A stretch of 64,000 nt of DNA from Vampirovibrionales bacterium (GTDB lineage: Bacteria > Cyanobacteriota > Vampirovibrionia > Vampirovibrionales > JAJTHC01), in the NCBI GenBank assembly GCA_044346175.1, contig JBIIZQ010000005.1, positions 20,818 through 84,817 of the forward strand. The letters run 5' to 3'. The notes beneath the pieces are model-generated. The model was not told where the DNA came from. It searched no databases and saw only the letters and a list, made by a program, of their open reading frames with translations. The position numbers were made by a program, and so were the translations under genes. Within the stretch, counting starts at the first letter, position 1. Each line of letters begins with the position of its first letter. Positions 1-64,000 of this stretch are shown piece after piece.

Positions 1-1
1 A

Positions 2-529
2 TTTTGGAAATCAAACGTTTGTGCGACCTATTTTGACCGCCAAGCTTTTTCAAAAGCTGTCGCCGACCAACGAGAAACCACACGTATGGTTTTTGACCAA
101 CAAGGAAGACAGGCTCGCCAAGACCTTTGGCAACAAACTGGGCTGACCCCTCAAAGTCCCCAAGCCCTCCGAGCCACACTTTTGGCGGGTGTGACCCTGC
201 CTGGACTCCCTCAAGCGTCTCCTGTGCCAGTGTGGCTGAGTCGTTTTACAGCTGGACGTTTTTTCACTTTTGAGTTCTTTCGGAATGCTCCTCAAGCCCC
301 TTCTCATCCCTCTGAGTCACGTCAGGGTTTTCTGCATCGTTTACTCCAGCAGGCACAACTGATAGGGCAAGTGGTTCAGCAACAGTTTGGACGAGATAAA
401 TCGCTCAACCAAGCTTTGCGAGAAGAAGAAGCCGAACTGATGGAACAGTCAGAAATGATGCAAGAAGTTTCAGAAGATAAGCTCGTTAAAGAGCAGTTTA
501 AGAATGTAAAGCAAGCCAAGCAGGGCTGA
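2..529 (+). CDS. Hypothetical protein, C-terminal fragment; the gene starts upstream of the window
   Basis: The reading frame is open from nt 2 with no stop before the first Met at 86. The ORF-track entry 86..529 is therefore probably the tail of a longer gene. The product is Q-rich with no recognisable domain. Confidence 0.35.
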   Translation, partial: FWKSNVCATYFDRQAFSKAVADQRETTRMVFDQQGRQARQDLWQQTGLTPQSPQALRATLLAGVTLPGLPQASPVPVWLSRFTAGRFFTFEFFRNAPQAPSHPSESRQGFLHRLLQQAQLIGQVVQQQFGRDKSLNQALREEEAELMEQSEMMQEVSEDKLVKEQFKNVKQAKQG

Positions 530-655
530 TGCGATTATCTTAAGCGTGTATATGCCCTCTTTTTATCAATATCACGGCGCATTCTGATAACCTGTTGAAA
601 TATATGCAAGTTTGATTCATAATCATTGCATCTGTTTTGTGGTCGTCTTTAAAAG

Positions 656-1591
656 TTGGGCTTTGTGATGAAAAAACTCGGTATTGCTTATAATGTGTTT
701 GAGGTGGATGACCTTCTTGAAGCGTCATTGCGTTGTATGCGTCCTCTTGCGGCATACATTGTGGTGGTGTATCAGGTGCGTCATTACACGGGGCAGCCGA
801 TAGCCTCTGAGCATTTAAAACGATTGAAAGCCTTGAAAGCCTGCCAGCTTGTCGATGAGCTTGTGCTTTTTAAGGGTAGCCCGAAGCAGTCTTGGATACG
901 TCAGGAACGTACAAAACGGAATATGGGTCTATTTGCCGTGGCACGGGCGGCGTGTTCTCATTATTTGGCAATGGATGCCGCTGAGTTTTATCTTCCTGAG
1001 GCGTTTGAAAAGGCAAAAGTGCTATTGAGTTCTGAAAATTATGATAGTTCTGTGTGTGTAATACGAGAGTATTTTAAATACCCTACGGTACAACTTTGCT
1101 TGCCAGTGCAAGCCGAAGGGTCATCCACCGCTTTAAGTACTTTACGCTATGTGCCTTTCATTAGTAAATTACCCGTGAAAGAGAGTGTTACAAGGCAAAC
1201 GCTTGAAGCAGGCTTTTTCATGTGGGGGATGTATGGTCATGGGAAGCAAAAGCGTTATCCAGTCCCGAGCAACCCTATCCGACAGTTACCTTTCAAGCGT
1301 GTGAAGGTTTTTCAACCTGACACCCTTGAGATGCACTGTATGGCGTGGGTGCATCCTTCACGCAATCATTGGCATCCTCATGTGAGTGCCTCACCCCATG
1401 TTCAGGCTTACCAGAAGTATTATGAGGCTTGGGAACCCCCACAGCCGATTATTACTTGGGAACAGTTTAAGGTTGTATCTGATGAGGTACCCATGCACGA
1501 TACGCTCTCATTACCCATGACAGGGTTTGAGACGTATCCTTATGTGATTATGCCACATGACCCTTTTGGTATCACGCTTCCACACGCATGA
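656..1591 (+). CDS. Putative GT-A-fold glycosyltransferase-like protein, paralog A
   Basis: It is clearly homologous along its whole length to ORF 34742..35608. Shared blocks include MxKLGIxYxVF..LLEASLxCMRP..IVVVYQ, RxERxKRNxGL, MDxxEFYLPEAFxxAKV, YDxSVC, GHGKQKxYPV and PxDPFGI. The DxD-like motif is MDAAEF here and MDTDEF in paralog B, so it may be degenerate in this copy. Confidence 0.5.
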   Translation: MGFVMKKLGIAYNVFEVDDLLEASLRCMRPLAAYIVVVYQVRHYTGQPIASEHLKRLKALKACQLVDELVLFKGSPKQSWIRQERTKRNMGLFAVARAACSHYLAMDAAEFYLPEAFEKAKVLLSSENYDSSVCVIREYFKYPTVQLCLPVQAEGSSTALSTLRYVPFISKLPVKESVTRQTLEAGFFMWGMYGHGKQKRYPVPSNPIRQLPFKRVKVFQPDTLEMHCMAWVHPSRNHWHPHVSASPHVQAYQKYYEAWEPPQPIITWEQFKVVSDEVPMHDTLSLPMTGFETYPYVIMPHDPFGITLPHA

Positions 1592-1648
1592 CAAACACGC
1601 CTACCTTTGTAGAGGGCGGATAAATCTTTCCCTACACTTTTCAATTTG

Positions 1649-1670
1649 TATCTATCTATCTATCTATCTA
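1649..1670. repeat. (TATC/TCTA)n tetranucleotide microsatellite, about 5.5 units
   Basis: tatctatctatctatctatcta is read directly in the intergenic sequence downstream of paralog A. Confidence 0.8.
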
Positions 1671-2172
1671 GGACTCAAGCAAATATCCACACACGCTAGG
1701 TATTTAAACCCCTAAAACAACGTTTCCCCTCACACCTAAGCATCAGAGGAAACGTATGAAACGTAGTGTGTCAGCAAGCCTTAGCCAACAAAATTGACGT
1801 TACTTCCCGTATTGGGCGGTAGTGTGGGGTCTGCGGGCATGGTGGGCATGGCACCCATCGTATTCATATCACTTGGAGGCTGTGCTGGTACCTGTGGTGC
1901 AGGTGCTGTGACTGTTTCACCCTCGCCAAACTTTGGTTTGGGCTTAAACTGAGCAACATGAGTGCTAATGCCTGAAATCATAGTAGTCAATATCCTTTAA
2001 CCATCTCACCATCGTGGATTGCAACAAAAGACTGATACGAAACACAAAGGGTAAGTCCGCCTGAGGAGACCTGCCTGCCATGGCGGGTTATCTTACACGT
2101 ATTTAAACCCCTGTGAAGGTATAAAAAGGCTTATCTTGTGGATTTGTGCTAATCGTCGAGATACGACAGAGG

Positions 2173-3309
2173 TCATATAGGCATTTGTAGGTCAGTAAAC
2201 GCCATGCAGGAAGTCGGGCAGCTTTGTTCAGAAGAGGGCTTGTTACATGGACATTGTTTGGATAATCGACACGGTACCTGATAAGGGCGTTGCGTCGTGA
2301 GGACACGATGCTCGGTAAGATAAGCGGGGGTTTGAGGTGTAACGGTTTTGGTGTGCCAAGCCCACGGATGCCACTGTGTTTCATCACTGGGGCCAAACAA
2401 TGCCACGCAGGGTACCCCCACCGAGGCCGCCATGTGTAAGCCTACGGAGTCAGCCCCAATAAAACAGGCACTTTGTTGTATCATATGCCATGTGTCCTCA
2501 AAAGAAAGCTTGCCCGCCAGTAGCACCACACGTTCCTTTTGAGAAGCCTCCAGTGGAAGCGCTTTAAAAAGGGCTTCAAGCCTCACGCCATCTTGATGGC
2601 TACCTATGAATGCGAACGTGATATTTGGGTGTGCCACCATACTTCTTTGTAACCAAGTGAGGAGTGCGTCAGGGTGCCAATCTTTTCGAGGGTTGGATGT
2701 AAACGGCTGAATACACCACCATGGTGCTTGTGTGATGGGGATAGTAACAGGAAGCGTCTTTGCTGCCACACTCAAAGGGTCGGGGGCGTAAAGACACAGC
2801 ACCTCATCCGACAGATAAGGTTTTTCAGAAGGCGTTCGAGGTAATGAATCAGATGGGTGAAAGAGTCGTAATAACTGTATCAAGCGTTCTATTTCATGGC
2901 CTGTGGTGGGGTAAGGCATGTGGCGATGCAGAAACCCCGCACGTCCTTGACCCGAAAACCCAACACGATACTTTGCAGGAATGAGTCGTGCCAATAACGC
3001 ACTGGATAAACTTTTTTTGAGTACCAGTATGGCATCATACGCCTTGGTGTGTTTGGCTATGGTTTGTGCCAGATGCCACACCCCGAAAAGCCCTTTGGGT
3101 TTAGGGTAGGGTAGTAGTGTAAGCTTCAATGAAGTGGCATAGCATGCCCACACAGAAGCTACTTGAGGCTCTACGAGAACATGAAACGGCACTTGAGGAT
3201 ACATCCTACGCAACGCCACTACCAAGGGGATACTCAAAATGGTATCTCCAAGGTAACGCGACGGTAGTATCAGCAAAGGTGCCTTGAGGGTGATAGCTTC
3301 CGTTGTCAT
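2173..3309 (-). CDS. Glycosyltransferase family 9 (LPS heptosyltransferase-like)
   Basis: The C-terminal motif GADSVGLHMAASVGVPCVALFGP is typical of GT9 (RfaF/WaaC/WaaQ-type). The N-terminal LILPSRYLGDTI matches the GT9 family. Confidence 0.7.
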   Translation of the reverse strand: MTTEAITLKAPLLILPSRYLGDTILSIPLVVALRRMYPQVPFHVLVEPQVASVWACYATSLKLTLLPYPKPKGLFGVWHLAQTIAKHTKAYDAILVLKKSLSSALLARLIPAKYRVGFSGQGRAGFLHRHMPYPTTGHEIERLIQLLRLFHPSDSLPRTPSEKPYLSDEVLCLYAPDPLSVAAKTLPVTIPITQAPWWCIQPFTSNPRKDWHPDALLTWLQRSMVAHPNITFAFIGSHQDGVRLEALFKALPLEASQKERVVLLAGKLSFEDTWHMIQQSACFIGADSVGLHMAASVGVPCVALFGPSDETQWHPWAWHTKTVTPQTPAYLTEHRVLTTQRPYQVPCRLSKQCPCNKPSSEQSCPTSCMAFTDLQMPI

Positions 3310-3345
3310 GTTAAATCGTCGTTACAAGGAAGAGAACAACCATGG

Positions 3346-4641
3346 CTATACTTTGGCTTCAAGGTAAGCAGCAAGGGCTTGGTAGGTCGCGGGTAAAGTC
3401 ACAATCTCTGTTTGAGATTTACCCACAGCCACAGCATTATCGGGGTCTTTCAAGCCATTACCTGTTAAAATACATACCGTATTGAATGTTTCACCTTGAG
3501 GTAACTTACCAAGACGGGCATGCTTTAATAAACCAGCAACGCCTGCTGCACTGGCAGGTTCACAGAAAATACCTTCTTGACGAGCCAGTAAAAAGTAAGC
3601 TTCAAGGATTTCTTCATCTGTGACACTGTCAATAAGTCCATGAGAATCCGTTTTAGCCGCCATGGCTTTATCCCAGCTTGCAGGGTTGCCAATCCGAATG
3701 GCGGTTGCCACCGTTTCAGGATGTGCAACAGGGTGTCCTAGTACCAAGGGGGCTGCACCCGCTGCTTGGAAGCCGAACATACGAGGAAGCCCCTCGGAGC
3801 GTCCCGCAGCTTGATAATCCTTAAACCCTTGCCAATAGGCACTAATATTACCCGCATTCCCTACGGGAATGGCTAAAATATCAGGTGCGGTGCCACCCAG
3901 TTGGTCGCAGATTTCAAAGGCACCTGTACGTTGTCCTTCAAGACGGTAAGGGTTGACGGAGTTCACGACGGCAATTTCAGGAGAGGTTTCTCCTAAGTGA
4001 CGTACAATGGTGAGGGCTTCATCAAAGTTACCTTGAATTTGCACAATCAATGAACCGTAAAGCATCGCTTGAGAAAGCTTCCCAAGGGCGATTTTACCTT
4101 CAGGGATTAAAATAATCGTTTCCAATTTGGCACGGCTGGCGTGTGCCGCCGCTGAGGCACTGGTATTCCCTGTACTGGCACACACAATGGCTTTGGCACC
4201 ATGATGTTTTGCCATCGTGACGGCGTAGGTCATACCACGGTCTTTAAAGCTCCCTGTGGGGTTCAAACCCTCATATTTAAGCCATACCTCAAAGGTGCTT
4301 CCTGAAAGTTTACTCAGTTCCTCGGACAGCCAAGGGGCGGGAATCAGGGGGGTATTGCCTTCATTGAGGGTAATGATTTCAACCCCTTCACTTTCAGGGA
4401 AGAATTCTCTGTAACGTGCTACCGCGCCTACACATGCCCGTTGATTCGGTTTTTTAGGGCAAGTTGTTGCCTGGCAATGAGGCGTTTTAACCTGAGTGGA
4501 AGACGTATCGCAAACGGATGACCCTGAAGCACAAGATGAAAGCATAAACAAACCCTGCCAAAGCCCATATATTAAAGTATATAAAGAAGCATCATAAAGA
4601 AAAGCGTAGCATACACGCATAACCCCCTCATTGTAGCACAA
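3346..4641 (-). CDS. thrC: Threonine synthase
   Basis: PLP-lysine motif SFKDRGMT, GNTSASAAAH, and the full-length TS fold signature. The first ~60-70 aa are Cys-rich and atypical, so the true start is probably an internal Met. Confidence 0.85.
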   Translation of the reverse strand: MCYNEGVMRVCYAFLYDASLYTLIYGLWQGLFMLSSCASGSSVCDTSSTQVKTPHCQATTCPKKPNQRACVGAVARYREFFPESEGVEIITLNEGNTPLIPAPWLSEELSKLSGSTFEVWLKYEGLNPTGSFKDRGMTYAVTMAKHHGAKAIVCASTGNTSASAAAHASRAKLETIILIPEGKIALGKLSQAMLYGSLIVQIQGNFDEALTIVRHLGETSPEIAVVNSVNPYRLEGQRTGAFEICDQLGGTAPDILAIPVGNAGNISAYWQGFKDYQAAGRSEGLPRMFGFQAAGAAPLVLGHPVAHPETVATAIRIGNPASWDKAMAAKTDSHGLIDSVTDEEILEAYFLLARQEGIFCEPASAAGVAGLLKHARLGKLPQGETFNTVCILTGNGLKDPDNAVAVGKSQTEIVTLPATYQALAAYLEAKV

Positions 4642-4770
4642 GGGATAACCCTAGGGCTATGAGGGTCTGTCTTTGAGAGTGCCAATGTCATCCTGCCCTC
4701 TATAACAAGACACATGACAACTTGATACGCATTCGTTTACACTGGAGCCATATCGTTTAAATGATAGCCC

Positions 4771-6000
4771 ATGTTCCAAGTATTCCATACGACTCGAAAC
4801 CCAAAGGTGTTGTTCTCAAACATGTTGAAACTCAAAGCTCTCTTTCTTGCCCTAACACTTATGATAGCTCACCCTTGTTGGAGCTGGGCAAACCCATCAG
4901 ACCCTCAACCCATTGAAAAACCCATCTCTCAAGTCTCAGAATCGGGTGCCAAGGAAGCCTCCGCACAAAAAGCTATTGACGATTACACCAAAGCCATTGC
5001 ACAAGACCCTACCAATCCTCAATATTACATCCAAAGAGGCTTAGCAAAAACATCATTAAAAAATGAGCAAGGCGGTATTGAGGACTTCACCAAAGCCATC
5101 CAGTTGGATAACTCGCTCGCCTTAGCGTACATTTTAAGAGCCATCTCGAAACAACAACTTGAAGACTTTACGGGTGCCATAGAAGACTGTAACCAAGCCA
5201 TTGCCTTACAACCTCATAAGGATTTTTATATCCTCCGAGGCAATGTTTTACTTCAAAATCACCAATACACTTTAGCCATTGAAGATTACAACAAAGTCCT
5301 CAAGCTAGATAAAGACAATGCAGACGCTTACGCTTTTAGAGGGTATGCAAAAAAAGGACTAAAACAGTACCCTGAAGCACTCAAAGACTTGAATAAAGCC
5401 ATTACACTTAACCACCAGTGTGTGGAAGCTTACTTTCAAAGAGGCCTGATAAGAAGCCTATTCAATGACCACACCAAGGCTCTTGAGGATTTTAACAAAG
5501 TCATTGCCTTAGACCCAAGCCATGCAAATGCCTATTACAACCGAGGCAACCAAAAGGTAAAGCTGGAAAACAGAACGGGTGCCATTGCAGATTACACCAA
5601 AGCCATCAAACTAAAACCCAATCATTTCCGTGCTTACCACAATAGAGGCTGTGCGAAAAGCGAGTTAGGGAACTACCTAGGTGCCATTAAGGATTTTAGC
5701 AAAGCCATTCAGCTGGAACCCAGTAGTGCTGAGGCTTATCGCTACAGGGGTGGCTCAAAGTATGGCTTGAACCGCTATACGGAAGCACTTGAAGACCTTA
5801 ACAAAGCGATTGAGATTAACCCTTTATATGCTGATGCTTATCGTTGTAGAGGTATCGTAAAAGCCTACTTGAAAGACAAAAAGGGTTCTTTTTCTGATAT
5901 GGAAAAAGCCAAGGCACTCTTTCAAGCAGAAAACAATGTCGAGGAGTATCATAAAACAGTTGAAGACCTCAAGAGAGTCAACGAACTGCTTAGAAATTGA
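4771..6000 (+). CDS. Secreted TPR-repeat protein
   Basis: About 10 consecutive 34-aa TPR units (AYxxRGxxKxxLxxYxxAIxDxxKAIxLxP). The signal-peptide-like MLKLKALFLALTLMIAHPCWSWA begins at the internal Met (~nt 4822), which is the likely true start. Confidence 0.75.
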   Translation: MFQVFHTTRNPKVLFSNMLKLKALFLALTLMIAHPCWSWANPSDPQPIEKPISQVSESGAKEASAQKAIDDYTKAIAQDPTNPQYYIQRGLAKTSLKNEQGGIEDFTKAIQLDNSLALAYILRAISKQQLEDFTGAIEDCNQAIALQPHKDFYILRGNVLLQNHQYTLAIEDYNKVLKLDKDNADAYAFRGYAKKGLKQYPEALKDLNKAITLNHQCVEAYFQRGLIRSLFNDHTKALEDFNKVIALDPSHANAYYNRGNQKVKLENRTGAIADYTKAIKLKPNHFRAYHNRGCAKSELGNYLGAIKDFSKAIQLEPSSAEAYRYRGGSKYGLNRYTEALEDLNKAIEINPLYADAYRCRGIVKAYLKDKKGSFSDMEKAKALFQAENNVEEYHKTVEDLKRVNELLRN

Positions 6001-6012
6001 TAAACGTCTATC

Positions 6013-6960
6013 ATGCTTGCCTCCCATAGTCGTGAACTTAAAACTGAAGCCCTTGTCCTGAAAGCCTGTGACTGGAAAGAAACTGATAGGCTCCTATGGG
6101 TGTTGCTTCCTTCCGAAGGGCTGAGTAAAGTCATCGTAAAGCGAGCCAGAAAACACGGGGCTTCCATGGCAGGTGCCGCCCAAGCCATGGCATGGCATAC
6201 CCTTCACTTAAAACGCATGGGGAGCCAAACCCTTAGTAATCCCCTACGTTCAGGGAGTGGCACCCAACCCTACTCGCAAATCACAGGTACGCTGGGGAGC
6301 GAACCTAGCTGGTGGGTACTTGCACAATACGTCCCTCAGCAGATGTTTCCTAAGCTAAAAGCCCATATGCCGAATCATACTTTGGCGATGTTAGCCTGTG
6401 AAATGACGCTTGGTGTTTTAGAAGCAGGGGGCGGTGTTCTTGAAACAACCTCTCAAGAAACCTCACAACCCTACCAAGCCTTATGGACGCATGTACTGGC
6501 ACTGCTTAACGTGTTAGAAACCTCTCCTACCGAAGTGACGCACACCCAAGAAGTGACACCTTGGCACTATGTGGTGCTACTGCGTTGGTTGAGGAAACTT
6601 TTGCATTTGGAAGGTTGGTTAGCTGAGGAGTCGTTGTGCTTACGTTGTGGCATCACGTTGATAGACTATCCACACGCCATTTACTGGGATGCGGAAGCCC
6701 TCGGAGGGGTTTGTCATGACTGTGCTACCACGCACACCGCATCACAGACGGACACCTCAAGATACTCTCAATCCTCCATGCTTACCCTACTAGGCACTGA
6801 AGAAGCCCAAGCATGGTGCCATCAGTTTGCCCCTTTTTGGCATATGCCCGCAGAGGTTAGGTTACAGTATGGGGCTTTGTTACAACAATGGCAAAACCGA
6901 CTGCTTGATGCTTGGGAAAGGCAATACGGGCGAAAGCTTCATACCCGTTGCTTACTTTAA
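6013..6960 (+). CDS. recO: DNA repair protein RecO
   Basis: RecO-like N-terminus (EALVLKACDWKETDRLLWVL) and a C-terminal Cys cluster CLRCG...CHDC typical of the RecO zinc-binding domain. Confidence 0.55.
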   Translation: MLASHSRELKTEALVLKACDWKETDRLLWVLLPSEGLSKVIVKRARKHGASMAGAAQAMAWHTLHLKRMGSQTLSNPLRSGSGTQPYSQITGTLGSEPSWWVLAQYVPQQMFPKLKAHMPNHTLAMLACEMTLGVLEAGGGVLETTSQETSQPYQALWTHVLALLNVLETSPTEVTHTQEVTPWHYVVLLRWLRKLLHLEGWLAEESLCLRCGITLIDYPHAIYWDAEALGGVCHDCATTHTASQTDTSRYSQSSMLTLLGTEEAQAWCHQFAPFWHMPAEVRLQYGALLQQWQNRLLDAWERQYGRKLHTRCLL

Positions 6961-6979
6961 CGCTTTTAAAAAGTCCTTG

Positions 6980-8014
6980 TTAAGAGTGACTCTCTAAACG
7001 AGGGTTACTTGCCCAGCCCAGTTTTTTACGGAGCAGGTCGTAAAATTCAGAAGCCTGACCTGAAAACCGCACTAACGATAAACTTGTACTTGCCGTTGTC
7101 ACATGAATCGCTTCATTGGGTTGAATACTAAAGAGTTCCATACCGTCCATGGTGACAACTAAAGGCGTTTGGTGCCGAGGTTCACACACGACGGTCAATA
7201 CAACACTGGCGGGAATAACAATAGGCTTGGCGGAAAGGGAATGCGGACAAATAGGGGTGAGTACTACCGCTGAAAGTTCAGGGCTTAATACGGGACCTCC
7301 TGCCGCAAGGCTATACGCCGTAGAGCCACTGGGCGTAGAAATAATCAATCCATCCGCATCGTAAGTTGCAAGGGGTTTATTATCAAGAAGTACGGATAAC
7401 CGAGAAAGCTGAGAGGCTGTACCACTTTTAACCACAACATCGTTAATCGCAAAATGATTCCCAAGCTGGAGCATCATACGAGACTCTAGCTCGTACTCGC
7501 CTCGGCAAAGTCGTCGGATAGCCTCGGGGATACGTTCTTTTTCAATACGAGTTAAAAAGCCTAAATGCCCTGTGTTAATGCCTACCATGGGTACTTGTAA
7601 ATAAGCAAGACGTTGGGCTGCACGTAAAAAAGTACCATCGCCCCCTAGGACAATGATGAGGTCAAAGCGAATGTCTGGTAGACCCTCTTGAGACCATGCC
7701 ACTAACGCAGAGGTGCTATGATGTACGGCTTTGAGAGGCTGGCTGCGGTCAAGGCGCTGATGGGTCACTTGTGTTGACACAACCTCAATGCCTTCTCGTG
7801 TGAGCAAGTGGGTTACAAGAGAGGCTAAACGAGCTTGTTCGGCTTCATCGGCAATGGTTTGACTCGCTGCCCCCTGATGCGTTACAAGTAAGACGTGCTT
7901 TATTAAGCCCTGAGGCACCGATAAACCAGACTCAGAACGTATCTCCGAGGTATCCATTGCTTCAAAATCCATCGCACAAACCTGACAATGCCTTACGCTA
8001 ACCCAAAGGCACAA
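6980..8014 (-). CDS. nadK: NAD+ kinase
   Basis: GGDGTFL motif and DGLIISTPSGSTAYSLAAGGP motif. It overlaps panC by 17 nt at its 5' end. Confidence 0.85.
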   Translation of the reverse strand: MCLWVSVRHCQVCAMDFEAMDTSEIRSESGLSVPQGLIKHVLLVTHQGAASQTIADEAEQARLASLVTHLLTREGIEVVSTQVTHQRLDRSQPLKAVHHSTSALVAWSQEGLPDIRFDLIIVLGGDGTFLRAAQRLAYLQVPMVGINTGHLGFLTRIEKERIPEAIRRLCRGEYELESRMMLQLGNHFAINDVVVKSGTASQLSRLSVLLDNKPLATYDADGLIISTPSGSTAYSLAAGGPVLSPELSAVVLTPICPHSLSAKPIVIPASVVLTVVCEPRHQTPLVVTMDGMELFSIQPNEAIHVTTASTSLSLVRFSGQASEFYDLLRKKLGWASNPRLESHS

Positions 8015-9095
8015 GAAGATGATTATCCAATAAACGTACTCTGGGGACTTCTTCAGAAGACCGTTTGATTTGAGAAACGCCCGCTAGCAGTAACGTAGCC
8101 TTCTCTTGCTGATACGCCTGCCAACATGCGTCTAGTGTATCTAAGGTCGTCCAAGTATGCCACTGTTTTACTAAAAGATACTCCTTATGGCTCCAAGGTG
8201 CAACGTCTTGAGGGGCTTCCTGATGACAACGTTTCCAGTGGGCATCCATCCACGCTTCAAGTGAAAGTGTCTCTTGAGGAGGTGTATCGGACTGACAGAC
8301 ACGTAAAAGAGATTCCCGTATGACCTGCAATGTGCAGGCAAACAATTCACCAGCTTGATACATCGCTTCTGTTTCGAGGTAGCGGTTTCTGGAGCTTTTC
8401 GCAAGCCCTTGGGGTATTGAGCATGCTTGTGCGAAAGAAGAGCATGGCTCTCGTACAATCGGGTGTGAAACAATCTCAACGGAAAGCATCAACTCGGCAA
8501 CCATATGTTGGATGACTCGGAGCTGTTGGGCATCTTTTTGTCCAAAAACGGCCACATGCGGTTTTACACACTGCATGAGCTTAAACACCACCGTGGCAAC
8601 CCCTGTAAAGTGTCCTGGTCGGGTTTTTCCGCACATATCATCGGTCAACCAATGAGGCGGCGTAATCACAGTGCGTTCGGTATGGTCTGCCTGTGCGAAT
8701 GTATCAGGATACAGCGTTGTGACAGAAGGTGTCCACACGGCATCAACCCCCACACGTTCACACAAGGTAAGGTCTTCAGTAAGCGTCCGAGGATACTTTG
8801 AAAAATCTTCATTCACACCAAACTGAAGCGGGTTGACAAAGATACTTACGACGACTTTTTGTCCTTTCAGTTTAGCAAGCTTCATCAGTTGAAGATGCCC
8901 TTCGTGTAAGGCACCCATGGTGGGTACCAGTACGACACGTTGGCTGAGGTCTTCTTGTTCGTTTCGCCAAGTTTGAAGGGATTCCAAAGTCGTGAGATGT
9001 TGCATCAGGTAGGGTCTCCTTGAGGGGCTGAAACCTCTGAAGGGAGTCCTAAAAGCATTTTTACGCCCATGGTCAAGGTATAACGGGCTTGCCAA
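7998..9095 (-). CDS. panC: Pantoate--beta-alanine ligase with a ~80-aa C-terminal extension
   Basis: VPTMGALHEGH (HxGH), KLKGQKVVVSIFVNPLQFG, and GQKDAQQL motifs. The ORF track uses a TTG start; an internal ATG (MQHLTTLESL) about 30 codons in would abut the upstream epimerase stop. Confidence 0.8.
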   Translation of the reverse strand: MASPLYLDHGRKNAFRTPFRGFSPSRRPYLMQHLTTLESLQTWRNEQEDLSQRVVLVPTMGALHEGHLQLMKLAKLKGQKVVVSIFVNPLQFGVNEDFSKYPRTLTEDLTLCERVGVDAVWTPSVTTLYPDTFAQADHTERTVITPPHWLTDDMCGKTRPGHFTGVATVVFKLMQCVKPHVAVFGQKDAQQLRVIQHMVAELMLSVEIVSHPIVREPCSSFAQACSIPQGLAKSSRNRYLETEAMYQAGELFACTLQVIRESLLRVCQSDTPPQETLSLEAWMDAHWKRCHQEAPQDVAPWSHKEYLLVKQWHTWTTLDTLDACWQAYQQEKATLLLAGVSQIKRSSEEVPRVRLLDNHLLVPLG

Positions 9096-10072
9096 TCAGG
9101 GAGGGGGGTAACGGCATGCTGGGGCGGGGTGAACATCTCTCGGGTACGGTAGGGGTATGCTCCCCACTGTGGTTGAAGTGCCGTTTCAGGAGGCAAATGG
9201 GCGTTAAAACAAGCCACTACTTCTTGGAGCGTTACAGTATTCGGGGACGGTAAAGCGTACTGTGCCGAGAGGGTGGTCATATTGGGAAGTGTTTTAGTCA
9301 CGGCATGCGTGAGTGCGTCGCAGAGGTCGGTCTCGTAAAGAAAATGGAAGGACTGGCGTATGCCATCAGTCAATTGGATGGGTTGTCTTTCAGTGAGAGG
9401 CGTTAATGCCGCTTGACGCAGTATCGGTAATACCTTACGACGTGTGTCACTTACGCCATAGGTGTCGTAAAGTTTCAGGGTTAAAGTTGGTAGGGTGTAT
9501 ACCTCGGTATAGTATTGTAGTAGGGCTTCAAAAGCCTGTTTGGTAGCGGCGTAAAGATTCACAGGTGCATAAGGGGCATCTTCAAAATGTTGCCATACTG
9601 TTCCCATGTTGAGTACCCACCCAAACCTATCTGTTGTGGTATGTGCTTGCTGATGGGTACGTTGCTGATGTACATAACGTCCCCAAGCCTCTAAGCACAC
9701 GGTACCAAACAGGATATTGCTTTCTATCAGGGTTGCCAACTGATGAGGTTGATGTTCGCCTAAAAAGCAAGTGGCAAGATGTAGGAATCCTTCAGGGCGA
9801 TATTGATTGAGGTTCTCAAGTAAAATTTCAAACCACATGGCATTATCCACAGGTAAGGATACTAAAGTAGCACCCTGTGTTTGAAGGGCTTGTGCTTGAC
9901 TAGTACTTACATCACGCACCACACATACCACATGCCACCCTAAATTTAACCAGTGTGGTACCACACACTGCCCCACAAACCCCGTTGCTCCCGTGACCCA
10001 CACCGTGGGTTTGGGATGAGGTGTATTGAGGGCTTTTTCTGAAGAAGGGTTTGTCAGCTTAGAGAACATCAT
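9005..10072 (-). CDS. NAD-dependent epimerase/dehydratase (SDR family)
   Basis: N-terminal Rossmann motif VWVTGATGFVGQ, and Y(ATK) in YAATKQAFE consistent with the SDR catalytic YxxxK. Confidence 0.7.
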   Translation of the reverse strand: MMFSKLTNPSSEKALNTPHPKPTVWVTGATGFVGQCVVPHWLNLGWHVVCVVRDVSTSQAQALQTQGATLVSLPVDNAMWFEILLENLNQYRPEGFLHLATCFLGEHQPHQLATLIESNILFGTVCLEAWGRYVHQQRTHQQAHTTTDRFGWVLNMGTVWQHFEDAPYAPVNLYAATKQAFEALLQYYTEVYTLPTLTLKLYDTYGVSDTRRKVLPILRQAALTPLTERQPIQLTDGIRQSFHFLYETDLCDALTHAVTKTLPNMTTLSAQYALPSPNTVTLQEVVACFNAHLPPETALQPQWGAYPYRTREMFTPPQHAVTPLPDWQARYTLTMGVKMLLGLPSEVSAPQGDPT

Positions 10073-10485
10073 AAGTGTAAGGCATGATTAAGGAGAGAGT
10101 GAGGTTTGGGTAGAGGGCTTAGGTGTTGAGCCATGTTACAGGAAAGGTTGCAGGCGATGTGACAGGCAATGACATGGGCAGAGGGTTTAGGCTAATGGAG
10201 GTTAAAGCCTTCCTCCATAGTGTACCCTAAAGCCCTTAGAGAATATAGTGCTATCTGGATGGAAAGCCCGTATAGCGTATCTTATTCTACCGATATTTTT
10301 AGTAGGAGGCGATTTGTAATCATCCCGTTTTTTAAGTATCCCCATGGGTTAGGGGTGACAGACACTTACGCTTTGTATATAAAACAAACAGTTACTAGGG
10401 TGGATGAATCTTTTTATGGTATTTTTGTAAAAATATTGTAATAAGTATAAATCTTACGCTCCCAAAAATGCGACCTATTTGACAC

Positions 10486-12468
10486 ATGTCCTACGGTTTT
10501 TTCTCATTGTTACTTAAAATAGTATTCGTGGCTTTGTTAGTAATCCCCTTGGTGGGCATCATCGCAATGATGCTTGTTTGTATAGAATTACTCGTTTTAG
10601 GGTATCTAACAGTTACACTGATTAGAATATGCTCTTGGATTAAGCGCGCAGGGGGAAAACTGGTTTCCGACATTTGGTCACTTTGGGTAGATATTCATCC
10701 TTTCAAGAAAGAATTTTGGAATGGGCATTCCTTTAGCTTGCTATTCCATACATGCCATGATGTCCTGATGAAAAACTGGCTTTCGGATAACGCCCTAGTA
10801 GACATACTGGAAATGTTGGCTGACCGTTTTGCCTCTTTCTTTATGCGTATTATGACTATCGTATGGGATATGCTGAAAGTTGGTTTACTCGTACTGATGC
10901 CTTCTATCATTCTAGTTCTTACAGTGCCAAGCTTTAGAAACAAACCCCAGATAGAGTCGGTTCTTCAAGCGTGTAGCAATAACGCTCTAATACAGGATTT
11001 GTTTTACAAAGCCAAAAAAAACGAAAACGATTCTTCCAAATCCCAAATTGATTTCCAGAAGCTTGCCGAATTTATTAGAAACAAACCCCAGATAGAGTCG
11101 GTTCTTCAAGCGTGTAGCAATAACGCTCTAATACAGGATTTGTTTTACGAAGACAAAAAAAACGAAAACGATTCTTCCAAATCCCAAATTGATTTCCAGA
11201 AGCTTGCCGAATTTATTGGAAAACTTACCGTTCTTTTTGCAGCCTTAACCTTGATATTTAACTACTACAAGCACCGTAATGATGAAGCCAAAAACCTTAT
11301 TAAAGACTGGCTTCATACCTCTGAAGGAAAGCTCATTTGTGATGTGCTTGAAAATGAACTTTCAGTGATTGAACACCCTTTTCATAAACAAGACAAAGAT
11401 AAAACTGACTTCTTAGTAGATTGGAGCTATACAGGGCCTGCAACACTCATTATTCAAAGTAAAACCGATCCAAAGTTTAAGGATTTATCTTTAACGTTTG
11501 CACAGTGGTGGCTAAATGCTTACAACCTGATTGAAAAAGATGACTCCAAAGACCGCTCCTATGCTGATGTTTTAAGCAAAGCCATAAGACCATTTAGCCT
11601 ATGTCTGACACAAAACGAAGCATGCAAGGAACGCAAGGAATGCCAAGAATGCAAAAGCATCACAACATTAAAAGACTTACTAGAGGTTTGTAAAACCATT
11701 GCGGAACAAAAGGGAAACGGCATTTTTATACGTACGATGCAGGGCTATCCCGAACTATTAAAAGGTTTAGAACATGAGGTAAGGGAGCAACATTTCTTTA
11801 ACGACATTCTTTCGCCAGACCTTTTAAATAAAACGCCTGAGCAATTGCTGGTGTCTCCTACGACCCTTATCACCTATACTTATTACTTCTTATCAAGACG
11901 ATATCTATCAGTTATCAATGCTTTTTACAATGCTATTGCGGATAAAAAAGTAAACTTGAGTTATGCAGAAAAGCAACTCATTTTCGCTTTTGATACCTTT
12001 TTTCAAAGCTTACGTAAGGTGGCACTGAGCATCAAACAACGCAACGTGACGTATGACGATGTAGAACCCACCGTATGGTATTGGCTTGACCGTATTGAGT
12101 ATCTCATTGTAGAAGGTAGACTTAAAGACCCTAAATACGAATACTACTCTTTCGTTGCCCATTATATTATAAGAGACTACCCTGAGATTTTTGAACTCCT
12201 TGCACGTCGACATCTTGATTGGCAAATCAGCTGGCGTAAGCCTCGGTATCGAACCTTAAAGCAACAAAAACATCGTGAAGCTTACAATGCTGTGATTAAA
12301 AAGATGATTTCAGACAATGAAAAAGCAATGAAAAAAGCTACAGAAACCCCCTACGAACCTTTAAAATTCTATGAAGACCTCGCCATTGAGCTTTCTGAAC
12401 TCAAACGAATCCAACTCCTCAAAAAGAGTCTTTACGTGAGGATGAAATGCGAAAGCTTAAAGGAGTAG
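10486..12468 (+). CDS. Hypothetical membrane protein with a bilobed N-terminal hydrophobic domain, an internal 47-aa tandem duplication and a K/E/N-rich C-terminus (effector-like)
   Basis: The gene is distinctly AT-rich compared with its flanks. There is an N-terminal ~45-aa bilobed hydrophobic segment and a second TM segment. No recognisable catalytic domain. Confidence 0.5.
   Translation: MSYGFFSLLLKIVFVALLVIPLVGIIAMMLVCIELLVLGYLTVTLIRICSWIKRAGGKLVSDIWSLWVDIHPFKKEFWNGHSFSLLFHTCHDVLMKNWLSDNALVDILEMLADRFASFFMRIMTIVWDMLKVGLLVLMPSIILVLTVPSFRNKPQIESVLQACSNNALIQDLFYKAKKNENDSSKSQIDFQKLAEFIRNKPQIESVLQACSNNALIQDLFYEDKKNENDSSKSQIDFQKLAEFIGKLTVLFAALTLIFNYYKHRNDEAKNLIKDWLHTSEGKLICDVLENELSVIEHPFHKQDKDKTDFLVDWSYTGPATLIIQSKTDPKFKDLSLTFAQWWLNAYNLIEKDDSKDRSYADVLSKAIRPFSLCLTQNEACKERKECQECKSITTLKDLLEVCKTIAEQKGNGIFIRTMQGYPELLKGLEHEVREQHFFNDILSPDLLNKTPEQLLVSPTTLITYTYYFLSRRYLSVINAFYNAIADKKVNLSYAEKQLIFAFDTFFQSLRKVALSIKQRNVTYDDVEPTVWYWLDRIEYLIVEGRLKDPKYEYYSFVAHYIIRDYPEIFELLARRHLDWQISWRKPRYRTLKQQKHREAYNAVIKKMISDNEKAMKKATETPYEPLKFYEDLAIELSELKRIQLLKKSLYVRMKCESLKE
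10936..11217 (+). repeat. Intragenic near-perfect tandem duplication (2 x 141 bp, 47 aa each)
   Basis: agaaacaaaccccagatagagtcggttcttcaagcgtgtagcaataacgctctaatacaggatttgtttta... is repeated head-to-tail with only 3-4 substitutions (K->E, A->D). Confidence 0.9.
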
Positions 12469-12603
12469 GATAGTCGAGGGGCTTGCGTCTGTGGTAGCAT
12501 AGGGCGTAAGTGTTCCGTCATGCGTTATAACTTAAGGCATGAACCCCAAAATGTTTCACCTGCTGTGTAGCCCCTACCATAGTTTTTAAAGTGTCGACCC
12601 CCT

Positions 12604-14478
12604 ATGATGATGACTCTGTCTCTTTCTTCGATTAAGCGATTCTTGATTGGTGAACCCCTCCGTACCAAGTTTGCCAAACATCAAAAAGTCAATGTCCCCA
12701 TGGGGCTGGCCATTTTTGCTGCCGATGCACTGTCATCCTCGGCATACGCTACGGATGAAGTTCTCATTGCCTTAAACGTGATGTTGCCTGGCGTGGCTGC
12801 TTCAGCCGTGATTCAGCAACTTGCCATGCCTGTGGCGGTTGCGATTGTATGGCTTATTTTATTAGTCGTTATTTCGTATCAGCAGGTCATTCGTGCGTAC
12901 CCTTCAGGTGGGGGGTCTTATATTGTTTCAAGAAGCAATTTAGGCGAAGGACTGAGCCTGGTAGCGGGTTCTGCACTACTCATTGATTATGTTCTGACCG
13001 TATCGGTGAGTATTTGTGCTGGTGTTGGTGCGATGGTCTCTGCGGGATGGATACCCCATGAACTCCAAGTCCCTGTTGCGGTTGGGGCGGATGTTCTCAT
13101 TTTAGGGATGAACCTCCGAGGGCTTAAAGAATCTGCTTCTGTGTTTTTGCTACCCTCTTTTTTGTTTATCGGTGCCATGGCGTTCCTGCTCATTTCTGCA
13201 CTGTATCAAATGTTCACAGGCTCTTTGCATATTTTGCATCCTGAACCCGTTGCCCAACAAGTGGCAGGGTCGGGGCTTGGATTGTTCCTCGCTTGTAAGC
13301 TGTTTTTTAATGGCTTCTCACACGGTTGTGCAGGCTTAACAGGGATTGAGGCTGTTTCAAATGGTGTGAATGCCTTCAAAGAACCCGCCTCTAAAAACGC
13401 TAACGTAACGATGATGTGGATGGGTACCATTCTGGCGGCTATCTTTATTGGCATGACGTATTTTGCAGTCAAAATTGGCGTAGTACCTATAGAAGGTAAA
13501 AACGTGGTTTCCCAGTTGGCAACCGCTGTGTTTGTAGGACAGCCCATCTTGTTCAACATTGTGATGTTTGCAGTCATGCTGATTCTGATTCTAGCGGCTA
13601 ACACTGCGTACTCTGACTTCCCAAGGGTGTCTTCATTCTTGGCAGACGATGGCTTTTTACCGCGCCAACTCATGAGTATCGGCGACCGCCTAGTGTTTAG
13701 TAATGGGATTATTATGCTGGGCATCATTTCGATGCTCCTCATTATTTTCTTCAAAGGCGACACCCATGCCTTGATACCCCTTTACTCGGTGGGTGTATTT
13801 ATTTGTTTTACCCTCACACAATTGGGCTTAGTGCGGCACCACCTGCGGGAAAGAGAAAAAGGATGGCAGCTGGGGATGTTAATCAATGGCATGGGGGCTG
13901 TGATTACAGGGATGGTGCTTGTTGTGTTGGCGGTTGAAAAGTTCCTTGAGGGTGCTTGGCTTGTATTTATCGCCATACCGTTGCTTATTTATATGTTTAA
14001 GTGTATTAAAAATCATTACAAATCAGTGGGGAGACAGCTTGCACTCCCTGAGGCAACCCATTGTCCTGTGAAGGTTGAACACACCGTCTTGGTGCTAGTG
14101 GCTTCTTTGAACCGTGGAACGATTGCCGCCTTGGAATATGCAAAGTCTATCAGTGAAAGAGTTGAAGCGGTTCACGTTGAGCTTAAACCTGAAGCCACAC
14201 AACGTTTACGCCATATCTGGGATGATTGGGGATGCGGACTCCCTTTAACCATTCTTAAATCGCCTTACCGTACTCTGGTGAATCCTTTGATGGATTATAT
14301 CGATGAGGTAGAAGGACGATATGACCATGACCTTGTAACGATTGTGATTCCTGAGTTTGTCACCAAAAAAATGTGGCATAACATTCTTCATAACCAGACC
14401 GCTTTTTACTTGAAGGCTATCCTATCCCGTAAAAAAGGGAAAGTGGTTACGACCGTAAGGTATCATCTTGAAGAGTAA
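12604..14478 (+). CDS. kimA: KimA-family (APC superfamily) K+ transporter with a C-terminal regulatory domain
   Basis: The N-terminus (IKRFLIGEPLRT...ADALSSSAYATDEVL...AYPSGGGSYIVSRSNLGEGLSLVAGSALLIDYVLTVSVSICAG) closely follows the B. subtilis KimA/YdaO N-terminal pattern. 12 TM segments are followed by a ~150-aa cytoplasmic domain. Confidence 0.65.
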   Translation: MMMTLSLSSIKRFLIGEPLRTKFAKHQKVNVPMGLAIFAADALSSSAYATDEVLIALNVMLPGVAASAVIQQLAMPVAVAIVWLILLVVISYQQVIRAYPSGGGSYIVSRSNLGEGLSLVAGSALLIDYVLTVSVSICAGVGAMVSAGWIPHELQVPVAVGADVLILGMNLRGLKESASVFLLPSFLFIGAMAFLLISALYQMFTGSLHILHPEPVAQQVAGSGLGLFLACKLFFNGFSHGCAGLTGIEAVSNGVNAFKEPASKNANVTMMWMGTILAAIFIGMTYFAVKIGVVPIEGKNVVSQLATAVFVGQPILFNIVMFAVMLILILAANTAYSDFPRVSSFLADDGFLPRQLMSIGDRLVFSNGIIMLGIISMLLIIFFKGDTHALIPLYSVGVFICFTLTQLGLVRHHLREREKGWQLGMLINGMGAVITGMVLVVLAVEKFLEGAWLVFIAIPLLIYMFKCIKNHYKSVGRQLALPEATHCPVKVEHTVLVLVASLNRGTIAALEYAKSISERVEAVHVELKPEATQRLRHIWDDWGCGLPLTILKSPYRTLVNPLMDYIDEVEGRYDHDLVTIVIPEFVTKKMWHNILHNQTAFYLKAILSRKKGKVVTTVRYHLEE

Positions 14479-14515
14479 GTCTTCTGAAAGTCAGTGCCAT
14501 TTTTTATCTCATACG

Positions 14516-14585
14516 GTCATACCGACGAAAGTCGGTATCCAGCTCCTTATGCCTCTTGGATTCCGACCTGCGTCGGAATGACGAC
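14516..14585. repeat. MITE/REP-like palindromic element, copy 1 (two hairpins)
   Basis: Hairpin 1 is gtcATACCGACgaaaGTCGGTATcc. Hairpin 2 is ggATTCCGACctgcGTCGGAATgacgac. The same termini occur in inverted orientation at 41965..42085. Confidence 0.8.
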
Positions 14586-14696
14586 TTAGGTTGTAGTGAA
14601 TATCTCCTACTTTAAGGCATGTACCCTATTGGAGCATTGCTTTCAAAAAGTCTCATCAAAAATTAAGCATCCAAGTAGTATCTATTGTTTGGACAT

Positions 14697-14706
14697 ATGG
14701 TATAAT
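14697..14706 (+). promoter_or_regulatory. Candidate extended -10 promoter (TGgTATAAT) upstream of ORF 14839
   Basis: atatggtataatac is read directly in the AT-rich intergenic region, ~130 nt upstream of the 14839 start. Confidence 0.3.
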
Positions 14707-14838
14707 ACATGAAGATGTTCAAATGATTTAATCGTTTTAAAGTGTGTTTTGTTAAAAACGTCTTCCCTAAACTATCTTCTTGACTACCTTCATAAAAGTC
14801 CTTAAGAAGATACATACTCAACAGACCTTTTAAACCTC

Positions 14839-15717
14839 GTGTTTTCTAATACGCTCCTGTCTTCAGCCTGCATACCTTGCCAAACACCTAAGGTGACGGT
14901 ACCTCGTACGGTAAGCCCTACGGCTTTACAGCGAGGTAAGAGTCTTAATCGAGCAGATACCTTTAGCCAAGTATTGGCACAGCACTTGCCCCAGATGCGT
15001 CCTCAGGAGGTACGCCCTTCCGCCTTGACCTTGCCATGGCAAGAGGTTTCTCAAGAAACCCCTAAACAATCGCAACATCATGCCTTTAAAGGTTCATTGC
15101 ATCCCGCTTCTCATTTGCAATCTATTGAGAGTGAAAAAAATCAGTTTGCATTACAAACCACACGAGGGGATGTCTTTCAACGACGTTTTGGACAAAATCA
15201 AGAAACCCTCACAACACAAGTTCCCACGGCAATTAAACCCAACTTTATAGCGGGGCTGACCCATCAAAGTGGCTATGCACAACCACAGCCCCTTGCACTT
15301 AAAGAGACGGCTAAAGTGGGTTCAGATGTTTTAAAACAACAATGGACGCAGCAGGGTAAGCAGGTGATGGGTCGGTTACGGATGTTAGGAGGACAGCTCA
15401 AAGAGCAAACGCTTAATACCGTTGTGCAGTCTTGGCAAACGGTGACTTCTTCGACAGCTGGCAAAGCCCTTTTACTTCCCTTGCAGCCTAGTATTGCGGC
15501 ACTTTCAGTGGGCGGTACCGATATGAAGACCTCTTTAAAATCGACAAGTCTTACCACCACCCTAACGCCTTCAACCTTAGCGTATCAACCCAGTGCTGAT
15601 AATATGGGCGTTCATCTACAGCCTGGGCATCACCTCATTCAGCCTGAAACCGTTCATTACGCACAATCTTACGGACAATACCACGCCGTTGGGCATAAGC
15701 TCAATATTGTAGGGTAA
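14839..15717 (+). CDS. Hypothetical Q/T/S-rich protein
   Basis: An ORF with no recognisable motifs, located between the kimA-like gene and cdaA. Confidence 0.35.
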   Translation: MFSNTLLSSACIPCQTPKVTVPRTVSPTALQRGKSLNRADTFSQVLAQHLPQMRPQEVRPSALTLPWQEVSQETPKQSQHHAFKGSLHPASHLQSIESEKNQFALQTTRGDVFQRRFGQNQETLTTQVPTAIKPNFIAGLTHQSGYAQPQPLALKETAKVGSDVLKQQWTQQGKQVMGRLRMLGGQLKEQTLNTVVQSWQTVTSSTAGKALLLPLQPSIAALSVGGTDMKTSLKSTSLTTTLTPSTLAYQPSADNMGVHLQPGHHLIQPETVHYAQSYGQYHAVGHKLNIVG

Positions 15718-15792
15718 ATAAAAAGGTCACATACTTTACCGAGAGCGTAAGGTGTGTACTACAAAAATAAAACAAAGATGTGATATGATAAG

Positions 15793-16767
15793 GTGCCTTG
15801 CTCCTTATCATGTTCTCTTGATGCTTTAAGTCCTAAAGAGTCCTTTATGCCTTTTGATGCCATGCTTGACCAGCCCCCAAGTCCTCACCTGCCAGGGGTT
15901 CATCTCTCTGAAACATGGATTGACCAGCTCATCCATGTCGTACTGAGTTATGTTGAGATTGGCTCCCTTGTACTTGTGTTTTTGTGGGTTTATTGGCGAT
16001 TCATTCGAGGCAACCAAGCCGAACCTCTACTGAGGGGGCTTTTACTCATTTTATTGGGGGTTATGGGGATATGGCTCCTTGCTAGGGCATTCCATTTTAC
16101 CCTTTGGGAGAGTCTTATCAGCTTAGGTACCCAACTTTTTTTAGTGGGTCTGATGATGATTTTTCAACCCGAGTTGAGGCGTATTCTGCTTTATATTGGG
16201 CGAACCTCTTGGCTACAAAAAGTGTTACAAAGTTTAGGTCTCGGGCTGGAGCAGGACCGAGAAATCGCCACGCTCAACGCTGAAGAAATGACACGTTTTT
16301 TACAACGTATGGGCGAAACGGTAAGGTATTTAAGTAAACGACAAATGGGTGCTTTAATGGTGATTGAGCCTATGAGCTTGAACCGTCATGAACTGGCCTA
16401 TCAAGATGAATTTTTAGAACAGGGGGTACTCCTCCATGCACGTCTTTCGGCTGAACTGCTCATTACCTTGTTTCACCCCAATACGCCTTTGCACGATGGT
16501 GCATGCCTCATTCGGGCAAGAGGTTCTAAAGTTGTGGTGGCAGGGGCATTACTCCCATTAACAGAAGACCCCCATTTAAGCTGGCAATACGGAACCCGAC
16601 ACCGTGCCGCTATAGGTCTTAGTGAAACCTCACCCTGTGCTTGTGTTGTTGTGAGTGAAGAAACAGGGATGGTTAGTTTTGTGCATGAAGGTAAAATCCA
16701 GCGCACCAAAACGATTGAAGAACTCAAACAGTACCTCAAACAATACCTTACCTCTTCAGGGACTTAG
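15793..16767 (+). CDS. cdaA: Diadenylate cyclase CdaA (c-di-AMP synthase), membrane-anchored
   Basis: Three N-terminal TM helices followed by a DAC domain with HDGACLI (DGA motif) and GTRHRAAIGLSETSPCACVVVSEETGMVS (RHR motif). The true start is probably the internal Met MPFDAML. Confidence 0.8.
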   Translation: MPCSLSCSLDALSPKESFMPFDAMLDQPPSPHLPGVHLSETWIDQLIHVVLSYVEIGSLVLVFLWVYWRFIRGNQAEPLLRGLLLILLGVMGIWLLARAFHFTLWESLISLGTQLFLVGLMMIFQPELRRILLYIGRTSWLQKVLQSLGLGLEQDREIATLNAEEMTRFLQRMGETVRYLSKRQMGALMVIEPMSLNRHELAYQDEFLEQGVLLHARLSAELLITLFHPNTPLHDGACLIRARGSKVVVAGALLPLTEDPHLSWQYGTRHRAAIGLSETSPCACVVVSEETGMVSFVHEGKIQRTKTIEELKQYLKQYLTSSGT

Positions 16768-16768
16768 C

Positions 16769-18820
16769 CTAAGCCGTGACACGCTGAGGTGCTGAAGGGG
16801 TCATGCTCGGTAAATGGCTCGAAAAATGGGGTGGCTCTACCGTTAATACGCCCAGTTTTTCTCGTTGGCGACGTTTTTCTAACGAATTCGTCACCCAAAT
16901 ACCTAATTGTGGTTCAAGGAAAGCAAGTAAGGCGACAGAAATGGCAGCACTCGTTAGGGTGACACGATTTTGTGTATGTTTTACACGGGCGACTAAGTCG
17001 GGCAAGTGCTTGATTTGAGACTCACTTAACCGTAAGGCATGTTGCATCATGGGGCGTGTAATTTCTTGGGCATCTCGGCGTACACTGTAATCAGCCGTTT
17101 TAAACAGGAGTTGATGGCCTACTTGCTTGCTTTGCTCAAAAGTCATTAAGCCATCCCGTACCAAGGTGTGCATAAGCTGTTTGTTTGCAAGACGGCTCAA
17201 ACCCTGGCGTAGCCACTGGGTTCCCCAAGTGAGGGTAGGGAATCCTAATATATTGTCACGCAGTAACGTTTCTCTAAAGTCGGCATCGTTTCTACTTTCC
17301 ATGAGACGAATGCCACATAAAGCCCCATACGTGAACTCCATTTGACGTAAGGTTGTAAAAGGAAAAGTACGCTCAAAGGACAGAAACTCTTTCATGCCCT
17401 TGGCAAAATCTAAACCCAAACGTCCCGCTTTCTGAGTCACAAAGTGTCGACCCGCTACAGCACCCAAAAAGCCGAAAAAGCCTGCACTTACAAGAGCAGG
17501 TGTCAAGTTGCCTTGTTTCAAACTTTCACGGATGTAGGGAAACCATTTCACGTGAGTTTTAGGGGTTGGCGTATTAGATGCTTGGACTGGTGCTTCTTTG
17601 CTTGCTTGGGGTGTCTGTCCAAAACGAGTTTGAAAGGTAGGCACTTGAGAAGAAGCGTAAGAGGCGTTGGTCTTTTGTGTTGACACTGCAAAAGGTTGGG
17701 TTGCACCCATAAAGGGGGTTGCCACGACCATGGCGGGTACTTTACTCAGCAGTCCAGAGGACGTATTGGAGATGGGGTGAGTACTAGCGGGGGTTGGATG
17801 ACTTAGGGGGGTATTTTTACCAAGGGATTTTGCTAATTTATCGTAGTGTTCCGAGATGGCACGGGTAGCAGGGTTGGTATCAGCCTGTGGCCCATAGCGT
17901 TTTACCATCATTTGACGTATCCAGTGAGGAATCATCAAAGAAATGCTAAAAGCAGCCAATGTACCAAGCCCCTGCCAAGGCTGATGTTTGAGTGTGGTTT
18001 CCGCCATATGTGCCAGTTTACTATCCCACGCATGCCCCTCATGGCGTGCCATGCGGGTAAGGTCATGCAAAATATTGGGTAGCGTGGTTTCAACAGGGTG
18101 TCCCGTGTGTGGGTGTTTTAAATGAATATCCAAACTAGGGAGGCGTAAAGCAGCCGCAAGGTTTTGTGCTTCATGCGTGTAGGGGTCTTGAGTTTTGCCT
18201 AAAAGGCTATCAAAGGCATGCCGAAAATGTCCGCCTGTTTGTTGTGCAGTGGTGGTTTCCCACTTGACCAGTTTATCCACAGCTTTTTGCAATGATGTTT
18301 GACCTAAAAGCCTTTCCTGTGAGGTCTCTTGGGTGATGGTGGAGGCTTGCGGGGACTGCACAAGCTTTTGTAATGTATTGAAAAAATCTTGTTGATGACG
18401 ACTTTTCTCGGCAATGGTTCTATACACCTCAAGACTATCAGCATCAATATTGTGTTGTATTAAGCCACCATGACGTTTGTCCAGATGTTTTCCTACAACG
18501 TAAGTTGCAAGTAGACCAGGTAAAAAGGTATCAGTAAAATCTGCCGCTGTATCTCGGATGAACATTTCCTCGCCAGCTTGTTTGTTTTTCTCACCCGTGA
18601 TGTCAAAGGTACGGTATTGTTGCTGTACAAACCTTGGTACGGTGTAACCAAAGGTCTGTTCCACAGCGTAACGTACGCCTTCTCCTCGGTTATATAAGCT
18701 ATCGGCAACCCCGTTCATCAGTTGCGTTGCAACAGAAGCACCCCCTGAAAAGCGTGCTGTTTGGGGTACACGATGCTTTGTTGGCGTAGGCAATGACAAG
18801 GCAGAAGAGGAAACGAGCAT
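16769..18820 (-). CDS. Large hypothetical protein (683 aa)
   Basis: A long ORF with a central S/T/P/Q-rich low-complexity region. No recognised motifs. Confidence 0.4.
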   Translation of the reverse strand: MLVSSSALSLPTPTKHRVPQTARFSGGASVATQLMNGVADSLYNRGEGVRYAVEQTFGYTVPRFVQQQYRTFDITGEKNKQAGEEMFIRDTAADFTDTFLPGLLATYVVGKHLDKRHGGLIQHNIDADSLEVYRTIAEKSRHQQDFFNTLQKLVQSPQASTITQETSQERLLGQTSLQKAVDKLVKWETTTAQQTGGHFRHAFDSLLGKTQDPYTHEAQNLAAALRLPSLDIHLKHPHTGHPVETTLPNILHDLTRMARHEGHAWDSKLAHMAETTLKHQPWQGLGTLAAFSISLMIPHWIRQMMVKRYGPQADTNPATRAISEHYDKLAKSLGKNTPLSHPTPASTHPISNTSSGLLSKVPAMVVATPFMGATQPFAVSTQKTNASYASSQVPTFQTRFGQTPQASKEAPVQASNTPTPKTHVKWFPYIRESLKQGNLTPALVSAGFFGFLGAVAGRHFVTQKAGRLGLDFAKGMKEFLSFERTFPFTTLRQMEFTYGALCGIRLMESRNDADFRETLLRDNILGFPTLTWGTQWLRQGLSRLANKQLMHTLVRDGLMTFEQSKQVGHQLLFKTADYSVRRDAQEITRPMMQHALRLSESQIKHLPDLVARVKHTQNRVTLTSAAISVALLAFLEPQLGIWVTNSLEKRRQREKLGVLTVEPPHFSSHLPSMTPSAPQRVTA

Positions 18821-19974
18821 AAAGCGTAAGGCAACTTCAATAACAGGGAAAACAAGGAGGAAACGGTGACCTAAGTAAGCCTTAAAGACTCAAGGACCAA
18901 TGGAGTCTCCCATGTAGAAGCAGCCATGCAATAATGCGTATGTTTTAAAACCTGTGTTGTGACAATCAAGAGAGTCGTAAGGGGATGGTGTTTTAATGAA
19001 ACCACCATACATAAACCCACTGTTAAACATTTTACTTTCATGGAGAACCAGTGTTTGCATTAAAACTTAAAGCTGAATGGGGTTTAAGGTTAAAGATTTC
19101 GTGCAGTAACGAGAGATTGATGCACGTCGTGATACGATAAAACACCCTCAACAAAAAGCAGTGCGTCCAAAACCCAAAACACATGCTAGGGTTCAGGGCA
19201 GCATGTGAGTTGAAAGACTCACATTGACTGCGATACACTTATTCAAAAATCCAAAAAAGCAACATGACACAATCTTGTAGCACTCCACGGAGGTTATGAG
19301 GGTCTTGAAACCTCAACATACCACTTCCATGACAGTTGTTGGGTATTAACCTCAACAACCAAGTATCTCTGTGCCTTAAGCAGGATACTTTCGGCATCAC
19401 TTCCCTTTTTGTGAAGTTACTTTAGAGATGGCACTCTAAGAAGAAACCAGGCAGTTTCAAAGGCAACCGCACATACTTTTGAAGGATGCACCTCTACAGG
19501 GCAATGTTATTATGCGTGAAATAAACCCACGATACAAGCCCTTATCTCTCATAAAGAAAGCATGTAACGCAAAGATGTAACATCCTGTGAATGTCGGTCT
19601 GGTGTCGTCCTGTAACGAAATGTTACAATCGGGCTTTTTTGTCAAAAGCAATCTTATTTCAAAGGGTAAGTTTGATGAAACTTTGTTAAAATAACAGGAT
19701 GCTCTTCTACAGTGTTAATAATGTAATAATGTTGCATTAAATGTATCTTTTTCATATACTCTATTTGTATAGAGTACTTGAGATAGATATTTTAAGCTCT
19801 GTTTTAGGCTGATACGTTCTGGTTTCGGTAACTGCCTGAGTGATGATATTCGTTTTAAATGATGTGTGTGTGCTACCCATTTGCTTCATCACAATGTTGA
19901 AACCTAGCCATTCTTTTTTATTCTCTAGATTGTTCACGTATTTTAAAATTGTTTCATAAGGTCTTACAAAGGAT

Positions 19975-21171
19975 ATGATGATGCGTCTCTCTTCTTTAGC
20001 TTCACCTATGGCGTTTAGTGCCACAAACCGCTTAAGTCGTTCTCAGCAAACACCTAACACGCAAGTACAAAGCCGATTTGGCGATGCAGGATGCCCTGTC
20101 TGTATTTCTCGTGCTGCACTGAGTGATACGGTCGAAAAGCTTGTTAAAGGCGATGTTGTGATGCCCTCATCCGTCATGGCGAATGTATTGAAAAACGTAG
20201 ACCCCAGCATCCAACGTCCTGAGCAAGTACAGGCACGTATTCCGCACTTTAAAGCAACACGCTTAGCCCCCATTCGTTCAAGTGATGTACCTGCACTGAT
20301 GCTTACCACCTTAGGGCTTCCTGACCCTTTGAAAAAGGATGTCATTAGAGGCATGAAGCACTATGAAAATGTCACTCAGTATCCTGATGTCCCTGTACAG
20401 GCTGTCGCAGTGCCTCAAGATGAAGCGGTTGCTGCCTTTACAAATCGTAAAGCAGGTACCGATGATGCACACCAGGCTCAAATGTTGGCAAAATGGCTTA
20501 ACCCTGACACTCAAAAAGCCAATACCCACCGGTTTTTTGTAGACCTTGTGCCTGTGCCTTTAAAGCAAACGCTTGAAGCCAAGCAACATGCCGATTTGCC
20601 TCAAACGCTTACCGTGGTTCATCATACCGTGAGTGGTGAGGGTCGTATCAATGGCGAGGTTAAAAAGATTCCCGGTGGTTTGACGACCCTTGGTGTACTT
20701 TCCATGAAAAAAACAGGTCATGACCACAGCCAGTTGTACATATTCCATAACAAAGAACTCCCTGGTATGGAAGGGTTTGGACAGCCTGCCGCAGGGTTGA
20801 TGAATGTGATTGCCATGGTTGCAAACCGTGAAGAAGGCTTCAAACAGGTACAATCTTTATCGGTTCGTGTGCCTAAAGACCAACCTGACCTTAAACACTA
20901 CATCCACAAACTTGCACAAAAAGTAGATACGCCTTTAAAAAAAGAAGTGAAGGATGGCGGAGAAGTCCTAACATTTGAGCATGTTTCAGGGTTTAAAGGA
21001 CACATGGACAAGCTTGAAGAAGCCTACAATGAAATCTATAAGCACCATCAAAAAGACCTTGGTACGAATACGCTTGCGCCTGCTACCTTCCAGTTTTTAC
21101 ATGCCATTCGTCCCTCTCAGTTTCTTTCTAAGGATGCTGCAAATGCCAATGCTTTTGCATTAAAGCCTTAA
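19975..21171 (+). CDS. Hypothetical protein (398 aa)
   Basis: A long ORF following a 1.15-kb AT-rich non-coding gap. No recognised motifs. Confidence 0.4.
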   Translation: MMMRLSSLASPMAFSATNRLSRSQQTPNTQVQSRFGDAGCPVCISRAALSDTVEKLVKGDVVMPSSVMANVLKNVDPSIQRPEQVQARIPHFKATRLAPIRSSDVPALMLTTLGLPDPLKKDVIRGMKHYENVTQYPDVPVQAVAVPQDEAVAAFTNRKAGTDDAHQAQMLAKWLNPDTQKANTHRFFVDLVPVPLKQTLEAKQHADLPQTLTVVHHTVSGEGRINGEVKKIPGGLTTLGVLSMKKTGHDHSQLYIFHNKELPGMEGFGQPAAGLMNVIAMVANREEGFKQVQSLSVRVPKDQPDLKHYIHKLAQKVDTPLKKEVKDGGEVLTFEHVSGFKGHMDKLEEAYNEIYKHHQKDLGTNTLAPATFQFLHAIRPSQFLSKDAANANAFALKP

Positions 21172-21252
21172 GGTAACGCTTGGGGTTTCGTCACGAGTAT
21201 TTCAAAATCGTGGCGAAACCTCAAGCCCTCTGTATGTCCCCTGTTTTCATTT

Positions 21253-22803
21253 GTGCCATTGATTCTCTGTCTGCCTGTCTGTGGGAAAGCTTTTATGACA
21301 CTTGCTGTCACCTCTCATATGCCCTCCTATGCCACAGTACAAGCCCCACGAGGTGCATTTCCTCAGCGGGTTGATAATCTTAATAGCACACCCCTTGCCC
21401 TTGATAGTTTCTTTTCACGTACCGACTCTGCCCTTTACGCCTACCCTAAACAAAATAATCCTATCGCTCCTCACTCTGATGTATTTACCTCTGTCACGTC
21501 AATAACAAGCGATGTAACCAAAGTGCCTGTTTGGTCGCAGACACTTTACGGAAGTGGTGGTATCAATGCAGCAGGACGTACTATGTCTGAAGCCTCTCGG
21601 AGAGATGCCACACGTCATAATCCCTTCAGGCTAGAGTCCCATCCACCACAAAAGCCTTCACCGTCTTCTTCTCCAGATACCCTAGAAGAACAAAAAAATT
21701 ACGTACCCGTTACCGCACTTCAAGTTTCGGCACCCCTCTTGGAACTGCGTACTCAAAGTGAGCATGCCACCTCCAAGCGAGAGAATACAAAAACGCTTTT
21801 CCATTTTGATTTACCTGTGAGTGGCATTCTGGTTGCTTACCTAACACGTTATTATCATTTGAATCATCATCCAACACTCAACACGTGTCGCCAAGTGGGT
21901 CAATTGCTTGCAAAAGGACAGAAGCTCCAAAAACTTGTCCCGAAAACATTACAAGAAGCGGATGCATCTCTCAGTTCTCCCATACGCTACGACCTCCTTG
22001 CTTCTCCTGAAGCACTCTATGATAAAAACAAAAGTATCAGGCGTACACTCCTTCACCAAGCAGATACCTTATTCAAGGACCGTCCTGCACTGCTCCAAGC
22101 GTATAAAGAACTCATTGCTAGCCATGCAAACCAAATTGCAGCTTCGAGTAAAGAGGAACAACAAAGACAAGCACGCAAGGGGATTCATCAGTTACCTGGT
22201 AAACTTTTAACGCATGAGCTTCCCCAAACGTGGGAACCCAATAAAAGCCTTAAGCTAGCCTATACGCAAGCGGCTGAAAGTTTAGAACATAACCGAAAAG
22301 CAACTTGGCAAACACTCCATGAAGCCTTAGAAAAAACCCTTCAAGTACAAGCGGAACATACTCACTATGCAAAGGCATGGCATGCTTTAAATAAAGAGCG
22401 GCAAGGGATGCTTAACCTCATGGAGAGCGATGCTCCCCAAGCACAGGGCTTTAAACTAGGGTTCAGTCCAAAGCTTTACCCTTTTAAGCAGTATGCTAAA
22501 GAGCTTGGTTTATCACCTGATACTTACAGTAAACAAGCTGCTTGGCGACCGATGGTAGCCCTTCATCAGTTTTTAGCAGATAGCCATAAGAGTATGGCGC
22601 AAAAGCTGCATCAAGCAGGGCAAATTCAACACTTGGGTACTCGTTGGGCAGGCTTTGCCGAGACGTTTCGTCTTTCACAGAAGCGTGCCGTTCAGTTTGC
22701 GAATGTGGAGTCTTGGATTATGGGCGTTGCTACAGTGGGCATGATTACCCTAGAAAGACGGGTTCATCAGGCGAGTGAACGTCGTGACCAAGCACAAGCC
22801 TAA
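21253..22803 (+). CDS. Hypothetical protein (516 aa)
   Basis: A long ORF with no recognised motifs, co-directional with 19975..21171. Confidence 0.4.
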   Translation: MPLILCLPVCGKAFMTLAVTSHMPSYATVQAPRGAFPQRVDNLNSTPLALDSFFSRTDSALYAYPKQNNPIAPHSDVFTSVTSITSDVTKVPVWSQTLYGSGGINAAGRTMSEASRRDATRHNPFRLESHPPQKPSPSSSPDTLEEQKNYVPVTALQVSAPLLELRTQSEHATSKRENTKTLFHFDLPVSGILVAYLTRYYHLNHHPTLNTCRQVGQLLAKGQKLQKLVPKTLQEADASLSSPIRYDLLASPEALYDKNKSIRRTLLHQADTLFKDRPALLQAYKELIASHANQIAASSKEEQQRQARKGIHQLPGKLLTHELPQTWEPNKSLKLAYTQAAESLEHNRKATWQTLHEALEKTLQVQAEHTHYAKAWHALNKERQGMLNLMESDAPQAQGFKLGFSPKLYPFKQYAKELGLSPDTYSKQAAWRPMVALHQFLADSHKSMAQKLHQAGQIQHLGTRWAGFAETFRLSQKRAVQFANVESWIMGVATVGMITLERRVHQASERRDQAQA

Positions 22804-24374
22804 AAAGCCATGACAGGTGCCATAATGGCATCCTTCATGCCATGGATGATTTTTTTGTCCTTCGGGCATCCCGTTGCTAACACACCCGCTAGGGTTGTTT
22901 TTTCTTCAACAGGATGGACAATATAATAGGGGCAGAGTCTTACTCGTGCTTCAAATGGATAAGCTTGTAGTGTGTCTGTATTCAGGGCATGCCAAGGTAC
23001 AACCTGCGTGTTGTGATAAGGCTGTAAAATATGAGGGGTTTGGTGAAAATCATCCAGAGCCTTCTGAAGGGCTTCAGCCCAACCCTGACTTGCGTGGTCA
23101 TGACCTATCACAACGCCTCTTGAACCCCAAGCTTGAGGCGAAAATCCAGAGGGTTTTATTACCCATTGCCGTGCTTTTTGACTTGCCGTTTTAAGCAAGT
23201 GCCAAGAGGCTAAGGGTTTACCCTGATAGACGAGTGTAGGCGTATACGCTGCAGAGGGTGGTAAAGGCGTGGGGTCAAGCACCCAAGTGGGTGGGATGAT
23301 AGCATCTAAAAGCGTGATAGCACAAGACGATTGTAGTAAGGGGTACTTGGTACGCATTTTTTGCCAAGAAAGCTCCCAAAAAGGCCGTAGTGCTGGATGA
23401 TGCCACAAAGCCGCCATCATTTTTTCCTCTAGGTGAGGTTTAATAGGTGGGCTACACACCAGCCATTGCTTTTTAATCGCATGAACGATTAACTCGGCGT
23501 TAGGTAACGAGGTGACATCAAAGCATTCAAAAAAACGATACAGGACATCTACACGGTGTACTTTGCCCTGAAAATCAAAATATAGCCCATCAGCAAGGGG
23601 AAAGAGGTCTTTAGGGTGCAGGGCTATTACGCCTGATTGCTCAAACCCGCCTAGGGCTTGCGTAATGAAGTACTCCCATTCTGGTGCATAATCCTTCGCT
23701 TCATCAGAAATGCACACCACAATATGAGGAAAAGGCTGTCCAAACGTTGTAATAGCTTGGCGACGTTTTTCGGAAAGCCCTGTTTGAACCAAAGCTCGAA
23801 AAGCCTGAAGCCATGTGGTGGCTAAATCCTTAGAGGCCGGTGGTAGATAGGGGTTACCATCCATGTCATGGTAATAGGACTGAAGTGCCTGCGTAAAACC
23901 CAACCCGCCAGGAATGGCATCCACTTCACAAAGGGTTAAGGTGTCCCCCTCACCCCAAAGTAAATCAGGACGAATGACCAAGGGGATGTGGCTTTTTTGT
24001 CGTTTGTGGCGTGCAAGGTCAATCACCATTTGTGGTTTTCCTTGGTCAAGCCACTGAGAAACCCAAAGTGGTACCTGCTCAGGGTGGGTTTGTTTCCAGC
24101 TTTGTTCGTAAAGGGTATCCAATGCGGTCAGCCACCAATGTAGTGCGTCTCCTATGGCTGCTAGCTTTGAAGTAATGGCTTCAGGGAGTGGTAAAGGATA
24201 GGCTGCTAACTTCCAAGAGGGTGTATGGGCTACGACCTCTTGGAAGTTAGCCTGCCCCTGATACAACCCCTCCCAAGTAGGGAGTGCTGTCGGTAAGGGG
24301 ACGGGTCGTATGATTGGCTCATCACTAAGCGTATGACTCAAAGCGGTGCTGTAAGAAGCAGAGGAAAGTGTCAT
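22800..24374 (-). CDS. Hypothetical protein (524 aa), possibly an ATP-grasp-like or circularly permuted ligase fold (speculative)
   Basis: A long ORF. The C-terminal half has weak resemblance to ATP-grasp-like families. No firm motif. Confidence 0.35.
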   Translation of the reverse strand: MTLSSASYSTALSHTLSDEPIIRPVPLPTALPTWEGLYQGQANFQEVVAHTPSWKLAAYPLPLPEAITSKLAAIGDALHWWLTALDTLYEQSWKQTHPEQVPLWVSQWLDQGKPQMVIDLARHKRQKSHIPLVIRPDLLWGEGDTLTLCEVDAIPGGLGFTQALQSYYHDMDGNPYLPPASKDLATTWLQAFRALVQTGLSEKRRQAITTFGQPFPHIVVCISDEAKDYAPEWEYFITQALGGFEQSGVIALHPKDLFPLADGLYFDFQGKVHRVDVLYRFFECFDVTSLPNAELIVHAIKKQWLVCSPPIKPHLEEKMMAALWHHPALRPFWELSWQKMRTKYPLLQSSCAITLLDAIIPPTWVLDPTPLPPSAAYTPTLVYQGKPLASWHLLKTASQKARQWVIKPSGFSPQAWGSRGVVIGHDHASQGWAEALQKALDDFHQTPHILQPYHNTQVVPWHALNTDTLQAYPFEARVRLCPYYIVHPVEEKTTLAGVLATGCPKDKKIIHGMKDAIMAPVMAF

Positions 24375-24400
24375 GGGTAAAATGCACCGTGTTACGCAGC

Positions 24401-25621
24401 TTAGGAAGATACGAGGCTGGCATCTTGAGCAACAGCAAGTGCCGCCGTAACGTAGGCCTCTAATTTCGGTAACACGTTTGCCATGACTTCAGCACGAGTC
24501 CCTTTTACGCTACAACCAGCTGCCATGGTGTGTCCACCACCTTGGTAGTAATGTTCTGCAAAGTGTGAAACATCGATGCGTGGTGTGAGGCTTCTAAAGC
24601 TTATTTTGGTAAGGTTAGGCGTATTCTCTTTAAAAAAGGCACACGCTTGCACCCCTTTTAATTGACGAAGCACATCAATCCCACCTTCAGTATGTTCTTC
24701 ACACGCATTTAAACTTTCTAAATCTTCGGGTGAAACCCAGCTATGGGCAATCGCCCCTTGGCATATCAATTCAGTACGCTCAATGACCCGCCCCATGAGT
24801 TTAAGTTGGCACAAAGGGGTTTCTTCGTAAATATCACGATACAATAAATGCCCCTCGGCACCCGCTTCGGTTAAACGCTTTGCTAATTCAAACACCTCAG
24901 GGGTACTATTGGGGTATTTAAAATTGCCTGTGTCGGTCATTAAGGCGGCGTAAAGATTCACTGCAATTTCTCGAGTAAAGGGTACCTTCATGGCATCAAT
25001 TAAATGTGCCACGACCTGCCCAGTGGCACTGAGTTCAACATCTACCAGATTCAGCGTTCCAAAACGCTCGTTACTTACATGATGGTCTAAGTTGACTCGA
25101 ATAGGTGCTTTGTCAAAAATCTGTCCATTAAACCCTAAACGTGCTTTGGAGCCACAATCAAAGCTTAAGCTCATGTCATAAGTATTCAAGTAGTGTGATT
25201 GATGCAACTCAGATTGCAATACGACATCAATCCCAGGTAGTCTGTGGTATATATCGGGCTTTTTGCCTTCCATTGCCACATGCAATACCTCAATATGAGG
25301 GTAATGCGTGATTAACGCACTTCTTAATGCCAGCATAGACCCCAGCGTATCCCCATCAGGATTGACATGCACCGTCATGAATACTGTACGTGCCTTTCCA
25401 AGCAAGTCAGCCACCTGCTGATAATCTGCCAAAGTAGGTGTAGGGTGCAAGGAATGGGAAGATGAATGGGAGTGGGGGTGCGTTATCATGCGAGTGAGTG
25501 AGAGAGAAGGATGCGAGCGTAAAAGAACATTCGCACAGTGTGACAAAAAAGAATGGACCCTAATGGTTAAGCCTATACACGAATAAAAACAGGGTGCCAA
25601 GATAAAGTGTGAGTTCGACAC
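24401..25621 (-). CDS. DHH/DHHA1 phosphoesterase (NrnA-like nanoRNase/pAp phosphatase; candidate c-di-AMP/pApA phosphodiesterase)
   Basis: DHH motifs HVNPDGDTLGS and NLDHHVSN, and the DHHA1 GGGH motif (YYQGGGHTMAAG). The N-terminal ~60 aa (His/Ser-rich) is probably not translated. Confidence 0.75.
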   Translation of the reverse strand: MSNSHFILAPCFYSCIGLTIRVHSFLSHCANVLLRSHPSLSLTRMITHPHSHSSSHSLHPTPTLADYQQVADLLGKARTVFMTVHVNPDGDTLGSMLALRSALITHYPHIEVLHVAMEGKKPDIYHRLPGIDVVLQSELHQSHYLNTYDMSLSFDCGSKARLGFNGQIFDKAPIRVNLDHHVSNERFGTLNLVDVELSATGQVVAHLIDAMKVPFTREIAVNLYAALMTDTGNFKYPNSTPEVFELAKRLTEAGAEGHLLYRDIYEETPLCQLKLMGRVIERTELICQGAIAHSWVSPEDLESLNACEEHTEGGIDVLRQLKGVQACAFFKENTPNLTKISFRSLTPRIDVSHFAEHYYQGGGHTMAAGCSVKGTRAEVMANVLPKLEAYVTAALAVAQDASLVSS

Positions 25622-25763
25622 TATATAATATCAATATAGTATCAAGCCATGCCCTCAAACCACACTTTGTGAATATTTTGTATCATAAAGCATTCACAGG
25701 CTTTAGTGTACTGTAAACATAGCCTAGAATATAGCCTTTTACAGGAGGAGTGTTAGGACTTAA

Positions 25764-27854
25764 TCACTCAATACTACCTACGGCATTGACCTGAATATCT
25801 GGAATTAACTCCGAGTAAGACAGCACGGAAATCATGGGTAAGTGGCGGTCAAGGAGCTGATAGAGAGGAAGTCGAATGCGAGGGGAACACAGAATGACAG
25901 GAACACGGTCATACTGCTGTTGCACGGCTTGAAGCGTTTGGGCAGTGACTTCAACCAGTTGTTGGACTTGTGCTGGATTAAGTAAAAACATGGTACCTAG
26001 TTCAGTACGCTGACAGGAATCATCCAGTGTGCGTTCCCAATCGTTGGAGAGTGTAATGGCGGTAATACTCTTGTTTTGGTCTGCTTGCATGACACAAATT
26101 TGTCGTCCCAAAGCCGAGCGGATGCGTTCGGAGAGGACATCAGGTTCTTTGCTGAAACGTGCATAGTCGCTCAGACGCTCAAAGATAAACTGCACATCCT
26201 TGATAGAGACCCGCTCACGGATAAGATTGACAAAGATTTTACGTAAATCGTTGGGTGTAAGCATTTGAGGTACAAGCTCTTGGACGAGAGAAGCGTCATG
26301 CTGGCGTACAAGCTCCATCAGCTTGAGTACATCCATTTTGGTCATGACTTCATCGACGTACTTAATGGTGATTTCCTGCAAGTGGGTAATCACAACATCG
26401 GTGGCTTCCACAGCGTGGGCTTGAATTTCAGGCGGAATCTGTTCAGGTTCCAGCCAAAAAGCAGGGGCATTAAATGAGGGGTCAATGTCTTGAACCACGT
26501 CTGCTGGAGGCTCCTGTCCCGTAGACTGGTAAATAGGTGCCAGAATCATATAACGCCCAGGATACACATTCCCAGAACCTACAGGGTTTCCTCGAATTGA
26601 AATAAGATATTCAAACTGTCCTATGGACATACTATCCAAAATACGCACATTGGGCAGAATAAAACCAAGTTCATCCGTAAGGCGGTTACGTAGCCCCGCA
26701 ATTTTACCTAAAAGTTGGCCATTCTGTTCGGGGTCAGCGATTTGGAGCAAGTTCATACCCACTTGAACACTCACAGGGTCAACACCAAGCTTTTGATACA
26801 TACGGTTGGGGTCAACCATTTGGTTCATTTCTTCTTTTACGCCCTCCAGTTGTGCCATTTGTTCGGTCATGTCTTTATTCAGAAACACACTAACCCCAAG
26901 CACAATAAGCCCTATTGCCAAAGGGAGGAAAACATACCAAGGTAATCCTGTAATGGGTGCACTGAGTGCAATAAGAAGCATGAACAAGCCTGAGAAAATC
27001 AAGCTAAAGGGTTTTAATTGAAGGGTTTGTAAAAGGTCTTTTGCCAAACTATCTGTTTGGGCGGTGGAACGTGTCATGGTAATACCAGCGGACACCGACA
27101 TCATTAAGGCAGATACTTGTTGGGTTAAACCATCCCCGATGGTCAAAATGGAGTATTTATTGATAGCCTCTTCAAAGGGCATTTGCTTAATGGCAATCCC
27201 AATGGCTAATCCTCCAATTAAGTTAATCAGGGTAATAAGAATCCCAGCAATGGCATCCCCTTTTACGAACTTCATGGCACCATCCATGGCACCATAAAGG
27301 GCGGATTCTCGTTGTAATTCTTCACGACGACGCTGGGCTTCATCAGGACTGATGAGACCTGCGTTAAAGTCGCCGTCAATCACCATCTGTTTTCCAGGCA
27401 TAGCGTCCAATGCAAAACGAGCCCCGACTTCTGCCACACGCTCTGACCCTTTTGTGATGACCATGAAGTTAACAATAATGATGATGATGAAAATAATCAT
27501 CCCCACCAATAAATCGCCCCCTGTGACAAACTTCCCGAAGGCGATAATCATTTCTCCTGCTTCCCCGTGGGCAAGAATGGCTCGGGTGGTTGCAATCCCA
27601 AGGGCAAGACGAATCATTGTACCCACCAAAATGACAGAAGGGAAAGTCGCCATTTCAACTGGGTTTTTGACGAAAAGCGACATCATCAATAAGAGAATCC
27701 CAAGGGCGATGTTGATACAAATAACCACGTCAATCAGCCACTCGGGTAACGGCATGAGGATGATAAGAATCAAGCCCAAAATACCGAAAACCAGTGCAAA
27801 TTCACTGGGTTGCGGGAGGGTAAACCCCATGGGATTATCAGAAGCCATCATCAT
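25764..27854 (-). CDS. flhA: Flagellar/T3SS export apparatus protein FlhA (SctV family)
   Basis: Full-length alignment to FlhA, including FGKFVTGGDLLVGMIIFIIIIIVNFMVITKGSERVAEVGARFALDAMPGKQMVIDGDFNAGLI and GAMDGAMKFVKGDAIAG. Confidence 0.85.
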   Translation of the reverse strand: MMMASDNPMGFTLPQPSEFALVFGILGLILIILMPLPEWLIDVVICINIALGILLLMMSLFVKNPVEMATFPSVILVGTMIRLALGIATTRAILAHGEAGEMIIAFGKFVTGGDLLVGMIIFIIIIIVNFMVITKGSERVAEVGARFALDAMPGKQMVIDGDFNAGLISPDEAQRRREELQRESALYGAMDGAMKFVKGDAIAGILITLINLIGGLAIGIAIKQMPFEEAINKYSILTIGDGLTQQVSALMMSVSAGITMTRSTAQTDSLAKDLLQTLQLKPFSLIFSGLFMLLIALSAPITGLPWYVFLPLAIGLIVLGVSVFLNKDMTEQMAQLEGVKEEMNQMVDPNRMYQKLGVDPVSVQVGMNLLQIADPEQNGQLLGKIAGLRNRLTDELGFILPNVRILDSMSIGQFEYLISIRGNPVGSGNVYPGRYMILAPIYQSTGQEPPADVVQDIDPSFNAPAFWLEPEQIPPEIQAHAVEATDVVITHLQEITIKYVDEVMTKMDVLKLMELVRQHDASLVQELVPQMLTPNDLRKIFVNLIRERVSIKDVQFIFERLSDYARFSKEPDVLSERIRSALGRQICVMQADQNKSITAITLSNDWERTLDDSCQRTELGTMFLLNPAQVQQLVEVTAQTLQAVQQQYDRVPVILCSPRIRLPLYQLLDRHLPMISVLSYSELIPDIQVNAVGSIE

Positions 27855-27949
27855 GTTTCAGTAGTTTCTAGGACATAAGTCTCAAAAAGTATCAAGGGTA
27901 TGTAAAAAGATAAACGTTCGTCTCAACCTAATGAATGCTCACGCTCACT

Positions 27950-28930
27950 TTAGGAGGGGTTATCAGAAGCTTGGATAGGTGCACCAACCACCGTCTGATT
28001 TAAGCCCAACAAACTCTTTAGCGATTCTAACTGAGTACTAAACCTAGCATCAAGCATACCATTTTTTGTTTCTATCATACAGCTACCCAATTCAACATTA
28101 AGGTTTTCCTCTACGCTAATTTTACCTTCTAAACGAAATGGATTCGGGTGTTCCGCAAGCCATTGCTCAACCACGACGATATTTTCAGGATGGACATGCA
28201 CAATAAGCTGCTTGGCGTTACGGTCACTTTGACGAAGGCTGTCTTTTAACAAATGTAAAACAAGCTCCGGGTCGCAGGTTGCTTCAGTTTTAATAATTTT
28301 TTCTACTAACTGGTAAACCAATGGTAAGAGTTCGTCTTTGACGGACTCAAAAGCTTTTTCTTTGGCAGACAAAATACTCTCAATACCATCATGTAGGGTC
28401 AAAAGCTGCTCCTCTAAGCGTCGTTCGGCTTCTTCATACCCTTGTTTAAGCCCCGCTTCGTAACCATCTTGATACCCTTGTTGACTCGCTTCCTGATAAG
28501 CGGACTCTCTAAGCACTTGCAGGTCTTCTTGAAGTGTATCGGCAAGAGGCAAAGCACGAGGCGATTGAGGACTATCTTCTGCTAAACCGTACTCGGTATG
28601 CACTGCGACTGTATGGTTTGAAAGTGTCTCATGAGTTTCATGAGGCAAACTATCGGCACTAAAAATGTCAGAAATAGGGGGTGTTTGAAAGGAGGCTGTT
28701 TCCTCTATGATAGATGCCGCATGAGGATACTCAGCTGTAGGATGAAACCCTTGGGTAGGCATTGACGCAGAGGGCATGGGATACTGTGCATAGAGTGGTT
28801 GGGTGCCTAAGGTTTCTTCTTCATCGAGGTAAGAGGGTGCTTGTAAAGCAGCATCTATAACCCCTCCCCCTAGAGGAGGCGTGCTACTGTGCATGAGCTG
28901 GGCAAGTTGTTCTTTTGTTAATTTAGCCAT
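27950..28930 (-). CDS. FliH/SctL-like export ATPase regulator (putative)
   Basis: The central E/Q-rich segment QQGYQDGYEAGLKQGYEEAERRLEEQ has the Gx3G-type repeats typical of FliH/YscL/ATP-synthase b-like proteins. It lies immediately upstream of flhA. Confidence 0.45.
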   Translation of the reverse strand: MAKLTKEQLAQLMHSSTPPLGGGVIDAALQAPSYLDEEETLGTQPLYAQYPMPSASMPTQGFHPTAEYPHAASIIEETASFQTPPISDIFSADSLPHETHETLSNHTVAVHTEYGLAEDSPQSPRALPLADTLQEDLQVLRESAYQEASQQGYQDGYEAGLKQGYEEAERRLEEQLLTLHDGIESILSAKEKAFESVKDELLPLVYQLVEKIIKTEATCDPELVLHLLKDSLRQSDRNAKQLIVHVHPENIVVVEQWLAEHPNPFRLEGKISVEENLNVELGSCMIETKNGMLDARFSTQLESLKSLLGLNQTVVGAPIQASDNPS

Positions 28931-29075
28931 GGGTATCTATGCACCAAGTTTAACACCATACATGTATGAGAAGCCTACTTTTTACTGTACCACAATGAAG
29001 CTCCTTCAAATGCCCTATATTGAAACCACCTCCACTGAATAGAGGACTAACCCTCAAGAACGCTAGCTCAAACAC

Positions 29076-29110
29076 AAAAGAGGTCTTTCCTTAAGGGAAA
29101 GACCTCTTTT
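29076..29110. terminator. Bidirectional rho-independent terminator (13-nt stem with T/A runs on both sides)
   Basis: aaaaGAGGTCTTTCCttaaGGGAAAGACCTCtttt lies just 3' of the minus-strand bc operon (29166) and 5' of the FliH/FlhA operon. Confidence 0.7.
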
Positions 29111-29165
29111 AACACGTAAAAGGAAATGACAGAACCAGTAACACGATTCAGCCTAGCATACCTCG

Positions 29166-30533
29166 TTAAACTTGAGGTGGTGCCATGGTGGTATTGGCTG
29201 ACTGTGCTGTTTCTGGGTGCTTAATACTGTAAAGGTATTTAGATAGGGCTTCAAGCTCACTCTTTTTACCAATCACAGGAGGCATAATCGTGGTGTAAGG
29301 ATTTTGCTTGGGGTCAAGGTTTTGCATGGTTTGCAGTAAAGCCAGAATGGCTTTTTCATCGCGCTCACCCAAGAGTTGCTTCATACTACGATACCCATCC
29401 ACTGTATGACAGCTTGCACACTGATTACGGAACATATTCTGCCCTAACTCAGCGGGGTTTTGTGTTGCCCATTTGAAAGAGGCAACATACCCTTTTTCAA
29501 TGAGTTTAGGTACTTCCGACTTTAATACACCGTTGGAATACATATAGTTGTAAACCACATAAGGTTTACGCAACATTTCTCGAGACCACTCTGTGGTACT
29601 TGTAACCAGCAACCCACATACCAAAAAGAGGAAGGAAGCCACTGTGGTAAAGCCTCGTGCGTTGAGATAAGGGCCCACAAGTACAAATCCCATAACCGTT
29701 GCTGCCGCAACGACAGCCATATAGATAGCACGGGTTAAAACTGAGAAGTTTCCAGCCGCAGCCGTTTGAAAACCGTGTGTTGCGTTTTGAAGCACATCAG
29801 GAGGAAGGCTCAAGAAGTACCAAGCTAACCCGATAGGCGCCGTGATGGCGGCAGGGATAAACCACTTGGACGCATAACGCATCATTTTCGCACGGAATTC
29901 GGGGTCTTTGAGCTGAGACGTTGTTAAGAAAGCGTACATACCCGCCATGGCAAAGGTCATACCCACACGAATGACGATAGCAGGTCCATACCCTTCATTA
30001 AGCCAACCATCAAACCAGTAGTGTGAAGTGGCCCACTTACCAGGGGTTAACATGAAAGTTAAAATCCCGTTAATGGTAAAGAGTGTGAGGTAGGAAATAA
30101 TCGCATACCAAATGGCAACCGTTACGTGTTGCTTGCGAGGCATGTGGTTCCAAGTGTAGTGATACACCGCAAAGGTCGCAATTTCGGTTAAGAAGAACAA
30201 GTACTCAATCGCCCAAGCGAGGGAGAAGTTCTGAATCAGCGTTGCAGTACCATTGGGGCTTGCTAAACTGATAGACCACCAAATGCCCACCCCTGTTACA
30301 GCACCAAAAACGGTGGTAACAAGTAAGAAGAACAAGGAGTGCTTCTTAAGGAAGTCGTACATTTTTTCATCGTTGTTTTTGTAAGCGAGCCACTCTGTTA
30401 AAGCAAAGAAGGCACCGCCACCCACTGCAAAGTGTGAGACAAACACGTGAAGAATAGAAATAATCCCAATAATCCATGTACCGCCCAACGTCGGCACGTC
30501 CCATAAAGGATAGTTCACGATAAGTACCCCCAA
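29166..30533 (-). CDS. Polytopic membrane protein with a C-terminal monoheme cytochrome c domain (bc-complex-associated)
   Basis: About 10-12 TM helices, then a soluble C-terminal domain with the CASCH heme-binding motif. The N-terminal region is paralogous to ORF 32230..33348. Confidence 0.6.
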   Translation of the reverse strand: MGVLIVNYPLWDVPTLGGTWIIGIISILHVFVSHFAVGGGAFFALTEWLAYKNNDEKMYDFLKKHSLFFLLVTTVFGAVTGVGIWWSISLASPNGTATLIQNFSLAWAIEYLFFLTEIATFAVYHYTWNHMPRKQHVTVAIWYAIISYLTLFTINGILTFMLTPGKWATSHYWFDGWLNEGYGPAIVIRVGMTFAMAGMYAFLTTSQLKDPEFRAKMMRYASKWFIPAAITAPIGLAWYFLSLPPDVLQNATHGFQTAAAGNFSVLTRAIYMAVVAAATVMGFVLVGPYLNARGFTTVASFLFLVCGLLVTSTTEWSREMLRKPYVVYNYMYSNGVLKSEVPKLIEKGYVASFKWATQNPAELGQNMFRNQCASCHTVDGYRSMKQLLGERDEKAILALLQTMQNLDPKQNPYTTIMPPVIGKKSELEALSKYLYSIKHPETAQSANTTMAPPQV

Positions 30534-31606
30534 ATTGTGAATACAATCATACCAACCAACACAGCGACACCATAGGCAGTCATGATGGCAGAACGGGTTT
30601 TACATTGACCATTATCAATGAAGGGTGCAAGACCAAGTCCACCAGCAATCGCACCAAAAAACATCATGCCCACTTGTTCCCCTTCAATGAATCCAATCAT
30701 AGGAGGTAACAACTTTAGGAACTGGAACATCGACAAGAAGTACCACTCGGGCTTAATCCCTTTAGGGGCAGCTGCAAAGGGGTCTGCTTCAGGTCCTAAT
30801 CCCCAAGGGCTTAAGCACACAATCGCAACAACAAAGTTCACTACAACAAGCCACACCATTAAATCCTTGAGCATAAAGTCAGGGAAAAACTTCTCTTCTT
30901 TTTGTTCGGCAGGAGGCAGTGCAACATAAGATTCTGGTTTGGAAATCCCGTGAAGTTGTACCATTAAAAGGTGAAGTCCCATTAACCCCATCAATGCCAA
31001 GGGAAGCAAAATGACGTGAATCACAAAGAAGCGTGAAATCGTAGCTTGTCCCACTTCAGCCCCGCCACGGAGCATACTACCCATAATTTCACCTACGAGA
31101 GGACTCTTTGAAGTGATATCAAGACCAATCTTTGAGGCAAAGAAGGCGACTTCGTCCCAAGGGAGCAAGTACCCCGTAAATCCAAAACCCATCAGTAACA
31201 CCAACATGATAAGCCCTGAAAACCAAGTGAACTCACGAGGGCTACGATAGGCTTTCATGAAGTAAGCACTAAACATGTGGATGAACGCAAAAAGAATGGC
31301 AAGGTTTGCTCCCCAACTGTGCATGGAACGTACCAACCATCCAAAATCAACTTTGGTGTTAATTGCATTGACAGAAGCATGAGCCGACTCTATCTCAGGG
31401 ATGTAATGCACCATCAATAAGCCACCAGAAACAAACTGAATGATGATTAACACCATCAAAATACCACCCATGTAGTACCACACGGAGTGTTTATGGACAG
31501 GGACTGTTTTTTTACCTGCAAGCTTCATAAATTCTGCAATGGGTAAACGGGCATTGACCCAGTTAAATGCTGCCATTTTTAAGGCATCAGTATCAAGTGC
31601 CATCAT
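30515..31606 (-). CDS. Cytochrome b6-type cytochrome b fused to subunit IV (PetB/PetD- or QcrB-like)
   Basis: VDFGWLVRSMHSWGANLAILFAFIHMFSAYF and PREFTWFSGLIMLVLLMGFGFTGYLLPWDEVAFFASKI align with b6/PetB. The C-terminal PEWYFL is the subunit IV/PetD motif. Confidence 0.85.
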   Translation of the reverse strand: MMALDTDALKMAAFNWVNARLPIAEFMKLAGKKTVPVHKHSVWYYMGGILMVLIIIQFVSGGLLMVHYIPEIESAHASVNAINTKVDFGWLVRSMHSWGANLAILFAFIHMFSAYFMKAYRSPREFTWFSGLIMLVLLMGFGFTGYLLPWDEVAFFASKIGLDITSKSPLVGEIMGSMLRGGAEVGQATISRFFVIHVILLPLALMGLMGLHLLMVQLHGISKPESYVALPPAEQKEEKFFPDFMLKDLMVWLVVVNFVVAIVCLSPWGLGPEADPFAAAPKGIKPEWYFLSMFQFLKLLPPMIGFIEGEQVGMMFFGAIAGGLGLAPFIDNGQCKTRSAIMTAYGVAVLVGMIVFTIWGYLS

Positions 31607-31611
31607 AGGGG

Positions 31612-32142
31612 TTACGCCTCCTTGCCTGCACGAGGTAACTTAGATACAACAACATCCCCATTGACCACCTCTGCTTTGAAAGCAACCAGGGGTTGAGGTG
31701 GAGGACCTGAAATATTTTTGCCTGAATTGGGGTCATATTTACCACCGTGACAAGCACAGAAAATGACACCCTCAGGTTTATCGTATTGAACCGTACATCC
31801 TAAGTGGGAGCATATGGCACTAAAGGCATGGAACGTACCAGCATCATCACGGATAATGACACCAGGTTTTTTACCAAACTGGAAGTTCTTTCCTGTGCCT
31901 TTAGGAATGGTATCGACTTTACCAAGGTTAACGCTTGTGACCTCAGGGCCAGCTTCTTCTTCACGAGGTAATAAATACTTGATGATAGGGAAAGCCGCAG
32001 CACCACCCCAAACAACAGCGACCCCAGCAAGAGCGACGGTTGTAAGAAACTGACGACGTGCCTTTTCGGCAACCCCAGGGCACATTTCACAGGAGGTTGT
32101 TGTGTTGACCTCAGGTGCTTCGGGCGTTACATGAGAAACCAT
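31612..32142 (-). CDS. Rieske [2Fe-2S] iron-sulfur protein
   Basis: Box I CSHLGC and box II CACHGGKYD, plus an N-terminal TM anchor. Confidence 0.85.
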   Translation of the reverse strand: MVSHVTPEAPEVNTTTSCEMCPGVAEKARRQFLTTVALAGVAVVWGGAAAFPIIKYLLPREEEAGPEVTSVNLGKVDTIPKGTGKNFQFGKKPGVIIRDDAGTFHAFSAICSHLGCTVQYDKPEGVIFCACHGGKYDPNSGKNISGPPPQPLVAFKAEVVNGDVVVSKLPRAGKEA

Positions 32143-32229
32143 AAAAAGAAAACCTCAAATTGTTTCACTTAAAACAGAACATTCAAAAAGTAAAAAAGAG
32201 GAATGAACCACGATACTACTTGGACTCAT

Positions 32230-33348
32230 TTAAACGGGGTTTGAAGGCTTATCGAATGACTTGATGGTAATTTTGCCAAGCCATACAAGATACACAATGG
32301 TGCCTACTGCCAGTACCCCAAAGGCAATCAGTAAATCCCACTGAGGGTTTACTGCAGCCTTTTCAGGTGAAAAGAACGAGGACACTGTGTAATCACGTAA
32401 CAAATGGCGCATCCATGTCATGCTAAAGACCACACCCAAGGCTGTGAACAACCCAGTACGGAACCATGCGAATGACTGACGAGACCAAGCCAAAGCCATT
32501 GAAATAACAGACACTACACCCAACACGTTGGAGAAGTTAAAGAGATGTGTTCCCATTTTATCGCCACCCAAAAAGTTTTGGCGAATTGGTTCAGGAAGGG
32601 CAAATAAGAACCAAAACCCAACCACGATTTGTAAAAGGGTTACGCCCAAGTACCAAGCAGAACCTTGACGAATCAACCAGCCTGCATACTCAGCTTGACG
32701 CTTCTCCCAGTAAAGCCCCATGGTGCCAATGCCAAGACCCGTCACGGCAAATGCGGCTAAGGCAAAGTGCAGGTAACGAGACCACAGCGTAGGCTCTAAC
32801 AAGTTTAAGGCTAACCCTGTTTTACCTTCTACAATAAAGTCTTGCCAAGTGTCAGGCTTTAACATAAGGGTCATGTTATTGGTGAAGAAGAAGCCAATAA
32901 CTGCAAAAATAGCAAACACACCCATCAACACATAAGGCACCCAAGCACCCAAGGCTTTTTCTTTAAACTTCGCAATATAGGTAGCGTAGTAAGCCACCAG
33001 TAGCATGGGGATGATGGCAATCCAAGGGACACCCATCAAAATAGAAGAGGTGTAGTACAAAGGACCATACACCAATTGCAAAAAGAGCAGGGGAACAATC
33101 CCTTGAGTAATCGCCAAAGAAATCGCAAAGGGTAATGAAAATACCATGCTATGTCCTAAACGACTGGCATGAGCATTCTCTTGGTGTTTCCCAGCAAGCA
33201 GGTATAAGGCGGATACTAAAGCACCACCAAGTGCAAGGTTCATAGGTACCACGTGGGTAAAAAATCCTACAACCAGTAAGGTTTTTAACAGACCCACAGG
33301 GGCTGGAAATGGAATAGGTTGCAGGTCAGGAAGAATCATGTTTGGCAC
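32230..33348 (-). CDS. Polytopic membrane protein, paralog of the N-terminal part of 29166..30533 (bc-complex-associated)
   Basis: The shared block FTHVVPMNLALGGALVSALYL corresponds to ILHVFVSHFAVGGGAFFALTEW in ORF 29166..30533. About 10 TM helices. It is the first gene of the apparent operon. Confidence 0.5.
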   Translation of the reverse strand: MPNMILPDLQPIPFPAPVGLLKTLLVVGFFTHVVPMNLALGGALVSALYLLAGKHQENAHASRLGHSMVFSLPFAISLAITQGIVPLLFLQLVYGPLYYTSSILMGVPWIAIIPMLLVAYYATYIAKFKEKALGAWVPYVLMGVFAIFAVIGFFFTNNMTLMLKPDTWQDFIVEGKTGLALNLLEPTLWSRYLHFALAAFAVTGLGIGTMGLYWEKRQAEYAGWLIRQGSAWYLGVTLLQIVVGFWFLFALPEPIRQNFLGGDKMGTHLFNFSNVLGVVSVISMALAWSRQSFAWFRTGLFTALGVVFSMTWMRHLLRDYTVSSFFSPEKAAVNPQWDLLIAFGVLAVGTIVYLVWLGKITIKSFDKPSNPV

Positions 33349-33852
33349 GATGGCACACTCCTCTTTACGAAAGCAGACATCAAACAGGCGGATATCACAA
33401 AAACTTGGTTACTCTGTGAATGGGCGTTTCAGATAAGGTCGTTAAAACAACCTCTCATTAAAGAGACACTTCTATCAATAGACTACCCTGCAATAAGTGA
33501 GGCATCAGTAAAAAAGTAAGCCCCAAAGAGTTTAAGATAAGTTATGCTAGAAGGCACATATAAAAGTAAGATAAAGCATTTACCTTACCATTCACCACGT
33601 TTATATTTCACCACATTTGTGCCAAAACAACAACCACCCCAAAGACGATTTGATGTGAAGGCTTTATAAAGACACAGGATGCGAGAGGCTGTATTGGGCT
33701 GAAAATAACCAAAAAAAAACAGCGTTTGTGGAAAAAACAACGCTGCAACCAGGGGGAATATAAAATTGTAAAAGCGTGACCCAAAAGGTCGTATCAAAAG
33801 TGTTTGAGAGTAGAGGGAGGTTTTATTTTGAATCAAAGAATGATGGTGGCTT

Positions 33853-34500
33853 CTATTGCCATAAACCGCTTGAAATGGGGTTGCCAACAGAGCCTGTCCA
33901 AGGTTGCCCAAGGAATGCTGGTGGTAAACCACGTGTTGGGTTATCGGGTCCGTAATTTAAAGGTAAGCCTAAGCCTGCCGCATAGCCTAGCAAAGCGGGG
34001 AGGTCACGGGAAGCCGCAGCGGGTGCAAAATAAAATTTAGGGTCAATTCCCCTTTGAGGAAAGCTACTTGAGAGGGTTCCAGGTTTACCAAAATCGGCAT
34101 AACTATAGCCCGCTGGGTTGGAGGTGGGTCCAAAGCCTGTATTGAGCATATAGGGGGAAGTGCTTTGTTGCCAAGCGGGTTGTTGATAGGCGGCTATTTG
34201 CTGATTCAGGCTATTACGGTCAAGTTGTAGGCCAGGAATGGCATTCTGAAAATTACCAGGGGGTGAAAAACCAGGTAATCTTGAAGATAAGGTACTGTTT
34301 TGATTTCCATTAGGCGACCCTACGAGAAAGCTTTGAGGACTTGTCCAAGTAGGACTTGCGGAGGGCTGTTGGGCTTGTCCACCAAGTTGGACACTACCAC
34401 CAGAGATATTTACAAGTGATTGACCATTCTGAGTGATATTGACCCCTTGAGGCGTAATATCAATATGGATGGGGCCTGCGACGGAAATACTTGTCATCAT
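33853..34500 (-). CDS. Low-complexity G/P/Q/N/S-rich protein (probable secreted or surface protein)
   Basis: The ORF track gives 33853..34701. The likely real start is the internal MMTSISVAGP at 34498-34500, which is preceded by an AT-rich promoter region. There are no catalytic motifs. Confidence 0.4.
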   Translation of the reverse strand: MMTSISVAGPIHIDITPQGVNITQNGQSLVNISGGSVQLGGQAQQPSASPTWTSPQSFLVGSPNGNQNSTLSSRLPGFSPPGNFQNAIPGLQLDRNSLNQQIAAYQQPAWQQSTSPYMLNTGFGPTSNPAGYSYADFGKPGTLSSSFPQRGIDPKFYFAPAAASRDLPALLGYAAGLGLPLNYGPDNPTRGLPPAFLGQPWTGSVGNPISSGLWQ

Positions 34501-34741
34501 CACAAAAGGTACTTTCTGGAAGGGACTTAGAGTGTTTTGGTGGATTATGTTTGTTTCTTGATTTAATAAAAACAATTTATATGAGATAATTGCCTCCACC
34601 CCCTTTGATGCACACCTGTATATCTCGTGTATAGTTAAATATGGGCATGTTATGGGCATGTCATTGAAGTGGTTAAAAGCTTTAGGAAACAGCCCAATCA
34701 CCCGCTAAATCATGACCCCTCAGTAAAACGAAACAATCCTA

Positions 34742-35608
34742 GTGATGAAACTTGGTATAAGCTATAGCGTTTTTGATGGAGAAGAACTCCTTGAAGCTTC
34801 TTTAAAGTGTATGCGACCCCACGCATACCATATCGTTGTGGTATATCAAACCGTGAGCTATACAGGAAATCCTGCATCTCAAACCCTTCTACCCCTGTTG
34901 CATGATTTAAAAGAACGTCAATGGATAGACACCCTTCTTTATTATCCTACACATCCCAACCGAAGCCCTAGTGGCGAAGAACGACGGAAACGTAATGTGG
35001 GGTTGCGTCATATCGCTGGGGTGCATCACCAAGCTTGTACACACTACATGACGATGGACACCGATGAGTTTTATTTGCCTGAAGCTTTTGATGCTGCCAA
35101 GGTAGCCTTTTTGGAAGGGGGGTATGATGCCTCCGTATGTCCGATGGTGGATTATTTTAAGTCCCCCCGTGTACAATTGGCTCCTTTTGAGCAACATCAA
35201 GATTATTATGTGCCGTGCATCAGTGCTTTGCCTGTCAAAAATACACTTGCTCGAAGCCTTGTTGGATACCCTTTCTGGGGAACCCATCGACACGGAAAAC
35301 AAAAACATTACCCTGTCCTTAGTGACACCACCCGTCAAGTGCCTTATCAACGTATGAAAATCTTCAAAAGAGAAGAGCTTGTGATGCACCACATGAGCCT
35401 TGTACGTAAAGACATTAAAAGTAAGTTTCTCAACAGTAGTGCCCAAACGATATTAAAAACCTTGCCCGCTTCGCATCTTGAACGTTATGAAGCCTATTAC
35501 CAAGCATGGCAACCTCCGCAAACGATTCATACCCCCTATGACACAGCCTTTGCCGTGGGGTATCCTTACACGGTTTTGCCTGATGACCCTTTTGGTATTG
35601 CGTTTTAA
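34742..35608 (+). CDS. Putative GT-A-fold glycosyltransferase-like protein, paralog B (intact DxD: MDTDEF)
   Basis: Full-length homology to ORF 656..1591 (see paralog A). Confidence 0.5.
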   Translation: MMKLGISYSVFDGEELLEASLKCMRPHAYHIVVVYQTVSYTGNPASQTLLPLLHDLKERQWIDTLLYYPTHPNRSPSGEERRKRNVGLRHIAGVHHQACTHYMTMDTDEFYLPEAFDAAKVAFLEGGYDASVCPMVDYFKSPRVQLAPFEQHQDYYVPCISALPVKNTLARSLVGYPFWGTHRHGKQKHYPVLSDTTRQVPYQRMKIFKREELVMHHMSLVRKDIKSKFLNSSAQTILKTLPASHLERYEAYYQAWQPPQTIHTPYDTAFAVGYPYTVLPDDPFGIAF

Positions 35609-35684
35609 TACTAGGGAGCTCAGAAGGGTCATGGGTCTCAGTGTATCCTGTATTTAAGGGACATCCCTGCCCTAAAGATACACT

Positions 35685-37850
35685 GTGACTGTCCGTGTTA
35701 CGAAAAAATGTAGTATACTTTTAAAAACGATTTTAAAATACTTTGCTATACGTATCCTTCATCTTTTAAAAGCCTATCTTTTGAAAGCACCCTTTTCACG
35801 CATGCAACCCGACGCTACCATGATGAACTTAAATCAGTCACAAAGCCATCCAAAACGCTGGCACCATTTATGTGGATTAAGTCAGGCTCCTTTTTTACGG
35901 GGTATGACTTGGGGTCTCGTGTTTTTAATGCTCGCCGTGAGTGTGAGTCTTTCAGGGTGTAAGCCGATGACCCCTGATGAAATTGAAAAAGCGGTGCAAG
36001 CAGAACAAGCACGCTTACAGGGTGTGACGCAAGTAACCCAACCTAAACATAAACCCTCACCCTATAAAACCCAAACCATTGACGGTGTCGATAGGCTCGT
36101 GTCTCCTTATGCGGTAGGGCAGTTTGGAGGGATTTTAAGAACGTCTCAAATGGGGAATGGACCCCAAACGTTTAACCCTTGGGCGGCTTATGATGCCACC
36201 TCTTCAGGGTTAGGGGGGATGTTCTTTCCTGGGTTGACAACCACCAATGCCTTTACAGGGGAAGAAATACCGTATCTTGCTAAACATATTGAGATTAAGC
36301 CAAACCACACGGAGTACATTGTCACGTTGCGTAAGGGCTTGAAGTGGTCTGACGGACACCCTCTCACGGTGGAGGATGTTCTCTTTACATGGCAGGTCAT
36401 TATGGCAAAAGGGCTTGGTAATCCTTCTACACGGGATGGTCTTTTGGTAGATGGCGAGTTCCCTCAAGTGACTAAGCTAGACGCAGACCGTGTTAAGTTT
36501 ACAACCAAAAAACCTTTTGTACCTTTCAAGGCCGCCTTGGCAAGTAGTATTGCCCCTAAGCATATTATTGAACCCTTGTTGAAATCTCAAGGTGCTAGAG
36601 GTTTTACGACTTTATGGAATCCTGAGAGCATTGCAAAACATCCTGAAAGTATGGTGAGTGCTGGGCTTTGGAAACTGAGCAATTATAAACATGGACGAGA
36701 ACTGATTCTTGTAAGAAATCCTTACAGTTTTGTGGTTGACCGTGAGTTTCAAACCCTCCCTTATCTTGACCAGTATTTGATTAAGTTCGTAAAAGACCAA
36801 AATGCCGAGGCACTCCTTTTTGAGCAAGGTCAACTTGACACCCTTGATGTACGAGCAAGTAGCCTGAGTCGTGTCCGCCAAATCAAAAGTTTTCCTCTCA
36901 AAATCTACGACCTTGGTCCTACCTCGGCTTCTTCCTTTATCACGCTAAACCAAACTCAAAAAGTAGACCCCACCACGCATAAACCCTTGGTTGACCCCAT
37001 CAAGCAACGTTGGTTTCAATCTCGGGCGTTTCGGCAAGCCCTTGACTGGGGTATTGACCGACAAAAACTTGTACGCAATGTTCTCCGAGGCATGGGGGCA
37101 CCTCTCTTTACGCCTGAGCCTATCAATGGCGTATTTGTACACCCCCAACTTGTAAAGGGGCATCCGTATCATCCCCAAAAAGCCAAAGCCATATTACAAA
37201 CGGCGGGTTTTACTTGGCGTGCCGATGGACAATGCCTTGACCCTGACAAGCACCCCGTACGCTTTACCTTGATGACCAACAGCGGTAACGAGGAGCGAGA
37301 ATCCACACTTGTCTCGATTCAGCAAGACCTCAAAAAACTAGGTATCCTTGTGGATTTACGCCCTATGGACTTTAATATGTTGGTGGGTCGTATCAACACT
37401 GCCAACTGGGAGGCTATTATGTTAAGCCTTACAGGGAGTCCATTAGAACCTAATGGTGCCAAAAATGTGATGCGTAGTGATGGTGCTTTACACATTTTTC
37501 ATCAACGCTTTCCTGCCAAATTCCCTAATGACCCTGAAGCCTACAACCCACCGCCTACCCCATGGGAACGGGGTCTCAATACCGCCTTTGATGACGGTGC
37601 CAAGACGTTTCATTTGGCACAACGTAAAGCTATTTACTACCGCTATCAGGAAATTGTGGCTCAGGAGCAACCCTTTGTGTATCTTTACAGCCCTCGGAGC
37701 TTTTTGGCGGTACGTCGTCGTATTCGTAACTTTATGCCTACCCCCCTTGCCACATTCCATAATATGGAATCCTTATGGCTACAGGAACGCATTACGCTAC
37801 CAGAGGGGGTGCAAGTAGAAGGCTTTGACCCCAACGCTGACGACGTATAG
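35685..37850 (+). CDS. ABC transporter substrate-binding protein, family 5 (OppA/DppA/NikA-like), lipoprotein
   Basis: Its length and composition are typical of SBP family 5. The lipobox-like LSGC after a hydrophobic stretch follows the internal Met MMNLNQ (~35820), which is the probable true start. Confidence 0.6.
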   Translation: MTVRVTKKCSILLKTILKYFAIRILHLLKAYLLKAPFSRMQPDATMMNLNQSQSHPKRWHHLCGLSQAPFLRGMTWGLVFLMLAVSVSLSGCKPMTPDEIEKAVQAEQARLQGVTQVTQPKHKPSPYKTQTIDGVDRLVSPYAVGQFGGILRTSQMGNGPQTFNPWAAYDATSSGLGGMFFPGLTTTNAFTGEEIPYLAKHIEIKPNHTEYIVTLRKGLKWSDGHPLTVEDVLFTWQVIMAKGLGNPSTRDGLLVDGEFPQVTKLDADRVKFTTKKPFVPFKAALASSIAPKHIIEPLLKSQGARGFTTLWNPESIAKHPESMVSAGLWKLSNYKHGRELILVRNPYSFVVDREFQTLPYLDQYLIKFVKDQNAEALLFEQGQLDTLDVRASSLSRVRQIKSFPLKIYDLGPTSASSFITLNQTQKVDPTTHKPLVDPIKQRWFQSRAFRQALDWGIDRQKLVRNVLRGMGAPLFTPEPINGVFVHPQLVKGHPYHPQKAKAILQTAGFTWRADGQCLDPDKHPVRFTLMTNSGNEERESTLVSIQQDLKKLGILVDLRPMDFNMLVGRINTANWEAIMLSLTGSPLEPNGAKNVMRSDGALHIFHQRFPAKFPNDPEAYNPPPTPWERGLNTAFDDGAKTFHLAQRKAIYYRYQEIVAQEQPFVYLYSPRSFLAVRRRIRNFMPTPLATFHNMESLWLQERITLPEGVQVEGFDPNADDV

Positions 37851-37901
37851 TAGCCATACTGTTGTGACGTAACCCTACCCCTAGAGGCTCCAATATAGTT
37901 T

Positions 37902-38414
37902 CTAGTTGATAGGGCTTTTCATGAGTAAGGTCATGACGGTACTTAGAATTTTGTTTTTGGGTAAGCCCTTGGTTTTAAGGGTTTGCTGGATGGCAAGGTT
38001 TTGCCAGTTCAGGTTATTCATAATCCACTGAGGTGTATTCATGACTTTCTGAAATAGATTGGCACTGTCATCCAACTTAGCGAGTGCCACTTTAGCACCA
38101 AGCACTTTACTTCGATTTAAAAAAGCACGGCGTGTTAGGGGTTTTTGTAAGGCGGATTCAACCCCTGTTTTAAGCACTTCGTTACGGACTTGCCCCGCTC
38201 CGAAAGATTCAATGCTTGCCACTAGAGGAGCTTTTACTGCTTCTTTGATGGTTTGTTGACCTTGAGCCACTATTTTGGGGGTTCCCACAGACAAGGCCTT
38301 TAAAAAATTACGACGAGATACAGTCACGGCAGGAGGTGCAATCGGACGAGACATGAGAGACAAAACCCCTATAGCGATATAAGCCAATAGTGCAAGATAA
38401 TACGTTTTATTCAA
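37902..38414 (-). CDS. Hypothetical membrane-anchored protein (170 aa)
   Basis: An ORF with an N-terminal TM helix and no recognised motifs. Confidence 0.35.
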   Translation of the reverse strand: MNKTYYLALLAYIAIGVLSLMSRPIAPPAVTVSRRNFLKALSVGTPKIVAQGQQTIKEAVKAPLVASIESFGAGQVRNEVLKTGVESALQKPLTRRAFLNRSKVLGAKVALAKLDDSANLFQKVMNTPQWIMNNLNWQNLAIQQTLKTKGLPKNKILSTVMTLLMKSPIN

Positions 38415-38638
38415 AAATAGAACCTGATGAAAAAACCATGCTTTACATTTTAGTGTGATATGCCTTTGAAAGCAAGTGCATGGTTTTGAAGTGCGTGTGA
38501 TAACTGTATGATGGATAACTCCTTAGAGTTGGTATGACGAGGAGGAAGACTATATGAAAAAAGCCCTGCTGATGAAGGGTTTCCCCTATGCAAGAGCAAG
38601 GCTATTTTAATAAACGAGTCGCCAATAAAAAGCGAAGC

Positions 38639-40828
38639 TTAGAGTAACATATCCGACATACGGAAATACCCTCTCAAGCCTCTAGGCTGATGTGTCGCCT
38701 GATAGCCTTGAGGTGGGGGTTGCACTTGTTCAGAAGAACCTGTAGAGGGTTCTTCTGTTGAAGCAGACTGCACTGACATATCTGTGTCTTCACTGCTACT
38801 TGAAGGAGGCGTTGCATCATTGCCAGTGGGACGAGCCTCTGCAATAGCTTGGAGCTTTTCAGCGTCTTTCGCTTGAGGAACACCGATGATACGTTCTAGG
38901 TCTGCATCATCAAGGGTTTCTTTTTCAAGGAGTTCTTTGACAATGGCATCCATGGCATCACGCTTACTGGCAAGCAGTTCTCGGACGTAGGTCACACGCT
39001 CAAACACTAAGGTTTTAACCTCTTCATCAATCTGCTGAGCAATTTGCTCGCTGTAGTTACGCTCCGAGCCAAAGTCACGGCCCATGAAGACATGCTCTTG
39101 TCGGTCGCCATAAGTAATGGGCCCTAACAACTCACTCATCCCATAGGCTGTGACGATACTACGTGCAATCTTCGAGACACGTTGCAGGTCGTTAGAAGCG
39201 CCTACCGTGACATCACCATACACTTGCTCCTCAGCGATACGGCCACCAAGTAATACACTAATTTCAGCCAACAAGTGTTTGCGGCTTGCATTGGTTGTGT
39301 CATCGGGCATGGTCCAAGTAATCCCAAGTGCCATCCCACGAGGTACAATGGTGACTTTGCGAACAGGGTCAGCTTCCTCTGTAAACCATGCTACAAGCGT
39401 ATGTCCCACTTCATGATAAGCCGTAATTTCTTTGTCTTTGCGGTTCATGAGTTTAGACTTGCGTTCAACGCCTGCCACAACACGGTCAATAGAGGCCTCA
39501 ATGTCAGACTGTTCGATTTTGGTTTTATCTTTACGGGCAGCAAGCAAGGCTCCTTCGTTTAAAAGGTTTTGCAAATCAGCACCTGTAAACCCTGGGGTTG
39601 CCTTGGCAAGACGATTGAGGTCGACCTCCGTATCTAATGCCTTATCTTTGGCATGGACACGTAAAATCTCCTCACGTCCTTTTACATCAGGGTGGTCAAG
39701 AACGACTTGACGGTCAAAACGACCAGGGCGTAACAAGGCTTTATCCAAAATATCAGGACGGTTTGTTGCTGCAATCATGATAATGCCCAAGGTTGCTTCA
39801 AAGCCGTCCATTTCAACAAGCAATTGGTTTAAGGTTTGTTCACGCTCATCGTGTCCACCACCCATACCAGCCCCACGTTGACGACCCACGGCATCAATCT
39901 CATCAATGAAAATGATACAAGGGGCGTTTTTCTTGGCTTGTTCAAAGAGGTCTCGTACACGAGAAGCCCCTACCCCGACAAACATTTCCACAAAGTCAGA
40001 ACCACTAATACTAAAGAACGGCACCCCAGCTTCACCCGCAACGGCTTTAGCGAGGAGGGTTTTCCCTGTCCCTGGCGGTCCCACAAGTAAAACCCCTTTG
40101 GGGATTTTGGCACCCAATTTTTGGTATTTTTCGCTATTTTTAAGGAAGTCTACAATTTCTTCAAGTTCTTGCTTGGGCTCATCTACGCCCGCCACATCTT
40201 GGAAACGTACCTTGATTTTATTCTCCATGACCATTTTGGCACGGCTCTTCCCAAAGGAGAGGGCTTGCCCACCGCCAGACTGTAAATTACGCAAAAGCAT
40301 AATAAAGAAGAAAAGAATAATCCCAGGTACAAGTAAGCTCCATAACACAGCCGTCCATTGGTTAGGTTGTGCGGGTGCCTCAAACGTATACTTGACGTGA
40401 TTTTTTTCTAGCTCGGGTAGGAGGGTTGAAGGAACCCCCGAAGTAGGTAACGTGACCTTATAATGTTGCGTAGGCTGAATGGGTTTTAAAGACAAATTCT
40501 GAAACACAGGTAAGTTACCGGTTGCATGACTTTGAGAGGCTTCAGGCTTTGTAACAGGCTTAGAAGAGGGTGGTTTAGCGGGGTTTGTTTTTTCTGTAGA
40601 GACCCCTTTGTTTGCCAGTGCTTTATCCTGACTAGAGGGCAAGGCAATAAGCTCTTGGGGTTTAATCACCACTTCAGCAATCTGATGATGTGAGACTTTG
40701 TCAATAAATTGTGAATACGGAATGGGCGTGACAATCTTGGGGCTACGTGGCACCAAGTAACTGGTTGCAAGTAAAAGGGCAATCAAGAGAAATACGGTTA
40801 CAAATAAACCGTTTTGGCGTTCTTTCAT
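38639..40828 (-). CDS. ftsH: ATP-dependent zinc metalloprotease FtsH
   Basis: Walker A GPPGTGKT, second region of homology, the HEVGH zinc motif, and N-terminal TM plus periplasmic domain. It has an unusually long acidic, S/T-rich C-terminal tail. Confidence 0.9.
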
Positions 40829-41064
40829 AAGGTGAATACCCTAATCTTTCCCGTGAAAATCAACGGGCATCTTTATGGATAAAGTAACACGACATTGTAT
40901 ACACAACAGAAAAGCATAGAAACTTCCATCAGCAGTACCCATACAGACACAGTAACAGAATCCAACGCTTTAGAGAGGAAGGTACACACACTATGTTAAA
41001 AATTGTAACAATTTTAAGAAACTTTGCAAGCTATTTTTTGAAAACTCCCCTTAGTATGCCTCAT

Positions 41065-41874
41065 TTATGCTTCCAGTTCATAGCCTGAGTAAAGCCAAGG
41101 GTTCGGTAAAGAACGGGTAATGAGATACAGGGCATTCCTTGGGAGGAAAGGATTTTGGGATGGTGTATCTGCAAAGTCAGGATGAATGGGTGAAGTGGCA
41201 GAGGAGCTAGAGAGGGAGGAGGGTGCCACTGGAGCGACATTTTGCTTAGGTGTGTCTTGAGGTGATGATTGAGAACTATCGGGTATGGGTTTTGCCTTTA
41301 AGGACGTAGGCGCATAGGTGGCGGGGTTTAAATAGGCAGAGGTCATGAAATGATTCACCTGCTTGACGCTGGGGCGTACAATGAGGGGTTTAAGGATATT
41401 GTCATAGTAGAGATTTTCGGCAATCACAGCAGCATGGGTCACGATAAGTGCCTCGGCAGTGGTGACAAGCCAATGGACGGGTTTGGGGATTCTGTCTCGG
41501 TACCAATGCCGTCCCTGTTGGATGGTATGCAACGCTTTTTGCCCCCAAGAGCCAGCCATGGCTTTAAGACCTGTTAATGTGAGTTGCTTTACAGGCGTAA
41601 CTACAGGAGAGAGTATCTCATGATAGGTGCTTAAAAGCGGTGCATTACCAAAACGGGGCTGTTGGCTTTTTGTGAGGGATGTTGACCCTCTTGAAAAGCG
41701 ATGCACCCTTTGAAGTCCAGTTGAATGAGACCCTTGAGCCACTAAACCCAAGTAAGAACCAGCACACATCATACGCATCATTGAACCACCAAGACCTAGG
41801 AACATGTTCCCTGTAGAAAAGGAATACAAACGATAAGAGAAACATTCAAATGTAAACAGTATTGAAAGCCGCAT
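41065..41874 (-). CDS. Hypothetical protein (269 aa)
   Basis: An ORF with no recognised motifs. Confidence 0.3.
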   Translation of the reverse strand: MRLSILFTFECFSYRLYSFSTGNMFLGLGGSMMRMMCAGSYLGLVAQGSHSTGLQRVHRFSRGSTSLTKSQQPRFGNAPLLSTYHEILSPVVTPVKQLTLTGLKAMAGSWGQKALHTIQQGRHWYRDRIPKPVHWLVTTAEALIVTHAAVIAENLYYDNILKPLIVRPSVKQVNHFMTSAYLNPATYAPTSLKAKPIPDSSQSSPQDTPKQNVAPVAPSSLSSSSATSPIHPDFADTPSQNPFLPRNALYLITRSLPNPWLYSGYELEA

Positions 41875-41964
41875 GTCACTGTAGCATAAAGAAGCCTCAA
41901 AGATAGGGCGTGCTATGAGGTCACTCGGGACACTCGTATGAAAACGACTACCATCCTTATATGT

Positions 41965-42085
41965 CTCGTCATGCCGACGCAGCTCGGAATCCAGAAGAAG
42001 CGAGGTAAGAGGTTTAAAAGCCTGAATGCCTTTTTTCAGTGGCCTCAGTAGCTACTGTGGATACCGACTTTCGTCGGTATGACGC
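41965..42085. repeat. MITE/REP-like palindromic element, copy 2 (inverted relative to copy 1, with a longer internal segment)
   Basis: The left end tcgtcATGCCGACgcagcTCGGAATcc and the right end ggATACCGACtttcGTCGGTATgacgc are reverse complements of the two hairpins at 14516..14585. Confidence 0.8.
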
Positions 42086-42191
42086 TTTCACATATTCACA
42101 TATACAACATCCAACCTTACGGGATGTTGGCTTTTAAGTACACGCCTAGACTACCTACAATAAGTCCATTCCCTCAATTGTGCCAAAAAGG

Positions 42192-43547
42192 TTACGGGGC
42201 TTGCATCGCTTGTGGAAACTGGGTTTGAAGGGTCTCAAGAGCCGTCACAATAAAGGGGTCGTATTGGTCGGGGGCTCGTTCTAATAAATCAGGCGAACGC
42301 TTCAATGCTTGTAAAAGAGGTCGCCAACGTGCTTGGGTTAAATCAACCTTCACATGAGGTGCAATCCCCTTGTGATGAATATCTGTACCATTAGGGGTAA
42401 GATATTGAGCCACTGTAATATTCACACCCGTTTCGCTGGGAAGGGTTTCAATCCGTTGTACAATGCCCTTGCCAAAGGTGGTTTGACCTACCAAAATAGC
42501 ACGTTGATTATCTTTTAAGGCACCAGCAAAAATCTCACTGGAGCTAGCACTGCTTTCATTGGTGAGGAGAACGATAGGTTTATCGGTAAAGATGGGGGGA
42601 GAGGCATCTAAATCACGAGAGTTCATAGGGTTACGCTCGTTCACTTTGAGGATGAGTCCTTTTGCTAAAAACATGTCTGCAATGTTGACAGCCTCTGAGA
42701 GTAACCCGCCATAGTTTTCGCGCAGGTCAATGATATAAGCTTGTTTAGGTCCTAGTTTTTCAAGGGCTTTGAGGGTCTCTTCCGCCGTGTTTTCTGCAAT
42801 AAAGCTTGTGATTTGGATATAACCGATTTGAGGGTGTTTGGGGAGAGTATGTGTGTAAATACTCTGAACCGAGATTTTGTCTCTAATGAGTGTAAACACC
42901 TTTTTCATAGTTTTCTCGGGAGCCTGTGCTTGTCCTGCACTTGGCTCTAAATGACGTAACACTGTTATGCTGACCTTGGTACCCTTAGCACCTCGAATTC
43001 GGCTTACGGTCTCTTCCACAGAGAGGTTATCAGTAGGTTGATTATCCACTTTTAAAACAATATCGCCTGCCATAAGTCCTGCCCGTTTGGCTGGAGACCC
43101 CTCAATGGGTGTGACCACTACCACACGTCCCTGACGTTTACTCACTTGAATGCCTACACCAAAGAGTTCTGCAGCAATGGATTGGCTTTGCTCCGTCACT
43201 TGCTTGGGGGTAAGAAAACGTGTGTAGGGGTCGCCTAAAGAAGCAATCATGGTATCAATGGCAACATAGGCATCCTCTTGGGTCATCACAAAAGCATCGT
43301 AGCGGTGTCGCCAACGTTCCCAGTCTTGATGATTCATATCAGGGTGTAAGTAATCTTGTTTGAGGCGTTGCCAAACTGTGTCATACAAGCGTATTGCCTG
43401 TTGAGCCTCGGGGGGTCTGTTTGCACCTTCTTGCATACAGCCTGATAATCCTACTGTGAGCAACATGCCCACCATAAACACGAGTGTTTGCAGGGACTTT
43501 AATAAGGGCGTACACGCACGGTGAGGGGTGTTCATAAGACGTTCCAA
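42192..43547 (-). CDS. C-terminal processing (tail-specific) peptidase, S41 family, with PDZ domain
   Basis: PDZ segment GDIVLKVDNQPT and the S41 catalytic region LTNESSASSSEIFAGALKDNQRAILVGQTTFGKG (Ser/Lys dyad context). Confidence 0.8.
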   Translation of the reverse strand: MERLMNTPHRACTPLLKSLQTLVFMVGMLLTVGLSGCMQEGANRPPEAQQAIRLYDTVWQRLKQDYLHPDMNHQDWERWRHRYDAFVMTQEDAYVAIDTMIASLGDPYTRFLTPKQVTEQSQSIAAELFGVGIQVSKRQGRVVVVTPIEGSPAKRAGLMAGDIVLKVDNQPTDNLSVEETVSRIRGAKGTKVSITVLRHLEPSAGQAQAPEKTMKKVFTLIRDKISVQSIYTHTLPKHPQIGYIQITSFIAENTAEETLKALEKLGPKQAYIIDLRENYGGLLSEAVNIADMFLAKGLILKVNERNPMNSRDLDASPPIFTDKPIVLLTNESSASSSEIFAGALKDNQRAILVGQTTFGKGIVQRIETLPSETGVNITVAQYLTPNGTDIHHKGIAPHVKVDLTQARWRPLLQALKRSPDLLERAPDQYDPFIVTALETLQTQFPQAMQAP

Positions 43548-43674
43548 AGTGATTTATACCTAAACAAGCAATCAAAAAGGGTGAAACCTATCCTAGCTAT
43601 TAAACATTAAAAAGTTGCTTTTCTTCTATCACAAAGACAGAGACTCCTCTATTATGAGGGTAATCACTTGGACA

Positions 43675-44565
43675 CTAAGTGGTTTCTGCTTGTGTCCACG
43701 CAGATTGAATTTGGGTCGCAAGGGTGTCTAGTGTGGCATGTTCCTCATGGGGAATCGGTGGGCAAATCGTCACCGTATATTGAGGGCGAGAGGCCCTAGG
43801 GTGATACTGTAACACCACAGGTAAAACGGGGGCTTTATTTTTAAGTGCAAAAAAAGCAGCACCTTGTTTAATACTTGCTGTATCGGCTGTTTCAACAGGT
43901 GTTTGGGCTTCATCAGTCATAGAGACTTTTTTACGGGTACCTTCAGGAAAAATCCCTAAATGCCAGCAATCCTGCGTCATGGCTTGAGGTTTTAACACAC
44001 GTTTAACGCTTTTGACAGTAGAAAGCTCTACCTTGGTACGGTTCACGGCAATAGTACAAAACCGAGAAAGAAGCCAACGAATCCACGCTTTTTCATACAG
44101 CTCTTGCTTAGCAAGGTATGCAATTGGCATGGGCCATAAAGCGACTGACAGGGCAGGGGGGTCCCAGTTGGATTGATGTGTTGCAGCAATGACGTAGGGT
44201 GTCATAAAACGTTCAAGGGGTAAATGCTCTTTCCCTTTTACTTGAATACCCTTCCAAAAGACAATCGGAAGATGCAAAAAAAATACGGCTACATAGTAGG
44301 CACCTCTGAAAAAAGGGTTTTGAAGCGTCTCTTCTGACACTGCATTAGGGGTCTCTGTGTTCTTGCAAAAGGCTTGCCATTGTTGCCATAAAGTCATCAT
44401 GACGTTAGAAACTTCCCGTAAAGCATGGACTACGATAGTAAGAGTAACATTTAAGGGTCTATATTGTCCAAAGTATAGCTGAAATGCTCCCGCAAAACAA
44501 AAGTAAAAAGAGAATGCCCAAACAGAAGTGCTAAAATACCCTTGCTCTTTTGCAAAAAATAACAA
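43675..44565 (-). CDS. 1-acyl-sn-glycerol-3-phosphate acyltransferase (PlsC family)
   Basis: HxxxxD motif (ATHQSNWDPP) and FPEGTR motif. An N-terminal TM helix is present. Confidence 0.75.
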   Translation of the reverse strand: MLFFAKEQGYFSTSVWAFSFYFCFAGAFQLYFGQYRPLNVTLTIVVHALREVSNVMMTLWQQWQAFCKNTETPNAVSEETLQNPFFRGAYYVAVFFLHLPIVFWKGIQVKGKEHLPLERFMTPYVIAATHQSNWDPPALSVALWPMPIAYLAKQELYEKAWIRWLLSRFCTIAVNRTKVELSTVKSVKRVLKPQAMTQDCWHLGIFPEGTRKKVSMTDEAQTPVETADTASIKQGAAFFALKNKAPVLPVVLQYHPRASRPQYTVTICPPIPHEEHATLDTLATQIQSAWTQAETT

Positions 44566-44680
44566 AAACTAAACATCGCCTTAAACAGGACTCAATAAAA
44601 TCAAGGAAAGACTCGATGATAATAGTATCCTTTAAAAATAGTGTAATATCGTTTGTATCTGTAAGAAAGCTATCCCTACA

Positions 44681-45226
44681 ATGACAGACTGGCAAAACCT
44701 TGAAACCCCTATTAGAAATCTGAATGCTTCAGGCAAGAAGTATTATGTTATTGGTGACTACAAGAAGCATGGTCAAAGACGGCTGTATGCTACCAAGATA
44801 GATTATAATCAAGTCAAACAAGGTGATCTTGTGTTTCCAGCAGGAGCAGGAGGGATAAACTTTAAGAACTTACCAGCGAGTAATCATGTTCGTGGTTTCA
44901 AAACACCAACAACCTTTGGTCTAGGCGAACTACGAGTCTATGATTTGTCAAAAGGGTTTGGTCGTGGTTTAAACTATGAAAGCACGCAAATGCAGTATGA
45001 CCCTTTGGGTAATCCGATTGGTCAAGCTGATATGACCAGTATTCCCGCCACGGTACTCTATGGTGTCATAAGAAAGACTACTCCTGATGATGCAGGAAGT
45101 GTAAATTTTGAAGAAGGTATGGAAAAGATGAATGGGGGATGCCCGATAGATATTGATGTAGACGAAAATAATGATGGCAAAACGGATTATACGGTGCGAC
45201 ATCAAGGTAACAGGATTTGTAAGTAA
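44681..45226 (+). CDS. Hypothetical small protein (181 aa) in an AT-richer patch
   Basis: An ORF with no recognised motifs. It is followed by ~400 bp of non-coding DNA. Confidence 0.35.
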   Translation: MTDWQNLETPIRNLNASGKKYYVIGDYKKHGQRRLYATKIDYNQVKQGDLVFPAGAGGINFKNLPASNHVRGFKTPTTFGLGELRVYDLSKGFGRGLNYESTQMQYDPLGNPIGQADMTSIPATVLYGVIRKTTPDDAGSVNFEEGMEKMNGGCPIDIDVDENNDGKTDYTVRHQGNRICK

Positions 45227-45644
45227 TATACCTTAGATACGGTGAACATTTGCCTAGAGGGTGTAGCGTCGATAGCATCTCACTCTAGGGGGAGGGGCGT
45301 TTGTCATGTCGATACTTGTCACGTCATAGCTGGCTGTAAAGAGGTATGGCAAAAGAGGATACAGTATAACTTCTTGTCAACAGCCATGCCGATATAGGTT
45401 CAAAATCCAGAGGATTGTGAAGTGTGGCAAGGGAAGGAGAGAGCTTCTTGATTGTTTCACATACAAGTAAAGGGTGCTGGGGAGGCTTTATGATCCCAAC
45501 ACGAGTACGTATATCTCCTATGGTTAAACGAGATATGCACCCTTCACACACCATAAATACCCTTCCAACTCGATACTAGTAGTACTATAAAGCTTTTTTA
45601 TCGCTTGTTTTACTGATGTACACTGTTGGAAATGACCCGTTTTT

Positions 45645-48600
45645 ATGATGAACTCAACGAACTTTTCCTCCCAAGGTGACTTTTCTCAAGATACCCCTAC
45701 CCAAGAAGCTGGGGGAGGACAAAGCACCTCGTTTTCAAAAAAAGAAGTACGTCGTACCCCTCTTGTCCCGCCTATTGCTTGGCTCTGTATGGGCGTTGTA
45801 CTCATTGGAGTTGTGTTTTTTGCGTTTCAGTCAAACCCAACGCTTCATGCCTTTTTGAGTGGGGTGACTGGGGAATCAAGTACCAGCGTTGGGAGTGTTG
45901 CCGAAAACTATTTCGGGCAGCTTTCTCGTCCGCTCATTCCTGAAAGCTCACTGTATTTACCCCTAGGGGTTCAGGCAATTATCTCTTTGGGGATTATTGT
46001 GGCCATGCTCACCATTGGTTGGGCAAAACCGCAAGCCCGCCGTATGATTATGCTGCTGACAGTATTCAGTGTGACACGTCAACTTATTTGGCGTGCTGTG
46101 GATACGATGGACTTTCAGACACAATCTCCCGTGGTACTTGCCGTAGGTTATGGGATTTTTGTGGCTGAAGTGCTTTCGTTTATTCATCTTATTTTTGGCT
46201 ACTTTCAGCTCTGGAGTCCGACGCATCGAGAAGCCCCAAAAATCAATACGTCTGACCCGTCTCGTTTGCCCTTTGTGGATGTATTTGTCCCGAGTTATAA
46301 CGAGCCTGTGAGTGTGGTTTACCGAACCTTGGTAGGGTGTATCGGTATGGATTACCCTAATAAGACGGTTTATTTGTGCGATGACAAGGCACGTCCTGAA
46401 ATGGCACAATTGGCTGAGAAACTAGGGGTACGTTATTTGTCTCGTGTGGATAACGTCCATGCAAAAGCAGGCAACTTAAACAACGCTTTGCGTCACTCTC
46501 GTGGGGAGTATTGCGTTATTTTTGATGCCGACCATGTGCCTTGCAAAAAGTTTATCAATGAGATTATCGGGTATTTTCAAGACCCCGAAATTGGCTTTGT
46601 CCAAACGCCTCAGCACTTTTTCACTCTTGACCCATTTCAACGTAACTTGTTAGCCGAGCAAATCGCTAATAACGAGCAAGACTTATTTTATCACGTGATT
46701 CAACCAGGGAATGACCACTGGGGAGCGGCGTTCTTTGCTGGGAGTGGTGCGATGTTCCGTCGTCAAGCTCTCAATGATGTTGGTGGGTTTGCCACTGAAA
46801 CCATTACCGAGGACTTCCATACCAGTATTCGTGTGCAAGCCTTGGGTTGGAAGTCTGCCTACCATCCTAAAGACCTTGCCGCAGGGCTGGCTCAAGACTC
46901 CTATGCCGACTTTGTCAAGCAACGTCTACGTTGGGCAAGAGGGATGACCCAGGTTCTCTTTTATGATAACCCTCTCTTTAAGCGCGGCTTAAATTTGGCA
47001 CAGCGCATGTGTTACTTCACCAGTATTTTATACTTCTTCAATGCGATTCATCGTGTGGTATTCCTTACGGCACCTCTTTTCTTCCTTGTGTTTGGTTTAA
47101 TGACCATTAACGCAGGCTTCCTTGAGGTTGTGGTGTACTATTTACCTTCCTTTGTGTGCTTGTTTTTTGGCTACAGTGTGCTTACGTATGGTTTCAGACA
47201 CACGTTCTGGTCAGAAGTGTATGAATCTGCAACGTGTATTGACCTTTTATGTGCCACGGTAGGTACGATTCTTAGCCCTAAGGGTAAAATCTTTAACGTG
47301 ACCCCCAAGGGTGGTACCAACGCACAAACGGTGTTTCATTGGCAGTCTGTGTGGGTACAGATTTTTCTTACCGTGGTAAGTGTCTTTGGGATTTTTATGG
47401 GGGTTTTCCGAGCCTTAACCACTCCCAGTTATGTAGGCGGTATTTTTACGAACCTCTTCTGGACAGTGTATAACATTACCTTGCTTGTTGGGGCTTTCTT
47501 TGTGGCTCAAGAGCGTCCACAACTACGTTTAAACCCTCGTATTGACCGTCGTATCCGTTGTGACCTTCGTCTTTTGGATGGGTCTATCGCTGTAGGGTAC
47601 ACCACCAATATTTCCGAGAATGGGCTTGCCATGGAGTTTGAAGAACCCGTGCCTGTTTCAGGGACGATGGCACTCAAAGTACTGGATTGGGAAACCAACG
47701 AAATTAGCTTCTTGAGCGTCCAGGCGGTTCGTAGCGTGATGGATGAACAAGGCAAGCATTATGTCGGGTTCCGAGTCGTCAACCGTACCGAGGAGCAACA
47801 CCGCAAGCTTATTTATCATATGTTTGGGTCTGCCGAAGCGTGGCACCACGACCAAACGGCACTTACACCGCTGAGTGCCTATAAATCCTTCATTGAAAGT
47901 CCGATGCGTCTTTCCACCATTGAGCAGATGACCTTCCGCCGTCGTAGTCCCCGTTTCCGTGCCAGCTTACAAGTGCGTCTTTTCAGTGGTACGCAGGATT
48001 ACTCCGCTACAACGATTGATGTTTCTGAAAGTGGCTTGCTCCTAATGATGTATCATCCTAAGGAAAACCTATTACAATCACGGGTTGATATTCAAATCCA
48101 GTGGAGTAATGGCTCCGTAGGTACTTTACAAGGGATTGTAAAACGGGTTGACCCCATGCTAGGTACCCCTGGTGCTTTCAAACTTGCCCTTAACTTTGTT
48201 GACCTCAGTCGTGAGCAGCGTCAAGCACTGATTAGTCAATTATTTGGTCCTCGTCCTGGGGTTGTACGTGTGGCACCGCCTTCACACCTCATGATTGGCT
48301 GTAAAGTACAAAACGCCCAAGGACAAACCGTAGCCGGTGTGACGCAAGAGGTGAGCGAAATGGGTATCAGGCTTCTTCTGAATCAATCGCTTCCTGTTGA
48401 GATGCACGAGGAAGTTTCCATTATGCTCCACTGGGAGCAAACACCCCATGTTAAAGCGGGAGGGTATCCTCCGCAAGAGATGGAACAAGTCCCTCAGTCT
48501 AAAGTGTATAAGACCATTGTGGTGGGGTATCAGCACCCCAGTGCAGGTAATCCTCGAGCGGAGTTATTGCTATACTTTAAGGACATTAACTTGCAAAGTC

Positions 48601-48665
48601 TGGATGAAATCTCACAGTACTTGCATCAAAGTAACACCTTACTTGAAGCCGCTCAACGAGGTTAA
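45645..48665 (+). CDS. Processive family-2 glycosyltransferase (cellulose-synthase/BcsA-like) fused to tandem C-terminal PilZ domains
   Basis: GT2 motifs are LCDDKARP (DD), FDADHVP (DxD), ITEDFHT (TED), and KQRLRWARG (QxxRW), with multiple TM helices flanking the catalytic domain. At least two PilZ units are present: (RIDRRIR...NISENG) and (RRRSPRFR...DVSESG). A third degenerate one may also be present. Confidence 0.75.
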   Translation: MMNSTNFSSQGDFSQDTPTQEAGGGQSTSFSKKEVRRTPLVPPIAWLCMGVVLIGVVFFAFQSNPTLHAFLSGVTGESSTSVGSVAENYFGQLSRPLIPESSLYLPLGVQAIISLGIIVAMLTIGWAKPQARRMIMLLTVFSVTRQLIWRAVDTMDFQTQSPVVLAVGYGIFVAEVLSFIHLIFGYFQLWSPTHREAPKINTSDPSRLPFVDVFVPSYNEPVSVVYRTLVGCIGMDYPNKTVYLCDDKARPEMAQLAEKLGVRYLSRVDNVHAKAGNLNNALRHSRGEYCVIFDADHVPCKKFINEIIGYFQDPEIGFVQTPQHFFTLDPFQRNLLAEQIANNEQDLFYHVIQPGNDHWGAAFFAGSGAMFRRQALNDVGGFATETITEDFHTSIRVQALGWKSAYHPKDLAAGLAQDSYADFVKQRLRWARGMTQVLFYDNPLFKRGLNLAQRMCYFTSILYFFNAIHRVVFLTAPLFFLVFGLMTINAGFLEVVVYYLPSFVCLFFGYSVLTYGFRHTFWSEVYESATCIDLLCATVGTILSPKGKIFNVTPKGGTNAQTVFHWQSVWVQIFLTVVSVFGIFMGVFRALTTPSYVGGIFTNLFWTVYNITLLVGAFFVAQERPQLRLNPRIDRRIRCDLRLLDGSIAVGYTTNISENGLAMEFEEPVPVSGTMALKVLDWETNEISFLSVQAVRSVMDEQGKHYVGFRVVNRTEEQHRKLIYHMFGSAEAWHHDQTALTPLSAYKSFIESPMRLSTIEQMTFRRRSPRFRASLQVRLFSGTQDYSATTIDVSESGLLLMMYHPKENLLQSRVDIQIQWSNGSVGTLQGIVKRVDPMLGTPGAFKLALNFVDLSREQRQALISQLFGPRPGVVRVAPPSHLMIGCKVQNAQGQTVAGVTQEVSEMGIRLLLNQSLPVEMHEEVSIMLHWEQTPHVKAGGYPPQEMEQVPQSKVYKTIVVGYQHPSAGNPRAELLLYFKDINLQSLDEISQYLHQSNTLLEAAQRG

Positions 48666-48789
48666 TCTAAACGTTTCAACACCAACCCCAACCCTACGCC
48701 TTCTCTTGGTTGATTCAAGAGGAGGCGTAGGGGGTTTTTAGCTTTGGCTTAGGCAAATAAAGGGAGGATGCTCCCTCTTAAGGGCTTGA

Positions 48790-49551
48790 CTATGCTAATT
48801 TGTAAGCGGGGAGTTGGAACAAGGGTAAACGAATACAGTCTGCGGGTGTGAGTTCAGTGGGGTCGTAACGAGCATCTAAGAGTCCGACGTGTTGATAGGC
48901 AGCACTTACAAGCTCAGAACAGAAAAAACGTGACGCATCCTCCTGGGTATAATCGTGGTGTGGATTTTTATTTTCTCGAGGGGTACCGAGTGGGTCAATG
49001 GCCGAGAGTGCTGCTTGAAACATATCGTAAGGTTTACCCAACTGGGTCTCAAGATACCGCTCAAAGGCTGGCATGACCGCAAAAAATCTCGGACGTATTT
49101 TCTGAGGTTCAAGGGGTAACCACCATATATCGCCTACATACCCACGGCATTTTTCCTCAAGGTCAATGGTTTGTACGCCATTAAACGTACCGCCTTGGTT
49201 GGCTTCAATCAGAGTCACGCATCCGTCCTCTTCACGACGTGCAACAACCGCAACGTGTGAAACCTCCGAGCGTGTCACCCACTGAATGATGCGACTAAAC
49301 GGTGCCACACCTCCAAAAGCAATCATATCCCCTATTTGCACTTGGGCGACTAAACGTTGTAACGGGGTCTGTGTGACGGCTTGCCATCTCGGTAAGGGTT
49401 GGGCATCCCAGAGAGGGTCTTGTAAAAGTCCAGCAAGCCAACGTTTGGGCTGTTGTAGTACCGCTTCACGAGCGGCTTTTTTTGCTTGGCATGTCTTTCG
49501 ATTCACATAACGTTGGAAGAGTTTCGGTGTGTGTGGATGGTGCATGACCAT
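48790..49551 (-). CDS. Permuted papain-fold (YiiX/YaeF-like, C92-type) putative amidase/peptidase
   Basis: GDMIAFGG...SRIIQWVTRSEVSHVAVV (His region) followed by C-terminal FCSELVSAAY (Cys region) matches the circularly permuted NlpC/P60-like arrangement. Confidence 0.45.
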   Translation of the reverse strand: MVMHHPHTPKLFQRYVNRKTCQAKKAAREAVLQQPKRWLAGLLQDPLWDAQPLPRWQAVTQTPLQRLVAQVQIGDMIAFGGVAPFSRIIQWVTRSEVSHVAVVARREEDGCVTLIEANQGGTFNGVQTIDLEEKCRGYVGDIWWLPLEPQKIRPRFFAVMPAFERYLETQLGKPYDMFQAALSAIDPLGTPRENKNPHHDYTQEDASRFFCSELVSAAYQHVGLLDARYDPTELTPADCIRLPLFQLPAYKLA

Positions 49552-49723
49552 AGCATATCCCTTTCAGCATTCGTGAAGTAGTGGCAAGTAATCTCTATCA
49601 AATCATCCGTGATAAATACTGCGACATCAAGTATTGATAGCACAGTACAGTCACTGACTTTCTTTAGCGTACCACTGGGATTAAATCCTTTTTGAACCGA
49701 ACCAGCCGCCCCTACACCATACC

Positions 49724-49769
49724 CTAGATTCCGTCCTGCATCGGAATGACTCGGCAGGGCGGAATCTAG
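49724..49769. repeat. MITE/REP-like element, copy 3 (single-hairpin variant with an outer inverted repeat)
   Basis: ctagATTCCGtcctgcatCGGAATGACtcggcagggCGGAATctag is related to the ATTCCGACctgcGTCGGAATGAC arm of copy 1 (19 of 23 identical). Confidence 0.6.
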
Positions 49770-49879
49770 GGACTACGATAAGTAATAAAGTCGGTCGCTA
49801 CGCTACAGGTCGCAATAAAAAGTCCTCCCAAGCTAAGGTGCTAGGAGGACTTTTTGAAGGGTTATCAAAGTGTGTAGGG

Positions 49880-50452
49880 TTAAACACCCGCCAAAATAAC
49901 AGGCACTACTCTAGGGGCTTGAGGTGTTTCTGAAGTATCTTCAGAAGGAGAGGTTGCCTGATGAAGAAGGTCAGCAATTGGTTGAAAAAGTTGCATGGTT
50001 TTTTTCACGTGGGTAAGATACGCTTGCTCATACTCTAATAACTCAGGGTGAGGATGGAGGGTCTGCGTTTCAGTCTCACTGCAAAGAAGGTCTCGTTGAA
50101 GCTTAGGGGCAGTCAGCGGAGCCAGTTTAAGCGTAACCGCTGTAACACGAGCCGTGGTACCTAAAGGTTTTTTGCTATGAGAGGAAGACATATCTTGTAA
50201 ACGTTCCAAGACACATTGATGGAGTTTATCGCAAAGTCTGGAACCAAGCACCACAAGATAGTTACCTTCCAAACCCAAATCCCCTATCACACGTGCTTGA
50301 TTTGCCAGTTGATGAAACTGTTGAATACGGAGTAAAATGCTACCCGCTTCACTGAGTGTCATGGTATGTGCTTTTTGATACAAGGCAAAACTTGCTTCAA
50401 AAGCTACAAGAGCATCTTTGAGTTGTGGTACAATGGTATTCATAGTAAACAT
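49880..50452 (-). CDS. Hypothetical protein (190 aa)
   Basis: An ORF with no recognised motifs. Confidence 0.3.
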   Translation of the reverse strand: MFTMNTIVPQLKDALVAFEASFALYQKAHTMTLSEAGSILLRIQQFHQLANQARVIGDLGLEGNYLVVLGSRLCDKLHQCVLERLQDMSSSHSKKPLGTTARVTAVTLKLAPLTAPKLQRDLLCSETETQTLHPHPELLEYEQAYLTHVKKTMQLFQPIADLLHQATSPSEDTSETPQAPRVVPVILAGV

Positions 50453-51278
50453 TACCCTTCTATTAAAAAAGCAAAAAAAGGTTTGAACACTTCAAAGAGA
50501 GTTAATAGACGTGTAGAGAAAAACAAACCCCGTAACCATACCAAAGAGCCTTGGCAGGGCATAGGTTTGAAGGTTCAGAAGAGGGCAATCACACCGAGAT
50601 AGAAGAGAGCGGTTGTATAAAGCGTTTGGACAATAACAGCGGAAAGACATCCCGAATAAAGCAAACGGTTCGTCTTTTGGAGGCGTAGACATGTAAAACC
50701 GCAGACCCGTCCTGATGAGAAGTCATAAAAAGGATTGACAAAGCTTCAGAAGCACTTCAAAAAGTAAACATGCTCACATGACTGAAACGTTTGTTAAAAC
50801 TTTGCGACACCATTCTTTAGACCATTCAGGGACGATACTGAAGCGATACAAACAGAACTCACCTCTTGGTAGGAGCAATCAAGATAAACTTCAAACAACA
50901 TACCAAGTAACCAAGCAATCAAGCCCAAAAAGTCAAAAGTCAATTTTAAGTTTAAGAATTTAAACTTAAAATTCAAAATAACTTCGCTACATACGAACAC
51001 ACTATCCTTTTTTATGTTACATAAACATTCATCTAACGAGGGGGAAGGTTTCATTTTAAGAGTTACCAGCTTGCCCCAAAATGCTTACATGATTATGCAA
51101 CACGACTTTTTACATTGAAAAAATGTCTATGCGATAACAACGTTTATAAGTAAAGTATACGCTATTTTTTAATGGACGTGAAGCATTTTTAAGATTTTTA
51201 TGGCAAACATGTCATAAAATACGTCATACAGTGTAGATTGTAACACTATTGTTACAATCTTACTTTTTATCTGTGGGT

Positions 51279-52211
51279 TTAAGCCGTCGTTTTGTTTCGT
51301 AGAAGATACATGAGTGCCATTAAAACACTCGTGATAATAAGAAAGGGATAGATGGTAAGCAACACGAGTTGCCAAGCATCATGGGCTAAAACCCCTAGGG
51401 TACTCATTGGTGGTTGTAAGCCAATCCCCACAAAACTCAAAGTAGATTCGGCAAGTATGCTGCGCATTAAAAGCAGACGACTATATACCATCAATCTTGG
51501 CACAACGTGAGGTAGGCTGTAACGTAAACCAAAACGTAGTGCATTGCCCCCAAAAGTCTCATAAGCCTCGGAAGCCGTCGTATGTTTTAATTCCAAAACA
51601 CCTTGTGCGACCAAACGTGCAACATCGCTTGCATGGAGGAGTCCGATGGTGGTACCCATAAGACACGCCTTCACATAAGTTTCACTTACAGCGGTGTCAA
51701 GCCCCAAAGAGAACCAATGACTCATCGTGTGATTCTGGGCTGCCGAGGGGAGTTGTGTCCATAGCATGGAGGCAAGCAATAGCCAAAGTAAACTAGGTAC
51801 GGTATCCCACAATTGCAAAGCTTCTTTTAACCACTGACCCCACCAACGATGGTACCCCTCTCCCCATAATAGCCCTACAGGCACGCCTACCAGCCAACCT
51901 ACTAGGATACTCCACACCCCTAATCCTACTGAGACCCAAACGCCCAACCCTACCCTAGCCCACATGCTTCGCCCTAAGTCATCCGTCCCCAACCAAGCAA
52001 ATAAAGCCCCCCTCTCCCATAAGGCTTCTCCTGGTGCCTGAAGTAAATGATCATGATGCAAAGCGTTGGCATCAAAGCATAAAGCACCTATCCCCCAAAG
52101 TAACACATACCCTAGTAGACTCATATCATGCCATGATAAGCCCTTTTTGAGGGATAACAATGCTTGGAATGTAGGATGCAACAAGGGGCGTGCTTTAGAA
52201 ACTGGTGGCAT
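51279..52211 (-). CDS. ABC transporter permease, OppC/DppC-type (binding-protein-dependent)
   Basis: WLGTDDLGRS motif and the EAA-like loop ASEAYETFGGNALRFGLRYSLPHVVP...LSFVGIGLQPP. No cognate ATPase or second permease lies adjacent. Confidence 0.65.
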   Translation of the reverse strand: MPPVSKARPLLHPTFQALLSLKKGLSWHDMSLLGYVLLWGIGALCFDANALHHDHLLQAPGEALWERGALFAWLGTDDLGRSMWARVGLGVWVSVGLGVWSILVGWLVGVPVGLLWGEGYHRWWGQWLKEALQLWDTVPSLLWLLLASMLWTQLPSAAQNHTMSHWFSLGLDTAVSETYVKACLMGTTIGLLHASDVARLVAQGVLELKHTTASEAYETFGGNALRFGLRYSLPHVVPRLMVYSRLLLMRSILAESTLSFVGIGLQPPMSTLGVLAHDAWQLVLLTIYPFLIITSVLMALMYLLRNKTTA

Positions 52212-52324
52212 GGGATACGGGAGATTCTATTTGGAAAGCATGAAATACGATGGATTGAGGATAGCATGGCAATCCGAAACGACTTAATGTTTTTATAATA
52301 ATATAAATAAAAAAGATACAGTCG

Positions 52325-52353
52325 TTGATAGTTGCATTTATCTTTGTTTTAAT
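52325..52353 (+). promoter_or_regulatory. Candidate sigma70-like promoter (TTGATA, 17 nt spacer, TTTAAT) for gene 52432
   Basis: Read directly in the AT-rich divergent intergenic region. A strong RBS (AGGAG) lies 9-10 nt before the ATG at 52432. Confidence 0.35.
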
Positions 52354-52431
52354 TTTTGTTTTTTGTATTTTATGATTCATGATAAGTTAATCCGTTCGTT
52401 AGAAAAAAGATTACAGGAGTAAACGTAAGCC

Positions 52432-52815
52432 ATGACAAGCCTCGGATTTTGCCAACCTACTGCCAACTATTGCCGTCCTCAATTTGGTGGATTTCATAGA
52501 GGCTACGCCCAAGGGTATTATCAAGGAGCTGCGAATATGAATCATCAGTGGCATAACTGGTACAACAATGCTTTTTGTCAGCCTCAAACATGGCAGTCTT
52601 CCTATTGTTTACCTAGTACTTACACCAATAGCTGGGCGAATGCCAGTGCTTATGCCAATGCGGGTAGTTGGGGTGGTAACGCCTATGCGAATGCGTATGC
52701 TTATGCAGGGGCAGGCTCTGGAGCCAATGCGTATGCCTATGCCAATGCGAGTGCAGGAAGCTGGGGCGGTAATGCCTATGCGAATGCGTACGCTTATGCA
52801 GGAGCTTGGAGCTAA
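52432..52815 (+). CDS. Small Cys-containing Tyr/Asn/Ala/Gly-rich repeat protein (127 aa; ~31-aa repeat ...SWGGNAYANAYAYAGA...)
   Basis: It has a good RBS, a candidate promoter and a strong terminator immediately downstream. The DNA carries ~93-bp tandem repeats. Overlapping ORFs in other frames (including a His-rich reverse frame) are by-products of the repeats. Confidence 0.5.
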   Translation: MTSLGFCQPTANYCRPQFGGFHRGYAQGYYQGAANMNHQWHNWYNNAFCQPQTWQSSYCLPSTYTNSWANASAYANAGSWGGNAYANAYAYAGAGSGANAYAYANASAGSWGGNAYANAYAYAGAWS

Positions 52816-52862
52816 CCATACGCTGGTGCTTGAACCTTCAGGCTTCAACGATGCTCACAAAC

Positions 52863-52894
52863 CCCCGATACCGTACTTGGTATCGGGGATTTTG
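52863..52894. terminator. Rho-independent terminator (10-bp GC-rich stem followed by ATTTTG), possibly bidirectional
   Basis: CCCCGATACCgtacttGGTATCGGGGattttg lies between the stop of 52432..52815 and the convergent alaS stop (52901). Confidence 0.7.
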
Positions 52895-52900
52895 CGTGTA

Positions 52901-55732
52901 CTACAGTTTTTGAGCCAAGCTAAACTTTAAGTTTGCCAAAGCCTCTGCGGCGTTTTCACCCTGTTTACCCCCTGCCATGGCAAGTGTGGGTTTACCCCCG
53001 CCGCCACCACCGCAGGCCGTGGCAAGTTCCTTTACGAGTTGCCCCGCCTGGAAGCCAGCTTGTACTAACAAAGGCGATACAGCACACACAAACTGTGCCG
53101 CTTGGGTGTCGGTATTCAGGCTACCCAAAAGCAAAACACTCCGTGTATGTTGGGTTTTAGAAGCAAAGGTTTCAGCAAGCTTTCGTAAAATGTCGCTGGG
53201 TGTATCGTGGAGTAATGTCCCGACAACATGAGGTGCTTCAGGCTTAGCAAGAATGGTTTCTAACCAGCTTTGAAGGGTACCTTCGTGTAGCTTTACTTGG
53301 AGTTGTAGCACTTGCTTCTCAAGCACTTTTTGTTGCTCTATAAGGCTTACAATACGAGTATCAAGCTCTTTGACAGGGACGTTAAGCACCTCGGAACAAC
53401 GTTGAAGCAAGGTTTGTTCCTGCTTGAGCAGTTTATAGGCAAGTTCCCCTACGACGAATTCAATACGACGCACCCCTGCCGCAATGCTTGCTTCGCTTAG
53501 AAGTTTGATAGAACCAATACGACCAAGCTCGGTGATATGTGTACCCCCGCACAGTTCAAGAGAGGCATCGCCATAGCGAACCACACGAACCGTTTCGCCA
53601 TATTTTTCGTCAAAGGCTGCCACTGCTCCTGAAGCTTTGGCTTCTTCAAGCGGTAGGTTCATGACTTCACGAGGATGGTTTTCTCTTACCCATTTGTTGA
53701 CAAGAAACTCGACACGATTGAGTTCGGCTTGGGTAAGTCCTCGTTCAAAAGTGAAGTCAAACCTTGCCCCTGTTGGACTAACGTACGACCCTGCCTGCTG
53801 TACTAAACCCTCTTGCTTGGGGTCAAGAATTTTACGTAAAGCGGCATTCACTAAATGGGTGGCTGTATGGTGAGCGGCACTACGAATACGGTACACGGGT
53901 TCCACGATAGCGGTCATGGTAGTGCCAACCTGTAGAGGGTACTCTCCTTGGTCAAACTTGCATCGATGGACAATTAGTTCCCCTCTTCGGTACGTATCCA
54001 ACACCAATGCTGTCGTACCCTGAGGACCTTCCTCAAGAACAAGGGTACCTTGGTCGCCTACTTGACCGCCACCCTCAGGGTAAAATGGGGTGTTATCGAG
54101 AATACACTCAAACACCGTGTTCGTCCCGTGGATACTCCCAACCGATTCACCTTCCACGATGAGGGCTTGAATGGTCACGGTGGTGTTTAGGGTATCGTAG
54201 CCTACAAACGTACTGCTACCCACTTCACGTAAAAGGTCACTGTAGAGGGTGTCTGAAACAATCATCGCATTTTTACGATTGGCACGAGACAGTGCTTTTG
54301 CCTGCTGAAGTGCTTCTTCATACCCCTGTGTATCCACGGTGTACCCCTGAGCCTCAAGGACATCTAGGGTTAAATCGAGAGGGAATCCGTAAGTATCATA
54401 GAGTTTAAAAGCCGCTTGTCCCTGTAAACATTGTGCCGTAAAGTACGCTTCAGGCTGTGCAAGCCATTCTTGTAGTAACCCCATACCTCTTTCAAGGGTT
54501 TCAAGAAAACGATGCTCTTCCTTGGTGAGCATTTGTACGATACGGGACTGGCTTTTTACAAGTTCAGGGTAGGCTGTGCCGTAGGCTTCTACCAGTGTAG
54601 CCACTAATTGACCTAAAAAGGGCGTTTTAAGTCCAAGCCATTGATAGGCTTGGAGGAAGGCACGACGAATCATCATCCGTAAGATATAGCCACGCCCTTC
54701 ATTGCTGGGGACTACCCCATCGGCTATGGCAAAGCTCATGAAGCGAATATGGTCTGCTACAATACGGCATGCCACGGCAGGATTTTCATTGGAAGAGGTA
54801 CTTGCTCTGAACTGTGCAAGGTCCGCCACTTTGGCGACCAAGCCTGATAGTAAATCGGTCTCAAAGGTATTGTCTTTATCTTGCACCACCATCGTGATAC
54901 GTTCAAGCCCCATACCTGTATCGACGTTTTTATGTTCCAAGGGTGTTAGCGTACCAGCCTCATCCTTGAAAAACTCCATAAAGACCAAGTTCCAAATTTC
55001 CATGTAACGGCGACAGTCAACCGTTTCACATTGGTCAGGGTGACATCCTGTTGTGGGTGTGGGCTTTTGGCAAGCAACGTCTCCCGATTGGCACCCTGGG
55101 CATACACGGTCAGGGCGGAGGGTGTCGAAATAAATCTCAGTACAGGGCCCGCAGGGACCCGTAGGGCCAGGAGGCCCCCAGAAGTTGTCCTTATCGCCAC
55201 GGCGTAAGATACGTTCAGGGGCAATCCCCACTTTGGTTTCCCAAATAAGAGCGGCTTCATCATCGCTATGATGCACCGTTACCCAAAGCCGTTCCTTGGG
55301 GAGTTGTAATACCTCTGTGATAAACATCCATGCCCAAGGAATCACTTCTTCTTTGAAGTAATCGCCAAAGCTAAAGTTTCCCAGCATCTCAAAAAACGTA
55401 TGATGGCAAGGGGTTCGTCCTACGGCACGCAGGTCAGAAGCCTTACCACTAACTCTTGCACATTTTTGACTACTCGTAGCCCGAGGCGGGTTAGGGGCGG
55501 GTTCTAAACCCATAAAAATAGGGACAAAGGGTAACATCCCAGCGGGTGTGAGTAACACGGTAGGGTTTTTTTGTGGTACTAAGCTGGCACTTGCCATCCG
55601 ACGATGTCCGAGCTTTTCTTCAAAAAAGCTAAGAAACGCTTCTCGAACCTCATGCCCTGTTTTGAAGGGTATGTTGGGGCAAACCTCTGCAAGGGTGTGA
55701 CAGGTAGAATCGAGCGTGTGCATAGCCAGCAA
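52901..55732 (-). CDS. alaS: Alanine--tRNA ligase
   Basis: Full-length class II AlaRS: the catalytic core, the editing-domain zinc motif HHTATHLVNAALR, and a C-terminal DHHA1-like domain with GGGGG. The first ~20 aa of the ORF call are probably upstream of the true start. Confidence 0.9.
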   Translation of the reverse strand: MLAMHTLDSTCHTLAEVCPNIPFKTGHEVREAFLSFFEEKLGHRRMASASLVPQKNPTVLLTPAGMLPFVPIFMGLEPAPNPPRATSSQKCARVSGKASDLRAVGRTPCHHTFFEMLGNFSFGDYFKEEVIPWAWMFITEVLQLPKERLWVTVHHSDDEAALIWETKVGIAPERILRRGDKDNFWGPPGPTGPCGPCTEIYFDTLRPDRVCPGCQSGDVACQKPTPTTGCHPDQCETVDCRRYMEIWNLVFMEFFKDEAGTLTPLEHKNVDTGMGLERITMVVQDKDNTFETDLLSGLVAKVADLAQFRASTSSNENPAVACRIVADHIRFMSFAIADGVVPSNEGRGYILRMMIRRAFLQAYQWLGLKTPFLGQLVATLVEAYGTAYPELVKSQSRIVQMLTKEEHRFLETLERGMGLLQEWLAQPEAYFTAQCLQGQAAFKLYDTYGFPLDLTLDVLEAQGYTVDTQGYEEALQQAKALSRANRKNAMIVSDTLYSDLLREVGSSTFVGYDTLNTTVTIQALIVEGESVGSIHGTNTVFECILDNTPFYPEGGGQVGDQGTLVLEEGPQGTTALVLDTYRRGELIVHRCKFDQGEYPLQVGTTMTAIVEPVYRIRSAAHHTATHLVNAALRKILDPKQEGLVQQAGSYVSPTGARFDFTFERGLTQAELNRVEFLVNKWVRENHPREVMNLPLEEAKASGAVAAFDEKYGETVRVVRYGDASLELCGGTHITELGRIGSIKLLSEASIAAGVRRIEFVVGELAYKLLKQEQTLLQRCSEVLNVPVKELDTRIVSLIEQQKVLEKQVLQLQVKLHEGTLQSWLETILAKPEAPHVVGTLLHDTPSDILRKLAETFASKTQHTRSVLLLGSLNTDTQAAQFVCAVSPLLVQAGFQAGQLVKELATACGGGGGGKPTLAMAGGKQGENAAEALANLKFSLAQKL

Positions 55733-56180
55733 GTCGCCTTATGGTAGTTCGGTAAAATGAGTAAAAAATCTAAGTGTATTTATAAAAAAACTAACGCTAT
55801 TCTAGCATGAAAGAAATGTTACAGACCTTTTTAAGGTTTTACTTTTATACTTTCATATCGTCATTTCGCACGGCGTTGCGGAATCCAGAGGGCTTACAGT
55901 ATCACCGAGGGCTGGAGATGAATTTTCAACCGATGTGCATTTGGTATCACGTGAGAAAACAGGCATTATTCCTATTGCCTCATGTTAAAGATTGTAACGT
56001 TTTATGCTGACAAGAGGGTTTTAAGAGCTTCCAAAGGTAGCAGTCTTGTTTGAGCATCGTTTATACTCATGAATCATTGGGGTAATATCCCGCAATTAGG
56101 TTTAGAGATACCCGTACGCCTTAAGTACAAGCATACGAAATACCAGGGTGTGTTGAGAGCCAATAGATGTTCCAAAAAAC

Positions 56181-57239
56181 TTGCAAATTGATAAAGAAAG
56201 TTTGTGTTACCTCATGACCAATACGCAAGGTGTACTGCCTTCCTCTACGATGATGCGTCCAGTGCCTATGGCACCCAATATGTCCATGATACCCCCTGTG
56301 TCTGTGAGTGCGTCAGCATTGGTGAGTTCAGCAACGGCTTCTATTTCTGGTGTGGCAAAAGATACTTTAGTCACATCGTCCAAAGTAGTGAATCTTGTTG
56401 ACCCAAAATCGAAAAACCCTTTTACGGATACCCTTGCACGTTATACAGGGTATTTTAATGAAATGACTGCCGCCGCCAATACTATTTTGCAGGACACTGT
56501 GAATCAACTCACCAAGTTTTCACCCAAATACCATGGCGTTGCCGACACCCTTGATGCCTTAGCAGACCAAGTGGTACTTGCCTATTGTGGTATGGATGCG
56601 GGATATGCTGGTGCTAAAGCGTATTATGGTACTAAAGAACGCTTGAAAGATAAACCAAAACAGAAGGAAATTGCCACTGCAAGAGGTATCCAAGCGGCAA
56701 CCAAGCAATTTATTTTCCAGTTTTTTGCCAGTTTTTACTTGCCTGCTCTGGTCATCCGTAAAGTGATTCGTCCTACAGGGGAAACTTTGGGTGGTAAACT
56801 GATGCATCAGGTGTTGCAGCAATCGCCACAGCATGCCCAGAAAGTACTCCCTCGTATGACGCTAGAAGTGATGAAACCCATGACGGAGGAAGCCTTTGCA
56901 CAGTTAAAATCTCAGGCTTTGCCAGGGCAGATTTTTAAACCCTTACGTGAAGTGTTGCACCCCGGAGAGGTCGCCAAAGTGGTCGGGTATCAAACCCGCT
57001 TTACGAAGTACTCCAAGGAGGCACTTCAACAAGCCCAAGCACTGCTACAAAAGACGCATACATTGCCTCGTTCTTCCATGGCAGGTTTCTTGGCAGGGAT
57101 GGCTTCCATTCCTATTTTGGTGAAGCTCATTGACCCCGTGGTGCATCATGCCGTAAAATGGCTTATTGAAGCACCTAGCAACGCCCTGATTGAAAAGCGT
57201 TGGGGAGATACCCCACCACCAGTAGCACCTCATCACTAA
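56181..57239 (+). CDS. Hypothetical protein (352 aa)
   Basis: An ORF following ~450 bp of AT-rich non-coding DNA. No recognised motifs. Confidence 0.35.
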   Translation: MQIDKESLCYLMTNTQGVLPSSTMMRPVPMAPNMSMIPPVSVSASALVSSATASISGVAKDTLVTSSKVVNLVDPKSKNPFTDTLARYTGYFNEMTAAANTILQDTVNQLTKFSPKYHGVADTLDALADQVVLAYCGMDAGYAGAKAYYGTKERLKDKPKQKEIATARGIQAATKQFIFQFFASFYLPALVIRKVIRPTGETLGGKLMHQVLQQSPQHAQKVLPRMTLEVMKPMTEEAFAQLKSQALPGQIFKPLREVLHPGEVAKVVGYQTRFTKYSKEALQQAQALLQKTHTLPRSSMAGFLAGMASIPILVKLIDPVVHHAVKWLIEAPSNALIEKRWGDTPPPVAPHH

Positions 57240-57306
57240 TGGCTTATGGCGAGTGGTTTGATAAAGCGTCTGTTTTTGTGTTGATACGTTTGAAAGCCCT
57301 TTCCCT

Positions 57307-58323
57307 ATGTTTGCGATGAAGCCTGTATTCTCGCCTGAATACTGTGCCACAGTCTTACTTGAAAAACGCCTTTTACCTGTGATTGTTGGTTCAACAGCGA
57401 CGGGTAAAACAGCCTTGGGCATTGCCTTTGCGCAATGGTTGGAGCGTTCAGGGGTGAAGGTGGTTGTGCTATCGGCGGATTCTCGTTTAGTGTATCAGGG
57501 GCTTAACGTGGGGACGGCAAAACCGACCGTGCTTGAGTGTGCGGGGATTGCTCATGAGGGGATGAACCTTGTGCCACCCACGCAACCCTTTACGGCACAA
57601 GACTATGCAACTTGGGCAGAGGCATGCCTTGCTGAAGTCCATCAACAGGGGGCTATTCCTCTTTTTGTGGGAGGGACAGGCTTTTACTTACAAAGTGCGT
57701 TGTGTGAAACCTTGATTCCTGCCGTTGTGCCTGATGAGTCCTTGCGTCATGCGTTGCATCAAGAAGCGAGTACGCCTGAAGGTCGGTTGTTACAATGGCA
57801 GCGTCTGGAGTGCCTTGACCCCAACCGTGCCATGCACCTCCATCCTAATGATACCCTGAGAGTGGTACGTGCCTTGGAGGTGATTCAACTCACGGGGAAG
57901 CCAGTCCCCCAAGTAAAGCCTTTGAATCAAACGTACCGATACCCCACCCATTGGTTTAATCTGTATGCTTCCGATAAGCTTTGGTTGTGGCAACGGATTG
58001 CTCATCGTACACAGCAGATGCTCAAGCAGGGCTGGCTAGACGAGGTGGAAGCACTCGTGGCACAGTATGGTGAGCAAGCCCATGCCCTTGGTGTGACGCA
58101 CGGGTATCCAGAATTGATTAAGGTGTTAAAAGGCGAGATGACACCTGCGGAGGCAGAAGACTCTATTAACATCCAAGTAAGGCAATATGCCAAAAGACAA
58201 CAAACGTGGTTTCGTCGTTTAACGTCGATTGATACCTTGGATATTACACACGTTGAGCCTTCGCACCATCTAAAGGTTTATTTGGAAGCACTAGCCTCTT
58301 TCATGGCACTCCCCACCGTTTAA
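57307..58323 (+). CDS. miaA: tRNA dimethylallyltransferase
   Basis: P-loop VGSTATGKTALGIAFAQ, the DSRLVYQGLNVGTAKP region, and a RVVRALEV-like helix. Typical MiaA length. Confidence 0.8.
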   Translation: MFAMKPVFSPEYCATVLLEKRLLPVIVGSTATGKTALGIAFAQWLERSGVKVVVLSADSRLVYQGLNVGTAKPTVLECAGIAHEGMNLVPPTQPFTAQDYATWAEACLAEVHQQGAIPLFVGGTGFYLQSALCETLIPAVVPDESLRHALHQEASTPEGRLLQWQRLECLDPNRAMHLHPNDTLRVVRALEVIQLTGKPVPQVKPLNQTYRYPTHWFNLYASDKLWLWQRIAHRTQQMLKQGWLDEVEALVAQYGEQAHALGVTHGYPELIKVLKGEMTPAEAEDSINIQVRQYAKRQQTWFRRLTSIDTLDITHVEPSHHLKVYLEALASFMALPTV

Positions 58324-58351
58324 GGGCTAATACCCCTTTGTAATACCTGCA

Positions 58352-59413
58352 TTACTGATTGCGATGTGCAACAAACGTGGTGAGTTCATGTAGGGTATCC
58401 AGCGTGTCAAGGGCGTGTTGATGATTCAAAGTATATAAACAGGCCTGTGCCTCTTCAAGAAGGAGGGTTTGTTGAGCCCGAGCTTCATGAAGACCAAGTG
58501 CAGTGACATACGTCCATTTATGCTGTGAGGCATCTTTGCCAGCTGTTTTCCCAAGCGTATGGGTATCGTGTGTTGCATCAAGAATATCATCGCTTAATTG
58601 AAAAAGCAGACCAATACACCGTCCCCATTGATGAAGAAGTTTTGCAGTGGGATGAGTCTCAATATCCTTAGGCCACAACCCAGCAGCTACGCCCAACATG
58701 ACAGAAGCTTCAATCATGGCACCTGTTTTCATACGATGAATCCACGCCAAGCTCTGTAATGACTTGGGTAAAGGTTCACGCTCATGATGAGAAAACCACA
58801 TATCGGCGTATTGCCCCTCAATTAAGCCTGGTCCGAGTATCGCTTGGGTGAGACACTGACTCGCCCAAAGCCTTAGCCCGAGAGGTATTTTTTCATCATG
58901 TAGCACGTGGTGTAGTGCAAAGGTTTGTAAAGTATCACCGATGAGAAGGGCTTCCCACTCAGAAAATTGCTTATGGAGTGTTGGTAAACCACGTCGTAGT
59001 TCGTCATTATCCATACAGGGGAGGTCATCATGAGCTAAGCTAAACGCATGAATGCTCTCTAAAGCCACACCAAAGGACAATGCCCATTGAAGATTTTCTT
59101 GATTGGCTCTTAATGCCTGTGCCACGCTGTAGGCAATAAACGGACGAAAGCGTTTGCCTGGTGATAAAAGTGCGTAGCGTAGTCCTTCGTGATAACGGGT
59201 GAATACGGGTGGTAAACAAGCCTCAGAGGCTGGCAAACTATGCTGGTGTTTTTCTTGAAGCGGATGGAGTGCTTCTTTGAGGGTTCTCTCGAAAAGCGTT
59301 TGAAAAGATTGCAACAGTACGGTACACGATAAGCTTTCAGCTTCATGTTCTACTTGCAAAGAGGATGCTTGAGCCTCTTTTTGACTTGGATTTTGGCAAC
59401 TATCAGATGACAA
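58352..59413 (-). CDS. Polyprenyl diphosphate synthase (FPP/GGPP synthase family)
   Basis: First Asp-rich motif LAHDDLPCMDND, second FQLSDDILD, and conserved K/R residues. TTG start in the ORF call. Confidence 0.75.
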   Translation of the reverse strand: MSSDSCQNPSQKEAQASSLQVEHEAESLSCTVLLQSFQTLFERTLKEALHPLQEKHQHSLPASEACLPPVFTRYHEGLRYALLSPGKRFRPFIAYSVAQALRANQENLQWALSFGVALESIHAFSLAHDDLPCMDNDELRRGLPTLHKQFSEWEALLIGDTLQTFALHHVLHDEKIPLGLRLWASQCLTQAILGPGLIEGQYADMWFSHHEREPLPKSLQSLAWIHRMKTGAMIEASVMLGVAAGLWPKDIETHPTAKLLHQWGRCIGLLFQLSDDILDATHDTHTLGKTAGKDASQHKWTYVTALGLHEARAQQTLLLEEAQACLYTLNHQHALDTLDTLHELTTFVAHRNQ

Positions 59414-59474
59414 AATAGAAAGCTCCTTGAAGTCGTTTATGTAAGTAACCTGTCACAAGGAAGATGCATCCATG

Positions 59475-59517
59475 AAAAAATCCCTCTTTCTTTATGTTTG
59501 ATATAAGGAAAGAGGGA
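59475..59517 (-). terminator. Rho-independent terminator immediately 3' of tRNA-Lys
   Basis: On the minus strand: AAATCCCTCTTTC, a 17-nt loop, GAAAGAGGGATTT, then TTTTTT (the plus strand reads catgAAAAAAtccctctttc...gaaagaggga). Confidence 0.6.
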
Positions 59518-59519
59518 TT

Positions 59520-59591
59520 TGCGATTCCTGGGATTCGAACCCAGGACCTATCCCTTAAAAGGGGAGTGCTCTACCGCTGAGCTAGAATCGC
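59520..59591 (-). tRNA. tRNA-Lys (anticodon UUU)
   Basis: The reverse complement folds as a canonical cloverleaf: acceptor GCGATTC/GAATCGC with discriminator A, D-arm GCTC-AGCGGTA-GAGC, anticodon loop CTTTTAA (U33, UUU, A37), and T-arm CTGGG-TTCGAAT-CCCAG. No encoded CCA. Confidence 0.85.
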
Positions 59592-59854
59592 ATAAGTTTA
59601 ATGATACGCATATAAGCTATAAAACTTAGTGATGCACGCAACGTGTCATCCACATAATAAAAGGTAACAAGGACATGCCACGGTGTCAACAACCTCTCTC
59701 TGTTGCACGTACAAGGTAGGGTAGGGACGGAGGTTAGCATCGTCAGGATGCTTTCATGCTATGCTAAAGAGGCATATATTGAAGTGACTGTGCTTTTTGT
59801 GGCTTGTGCTTGTCTCTTGCGTATACAGGGTTTGAAGGTTAGGAATCGTTTTTT

Positions 59855-60919
59855 ATGACACTTGCTGTATCGTCTTCAAATACCATGAAACATGTCAAAC
59901 CCTTTGAGTCGACACAAAGAGGTGCGATGCCCAAGGTGGCACTGGTAGGGTGTGGGTATTGGGGGCGTAACCTAGCACGTAATTTTTATCAGCTGGGTGC
60001 ATTAGCCGCCGTGTGTGACCCTTTCCCTGCTGCAAAAGCTTGGGTTGAAGAGACTTTCCCAAACCCTGTGCCTGTTGAAACCTCCTTGGAGGTGCTTCTT
60101 GAGCATAGCCATATTGATGCCCTCGTGATTGCCACCCCGAGTGAGACCCATCATGAGATGGTAGCTCGTGCTATTCAGGCTGGGAAGCACGTTTATGTTG
60201 AAAAGCCATTTACGGTGAGTGGTGTCATGGGGCGAGACCTGATTACGCAAGCCCGTGAGCGAGGGCTTATTCTGATGGTGGGGCATTTGCTCATGTACCA
60301 TCCTGCCGTATTTCGTCTGAGAGAGTTTATTGCGTTGGGGCATTTGGGACGTGTCACCATGATTGAAAGTACCCGACTTAACTGGAATGCGAAGCGTGCC
60401 GATGCGAATGTGCTATGGGACCTTGCACCTCATGACCTCTCCCTCATCAGTTACATTGCCAATGCCAAAGCGGGTAAGGTCATATCGGCAATGGGACTAA
60501 ACTCTCAGGGGCATCCTGATGGTAAAATCGATATGGCTGATATGTGGGTGACGCTTGAGAAAAACACCACCTTTGACCCCCAGCATCCTTTACAAACGCA
60601 AGATGCCACGCCTATATTGAGCCGTGTTCAGGTTTCTTGGGCTTACCCTGTTAAACAGGTACGTTTATTGGTGCGTGGTACCAAGGGTTCTATGTTACTG
60701 GATGATACCCAAACGCAAGATAAAAAACTCATGTGGTTTCCAGCAGAAACGCCTCAACAAGGGCAACCGCTAGATGTACTAGGTGTGGAACCCCTCAAGG
60801 TAGAGTGCCAACACTTCTTGAATGCGATTCAAGCAGGCACACTTCCTAAGAGTGATGGTGAAAATGGGGTCTATATTGTGGATATTATTGAGTCAGCACT
60901 CACCATGATGGGAGCCTAA
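59855..60919 (+). CDS. Gfo/Idh/MocA-family NAD(P)-dependent oxidoreductase
   Basis: N-terminal Rossmann VALVGCGYWGRNLARNF and the EKP motif (VYVEKPFT). Confidence 0.75.
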   Translation: MTLAVSSSNTMKHVKPFESTQRGAMPKVALVGCGYWGRNLARNFYQLGALAAVCDPFPAAKAWVEETFPNPVPVETSLEVLLEHSHIDALVIATPSETHHEMVARAIQAGKHVYVEKPFTVSGVMGRDLITQARERGLILMVGHLLMYHPAVFRLREFIALGHLGRVTMIESTRLNWNAKRADANVLWDLAPHDLSLISYIANAKAGKVISAMGLNSQGHPDGKIDMADMWVTLEKNTTFDPQHPLQTQDATPILSRVQVSWAYPVKQVRLLVRGTKGSMLLDDTQTQDKKLMWFPAETPQQGQPLDVLGVEPLKVECQHFLNAIQAGTLPKSDGENGVYIVDIIESALTMMGA

Positions 60920-60928
60920 TGTTTCATT

Positions 60929-61414
60929 ATGAAAATAACCATTCAAAAAAAAGTGTTTTTTGCGGCTCCTCTGGATTTAGTCTTCAAAACAGTTTCGGCT
61001 GAAGATATTTTACCTAAAGTACTTTTAGGCTCTTTGGGCTTACCAAGCGTAGTGAGAACTTCCGATGTTGTGGGGCATTGGGAAGCTATAGGAAGTACAA
61101 GACGGGTTCATCTAGCCGATGGCAATGAAGTGAAAGAAAGGCTTATAGTTTATGAGCCTCTTACAAAATTTGCCTATGAGGTTTATGAAGGCACGCATCC
61201 AGCTTTTCATTTTTTGGTCTCTAGGGCTGAAGGTACTTGGCATTTTATCCCTCAGGATGACGGGGTTGAGGTTATTTGGAGATATACTTTTTTTGTGAAA
61301 CATGTATTTTTTATTGGGCTTTTATGGATTTTTGTTCACGTTTTTTGGTCGAGATATATGGATGTTTGTTTAAATCAACTTAAACGATTAGTTTCTTCCA
61401 GTAAGGTGATATGA
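60929..61414 (+). CDS. Small SRPBCC-like (START/Bet v1/polyketide-cyclase-type) protein, putative
   Basis: About 160 aa. The predicted alpha/beta pattern and sequence (VFKTVSAEDILPKVL...WHFIPQDDGVEVIWRYTF) are reminiscent of Polyketide_cyc2-type domains. Weak call. Confidence 0.35.
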   Translation: MKITIQKKVFFAAPLDLVFKTVSAEDILPKVLLGSLGLPSVVRTSDVVGHWEAIGSTRRVHLADGNEVKERLIVYEPLTKFAYEVYEGTHPAFHFLVSRAEGTWHFIPQDDGVEVIWRYTFFVKHVFFIGLLWIFVHVFWSRYMDVCLNQLKRLVSSSKVI

Positions 61415-61484
61415 CGCAGCTTTCCCTCATGCCTTTGGTGCGTGATTTATGAATTTTTAGAAAACAGAATCCTCAGCCAGATTT

Positions 61485-62405
61485 ATGAATTCCTCTTTTC
61501 AAACTCTCCCTAACGCTACTGTTAAGCCTGACTGGCTCAAGGTGAAGCTGCGTACACACGAGCCTTGGCTACAGGATATGAAAAACCACGTCAAGCAACA
61601 GGGGCTTAGTACGGTGTGCCAAGAAGCCCAGTGTCCTAACCTCAGTGAGTGTTGGGCTGGGGGTACCGTCACACTGATGCTCATGGGGGATACCTGCACC
61701 CGAGGGTGTCGTTTTTGTAACGTTAAAACAGGAAATCCCCATGGCTGGTTGGATGAGGAAGAACCTCAAAAAGTAGCCCAAATGGTGGCACAAGGGGCTT
61801 GGCAGTATGTTGTTTTAACCGTTGTAAACCGAGACGACCTTCCTGATGCTGGGGCGGGGCATATTGTTCGGGTATTGGAAGCCATTCGTGAAGCCTCGCC
61901 GAGTACGGTGATAGAAACGCTCCTTCCTGATTTTAATGGCCAGGTTACTCAATTTCAGCAAATCCAAGCCACAAGTCCCACACCCCCTGAAGTGATTGCC
62001 CATAATATGGAAACGGTCGAGCGGTTAACCCCCCTTGTAAGAGATAGACGTGCGACGTATGCTCAAAGCCTTGCACTTTTACAATGGTTTAGTGACCACC
62101 GTATAGGCAAACAACTTGTTAAGACCTCTTTGATGGTAGGTTTAGGTGAAACCGATATAGAGCTTGACCAAACCCTTGAAGCCCTTCGTGTTGCTGGGGT
62201 GGATATTGTGACGTTTGGGCAGTATTTACAGCCTACGCCTAAACATTTACCTGTGGTGACTTACCAGCCACCCGAGTGGTTTGCACATTGGGAGACCCGT
62301 GCAAAAGAGGTTTTTGGATTTAAAGGGGTTTTTGCGGGTAGCTTTGTCCGAAGCTCCTACAAAGCGGGTGCTTTATACCAAGAGGTTTTCGCTCGTAGGG
62401 GATAA
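61485..62405 (+). CDS. lipA: Lipoyl synthase
   Basis: N-terminal auxiliary cluster CQEAQCPNLSECW and radical-SAM CTRGCRFC, with a conserved C-terminal region. Confidence 0.9.
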   Translation: MNSSFQTLPNATVKPDWLKVKLRTHEPWLQDMKNHVKQQGLSTVCQEAQCPNLSECWAGGTVTLMLMGDTCTRGCRFCNVKTGNPHGWLDEEEPQKVAQMVAQGAWQYVVLTVVNRDDLPDAGAGHIVRVLEAIREASPSTVIETLLPDFNGQVTQFQQIQATSPTPPEVIAHNMETVERLTPLVRDRRATYAQSLALLQWFSDHRIGKQLVKTSLMVGLGETDIELDQTLEALRVAGVDIVTFGQYLQPTPKHLPVVTYQPPEWFAHWETRAKEVFGFKGVFAGSFVRSSYKAGALYQEVFARRG

Positions 62406-62448
62406 TCTGTCTGAGGTAATCATAACCTCTCTAGAACCGCTGGATGCC

Positions 62449-62866
62449 GTAGGGGACGGTTTATAACCGTCCCGCAAAAACCCACCGTAAAAACGACAAA
62501 TGTCATACACAAACAACCCTAACGGGAGGGTTACAAACCCTCCCCTACGTTACGTTTCAATTATCTTACACCGTCTCTGATGCGGGTCGACATCCAGCAT
62601 GTGTTCTGTAGGGGACGGTTTATAACCGTCTCGCAAAACCCCCACCGTAAACACGACAAACGGCATACACAAACAACCCTAACGGGAGGGTTATAAACCC
62701 TCCCCTACGTTACGTTTCAATTATCTTACACCGCCTCCGATGCGGGTCGACATCCAGCATGTGTTCTGTAGGGGACGGTTTATAACCGTCCCGCAAAAAC
62801 CCACGGTAAAAACGACAAACGGCATACACAAACAACCCTAACGGGAGGGTTATAAACCCTCCCCTA
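62449..62866. repeat. Tandem array (2.6 copies) of a 159-160-bp composite unit carrying two GC-rich 9-bp-stem hairpins with TAT/ATA loops
   Basis: Each unit holds GGGACGGTTtatAACCGTCCC, about 45 nt of A/C-rich spacer, and GGGAGGGTTataAACCCTCCC. Copies differ by only a few SNPs. It sits in the convergent gap between lipA and ORF 63053. Confidence 0.9.
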
Positions 62867-63052
62867 CAATAGGGATAGCATGGGGATGATGTAAGATACG
62901 TGAAAACGGTTTTTAGGTGCAAGCCTTCATGCGATTGACCTGTGCCAGCTTTTTGTTTTGCCTATCGGCTAGGGTGTGCGAGTTGGCATAAGCATTCAGG
63001 GAATCCTTCTTGATTCAGAAAGACTCCCTGAAGCCTCGTTGCGATGAAAGGA

Positions 63053-63925
63053 TTAAGTGGAGGGTTGGTATCTCAGAATGTCACCTAAAGTGGTATTCCC
63101 TAAGTTACCATTTGCACCCGCTGTGGCATCAGCAGCGGCGGTGGCTACTTTCTCAACAAAGGTTGTATCAAAATAACCTGTTTGGCAACCGTTAGGGGTT
63201 CGTACGTTCATGTGGATTTTGTACTCACCGTTTTCAACGACAATCCGCTTTGCCATGGCATTGTTAGCCCCGTCAATTTCTTGACCTGTCGATACCGTTA
63301 AGCCGTTGGCATTGATGGGTGCAAAGTTACCGCCGAAGAGGTTGCCTGCACGCATGTAACTATTCCCTTGTTTCACAAGAATGTCGCCACGTTGTCCTTT
63401 GCTACCATCGGCAAGTACAAAACTATCATCGTTGTTGGCAAGGGTAATCACGCCACCCCCATTAAACTCATAGCGTCCGACCCCAGGCCCGTTTAGGTCG
63501 CCTTTCACCCCTACGCCTGCAATTTGTAAACCACTGGAAGGGTCAACCAGCAATTCTTTACGTTCCCCATGATTGATGGGGAAGGTTCCCATTTCACCTT
63601 TGGTGTAGTTCCACCATTCGGGGTCGCCACAAATGCCCGCTGAGTTTAAAGGGTTATTGGGTGCAGGTGGCGGAGGTGGCGGCGGTGGTGTAGGTGGTAA
63701 AGGTGGTGGTGGTGTAGGTGGTAAAGGAGTAGGTGGTAAAGGAGGAGGCGGAGGTGGACACGGTGGGGGTGGACATGCCGCTTGTTGTTGATAGAACCAG
63801 TTTCCTTGCTCATACCAGCTGCCTGTAAATTGTTGTGCCATGGCAAGGGCTTGTTGCTGATAAGCCAGTGCAAAAGCCATTTCTTGGCTGTTATCTCGTG
63901 CCATGTAGTTGGATAGGCTTCCCAT
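63053..63925 (-). CDS. Hypothetical protein with a Q-rich N-terminus, a ~40-residue polyproline linker (PPPPCPPPPPPLPPTPLPPTPPPPLPPTPPPPPPPPAP) and a Gly/Asn-rich C-terminal domain
   Basis: No domain was recognised in the long ORF. The proline run is encoded by GC-rich ggtgg/aggtgg repeats on the plus strand. The N-terminus may extend upstream of the ORF-track start, possibly to the window edge. Confidence 0.45.
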   Translation of the reverse strand: MGSLSNYMARDNSQEMAFALAYQQQALAMAQQFTGSWYEQGNWFYQQQAACPPPPCPPPPPPLPPTPLPPTPPPPLPPTPPPPPPPPAPNNPLNSAGICGDPEWWNYTKGEMGTFPINHGERKELLVDPSSGLQIAGVGVKGDLNGPGVGRYEFNGGGVITLANNDDSFVLADGSKGQRGDILVKQGNSYMRAGNLFGGNFAPINANGLTVSTGQEIDGANNAMAKRIVVENGEYKIHMNVRTPNGCQTGYFDTTFVEKVATAAADATAGANGNLGNTTLGDILRYQPST

Positions 63926-64000
63926 TGTGTTTTGTACAAAGGCGTTGTATTGTGCAACGTCTATGCCATCATTACACTGAGAAAGTACACTACCAGCCCC

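Follow-up and report, generated by a model that had tools for sequence, protein, structure and literature searches.

Between an epimerase gene and a kimA-like gene, the stretch of DNA analysed here, from an uncultured Vampirovibrionales bacterium (64,000 nucleotides, hereafter the window), carries a single long gene of low GC content. A first-pass annotation took it for a horizontally acquired island encoding an Inc-like secreted membrane effector, and we asked whether this is the case, or whether the gene is native to its lineage. The gene, called below the orphan gene, lies at 10486..12468 on the plus strand (660 aa and a stop codon), and is the sole long ORF found in the ORF list between the epimerase and the next gene. 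Its flanks were identified as first described: an SDR epimerase on the minus strand to the left (9005..10072, Pfam match to PF01370), and a KimA homologue on the plus strand to the right (12604..14478), which B. subtilis KimA (PDB 6S3K) matched end to end with E=1.5e-145. Nearby genes are housekeeping genes (epimerase, KimA, CdaA). No paralogue of the orphan protein was found within the window.

The open reading frame corresponds to a real coding gene, and one under selection. At 38.5% GC, 660 stop-free codons would occur by chance with P ~4e-20; the gene has the GC1>GC3>GC2 pattern; dN/dS is ~0.13 relative to P0007, a metagenomic relative described below; and the identical 660-aa protein, with the same gene call, is found on two public contigs of 139,134 and 152,814 bp. 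Signals around the gene were less telling. The divergent intergenic region between epimerase and orphan gene (10073..10485, 413 bp, GC 0.407) gave no consensus promoter, terminator or Rfam match, and a 73-aa ORF inside it (10220..10441) matched no Pfam family. The 135-bp spacer between the orphan gene and kimA (12469..12603) is devoid of terminator-like sites, so that co-transcription of the two genes is possible. A search of Rfam over 9-15 kb returned no match at E<=1, hence no c-di-AMP riboswitch precedes kimA. The promoter and terminator scan produced fewer sites than were obtained in shuffles, none of them informative, and Shine-Dalgarno-like motifs are missing from most genes in the window, so that such a check of the orphan start codon says little.

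That the gene is AT-richer than both flanks had been noticed, and was confirmed. Its GC content is 0.385 (0.3854; z=-3.1 compared to the 43 other ORFs), and the 1-kb windows over 10001-12000 have values of 0.407 and 0.370, against a mean of 0.458 (~46%) for the whole window. It is the longest AT-rich stretch of the window, not its sole one. Another such stretch, at 19001-20000 (GC 0.379), is a lysine-riboswitch leader. GC1 (0.458) and GC2 (0.298) of the orphan gene are the lowest among the 44 ORFs of the window, whereas neither GC3 (0.399, z=-0.5) nor a CAI-like index (z=-0.6) stands out, and the GC deficit is thus entirely found at codon positions 1 and 2. The protein is rich in K, I, N, Y, F and D, and poor in G, A and P. 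When it was re-encoded with the synonymous usage of the window, a GC content of 0.3889±0.0066 was expected, and in the same kind of simulation GC3 given the amino acids of the protein had z=-0.7. As the observed GC content matches the one predicted from the protein and the codon usage of the window, we conclude that AT-richness is a consequence of the amino-acid make-up of the protein, and not of foreign DNA. At synonymous sites the gene is indistinguishable from its neighbours, which speaks against the proposed horizontally acquired AT-rich island. Low GC content is no proof of foreign origin, since amino-acid composition accounts here for the entire deficit.

The product is predicted to be a polytopic inner-membrane protein. 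Its N-terminus does contain the bilobed hydrophobic stretch initially reported (10495..10641, plus strand, residues 4-52), Kyte-Doolittle windows being above 1.6 without break over residues 1-52, with a peak at 3.06. It can be read as TM1 (residues ~12-31) and TM2 (~35-52), joined by a turn of ~3 residues at a polar break, C32-I33-E34. A lipoprotein or signal-peptide N-terminus was ruled out, a lipobox being absent and the hydrophobic run extending over 48 aa. A loop of ~70 aa separates TM2 from TM3 (10849..10929, plus strand, about residues 122-148, with a hydropathy range extending to 152 and a Kyte-Doolittle peak of 2.37). Only one further TM segment had been announced; it exists, but two are present, the second being TM4 (11215..11268, plus strand, residues 244-261, with a hydropathy range of 240-258 and a Kyte-Doolittle value of 1.94). 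On a simplified additive Hessa scale, lowest values were -2.5 and -1.6 kcal/mol for TM1 and TM2 (12-17-aa windows), -1.6 for TM3 (residues 134-145) and -2.5 for TM4 (residues 247-258). All four segments are therefore within or beyond the range of SRP recognition, -2 to -1 kcal/mol (PMC12981334). Because such strong hydrophobicity is found at the extreme N-terminus, the protein is predicted to insert into the inner membrane of the bacterium itself, and is probably an integral protein of that cytoplasmic membrane. Hydropathy, together with the positive-inside rule applied by hand, suggests an N-in/C-in topology in which the TM3-TM4 loop would be extracytoplasmic.

It is this loop that is duplicated. 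TRF reported a tandem repeat at 10934..11222, with a period of 141, 97% matches, no indels and 2.0 copies, a number to be read as that of a metagenome assembly, in which short reads would collapse identical extra copies. Copy 1 (10936..11076, plus strand, 141 bp, residues 151-197, RNKPQ...KLAEFI), delimited by TRF, repeat finding and a register check, is the whole TM3-TM4 loop. It is followed head-to-tail and in frame by copy 2 (11077..11217, plus strand, 141 bp, residues 198-244), and period-141 identity continues to 11222. In-register comparison gave 3 mismatches over 148 positions, or 98% identity (11008 A/G, 11012 C/A, and 11077 A vs 11218 G). In copy 2 compared to copy 1, this corresponds to 11149 A->G (K174/E221) and 11153 C->A (A175/D222), that is, KA replaced by ED. 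The 47-codon, ~98% identical duplication reported from first inspection is thus real in the assembly, and it is young. It had also been qualified as very recent, a point that found no support: as the 2% divergence between copies is close to the 1.2-1.3% divergence between strains, sequence divergence does not show that the duplication postdates the strain split. The repeat region itself lies outside the contig coverage of the second strain, in which Logan contigs end at 10256 and resume at 12144.

After the four TM segments comes a soluble domain (11269..12465, plus strand, residues 262-660), predicted to be all-helical and most likely cytoplasmic. It is K/E/D/N/Y-rich, and corresponds to the long K/E/N-rich region described earlier, except that it is preceded by four TM segments. 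It contains a cysteine cluster, C373-x6-C380-x5-C386-x2-C389-x12-C402 (nt 11602..11691). AlphaFold2 yielded a pLDDT of 43.8 for the full protein and of 45.9 for residues 264-660 alone, with all-helical secondary structure at low confidence; as both runs were of low confidence, they give no fold-level support. The sole part of the protein with a detectable relative is a module close to its end (12154..12444, plus strand, residues 557-653), which phmmer matched to P0007 with E=4.6e-25. P0007 is a 105-aa hypothetical protein encoded by the JGI metagenome contig Ga0654429_0131785 (locus L005), 55% identical to residues 557-653, and motifs RDYPEIFELxARRHLDWQxSWR and LSELKRxxLLKxSLY are common to both. 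It consists of the C-terminal module alone, compared to the full 660 aa of the orphan protein. With pN of 0.36 and pS of 0.745 (dN/dS ~0.13), the module is under purifying selection. Both proteins carry a net positive charge over their last 30 residues, with 7 K/R for 5 D/E (+2) in the orphan and 8 for 4 in P0007. An in-frame stop is found 9 codons upstream of the homology in P0007, and the contig begins 33 nt upstream; P0007 may represent a small gene standing alone, a remnant or the end of an assembly. Its contig has a GC content of 0.585, P0007 itself being AT-richer (0.533), and its neighbouring gene differs from that of the orphan gene.

Searches for further relatives were carried out at large scale. 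A word-indexed search of 5.8 billion proteins recovered the orphan protein only, an exhaustive phmmer (HMMER) search of 1.84 billion representatives recovered itself and P0007, and a profile search with the C-terminal module P0007 only. The orphan protein had no match in Pfam, NCBIfam, PHROGs and PADLOC, and PDB sequences gave one chance match (E=0.42) and nothing else. No relative was found in metagenome-contig scans, with either the full protein or the C-terminal alignment, in a viral-contig scan, or by tblastn against plasmids and phages.

Two genomes informed us on the locus itself. In a second strain (Logan contigs, 98.7-98.8% nucleotide identity), contigs break inside the gene, but the restarting contig encodes the last 107 aa of the orphan protein, one of which is substituted, immediately ahead of kimA, the arrangement also seen in the window. 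Within the species the locus thus appears stable, for the part covered, which is the 3′ end of the gene. Over these last 325 nt, the sole comparable stretch, 2 differences (0.6%) were counted, compared to ~1.6% in kimA. Such a value, together with the dN/dS of the module, lends no support to the rapidly evolving gene that had been postulated. Closest relatives of the flanking genes belong to named Vampirovibrionales MAGs. In one of them, GCA_046080605.1, the genes from GT9 through the epimerase are syntenic (53-89% aa identity) up to the epimerase start, where the two sequences diverge, so that the synteny break has its left edge in 10073..10485. In this MAG, YtxH-like ORFs and FtsH occupy the place upstream of kimA, and DNA similarity begins at 12605, the right edge of the break. 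The orphan gene is absent on both sides of the corresponding locus in this nearest sequenced relative, an absence which, given the distance of this MAG (53-89% aa) and its rearranged locus, fits equally well a lineage-specific origin and a loss. There is therefore a presence/absence polymorphism, with the gene present in the covered part of the second strain and absent from GCA_046080605.1, and the gene is lineage-restricted rather than core.

Our preferred reading, to which we give a probability of about 65%, is that of a native, taxonomically restricted orphan gene encoding a four-helix membrane protein with a duplicated loop, and not of a foreign island. SRP would recognise its very hydrophobic TM1-TM2 hairpin, located right at the N-terminus, during translation, and this hairpin would be followed in order by the ~70-aa loop, TM3, the extracytoplasmic loop, TM4 and the helical domain of ~400 aa, whose last ~100 residues are the sole module conserved outside the lineage. 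An in-frame 141-bp tandem duplication, presumably by replication slippage or unequal recombination, has doubled the 47-aa TM3-TM4 loop, which would produce a longer exposed loop and leave topology unchanged. As to function, we would tentatively propose a scaffold or sensor anchored in the envelope, with a conserved cytoplasmic tail binding a partner.

Alternatively, the gene may have been acquired long ago at a rearrangement-prone site, its source being an AT-rich donor or a mobile element not yet sampled, and its synonymous sites having ameliorated since. AT-codon-biased amino acids are the leftover expected after synonymous amelioration of such a gene, and GC1 and GC2 are the lowest of the 44 ORFs, but GC3 and codon usage are indistinguishable from those of native genes. 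The gene also sits exactly at the synteny break with GCA_046080605.1, and a relaxase gene near the kimA locus of this related MAG means that mobile DNA does visit such regions. P0007, the sole relative, is AT-richer than its 58.5% GC contig as well, which fits a movement between lineages, but no homologue was found in phage, plasmid or viral collections. The surroundings of the gene speak against this scenario too. A tRNA-Lys at 59519, 47 kb away, is the sole tRNA of the 64 kb; neither direct, inverted nor terminal repeats flank the orphan gene; and no integrase or mobile-element family was found among the Pfam-scanned ORFs of the window, a scan that left out ~15 ORFs of at least 150 aa beyond 31.6 kb. 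The earlier remark that flanking integrase and tRNA genes are missing is therefore valid for the neighbourhood of the gene. Finally, about a third of the scanned window ORFs are also without Pfam domain, so lineage-specific genes are common here without invoking transfer. We consider an old acquisition unlikely.

Still less probable, in our opinion, is a horizontally acquired, secreted membrane effector, either an Inc-like protein exported by a type III system or a T4SS TM effector inserting in the host or prey membrane. Such a function would suit a lineage-restricted gene at a variable locus. Net-positive C-terminal tails superficially resemble VirB/D4-type C-terminal signals, and the last 30 residues of the orphan protein and P0007 are of this kind. 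The bilobed domain of 48 aa, with its ~3-residue turn, falls within the definition of Inc proteins, namely a bilobal domain of 40-60 residues with TM helices of 15-32 aa and a loop of 3-22 (<30) residues (PMC3048545). It is the sole part of the Inc-like proposal that is supported. Hydrophobicity begins at residue 4 (MSYG|FFSLLL...), which leaves no room for an N-terminal type III signal segment, two extra TM segments are present, and the bacterium is not a chlamydia. As to type III components, the window shows flagellar ones only (FlhA, that is FHIPEP, and FliH). Moreover, the bilobed feature is not specific, as 41-aa mean hydropathy is 2.54 for the orphan protein, the window maximum, but reaches 2.39 for FlhA and 2.00 for KimA. 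Synonymous codon usage is native, as seen above.

The type IV version deserves separate consideration. The same order includes a predator, Vampirovibrio chlorellavorus, predicted to deliver effectors by a conjugative-type, Agrobacterium-like T4SS (PMC4451040), and two-step secretion, via an inner-membrane intermediate, is possible for TM effectors of high hydrophobicity (PMC12981334). A prey- or host-directed T4SS effector following this two-step route might then use the conserved, positively charged C-terminal ~100-aa module, common to P0007, for translocation or coupling-protein recognition, and the duplicated loop as a variable surface exposed in the target membrane. However, ~80% of the surveyed T4SS TM effectors of Legionella, Coxiella and Brucella have 1-2 TM segments at 0 to +1 kcal/mol, like T3SS substrates (PMC12981334), versus four segments at -1.6 to -2.5 here, a mismatch that only lowers the likelihood, as a highly hydrophobic minority class exists. 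No T4SS gene was found among the scanned window ORFs. We regard this elaborate version as quite improbable.

Two last explanations have hardly any credit with us. The first is a membrane-anchored, single-gene defence or toxin module of the abortive-infection type in a variable locus: N-terminal TM helices followed by a C-terminal soluble domain are a common layout of defence effectors, and an AT-rich, lineage-restricted gene at a synteny breakpoint would suit one, but no PADLOC (PADLOC-DB) or PHROGs family was matched at E<=1, there are no partner genes, and the neighbours are housekeeping genes rather than a defence-gene cluster. In the second, the duplication, or even the entire ORF, would be an artefact of assembly, or else a pseudogene in decay. 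The sequence is from a metagenome assembly, its repeat period of 141 equals the largest default k-mer of MEGAHIT, a widely used assembler, the two internal differences between copies are near the middle of the repeated block, and short-read contigs of the second strain break inside the gene; but the copy junction needs spanning reads, which a bubble between strain variants does not make, the duplication keeps the frame exactly, the two public contigs encode the identical product, and the ORF is intact, with a C-terminal module under purifying selection.

The gene represents a further lineage-restricted family of membrane proteins, hitherto undescribed, in an order that is poorly known and partly predatory, and flags a small conserved C-terminal module, RDYPEIFELxARRHLDWQ...LSELKRxxLLKxSLY. 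It also illustrates that, outside Chlamydiae, Inc-type effectors cannot be diagnosed from a bilobed hydrophobic domain. The gene would be important only if secretion into prey were true, in which case predatory non-photosynthetic cyanobacteria would have their first defined effector family; otherwise, its analysis is mainly a matter of annotation clean-up.

Compared to known systems, the orphan protein shares with Inc proteins a two-helix hydrophobic domain of ~48 aa, a very short turn and a larger soluble helical part. It differs from them by the lack of an N-terminal signal segment, two extra TM segments and SRP-range hydrophobicity, and searches with Pfam, NCBIfam and phmmer revealed no similarity to any Inc family. 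Inc proteins are specific to Chlamydiae and reside in the inclusion membrane, whereas this bacterium is not known to form an inclusion. With the T4SS TM effectors of Legionella, Coxiella, Brucella and Rickettsia (PMC12981334), it has in common TM segments and a net-positive, conserved C-terminal tail. A minority of these effectors are as hydrophobic as the orphan protein, and have been proposed to transit via an intermediate in the inner membrane (PMC12981334), but typical ones have 1-2 moderate segments instead of four strongly hydrophobic ones, and the orphan protein has no effector-family homology. ORFans with in-frame internal tandem duplications resemble it by homologues confined to the species and a near relative, an AT-codon skew, a position at a synteny breakpoint and a loop enlarged by a young tandem duplication. 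Unlike typical de novo ORFans, it is far longer, with its 660 aa, and it contains a module, under clear purifying selection, which is common to a lineage of distant GC content.

The orphan gene (10486..12468, +; 660 aa) has no other long ORF beside it from 10.07 to 12.6 kb, and at the local base composition 660 stop-free codons would arise by chance with a probability of ~4e-20. It is preceded by an SDR epimerase/dehydratase gene (9005..10072, −; PF01370, E=3.5e-23) and followed by kimA (12604..14478, +), whose product matches B. subtilis KimA over its full length (PDB 6S3K, E=1.5e-145); the ORF list and these matches confirmed the arrangement given in the first-pass annotation. Because the spacer before kimA is only 135 nt long and has no terminator-like site, the two genes may be co-transcribed. 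The missing Shine-Dalgarno motif before the orphan gene is uninformative, since such motifs are scarce across the whole window. The gene has neither direct nor inverted repeats at its flanks and, as already noted, no tRNA gene, the sole one in the window being 47 kb away.

The window is ordinary chromosome. It encodes NAD kinase, pantoate ligase, RecO, flagellar FlhA and FliH, cytochrome b, FtsH, a CdaA diadenylate cyclase, an NrnA-like DHH protein and a BcsA-like glycosyltransferase with PilZ, and the neighbour proteins are identical or near-identical to named Vampirovibrionales MAG proteins. Uncharacterised genes are common in it, about 1/3 of the scanned ORFs having no Pfam domain. Genes linked to c-di-AMP signalling cluster there, for the KimA K+ transporter homologue (12604..14478), a CdaA-type cyclase (15793..16767; TIGR00159, 174.7 bits, slightly below the cut-off of 188.8) and an NrnA-like DHH/DHHA1 phosphoesterase (24401..25621); no c-di-AMP (ydaO) riboswitch was found upstream of kimA at E<=1.

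The region is indeed AT-rich (GC 0.407 at 10001-11000 and 0.370 at 11001-12000, vs 0.458 for the whole window), from which horizontal acquisition had been proposed. Profiles of GC and codon usage give this proposal no support, synonymous sites of the orphan gene being typical of the window. Its GC is low (0.385, z=−3.1 vs the 43 other ORFs), with the deficit confined to codon positions 1 and 2 (GC1 0.458 and GC2 0.298, both lowest among 44 ORFs). GC3 (0.399 vs 0.421±0.044, z=−0.5) and a CAI-like index with the rest of the window as reference (0.718 vs 0.734±0.026, z=−0.6) are ordinary. When the protein was re-encoded 2000 times, with synonymous codons used as often as in the other 43 ORFs, a GC of 0.3889±0.0066 was expected and 0.3854 was observed (z=−0.53); GC3 given the amino acids was also well inside the spread of other genes (z=−0.7). 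The protein is rich in K (9.3% vs 4.7%), I, D, L, Y, E, N and F, and poor in G (2.3% vs 6.5%), A, P, T and V. The AT-richness stems from the protein rather than from foreign DNA, and there is no compositional sign of recent import, since GC3, codon usage and re-encoded GC are all ordinary. An old import, the synonymous sites of which have since been ameliorated, is unlikely.

Two other small low-GC genes, 60929..61414 (+; GC 0.377), for a Polyketide_cyc2/SRPBCC protein, and 44681..45226 (+; GC 0.408), have, unlike the orphan gene, a significantly low GC3 given their amino acids (z=−3.6 and z=−2.9), so that by the same test an atypical or foreign composition is likelier for them than for the 660-aa gene. 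A second AT-rich patch, at 19-20 kb (GC 0.379), is due to a full-length lysine riboswitch (19270..19504, −; RF00168, 74.7 bits, E=1.2e-17), which precedes a 683-aa ORF (16769..18820, −) by ~450 nt. This ORF has about two hydrophobic segments and matches nothing in Pfam or NCBIfam; it may represent an uncharacterised gene under lysine control, perhaps for a transporter or exporter.

In a second strain (Logan contigs of SRR33769842), two contigs align with 6903..10256 (98.8% identity) and 12144..14817 (98.7%). The second of them carries, immediately ahead of kimA, the codons for the 107 C-terminal residues of the orphan protein, one of which is substituted, so that this recoverable part lies at the same locus; the comparison covers the 3′ end, the repeat lying in the unrecovered middle. 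Over this stretch the gene has 2 differences in 325 nt, vs ~30 in 1875 nt for kimA, no sign of the rapid evolution that had been suggested.

The next relative available is the related MAG GCA_046080605.1 (orthologues at 53-89% amino-acid identity). Its GT9-PALP-RecO-NAD kinase-PanC-epimerase block is syntenic with 2185..10012; past the epimerase come an M10-peptidase-like gene and others not in the window. Upstream of its kimA lie YtxH-like small ORFs together with homologues of genes that the window has at 41 kb and of its FtsH (39-41 kb), and DNA similarity begins exactly at 12605. As synteny stops at the epimerase and resumes at kimA, the orphan gene occupies a synteny breakpoint, and it is missing from both sides in the related MAG. 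A TPR-repeat protein gene (4771..6000, +; 409 aa, GC 0.424), between the RecO and PALP enzyme genes, is missing from the syntenic stretch (a 450-bp RecO-PALP gap at locus L006 of that MAG) and is a second lineage-specific insertion nearby. The related MAG also has a MobA/VirD2-type relaxase gene (contig JBJTUH010000175.1, locus L001, 3161..4965; PF03432, E=2.2e-19), with a small ORF ahead of it, between glyQ and ftsH, ~5 kb upstream of its kimA; mobile-element genes therefore occur near the rearranged locus there.

A word-indexed search of 5.8 billion proteins returned only the orphan protein itself; it is thus absent from the assembled proteome of the related MAG, whose proteins sit in the searched collections. 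Exhaustive phmmer against 1.84 billion cluster representatives added only P0007, a 105-aa hypothetical protein (E=4.6e-25, 55% identity to residues 557-653). No relatives were found in viral contigs, plasmids and phages, nor in two metagenome-contig scans. P0007 is encoded at the extreme start of an 1846-bp JGI contig (Ga0654429_0131785, GC 0.585), with an unrelated downstream neighbour and an in-frame stop just upstream of the homology. This stop is contained in an 8-nt inverted repeat, CCTGACAC(N18)GTGTCAGG, which opens the contig (1..34) and may be a true hairpin or an artefact of assembly at the contig end, so that P0007 may be either a complete 105-aa gene product or the end of a longer protein. 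Over 99 codons pN=0.36 and pS=0.745 (saturated), i. e. dN/dS ~0.13, meaning that in each of the two lineages the C-terminal module is translated and under constraint.

Residues 1-52 form an unbroken hydrophobic stretch (Kyte-Doolittle peak 3.06). The bilobed N-terminal segment described earlier thus stands, and two further hydrophobic segments (residues 122-152 and 240-258) are present where one had been reported. TM1 (about 12-31) is joined by a turn of about 3 residues, C32-I33-E34, to TM2 (about 35-52, then KRAGGK); a loop of about 70 aa (about 53-121), TM3 (about 132-148), a duplicated loop (151-244, about 46 aa before duplication), TM4 (about 246-261, then KHRNDEAKNLIK) and a C-terminal domain of about 400 aa (262-660), predicted all-helical with a Cys cluster (C373-x6-C380-x5-C386-x2-C389), follow. 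Lys and Arg cluster by TM2, ahead of TM3 and after TM4, which by the positive-inside rule favours an N-in/C-in topology. Because a very hydrophobic helix leaves the ribosome first, co-translational insertion is predicted, into the inner membrane of the producing cell itself. The most hydrophobic 12-17-aa windows of the four segments have −2.5, −1.6, −1.6 and −2.5 kcal/mol on a simplified additive Hessa scale; a 2026 review of T4SS transmembrane effectors puts the SRP-recognition range at −2 to −1 (PMC12981334). That the protein is a T4SS transmembrane effector is hardly probable. An Agrobacterium-like T4SS is predicted for V. chlorellavorus (PMC4451040), some TM effectors, though a minority, are highly hydrophobic and take a two-step route (PMC12981334), and the orphan tail is both net positive and the conserved part; however, ~80% of the surveyed Legionella, Coxiella and Brucella T4SS TM effectors lie at 0 to +1, as T3SS substrates do, and the T4SS TM effectors mostly have one or two TM segments (PMC12981334), against four at −1.6 to −2.5 kcal/mol here. 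A defence system is very improbable, as neither PADLOC or PHROGs matches nor partner genes were found.

The head-to-tail 47-aa duplication was recovered by Tandem Repeats Finder as a single array (10934..11222, period 141, 2.0 copies, 97% matches, no indels); two copies is a lower bound, since further identical ones would collapse in a short-read assembly. Aligned in register, they show two internal differences, 11008/11149 (A/G) and 11012/11153 (C/A), and a third mismatch at 11077/11218 ends their identity (98% overall). The unit is 47 codons, in frame (residues 151-197 and 198-244, differing by KA->ED). As it is exactly the TM3-TM4 loop, the duplication lengthens an exposed loop and leaves the predicted topology undisturbed. 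All three differences are non-synonymous, which is not significant (neutral chance roughly 0.4, with ~75% non-synonymous sites by our estimate). The duplication, held at first to be very recent, is young, but with the copies 2% apart and the two strains a similar 1.2-1.3% apart, it cannot be shown to postdate the separation of the strains, unless gene conversion keeps the copies alike. It is very improbable that the duplication is an assembly artefact, or the whole ORF an artefact or decaying pseudogene, as the identical 660-aa product is found on two contigs of different length and as assembling the copy junction takes reads that span it.

We conclude, with a probability of about 0.65, that the region holds a native, taxonomically restricted gene for a predicted polytopic inner-membrane protein, at a rearrangement breakpoint. 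The phenomenon is ordinary (an ORFan, amino-acid-driven low GC, an in-frame tandem duplication), and the sequence family is undescribed. The protein would combine a conserved cytoplasmic tail module with a recently doubled extracytoplasmic loop, and our guess is an envelope-anchored scaffold or sensor.

The Inc-like label did not survive comparison. By definition, Inc proteins come from chlamydiae, sit in the inclusion membrane, and have a bilobal domain of 40-60 aa and a type III signal at the N-terminus (PMC3048545). The bilobal domain is the sole likeness, whereas there is no room for the N-terminal signal, because the hydrophobic run begins at residue 4. Nor is the bilobal feature discriminating, since FlhA and KimA, both encoded in the window, give similar 41-aa hydropathy means (2.39 and 2.00, vs 2.54 for the orphan protein).

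Follow-up and report, generated by a model that had tools for sequence, protein, structure and literature searches.

The window, a 64,000 nt stretch of DNA, belongs to a freshwater member of the Vampirovibrionales, which are non-photosynthetic relatives of the cyanobacteria. Within 13 kb it carries genes for a KimA-type K+ importer, the diadenylate cyclase CdaA and a stand-alone DHH/DHHA1 phosphoesterase. All three are genuine c-di-AMP pathway genes, but they probably sit here as separate units, their proximity being specific to the source genome. The open reading frames that an earlier note had called for them were found with the same limits, and the Pfam profiles AA_permease_2, DAC, DHH and DHHA1 were all matched. 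Contigs of the same strain show an identical layout.

The kimA gene (nt 12604..14478, + strand) specifies a KUP-family K+/H+ symporter of 624 aa, recognised by Pfam AA_permease_2 and by its homology to KimA of B. subtilis (PDB 6s3k). The alignment to 6s3k (E 1.5e-145, 44.5% identity) covers residues 8–623 of the query and 3–606 of the subject, spanning both the APC-fold transmembrane domain and the C-terminal cytosolic domain. The earlier note had allowed that the transporter might fail to match KimA; the match is full-length, and the N-terminal resemblance it had pointed to is borne out by the SIKRFLIG motif common to B. subtilis KimA. The residues of the K+ site (D36, Y43, S125, T230 and Y377) are all conserved, with identity at the K+-binding and gate positions D36, Y43, T230 and Y377, as are the coupling residues D117 and E233 and the transduction residues Y118 and N237. 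Among the residues listed for the c-di-AMP pocket (PMC10284832), eight are identical (R337, V457, L461, A481, V506, H579, N580 and Q581), S582 is conservatively changed to T, a state also found in S. aureus KimA, and P479 is replaced by L. The putative c-di-AMP pocket is thus mostly conserved in sequence. The protein is therefore like B. subtilis KimA (KUP family; PDB 6s3k, 8b70, 8b71) in its full-length homology, its K+ site and most of its c-di-AMP contacts, and differs from it at P479 and S582. The two genes differ in control as well, the gene described here being without a ydaO riboswitch: the c-di-AMP-binding RNA (RF00379) gave no match at E ≤ 1 in nt 10000–26000, and none upstream of kimA. 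By analogy with B. subtilis, c-di-AMP would be a trans-acting ligand of the KimA cytosolic domain, locking the symporter in an inward-occluded state.

Further along the same strand is cdaA, a membrane diadenylate cyclase gene. Its longest open reading frame begins at GTG 15793 (324 aa), but translation probably starts at ATG 15847 and yields a product of 306 aa (nt 15847..16767, + strand), because database copies of the protein and DNA homology to the orthologue both begin there. The 306 aa form is a 100% match to a database copy (P0001), whereas an exact-sequence look-up of the 324 aa frame returned no record. Its identification as CdaA stands, with a DAC domain (Pfam, E 1.6e-33), three N-terminal hydrophobic (transmembrane) helices, and the motifs DGA at residue 217 and RHR at residue 251. 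The best NCBIfam match is TIGR00159 (CdaA), at 174.7 bits slightly below the cut-off of 188.8. With its three membrane helices and DAC domain, the enzyme would synthesise c-di-AMP at the membrane.

The third gene lies on the opposite strand to cdaA and four genes away from it. It encodes a stand-alone phosphoesterase of the NrnA/Rv2837c/TmPDE type with Pfam DHH and DHHA1 domains (nt 24401..25621, − strand; gene callers place it at 24401–25546, 381 aa). The earlier note had reported such a gene downstream of cdaA with intact motifs, and this is correct, the distance being 7.6 kb; DGD, DHH, DTG and GGGH are present, and there are no extra sensor domains. The two-domain architecture and the motifs are those of NrnA, Rv2837c (CnpB) and TmPDE (TM1595), and the PDB entries for Rv2837c and TmPDE are matched at E ~1e-37 each. 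The protein differs from all three in an N-terminal extension of ~45–65 residues, and its best NCBIfam match, NrnA, scores far below the cut-off (90.6 against 350 bits). Its gene adjoins flhA and is situated 26 nt upstream of orf524, which is unrelated and has no assigned function.

The likeliest role of the NrnA-type enzyme is the removal of pApA, pAp and further very short RNAs, and it may also open c-di-AMP in the manner of Rv2837c. A further step would be to regard it as a dedicated c-di-AMP phosphodiesterase, which would make the pathway link real without synteny; this is possible but rather unlikely. The best solved relatives of the protein are Rv2837c and TmPDE, its catalytic motifs are intact, and Rv2837c hydrolyses c-di-AMP. 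The Rv2837c structure is deposited as 'Bifunctional oligoribonuclease and PAP phosphatase NrnA'. However, the same family consists primarily of nanoRNases and pAp phosphatases, the best NCBIfam match being NrnA, and the neighbouring flhA and orf524 are not c-di-AMP genes. Cyanobacteria, moreover, reportedly depend on PgpH phosphodiesterases of the HD type (PMC5986932, PMC5897029).

As the earlier note described, kimA and cdaA are separated by a palindromic-repeat element and a single Q/T-rich ORF. The element is MITE/REP-like and 69 bp long (nt 14515..14583). Pattern searches and reading of the sequence revealed two 26-nt terminal inverted repeats, each a CCGAC-N4-GTCGG palindrome, where none would be expected by chance. 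No target-site duplication was identified at the element, and a REP/BIME-like unit is equally possible. Pattern searches also located a second copy of 118 bp (nt 41967..42084, − strand), the two copies differing in internal length. The Q/T-rich ORF, orf292 (nt 14839..15717, + strand; 292 aa, 12% Q, 10.6% T), is a strain-specific ORFan. Among 5.8 billion proteins it matched only itself, and it gave no match in Pfam, NCBIfam, PHROGs or PADLOC. Its in-frame codon-usage score of 0.232 falls within the range of real genes (0.15–0.35) and away from that of antisense ORFs (−0.16 to −0.23), suggesting that it is probably coding. The AF2 model (mean pLDDT 46.8) is mostly low-confidence or disordered, with a single predicted helical stretch at residues 152–224. 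A search for paralogy among the six ORFs of unknown function found none.

If the three pathway genes formed a functional cluster, as the earlier note proposed, the arrangement should recur in relatives, and the synteny comparison it had suggested was made with the cdaA loci of five relatives and the kimA locus of one. The closest relative available (CdaA 87%, KimA 86–92% identical) has kimA and cdaA on different contigs, with unrelated neighbours. The cdaA gene of this relative has a tlyA/ftsJ-like gene on one side and an MFS gene on the other, and can be aligned over its coding sequence only. Its kimA adjoins homologues of the window genes at 38.8–41.5 kb, after which unrelated DNA follows. 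Four more distant relatives carry no kimA and no DHH gene in the cdaA flanks examined (up to 10 kb), and no homologue of orf292 was seen near cdaA at the other Vampirovibrionales cdaA loci examined. The cdaA neighbourhoods of L004, L006 and L007 differ from one another, lysA-cdaA being kept in L006.

Homology to the kimA contig of the closest relative stops at nt 14479, just ahead of the 69-bp element. The second copy of the element lies at another synteny breakpoint, the region upstream of kimA in the relative being homologous to nt 38825–41510 of the window. A simple inversion by recombination between the two copies was considered and rejected, as it does not reproduce the gene order of the relative. 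Compared with the available relatives, each junction in the series kimA, repeat element, orf292, cdaA and orf683 is a synteny breakpoint, and the genes would have been brought together by local rearrangements.

The earlier note had interpreted the region as a compact K+/c-di-AMP homeostasis module with a non-canonical partner protein. The identities of the genes and their place in a single signalling pathway hold, but the module and the partner are not supported. The module reading fails because there is no synteny in relatives, neither the 87% relative nor L004, L006 or L007 having the arrangement. Nor is the co-localisation clearly in excess of chance. By our own estimate, assuming ~2,200 genes and ~15–20 c-di-AMP-linked classes, one such gene would be found within two genes of cdaA with a probability of ~3–4%, and within eight genes with a probability of ~12–15%. 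That one particular target gene should adjoin cdaA is nominally improbable (~0.2%, again our own estimate), and this counts against a chance reading. Where synteny is missing, the closeness of genes in one genome is weak evidence.

A rival reading is a newly assembled operon, in which the rearranged kimA, orf292 and cdaA are now co-transcribed as a young K+/c-di-AMP homeostasis module, coupling the levels of the importer and of the synthase of its inhibitor. The three genes are on the same strand with short gaps (360 and 129 nt), a simple scan detected no terminator between them, and the c-di-AMP pocket of KimA is conserved. Such an operon is nevertheless improbable, as neither the 87% relative nor the four others share the kimA-cdaA arrangement, and the 360-nt gap contains the repeat element, which forms a hairpin, and an AT-rich stretch in which TGGTATAAT, an extended −10-like sequence, precedes orf292; the contents of this gap suggest separate promoters. 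It is very unlikely that orf292 encodes a lineage-specific CdaA regulator functionally replacing CdaR, for although it is directly upstream of cdaA on the same strand, with native codon usage and a predicted helix, it lacks homologues altogether, even next to the 87%-identical cdaA, has neither a transmembrane helix nor a YbbR-like domain, is mostly low-confidence or disordered in its predicted structure, and has no counterpart in the form of a small partner ORF kept beside cdaA in relatives, which was sought and not found. With no homologue, nothing marks orf292 as a CdaR substitute, and it would instead be a gene of recent origin, confined to this strain and largely disordered in its product, that lies at a synteny breakpoint.

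While the gene calls of the earlier note stand, its picture of the surroundings of cdaA (a convergent orphan, a replaced CdaR and a cdaA-cdaR-glmM reference) does not. In the Firmicutes operon CdaR is encoded downstream of cdaA, so the ORF upstream of cdaA is no positional replacement of a YbbR-type regulator. The position directly downstream is occupied by the convergent orf683, not by CdaR/GlmM. The cyclase is of the same class as that of the Firmicutes operon (three transmembrane helices, DAC domain, DGA and RHR), but no YbbR or GlmM gene adjoins cdaA here or in the five relatives. A domain scan of 38 of the 44 non-overlapping window ORFs of at least 150 aa (those left out include four ORFs at 59.8–63.9 kb) found no YbbR, GlmM (PGM), lysA, uppS or PgpH domains. 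As a 'canonical' reference, cdaA-cdaR-glmM is wrong for this phylum: cyanobacteria have a lysA-cdaA-uppS operon (Agostoni et al. 2018, PMC5986932), and the absence of cdaR-glmM beside cdaA is normal for Cyanobacteriota (PMC5986932). Within the same phylum, the Vampirovibrionales relative L006 has lysA immediately upstream of cdaA, whereas the scanned window ORFs include neither lysA nor uppS, and cdaA is flanked on one side by an ORFan and on the other by a convergent gene under lysine riboswitch control.

The gain for c-di-AMP biology is modest, with no new module and no new regulator. A non-photosynthetic relative of the cyanobacteria carries CdaA, an NrnA-type enzyme and a KimA with a largely conserved c-di-AMP pocket, and the link between KimA and c-di-AMP is thereby likely extended beyond the Firmicutes. 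More useful than the module question is a by-product, orf683 (nt 16769..18820, − strand, 683 aa), the stop codon of which is 1 nt from that of cdaA. The gene is convergent, as had been noted, but it is not an orphan: at least 19 close homologues and at least 216 clusters were matched. It belongs to an uncharacterised family of helical, membrane-associated proteins, and the named members come from Vampirovibrionales/Cyanobacteria MAGs. There is no Pfam or PDB match, and the AF2 model (pLDDT 75) gave no fold match. A metagenome scan with the family alignment found one locus only.

A lysine riboswitch aptamer (RF00168; nt 19270..19504, − strand) is located upstream of orf683, matching the full model with 74.7 bits (E 1e-17). 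The same RNA is directly upstream of, and on the same strand as, the orf683-family gene in seven of eight loci, the window included. Its scores ahead of the homologues in L010–L015 are 59–94 bits and, like that of the window, exceed the gathering score; in L016, the most divergent clade examined, no lysine riboswitch was detected even at E ≤ 10. In L012, the aptamer is followed by a terminator hairpin with a U-run, and the terminator of the window riboswitch is weak and ambiguous. orf683 probably belongs to a separate regulatory unit governed by this riboswitch. Known regulons of this riboswitch comprise lysC, dap genes, lysP, lysW and others (Mukherjee et al. 2017, PMC5584792), and the source phylum was outside that survey. 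The canonical aptamer upstream of a single gene is shared with these regulons, but orf683 is not a known biosynthesis or transporter gene and lacks a Pfam domain or fold match. Tentatively, orf683 may found an undescribed Vampirovibrionia family of lysine-responsive, membrane-associated helical proteins, which could act as a novel type of lysine or diaminopimelate uptake, export or envelope factor. Because cyanobacteria link cdaA to lysA, the tail-to-tail position of orf683 and cdaA might reflect a lysine/peptidoglycan link with c-di-AMP, although this is pure speculation. Here a large family that lacks a Pfam domain and any recognisable fold is associated with a riboswitch of defined ligand, lysine, which provides a direct, testable handle on its function.

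Between the riboswitch and the DHH gene are orf398 (+), orf516 (+) and orf524 (−) (together nt 19975..24374), which have no assigned function and no family match in Pfam, NCBIfam, PHROGs or PADLOC. By tblastn they show 74%, 41% and 64% identity, respectively, to relative L010, with their order kept. L010 retains the whole block orf524-orf516-orf398-riboswitch-orf683, and next to it is a DDAH-like gene, not cdaA.

The item of note in this interval is an uncharacterised protein family under lysine riboswitch control. On the minus strand, positions 19270–19504 match the lysine riboswitch model RF00168 over its full length (74.7 bits); the first gene to follow on this strand is orf683 (18820–16769), which specifies a 683-aa protein and is convergent with cdaA. 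The gene had been described earlier as an orphan, but it has at least 19 close homologues, those of named source coming from MAGs of Vampirovibrionales or 'Cyanobacteria bacterium', and a profile search found at least 216 clusters (50% identity). Members of the family are conserved proteins of 570–750 aa that have neither a Pfam domain nor a fold match. The riboswitch is directly upstream, and on the same strand, of the homologues in L010, L011, L012, L013, L014 and L015, i.e., in seven of the eight loci examined when the window is counted, and is missing only at L016, the most divergent. In L012, a clear terminator hairpin and U-run separate the aptamer from the ATG. A published survey of the lysine riboswitch regulon covered neither Cyanobacteriota nor this family (PMC5584792).

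Three genes at 19975–24374 (orf398, orf516 and orf524, of 398, 516 and 524 aa) have no match in Pfam, NCBIfam, PHROGs or PADLOC, and occur in the same order with orf683 in L010 (1–3619). That locus retains the block orf524-orf516-orf398-riboswitch-orf683, with a DDAH-like gene next. Among the loci examined, cdaA is beside an orf683 family gene only in the window. The called start of the L015 protein, P0134, overlaps the aptamer (2880–3070) at 3001–3070, and its long N-terminal extension is probably a mis-called start. On the Vampirovibrionia-like contig of L016, a cobalamin riboswitch (252–414) lies upstream of a 446-aa gene without a Pfam domain.

The ORFs named in the earlier note are present at the coordinates given there, and its gene and domain calls were accurate. 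The ORF at 15793–16767 carries a DAC domain (Pfam), its nearest NCBIfam model is TIGR00159 (CdaA), and the three hydrophobic helices at its N-terminus and the DGA and RHR motifs agree with a CdaA cyclase. Its start is most likely ATG 15847; database copies are 306 aa, and DNA homology with the orthologue begins exactly there. A single nucleotide separates the stop codons of cdaA and orf683 (16767–16769), leaving no room for terminators.

The kimA gene (12604–14478) matches Pfam AA_permease_2, and its product gives a full-length alignment to KimA of B. subtilis (PDB 6s3k; E 1.5e-145, 44.5% identity). The functional residues described by Fuss et al. 2023 (PMC10284832) were mapped onto the window protein. 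The K+ site (D36, Y43, S125, T230 and Y377) is identical throughout, as are D117, E233, Y118 and N237, and the c-di-AMP contacts R337, V457, L461, A481, V506, H579, N580 and Q581. Two contacts differ (S582 to T, P479 to L); S. aureus KimA likewise has T at the S582 position. Judged by this conservation and the end-to-end alignment, the protein is a true KimA, as proposed, and its inhibition by c-di-AMP may reasonably be inferred. Unlike kimA of B. subtilis, it has no c-di-AMP riboswitch upstream (E ≤ 1).

Between kimA and cdaA is a 69 bp palindromic-repeat element (14515–14583) carrying a pair of 26-nt terminal inverted repeats, both of which are CCGAC-N4-GTCGG palindromes in their own right. 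Another copy, of 118 bp, is found at 41967–42084. The earlier label of MITE is plausible, but the element could as readily be a REP/BIME-like unit. Synteny with the closest genome breaks at both copies, and the element was not found in the fetched loci of relatives. The Q/T-rich orf292 (14839–15717; 292 aa) follows, with codon usage like that of real genes and unlike that of spurious antisense ORFs. It has no TM helix and no family match in any library searched, and a search of 5.8 billion proteins returned orf292 alone. AF2, run on the single sequence, gave a model of mostly low confidence that includes one helical stretch.

These genes and a downstream DHH/DHHA1 phosphoesterase gene had been read as a compact K+/c-di-AMP module, with orf292 as a non-canonical CdaA partner. 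Same-strain contigs have a layout identical to the window, but the arrangement was found neither in the closest genome (GCA_046080605.1) nor at three further cdaA loci. In GCA_046080605.1, CdaA is 87% identical and cdaA is flanked by a tlyA/ftsJ-like gene on one side and an MFS transporter gene on the other, with alignment to the window confined to the cdaA coding sequence. Its kimA (86–92% identical) is on contigs other than that of cdaA, flanked upstream by homologues of window genes at 38.8–41.5 kb (FtsH and others) and downstream by unrelated DNA. The neighbours of cdaA differ at each of the three further loci (63%, 41% and 45% identity), and kimA, any DHH gene and orf292 are absent from their fetched flanks (up to 10 kb). 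Every junction in the series kimA, element, orf292, cdaA, orf683 is a synteny breakpoint, and by parsimony the kimA-cdaA adjacency would be a derived, lineage-specific juxtaposition. By rough estimate, a few per cent of genomes would by chance have some c-di-AMP-linked gene class no more than two genes from cdaA, and >10% would have one no more than eight genes away. With the relatives' loci unlike the window, orf292 without homologues and no conserved small partner found beside cdaA in relatives, the module is not supported; a CdaA-KimA pathway link is plausible, but would act in trans. Nor is departure from a cdaA-cdaR-glmM operon remarkable. The lysA-cdaA-uppS arrangement is reported as universal in cyanobacteria (PMC5986932), and one of the three further relatives has lysA immediately upstream of cdaA; therefore, cdaA-cdaR-glmM is not the proper baseline for Cyanobacteriota.

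The stand-alone DHH/DHHA1 gene (24401–25621, minus strand) was correctly recognised, having both domains and all catalytic motifs. The best solved relatives of its product are Rv2837c/NrnA and TmPDE (E ~1e-37), and NrnA is the best NCBIfam model, but with a score far under the cut-off. DHH/DHHA1 proteins of the NrnA type are mainly nanoRNases/pAp phosphatases, and for some of them pApA or c-di-AMP is also a substrate. The gene is 7.6 kb from cdaA on the opposite strand, with orf524 26 nt downstream and flhA just upstream.

CdaA homologues place the window (G+C ~46%) in Vampirovibrionales (Melainabacteria/Vampirovibrionia, phylum Cyanobacteriota); an identical CdaA is encoded on contigs from freshwater metagenomes, and the next-best matches are Vampirovibrionales MAG proteins. 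Besides the c-di-AMP genes, the window carries a PilZ-domain BcsA-like glycosyltransferase (45645–48665, plus strand), a likely c-di-GMP receptor. A K/L/I-rich ORF of 660 aa (10486–12468, plus strand), with hydrophobic helices at its N-terminus, may have been recently acquired, given its low GC (0.39 vs ~0.46), its lack of a family match and its absence upstream of kimA in the closest relative.

Follow-up and report, generated by a model that had tools for sequence, protein, structure and literature searches.

The short palindromic repeats dispersed through the window (the whole 64-kb stretch of Vampirovibrionales DNA analysed here) are identified by sequence comparison as belonging to the known NTS/SRM hairpin family, in which they represent a stem variant from a new host lineage. 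They are probably Ssn-related hairpin motifs of the NTS family, which would be cut as folded single strands by a cognate Ssn nuclease. Palindromes of an uncultured, probably predatory, non-photosynthetic relative of the cyanobacteria that had no explanation would now be tied to a known biochemical partner, and for annotation they are to be entered as repeat elements and not as terminators or small genes. Both the family and its partner were already published in 2025 and the finding is of modest interest. The CCGAC stem variant described here escapes the published motif, yet occurs in many phyla and beside Ssn-type genes. The Ssn family is also of practical interest, as a source of sequence-specific cutters of single-stranded DNA.

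The reference system is that of Neisseria. Chenal et al. 2025 (Nat Commun, PMC11893778) defined the NTS, CGTCATTCCCGCGMAVGCGGGAATCYRG, which contains dRS3 (ATTCCC-N8-GGGAAT), together with a degenerate 'Ssn-related motif' (SRM). Hairpins of the SRM type flank small single-domain GIY-YIG genes (SsnA, 94 aa, cd10448) in many phyla; Ssn has been reported mainly in Pseudomonadati (PMC11893778). SsnA binds the single-stranded form of one strand only, and its cut falls a few nucleotides 5' of GTC. Cleavage is governed by the three bases that precede the palindrome, and the most critical base for Ssn binding is the C right after it (PMC11893778). In N. meningitidis, Ssn lowers the integration of transforming DNA that carries the NTS. 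The NTS copies are mostly intergenic, with 2% lying inside genes (PMC11893778).

A single oriented hairpin unit is found six times in the window, as an inverted head-out dimer at two intergenic sites and alone at two others. It is 27-28 nt long and consists of a 5' (C)GTC, a stem of the form AT-W-CC-GAC with a 4-nt G-M-A-V loop, and a 3' C that is usually part of CCAG. Its consensus is (C)GTC-AT[W]CCGAC-N4-GTCGG[W]AT-CCAG, with an 8-bp stem and a loop of gaaa or gcag. The units and associated segments are given below; scores are those of the covariance model R1, whose 80 distinct source units all come from other genomes and with which the window was searched with filters off.

14514..14544, plus strand: hairpin unit 1a, cgGTC-ATACCGAC-gaaa-GTCGGTAT-CCAGct; 42.0 bits, E = 4.5e-10
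14554..14584, minus strand: hairpin unit 1b, tcGTC-ATTCCGAC-gcag-GTCGGAAT-CCAAga; 38.2 bits, E = 6e-9
41966..41996, plus strand: hairpin unit 2a, tcGTC-ATGCCGAC-gcag-CTCGGAAT-CCAGaa; 32.3 bits, E = 3.7e-7
41997..42054, no strand: spacer (core) of dimer 2, 58 nt between model matches, unrelated to the spacer of dimer 1
42055..42085, minus strand: hairpin unit 2b, gcGTC-ATACCGAC-gaaa-GTCGGTAT-CCACag; 36.8 bits, E = 1.7e-8
49722..49752, minus strand: single hairpin unit 3, gaGTC-ATTCCGat-gcag-gaCGGAAT-CTAGgg; 23.1 bits, E = 2e-4
49753..49771, no strand: remnant 3' half of a second unit at copy 3, ...GGCGGAATCTAGGG
55858..55890, plus strand: sixth, degenerate unit, tcGTC-ATTTCGCA-cggcgt-TGCGGAAT-CCAGag; 19.7 bits, E = 0.002

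The GTCAT flank is present in all six units, as is a C directly 3' of the stem (tails CCAG in three units and CCAA, CCAC and CTAG in the others). The two flanks, GTC on the 5' side and CCAG on the 3' side, differ from each other and do not pair, and it is this asymmetry that gives the unit its orientation. According to R1, three of the stems are perfect and three imperfect. Units 1a and 1b form the left and right halves of dimer 1, separated by a 15-nt spacer; both have perfect 8-bp stems (14519-14526 paired with 14531-14538 in unit 1a, and 14560-14579 in unit 1b, whose hairpin reads ATTCCGAC-ctgc-GTCGGAAT on the forward strand). As single-stranded DNA, the dimer folds into one long hairpin (-19.1 kcal/mol, z = -5.3). 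Dimer 2 is the same pair inverted as a whole element: its left half, unit 2a (hairpin at 41968-41993), is degenerate, with two mispaired stem positions, which R1 flags as non-canonical pairs, whilst its right half, unit 2b, has a perfect stem (42061-42080), and the single-stranded fold of the whole has an energy of -26.3 kcal/mol (z = -4.1). Unit 3 retains a 6-bp perfect stem with the ATTCCG-N8-CGGAAT geometry seen in dRS3. The outer inverted repeat of this copy, CTAGATTCCG...CGGAATCTAG, is produced by the remnant GGCGGAATCTAGGG pairing with CCCTAGATTCCG at 49722-49733, and it is through this pairing that the copy (49722-49771) folds as single-stranded DNA (-20.1 kcal/mol, z = -7.1). The sixth unit, TCGTCATTTCGCAcggcgtTGCGGAATCCAGAG, has a 6-nt loop, and one of the eight pairs of its stem is G-T. 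Since this unit alone folds weakly (z = 0.15), its assignment rests on its flanks and stem pattern. It lies in a divergent intergenic region upstream of alaS; the other three sites fall between co-directional genes, immediately 3' of a stop codon.

The original prediction had described three copies of a family of small palindromic elements, and the palindromes are real, with every described sequence found where it was placed. The three copies hold five units, all of which are recovered by R1 (E = 4.5e-10 to 2e-4); the count itself was short by the sixth unit at 55858-55890, which had been missed. The descriptions of copy 2 as the same two hairpins inverted around an unrelated core, and of copy 3 as one hairpin nested in an outer inverted repeat, were borne out, and the ORF context confirms that all copies, and all six units, are intergenic. 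What did not survive was the view that the repeated entity is a pair of shared terminal inverted repeats around a variable core. The repeated entity is the oriented hairpin unit with its asymmetric flanks, and the 'variable core' is better read as the arbitrary spacer of a head-out dimer of one unit, in the manner of NIME and BIME elements.

Comparison with the Neisseria NTS consensus places the units in this family. The window unit agrees with CGTCATTCCCGCGMAVGCGGGAATCYRG at 24 of 28 positions, and the four mismatches amount to two compensatory swaps of stem pairs (CG to GA and CG to TC). The CGTCAT flank, the TCC at the start and the GGAAT at the end of an 8-bp stem (beginning ATTCC), the G-M-A-V tetraloop and the C of a CYRG tail directly after the stem are common to both. 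The likeness extends to behaviour in the genome, as both are intergenic, occur in doublets and arrays and have a wide but patchy taxonomic spread. The differences are that the inner stem is CCGAC/GTCGG in the window units and CCCGC/GCGGG in the NTS, and that the window comes from the Vampirovibrionales (kingdom Bacillati), whereas Ssn is known mainly from Pseudomonadati. With Neisseria dRS3, the window shares a 20-bp palindrome of 6+8+6 architecture, ATTCCC-N8-GGGAAT in dRS3 and ATTCCG-N8-CGGAAT here; the two differ by one base per palindrome half, and dRS3 is defined without oriented flanks. Nf filamentous prophages also use dRS3 as an integration target; the window has nothing comparable. 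In Neisseria NIME elements, pairs of repeats bracket variable 'RS' cores, as copy 2 of the window does.

The published search strings do not retrieve these units. The SRM pattern HGTCWYN(0-2)YYVSBRHN(0-5)WNVSBRGN(0-2)RNCYNB matches none of the six and makes a single unrelated match in the window, in coding sequence (47907); it misses the units because it demands G or C where their stems have A. Similarly, the NTS pattern with up to one mismatch matches no window unit. The SRM and NTS strings are operational tools and not a biological definition of the family, and the failure of the window units to match them stands recorded.

The concentration of the motif in the window exceeds chance. The string CGGWATGAC occurs four times against an expectation of 0.58, and the flanks alone (GTCAT-N14-20-ATC[CT]A) occur ten times, compared with 1.26 in 200 dinucleotide shuffles (maximum 5). 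The four stem-less matches to this flank pattern are at about the chance level, and the three that were checked all lie inside ORFs. A pair of both unit flanks without a stem at 59001-59016 (TCGTCAT-t-ATCCATAC), within ORF 58352-59413, is probably a chance occurrence (R1 E = 0.25). A scan of the whole window with Rfam at gathering thresholds returned only a lysine riboswitch and a tRNA, with nothing at the repeats.

The same motif recurs far beyond this genome. In a scan of GTDB species genomes, the exact 24-nt sequence GATWCCGACNNNNGTCGGWATGAC was found in at least 118 genome stretches from at least 14 phyla, compared with about 4 expected by chance as calculated from uniform base composition. 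Among the matches listed, the hosts include Methylotenera, Gallionella, Neisseria, Deefgea, Alpha- and Gammaproteobacteria, Syntrophales and other Thermodesulfobacteriota, Bacteroidota, Ignavibacteria, Kapaibacterium, Caldithrix, groups of the Candidate Phyla Radiation (CPR), Dehalococcoidia, Planctomycetes, Treponema, Synergistaceae and Verrucomicrobiota. This spread over many phyla is unlike that of a species-specific REP family. Only three matches fell in viral contigs, so the motif is not a phage feature. Sibling units at the 118 listed loci keep GTCAT and ATCCAG but vary in the inner stem, with CCGGC, CCGTG, CCCGC, CTGGC, GCGGT and others represented. In other genomes, 57 pairs of units are arranged head-out, 9 tail-out and 14 in direct orientation, and the spacers of the head-out dimers range from 12 to 106 nt.

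The palindrome itself is under selection. To avoid circularity, the stem played no part in the choice of units: in 821 kb of listed loci, the flanks GTCAT...ATC[CT]A[GT] served as the sole criterion, and the spacing between them proved to be sharply defined, with 164 matches at 16 nt and between 0 and 2 at 13-15 nt. Pairing holds in 97.8% of cells across the 80 distinct units, and six of the eight pairs show double (compensatory) changes, whilst slid registers give 13-46% pairing. The covariation score of 0.391 compares with 0.119 in shuffles and was reached by none of 500 shuffles. This covariation fits a hairpin formed by a single strand and a palindromic binding site in double-stranded DNA alike.

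In other genomes, these hairpins lie beside genes of the Ssn type. A survey of the 150 ORFs within 250 bp of hairpins at the 118 listed loci found GIY-YIG to be the top Pfam family, with seven members, of which three short ORFs had been displaced by a greedy overlap filter and were re-added by hand. An Ssn-like profile HMM was built from four candidate ORFs, and a six-frame search of the listed loci with it identified nine Ssn-like ORFs at eight of the 118. A scan of five of these showed each to be a single-domain PF01541 GIY-YIG protein, with lengths of 94-105 aa. At a Methylotenera locus (L067; L numbers denote loci in other genomes), ATWCCGAC dimers lie on either side of the Ssn-type ORF at 6024-6308. 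Its 94-aa protein possesses Y6, Y17 and E64, as read from the sequence; mutation of Y6, Y17 and E64 inactivated the 94-aa SsnA of N. meningitidis (PMC11893778). The Ssn-type ORFs of L072, L115 and L003 abut ATWCCGAC units and that of L029 lies about 200 bp from one. The same Methylotenera MAG (CAZUOQ01) encodes, on one contig (L067 528-887 and 5937-6403), two Ssn-type GIY-YIG paralogs that are 64% identical and are bracketed by different stem variants, ATTCTGGC in one case and ATWCCGAC in the other. This pairing of paralogs with different stems suggests that a single genome can harbour several cognate nuclease-hairpin pairs. It is in other genomes, as at L067, that the exact CCGAC-stem variant is seen directly flanking Ssn-type genes. 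Tandem hairpin arrays with a regular spacing of 105 bp and 156 bp, respectively, lie beside the Ssn-type genes of L003 (4003-4239) and L032 (4867-5205), and resemble the NIME arrays of Neisseria.

No such gene accompanies the repeats in the window. The six-frame HMM search found no GIY-YIG ORF there, and the Pfam gene lists for the window with flanks of about 8 kb at either end (~80 kb in all) include neither a GIY-YIG gene nor a transposase. The genes shown by these lists are housekeeping genes only, e.g. those for FtsH, Rieske/cytochrome b, FlhA, FliH, AlaRS, MiaA and BcsA.

The permease encoded beside a repeat clusters with proteins labelled Vampirovibrionales. Within this order, the family is lineage-restricted, as the window carries six units in 64 kb whilst R1 finds none in about 76 kb of Vampirovibrionales and Melainabacteria relatives, where about seven would be expected at the density of the window. 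These relatives comprise 21.5 kb of the closest MAG (74-87% amino acid identity), two contigs at 66% and two distant Melainabacteria MAGs. Restriction to one lineage is as expected for an acquired, expanding repeat. The window genome and the closest relative identified by protein search, GCA_046080605.1, are heavily rearranged with respect to each other, and two of the breakpoints in synteny coincide, anecdotally, with the intergenic locations of copies 2 and 3. The contig of the relative ends inside the permease gene, the other two sites are rearranged, and the intergenic DNA is too diverged to align. A metagenome scan with the permease that neighbours a repeat found no relatives for an empty-site comparison. 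In GCA_046080605.1 (L124 5336-7140), a relaxase and NikA-like pair lies between ftsH and glyQ; the equivalent position in the window lacks it.

The proposed mechanism follows the single-strand cutting described by Chenal et al. 2025 (PMC11893778). When single-stranded, the unit would fold into a hairpin, and a small (~94 aa) single-domain GIY-YIG Ssn would bind the stem together with the 3' C. Cleavage is predicted a few nucleotides 5' of GTC on that same strand, with the complementary strand left uncut. The spread of the repeats may be linked to hairpin-flanked ssn genes; such genes are typically flanked by hairpins in the manner of a small insertion sequence, which is thought to explain the dispersal of the repeats (PMC11893778). 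We infer that a cognate Ssn is, or until recently was, present in the host, with the six window units as its substrates.

The chief rival explanation sees the units as orphaned relics. This model agrees with the preferred one on the family assignment and differs only on present-day function: the seeding element would have been lost, or was never resident, and the hairpins would persist neutrally or have been co-opted as stabilisers of mRNA 3' ends or as recombination hot spots. The decay of three of the six units, coupled with the lack of an ssn gene in the ~80 kb, means that some or all of the units may indeed be relics of this kind. The location of three sites between co-directional genes, just past the stop codon, and the two synteny breaks are likewise in keeping with this model, and an ssnA homolog is missing from 19% of the genomes that carry more than 200 SRMs (PMC11893778). 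Against this, three of the units remain perfect 8-bp palindromes and have kept their flanks intact, which is hard to reconcile with a long period of neutral decay; little can be read into the lack of ssn in 80 kb, as this covers only a small part of a genome; and the hairpins, not being followed by T-tracts, are not canonical terminators. Overall, the orphan scenario is judged unlikely, though it retains an appreciable probability.

An extension of the preferred reading, that of hairpins cut by a cognate Ssn, can be put forward tentatively and with somewhat less than even confidence. It proposes that the CCGAC hairpin represents a separate Ssn specificity class, lying outside the SRM pattern, which has spread horizontally over at least 14 phyla and was recently acquired by one Vampirovibrionales lineage, with its dimers also travelling as cargo of miniature inverted-repeat transposable elements (MITEs). 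The suggestion of recent acquisition derives from the ~76 kb of relatives without a unit. If the CCGAC hairpins do form a separate class, the Ssn/hairpin system would be broader than reported, and if the MITE cargo proposal is correct, it would provide the first concrete route for the dispersal of hairpin dimers.

Two further models invoke transposases, as the original prediction had done. In the first, the repeats would be REP/REPIN elements mobilised by a RAYT of the IS200/IS605 Y1 family. The resemblance to the REP, BIME and REPIN elements of Enterobacteria and Pseudomonas is considerable, as these too are short extragenic palindromes of patchy distribution that form inverted doublets with short spacers and no target duplication; the window dimers fold as one long single-stranded hairpin, and in both systems a small gene of the single-strand-DNA-specific nuclease type is flanked by its own repeats. 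However, the partner fold is HUH/Y1 in REP systems and GIY-YIG for Ssn hairpins, and the conserved 5' motif is GTAG in RAYT-type REPs and GTC(AT) here. REP/RAYT pairs are also usually lineage-specific, whereas an identical 24-mer spans at least 14 phyla in the present case. The window and its flanks contain no IS200/IS605, RAYT or other Y1 transposase gene, and among the 150 neighbour ORFs at the 118 listed loci of other genomes, where GIY-YIG tops the list, Y1 (Y1_Tnp) and IS110 transposases are missing from the recurrent Pfam families and no RAYT, IS200 or IS110 family is enriched. Mobilisation by a RAYT is on these grounds very improbable.

The second of these models regards the repeats as classical MITEs, non-autonomous derivatives of DDE insertion sequences that are mobilised in trans and make target-site duplications. 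The small size, intergenic position and inverted-repeat architecture recall Correia-type MITEs. In contrast to those, the window copies are without target-site duplications, for which a check had been proposed, and have no shared core and no extended terminal repeats, the inverted repeat of the dimers not reaching beyond (C)GTCAT/ATGAC(G). The cores are unrelated, single units occur and the window and flanks hold no transposase. At their hairpin boundaries, 56 dimers elsewhere are likewise negative. The model finds its support in a Candidatus Kapaibacterium MAG (JANYDO01), where the same hairpin dimer is carried in a 125-bp element at the following positions.

L033 4539-4663, L042 2033-2157, L044 15-139, L066 1922-2046, L075 4975-5099 and L092 2682-2806: 125-bp MITE copies of Kapaibacterium

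This element possesses outer inverted repeats, TAGGACTTTCGCAAA...TTTGCGAAAGTCCTA, and carries the ATTCCGAC/ATACCGAC hairpin dimer as internal cargo. Its 5-bp target-site duplications differ in sequence from copy to copy and are perfect in five of six (TATCT, CATTG, ACTCA, GATAG and ACTCT). The combination of outer repeats and duplications is confined to these Kapaibacterium copies, and among the hairpin dimers examined only this derivative is a true MITE. For the window repeats, an origin as classical MITEs has a very slim chance of being correct.

Finally, the hairpins lie at gene ends and have GC-containing stems, as would unrelated intrinsic terminators that are alike by coincidence, but no T-tract follows any unit, and three of the sites were scanned for terminators with negative results. 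In addition, units of both orientations share one site, conservation extends to the non-pairing flanks and R1 E-values reach 4.5e-10; the terminator reading is refuted by the recurrence of the same motif across many phyla, and the earlier proposal of a dispersed, REP-like hairpin family, with at least 118 stretches now known, holds in its place.

Several other features of the window are recorded here in their own right. Between a radical-SAM gene and the next ORF, a 160-bp unit is repeated 2.6 times in tandem at 94% identity (62449-62867), and a Logan assembly contig ends at this array. The unit contains two inverted hairpins, GTAG-GGGACGG-tttataa-CCGTCCC and GGGAGGG-ttataaa-CCCTCCC-CTAC, the arms of which show a compensatory C-G to G-C change. 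GTAG with a hairpin at one end and a hairpin with CTAC at the other is the REP/REPIN signature of RAYT transposases, and this array belongs to a different family from the repeats studied here. The lysine riboswitch (RF00168, 74.7 bits) is located at 19270-19504 on the minus strand, about 450 nt upstream of a 683-aa ORF (16769-18820, minus strand) without a Pfam match. A near-perfect tandem duplication of 141 bp (47 codons) at 10934-11222 lies in a 660-aa ORF (10486-12468), also without a Pfam match. A 93-bp imperfect duplication with Ala/Asn/Tyr-rich repeats is present at 52636-52805 within ORF 52432-52815, and a Gly-rich GGT/GGC short-period repeat at 63657-63782 within ORF 63053-63925.

Follow-up and report, generated by a model that had tools for sequence, protein, structure and literature searches.

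A predicted lysine riboswitch paired with a Vampirovibrionia-specific gene for a probable membrane protein

What does a block of four long genes without recognisable sequence motifs encode, and do these genes belong together? The question is raised by a stretch of 64,000 nucleotides of DNA from a Vampirovibrionales bacterium (the whole of it is called the window here), in which four open reading frames (ORFs) and an AT-rich gap lie between cdaA, a gene with a DAC domain (15793-16767), and a DHH/DHHA1 gene (24401-25621). Next to cdaA is a 683-aa ORF (16769-18820, minus strand), separated by the gap from a 398-aa ORF (19975-21171, plus strand), which is followed by a 516-aa ORF (21253-22803, plus strand) and, beside the DHH gene, a 524-aa ORF (22800-24374, minus strand). 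The gap (18821-19974) measures 1,154 bp and has a GC content of 0.384, compared with 0.458 for the 64-kb window, with 0.336 in the part from 19505 to 19974. A first-pass annotation had described this layout, and its coordinates are borne out, as are its observations that the block proteins contain low-complexity segments and show no recognisable motifs at the sequence level: none of the four matches an entry in Pfam or NCBIfam (E <= 0.1), a defence model in PADLOC (E <= 0.01) or a PHROGs family, searches of PDB sequences with single sequences and with family profiles gave no match, and no paralogs of the block proteins were found within the window. An 'RFG' motif occurs six times, against 3.7 expected from the window proteome, an enrichment that is not significant.

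The gap, previously taken for featureless non-coding DNA, harbours on its minus strand a lysine riboswitch aptamer (L-box, Rfam RF00168) at 19270-19504. The match to the covariance model reaches 74.7 bits (gathering score 30), with an E-value of 1e-17 and full coverage of model positions 1-182; no other RNA family in Rfam is found in the gap at E <= 1. Alignment of the aptamer with nine homologous leaders (MAFFT and RNAalifold) recovers the five-helix junction P1-P5, with double-sided compensatory changes in 38 of the 51 pairs, and the core junction motifs AGAGGnGC, AAAGGG, GCCGAA, CUGUC and GGAGnGCUA are invariant across the 10 leaders. Judged by score, coverage and covariation, the element is a bona fide L-box and is predicted to bind lysine. 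Immediately upstream, at 19509-19537 on the same strand, a phylogenetic footprint points to a sigma-70-type promoter of the riboswitch transcript, consisting of a -35 box TTGTAT (19537-19532), a 17-nt spacer and a -10 box CATAAT (19514-19509). The closest relative (locus L003) keeps the two hexamers and the distance between them unchanged, although its spacer sequence has diverged, and a TAnAAT-like box lies approximately 8-12 nt before helix P1 in most of the other loci.

Downstream of the aptamer, a leader of 449 nt (18821-19269, minus strand) extends to the annotated ATG and shows no sequence conservation with that of L003. The distance from aptamer to start is 449-546 nt in these two loci, neither of which has a supported terminator, and leaders in the other loci span 77-546 nt. 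In the window, a U6 run begins 11 nt past the aptamer, but the hairpin before it does not surpass shuffled sequence in stability (z -0.44). L004 was the single locus with a strong terminator (-16.1 kcal/mol, z -3.9), located 62 nt downstream, and several loci yielded no combination of hairpin and U-run. The search for ON or OFF logic through terminators and alternative pairings in the 10 loci gave no consistent result, and the expression platform is not conserved among them. This non-conserved platform and the remoteness of the aptamer from the start codon (449-546 nt) count against the lysine-responsive unit proposed below.

The pairing of the L-box with the 683-aa family is conserved in every examined locus of Vampirovibrionales-type genomes. 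A gene of this family is immediately preceded by RF00168, in the same orientation, in all 10 independent loci, namely the window together with L001, L002, L003/L008, L004/L005, L006, L007/L009, L010, L011 and L012, which represent 10 out of approximately 21 close clusters at 50% identity; the homologous leaders score 58-94 bits. The genes flanking the riboswitch and the 683-aa homolog vary among the fetched loci, the closest relative apart, and the gene that follows is on the opposite strand in six of seven loci, so that the conserved unit is the riboswitch plus a single 683-aa family gene. In the window this gene is convergent with cdaA and hence monocistronic. Two distant paralogs (hmmsearch E ~1e-46), which do not have the N-terminal LYDRGEGVRYAVEQT motif, are not preceded by a riboswitch.

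The protein behind the riboswitch belongs to a family whose members come solely from assemblies of the Vampirovibrionales type or of Melainabacteria, with 19 homolog clusters and, in an exhaustive profile search, 216 matches, approximately 21 of them close. The protein matches nothing in Pfam or NCBIfam, the family profile finds no PDB sequence, and 10 distant superfamily members gave no real match to Pfam. The AlphaFold model is all-helical and fairly confident (pTM 0.71); compared with solved structures, it gave no fold match, whether to a transporter or to an enzyme-like fold, and no catalytic motif was detected. Hydrophobic segments at 95-113, 283-301, 439-457 and 625-643 are conserved across the family (mean KD 1.26-1.62), only two of which reach classical transmembrane hydropathy (>1.6) in the protein from the window, and further low-moment helices are present at 491-507 and 524-537. 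These hydrophobic segments and the adjoining polar helices are the best-conserved parts of the family, which also retains D94, D97 and E636 at or within hydrophobic segments; the remainder comprises extensive soluble regions of low conservation, along with an insert (336-418) that is disordered and rich in S, T, P and Q. From its hydrophobic segments, the protein is probably integral to the membrane. Internal duplication was considered and rejected, the comparison of N-terminal and C-terminal halves with hhalign giving a probability of 0.1%. That the protein resembles no known family or fold of transporters, and has no internal repeat, speaks against a role in transport.

At the other end of the block, the 524-aa protein has more than 1,092 homologs across phyla, at approximately 40% identity. 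Its AF2 model (pLDDT 87, pTM 0.89) matches, over the whole chain, the fold of solved ATP-grasp ligases of the glutathione-synthetase/GspS/YgiC type. Pfam (including GSH_synth_ATP and GSP_synth) and NCBIfam give no match and the family profile finds no PDB sequence, so the relation to these ligases is remote and lies at the level of the fold. K, R, D and E residues are invariant across the family, and the gene is best described as a broadly conserved homolog of ATP-grasp acid-amine ligases, its product being a putative ligase; it probably shares a transcript with the upstream DHH gene. Identity to eukaryotic-type glutathione synthetase, glutathionylspermidine synthetase and Escherichia coli YgiC/YjfC is just 9-15%. 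The family also differs from these enzymes in its genomic setting, since in Nitrospira, a Firmicutes MAG and an Acidiferrobacteraceae MAG the next gene encodes a Radical_SAM+LAM_C protein resembling lysine-2,3-aminomutase. To our knowledge, such a neighbour has not been described for glutathione synthetase, GspS, YgiC or YjfC.

The two plus-strand genes are lineage-specific orphans, transcribed divergently from the riboswitch gene and from a partly conserved upstream region of their own. A search of 5.8 billion clusters gave a single homolog of the 398-aa protein, 74% identical and encoded by the Vampirovibrionales MAG JBJTUH01, and no family or PDB match was obtained; sequence constraint marks its ORF as a real gene, albeit an orphan. 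The 516-aa protein, likewise without a family or PDB match, evolves fast: the only homolog examined, a syntenic 521-aa ORF in L003, shows 42% identity to it, with a barely alignable N-terminal third and a conserved C-terminal hydrophobic helix (approximately residues 482-500). The palindrome TACTCTAT-ttgt-ATAGAGTA (19757-19776, unstranded), which had been suggested as an operator, is real, yet when the gap is simulated with a first-order Markov model, 14.6% of the runs contain one or more inverted repeats of this kind (8-bp arms, spacer of up to 6 nt), and in the alignment with L003 pairing is left at five of the eight arm positions. Lying approximately 250 nt upstream of the transcript from the riboswitch promoter, it falls outside the riboswitch unit. 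A 31-nt block at 19671-19701 (unstranded; CATCCTGTTATTTTAACAAAGTTTCATCAAA as read on the minus strand) is shared at 100% identity by the window and its closest relative; it occurs once in the window and, among the other loci, only in L003/L008. Its plus strand includes TGTTAAAAT, an extended -10-like sequence, and the block may serve the divergent 398-aa gene as promoter or operator.

These results bear on the proposal of the first-pass annotation that the four ORFs form a convergent and divergent unit, a single effector, toxin, surface or conflict module with the palindrome as its operator. The closest relative does keep the four genes in synteny, the 683-, 398- and 516-aa proteins are lineage-restricted and low-complexity segments occur, but the synteny is confined to that one genome, at 42-74% identity, the other fetched loci differ, and elsewhere the 683-aa family stands beside other genes. 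The description of all four proteins as lineage-specific fails for the pan-bacterial 524-aa homolog, which carries an ATP-dependent ligase fold; the fold comparison that had been suggested as a check turned up ATP-grasp ligases for this model and no solved fold for that of the 683-aa protein. No PADLOC or PHROGs match argues for a role in conflict, a hydrophobic, signal-like N-terminal segment is absent from the 683-, 398- and 524-aa proteins, and that of the 516-aa protein lies only within a non-conserved GTG-start extension. The palindrome does not exceed chance expectation and is not kept as a palindrome, and the gap is accounted for by the riboswitch and the promoters, the riboswitch with its own promoter being its main feature. 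The one-module reading is therefore largely refuted, and we consider it highly improbable; the region is a mosaic, in which the three other genes are unrelated neighbours of the riboswitch gene.

For the riboswitch gene itself, the reading that we favour, and regard as probable if by no means assured, is a minus-strand, lysine-responsive unit that drives a new membrane protein, most likely a lysine transporter. The promoter (19509-19537), the aptamer (19270-19504), the long leader and the 683-aa ORF (16769-18820) would form a self-contained unit, in which lysine bound to the leader RNA would set the expression level of the protein; the latter would be a helical integral-membrane member of a previously undescribed family and would most likely carry lysine across the membrane. 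Uncharacterised lone genes behind L-boxes have been interpreted as lysine transporters before (PMC5584792), and, by analogy with other L-box regulons, uptake shut off when lysine is plentiful would be the default expectation. Vampirovibrio chlorellavorus is predicted to make lysine (PMC4451040), and uptake is thus not obligatory. The same unit could instead be an ON switch, its product being a lysine exporter or detoxifier induced by excess, like LysE or LysO. In favour of this, PMC2258182, citing Rodionov 2003, attributes ON logic to some lysine riboswitches, and the only hairpin able to precede the U6 run of the window uses the 3′ strand of P1, as would be expected of an ON switch; in addition, relatives of the organism, which live on the contents of their prey, are predicted to be prototrophic for lysine (PMC4451040), and the conserved acidic residues in hydrophobic segments recall LysO (PMC8498466). 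On the other side, the hairpin before the U6 run is no more stable than shuffled sequence (z -0.44) and is missing in the closest relative, the separate strong terminator of L004, 62 nt downstream, is OFF-switch-like, and OFF logic prevails among known L-boxes (PMC2258182). An exporter appears rather improbable to us. It is also unlikely, in our estimation, that the protein is lysine-regulated without being a transporter, for example as a membrane-anchored enzyme, a factor related to the envelope or to predation, or a pore former. Such a role would suit the approximately four hydrophobic segments, the soluble regions and the disordered insert, which are unlike permeases with 10-14 transmembrane segments, as well as the missing transporter fold match; moreover, the wider Melainabacteria superfamily contains paralogs without riboswitches (two checked), meaning that lysine specificity is not built into the scaffold. 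Against it, L-box regulons of other phyla are made up essentially of genes for lysine biosynthesis, transport and catabolism (PMC5584792, PMC3766115), neither a catalytic motif nor an enzyme-like fold was detected, and conservation peaks at the hydrophobic segments and the adjoining polar helices.

Going beyond the lysine transporter reading of this locus, we tentatively propose that the 683-aa protein could found a family of lysine transporters or channels that is new in structure, without detectable kinship to any solved fold, confined to non-photosynthetic, partly predatory cyanobacteria and always under the control of a lysine riboswitch. If true, the cyanobacterial phylum would thereby gain its first described L-box regulon. 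The riboswitch supplies a ligand for an otherwise unannotatable family and opens an orphan to direct test, the hypothesis being that it is expressed in dependence on lysine and transports lysine by a new fold, and it extends the range of lysine riboswitches to the Melainabacteria/Vampirovibrionia, a lineage for which almost nothing is known of gene regulation. The block as a whole is also reread, one of its genes being a pan-bacterial ATP-grasp homolog that is paired elsewhere with a lysine-2,3-aminomutase-like gene; in other phyla, this pair probably represents an uncharacterised pathway related to lysine or beta-lysine.

Known L-boxes of Firmicutes, Gammaproteobacteria and Thermotogae control genes of lysine transporters (lysP, yvsH, lysW, lysXY) or lysC/dap genes. 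The surveys consulted report no L-box from the cyanobacterial phylum: one does not mention cyanobacteria (PMC5584792), another calls riboswitches rare in Cyanobacteria (PMC2258182), and our literature search found no report of a lysine riboswitch in Melainabacteria or cyanobacteria. The present unit shares with the known regulons its aptamer class, the full-length match to the model and the covariation, together with the position of the aptamer in the 5′ leader of one gene, right behind its own promoter, and its product, probably a membrane protein, recalls the transporter branch of the regulon (PMC5584792). It differs in its host, a member of the Vampirovibrionales/Melainabacteria, which are non-photosynthetic Cyanobacteria, in the unusually long leader of the window (449 nt) with no recognisable expression platform, and in a product that falls into no known transporter family (no Pfam or NCBIfam match), having neither a profile match nor a shared fold with APC/LysP, NhaC/LysW, YvsH, ABC LysXY, LysE or LysO. 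Although it has no sequence or fold similarity to LysE (PF01810) or to LysO/YbjE, the 683-aa family can be likened to these small-to-medium helical membrane proteins dedicated to lysine. We know of no riboswitch control of LysE or LysO. Finally, LysO depends on conserved intramembrane acidic residues, according to PMC8498466, and the 683-aa family has D94, D97 and E636.

Scanned end to end with Rfam, the window shows a single cis-regulatory RNA, a lysine riboswitch aptamer (L-box, RF00168) on the minus strand at 19270-19504; it scores 74.7 bits (gathering score 30; E 1e-17) over model positions 1-182. The aptamer is oriented toward the 683-aa ORF (16769-18820, minus strand), with 449 nt separating it from the ATG. 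On its other side, immediately upstream at 19537-19509 on the same strand, is TTGTAT-17 nt-CATAAT; both hexamers and their spacing are identical in the closest relative, L003, where the spacer sequence differs and the encoded protein (725 aa) is 68% identical, and a TAnAAT-like box stands at the same distance in most other loci. The TTGTAT/CATAAT pair is thus read as the phylogenetic footprint of a putative promoter, with a predicted transcript start just before aptamer helix P1, about 7 nt past 19509. In an independent alignment, the ten leaders adopt the five-helix L-box fold: 38 of 51 pairs show compensatory changes, and the junction motifs are invariant. The RNA is an ordinary representative of a known riboswitch class.

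This aptamer occupies an interval that the first-pass annotation had called ORF-free and non-coding, a label that fails. The raw observations behind it were correct: the four ORFs of the flagged block, namely the 683-aa ORF and those of 398 aa (19975-21171, plus), 516 aa (21253-22803, plus) and 524 aa (22800-24374, minus), are present at exactly the positions listed, as is the long AT-rich gap at 18821-19974 (1,154 bp, GC 0.384 vs 0.458 for the window). The block is flanked by a DAC-domain cdaA gene on one side and a DHH/DHHA1 gene on the other, and scans against Pfam, NCBIfam, PADLOC and PHROGs gave no match for any of its four proteins. The proposal that they are effectors, toxins or parts of a conflict system is left without support, none of the four having a PADLOC or PHROGs match. 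The finding is worth keeping, for a reason other than the one first given.

That reason is the ligand that the riboswitch assigns to the 683-aa protein family. Among 5.8 billion clusters, only 19 hold homologs of the 683-aa protein, and DNA was fetched around every reachable homolog: L001, L002, L003, L004/L005, L006 and L007 through protein look-up, L008-L011 from GTDB genomes (L008 duplicating L003, and L009 duplicating L007) and L012 from JGI metagenomes. An RF00168 match of 58-94 bits lies immediately upstream, on the same strand, at every locus (10/10 independent loci including the window). The flanking genes vary by locus, with methyltransferase, lipocalin, DnaE, YbjQ, rhodanese and ABC exporters among them; L003 carries a DDAH/ADI-like gene at the place of the window's cdaA, and an opposite-strand gene follows the 683-family gene in 6 of 7 loci. 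The earlier view of the four genes as a unit therefore does not hold; the conserved unit is the riboswitch-gene pair, and we consider it close to certain that the 683-aa gene forms a unit under lysine-riboswitch control. An exhaustive profile search with the family returned 216 relatives, about 21 of them close and full-length with an N-terminal LYDRGEGVRYAVEQT motif; the match of the remaining, distant ones to the profile starts only after this motif, and the only checked distant relative with an organism name is again melainabacterial. Since the riboswitch is absent at two distant relatives, both viewed in genomic context, the L-box link is specific to the close clade of the superfamily. In a Melainabacteria MAG (L016, 3001-5091 and 5437-7382), a distant paralog that lacks a riboswitch is immediately followed by motA/motB-like stator genes.

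Searches of Pfam, NCBIfam and the PDB found no sequence relative of the 683-aa protein, and ten distant superfamily members likewise carry no Pfam domain; the family fails every test of membership in known lysine transporter families. In the family alignment, conservation is very strong at residues 41-113 and 481-535 and around 283-301, 439-457 and 621-645, and weak in the middle regions, while an S/T/P/Q-rich insert at about 336-418 occurs in no members other than the window protein and those closest to it. Family-averaged hydropathy reveals four conserved hydrophobic segments (95-113, 283-301, 439-457 and 625-643), at or inside which lie the conserved acidic residues D94, D97 and E636. The AlphaFold2 model, built from a 19-sequence alignment (mean pLDDT 75, pTM 0.71), consists of alpha-helices only, four of them 38-54 residues long, and leaves the insert disordered. 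The remote-homology check by Foldseek on this model matched no solved fold (best E 0.8, TM-score 0.18), and neither an internal repeat nor a paralog within the window was found. Together, these features point to a predicted integral-membrane helical protein of an undescribed family. A short 'RFG / [RQK]F[GSQ]G' motif is found repeatedly where the local orphan proteins are disordered, at the N-terminus or in inserts (residues 23 and 399 of 16769-18820, residue 34 of 19975-21171 and residue 116 of 14839-15717), and precedes the conserved domain of most 683-family members by about 10-15 residues (family alignment columns ~115-125); window-wide, 6 occurrences are observed vs 3.7 expected, and the recurrence may be due to chance.

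Lysine occupancy of the aptamer would set the expression of the 683-aa protein. Lysine transport is the most likely role because the product looks like a membrane protein, and we tentatively propose a lysine transporter, an assignment held at somewhat less than even confidence. A strong terminator in L004, 62 nt past the aptamer (-16.1 kcal/mol, z -3.9), is positioned as expected of an OFF switch. In the window, a U6 run follows the aptamer after 11 nt, but the one hairpin that could stand in front of it does not surpass shuffled sequence (z -0.44) and has no counterpart in the closest relative; in several GC-richer loci, no terminator candidate exists at all. The leaders, from aptamer to ATG, are unusually long in the window (18821-19269, 449 nt), L003 (4290-4835, 546 nt) and L001 (7714-7982, about 270 nt), where no supported terminator was found, and span 77-190 nt in other loci; aligning those of the window and L003 revealed no sequence conservation. 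Rho-dependent or RNase-dependent control is possible. A live alternative is a lysine exporter governed by ON logic, which some L-boxes do use (PMC2258182); V. chlorellavorus is predicted to synthesise its own lysine (PMC4451040).

The gap also holds the palindrome, TACTCTATttgtATAGAGTA at 19757-19776, for which an operator function had been suggested. It lies upstream of the riboswitch promoter and therefore cannot be an operator within the riboswitch transcript. An inverted repeat of this kind (8-bp arms, spacer of at most 6 nt) occurs at least once in 14.6% of simulated gaps, and no more than 5 of 8 arm positions are still complementary in L003. More striking is a 31-nt block at 19671-19701 (CATCCTGTTATTTTAACAAAGTTTCATCAAA on the minus strand), unique within the window and 100% identical to L003 amid diverged intergenic DNA, which on the plus strand contains an extended -10-like TGTTAAAAT. 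As a candidate lead, it may serve as promoter, operator or other regulatory site for the 398/516 genes, which are transcribed divergently.

The 398-aa ORF has exactly one homolog (74% identity), in a Vampirovibrionales MAG that also holds the closest 683- and 524-aa homologs, and is a constrained gene. The 516-aa ORF shares 42% identity with the syntenic ORF of L003, with a barely alignable N-terminus and a retained C-terminal hydrophobic helix. The 524-aa protein belongs to an ATP-grasp ligase family that lacks a Pfam model and has members in Nitrospira, a Firmicutes MAG and an Acidiferrobacteraceae MAG, so that 'four orphans' is a misnomer for the block. In these three, the family gene is directly followed by a Radical_SAM+LAM_C (lysine-2,3-aminomutase-like) gene (window gene at 22800-24374, minus; neighbourhoods at L013 5001-8180, L014 5001-7707 and L018 4001-6583), and in Nitrospira an LPG_synthase_C-domain gene lies divergently upstream. 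These neighbourhoods suggest an uncharacterised pathway of lysine/beta-lysine ligation.

The window encodes FlhA, FliH, a Rieske/cytochrome b complex, FtsH, AlaRS and similar proteins along with many family-less ORFs, among them one of 292 aa, rich in Q/T and lying just upstream of cdaA, and one of 660 aa; sizeable ORFs without a Pfam or NCBIfam match lie at 14839-15717 (+), 10486-12468 (+), 32230-33348 (-), 33853-34701 (-) and 41065-41874 (-). Orphan genes are common throughout this genome and not peculiar to the flagged block. Three genes within 13 kb, encoding a 624-aa AA_permease_2 protein with a long C-terminal extension (12604-14478, +), the c-di-AMP synthase CdaA (DAC domain; 15793-16767, +) and a stand-alone DHH/DHHA1 phosphoesterase (24401-25621, -), may form a c-di-AMP neighbourhood; the permease resembles KimA-type K+ importers. 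A BcsA-like 1,006-aa glycosyltransferase-2/cellulose-synthase-like protein with a PilZ domain (45645-48665, +) is presumably controlled by c-di-GMP.

MAGs named Vampirovibrionales bacterium, Candidatus Melainabacteria and 'Cyanobacteria bacterium HKST-UBA03/04' supply the best homologs of the block proteins, which assigns the window to a non-photosynthetic cyanobacterium of Vampirovibrionales type. We found no report of an L-box in Melainabacteria or cyanobacteria in the searchable literature. The riboswitch gives a ligand to a lineage-specific protein family without a matching solved fold, and the assignment is directly testable. L-box regulons of other phyla comprise genes of lysine biosynthesis, transport and, rarely, catabolism (PMC5584792, PMC3766115); what is new here is the host lineage and the regulated protein family.
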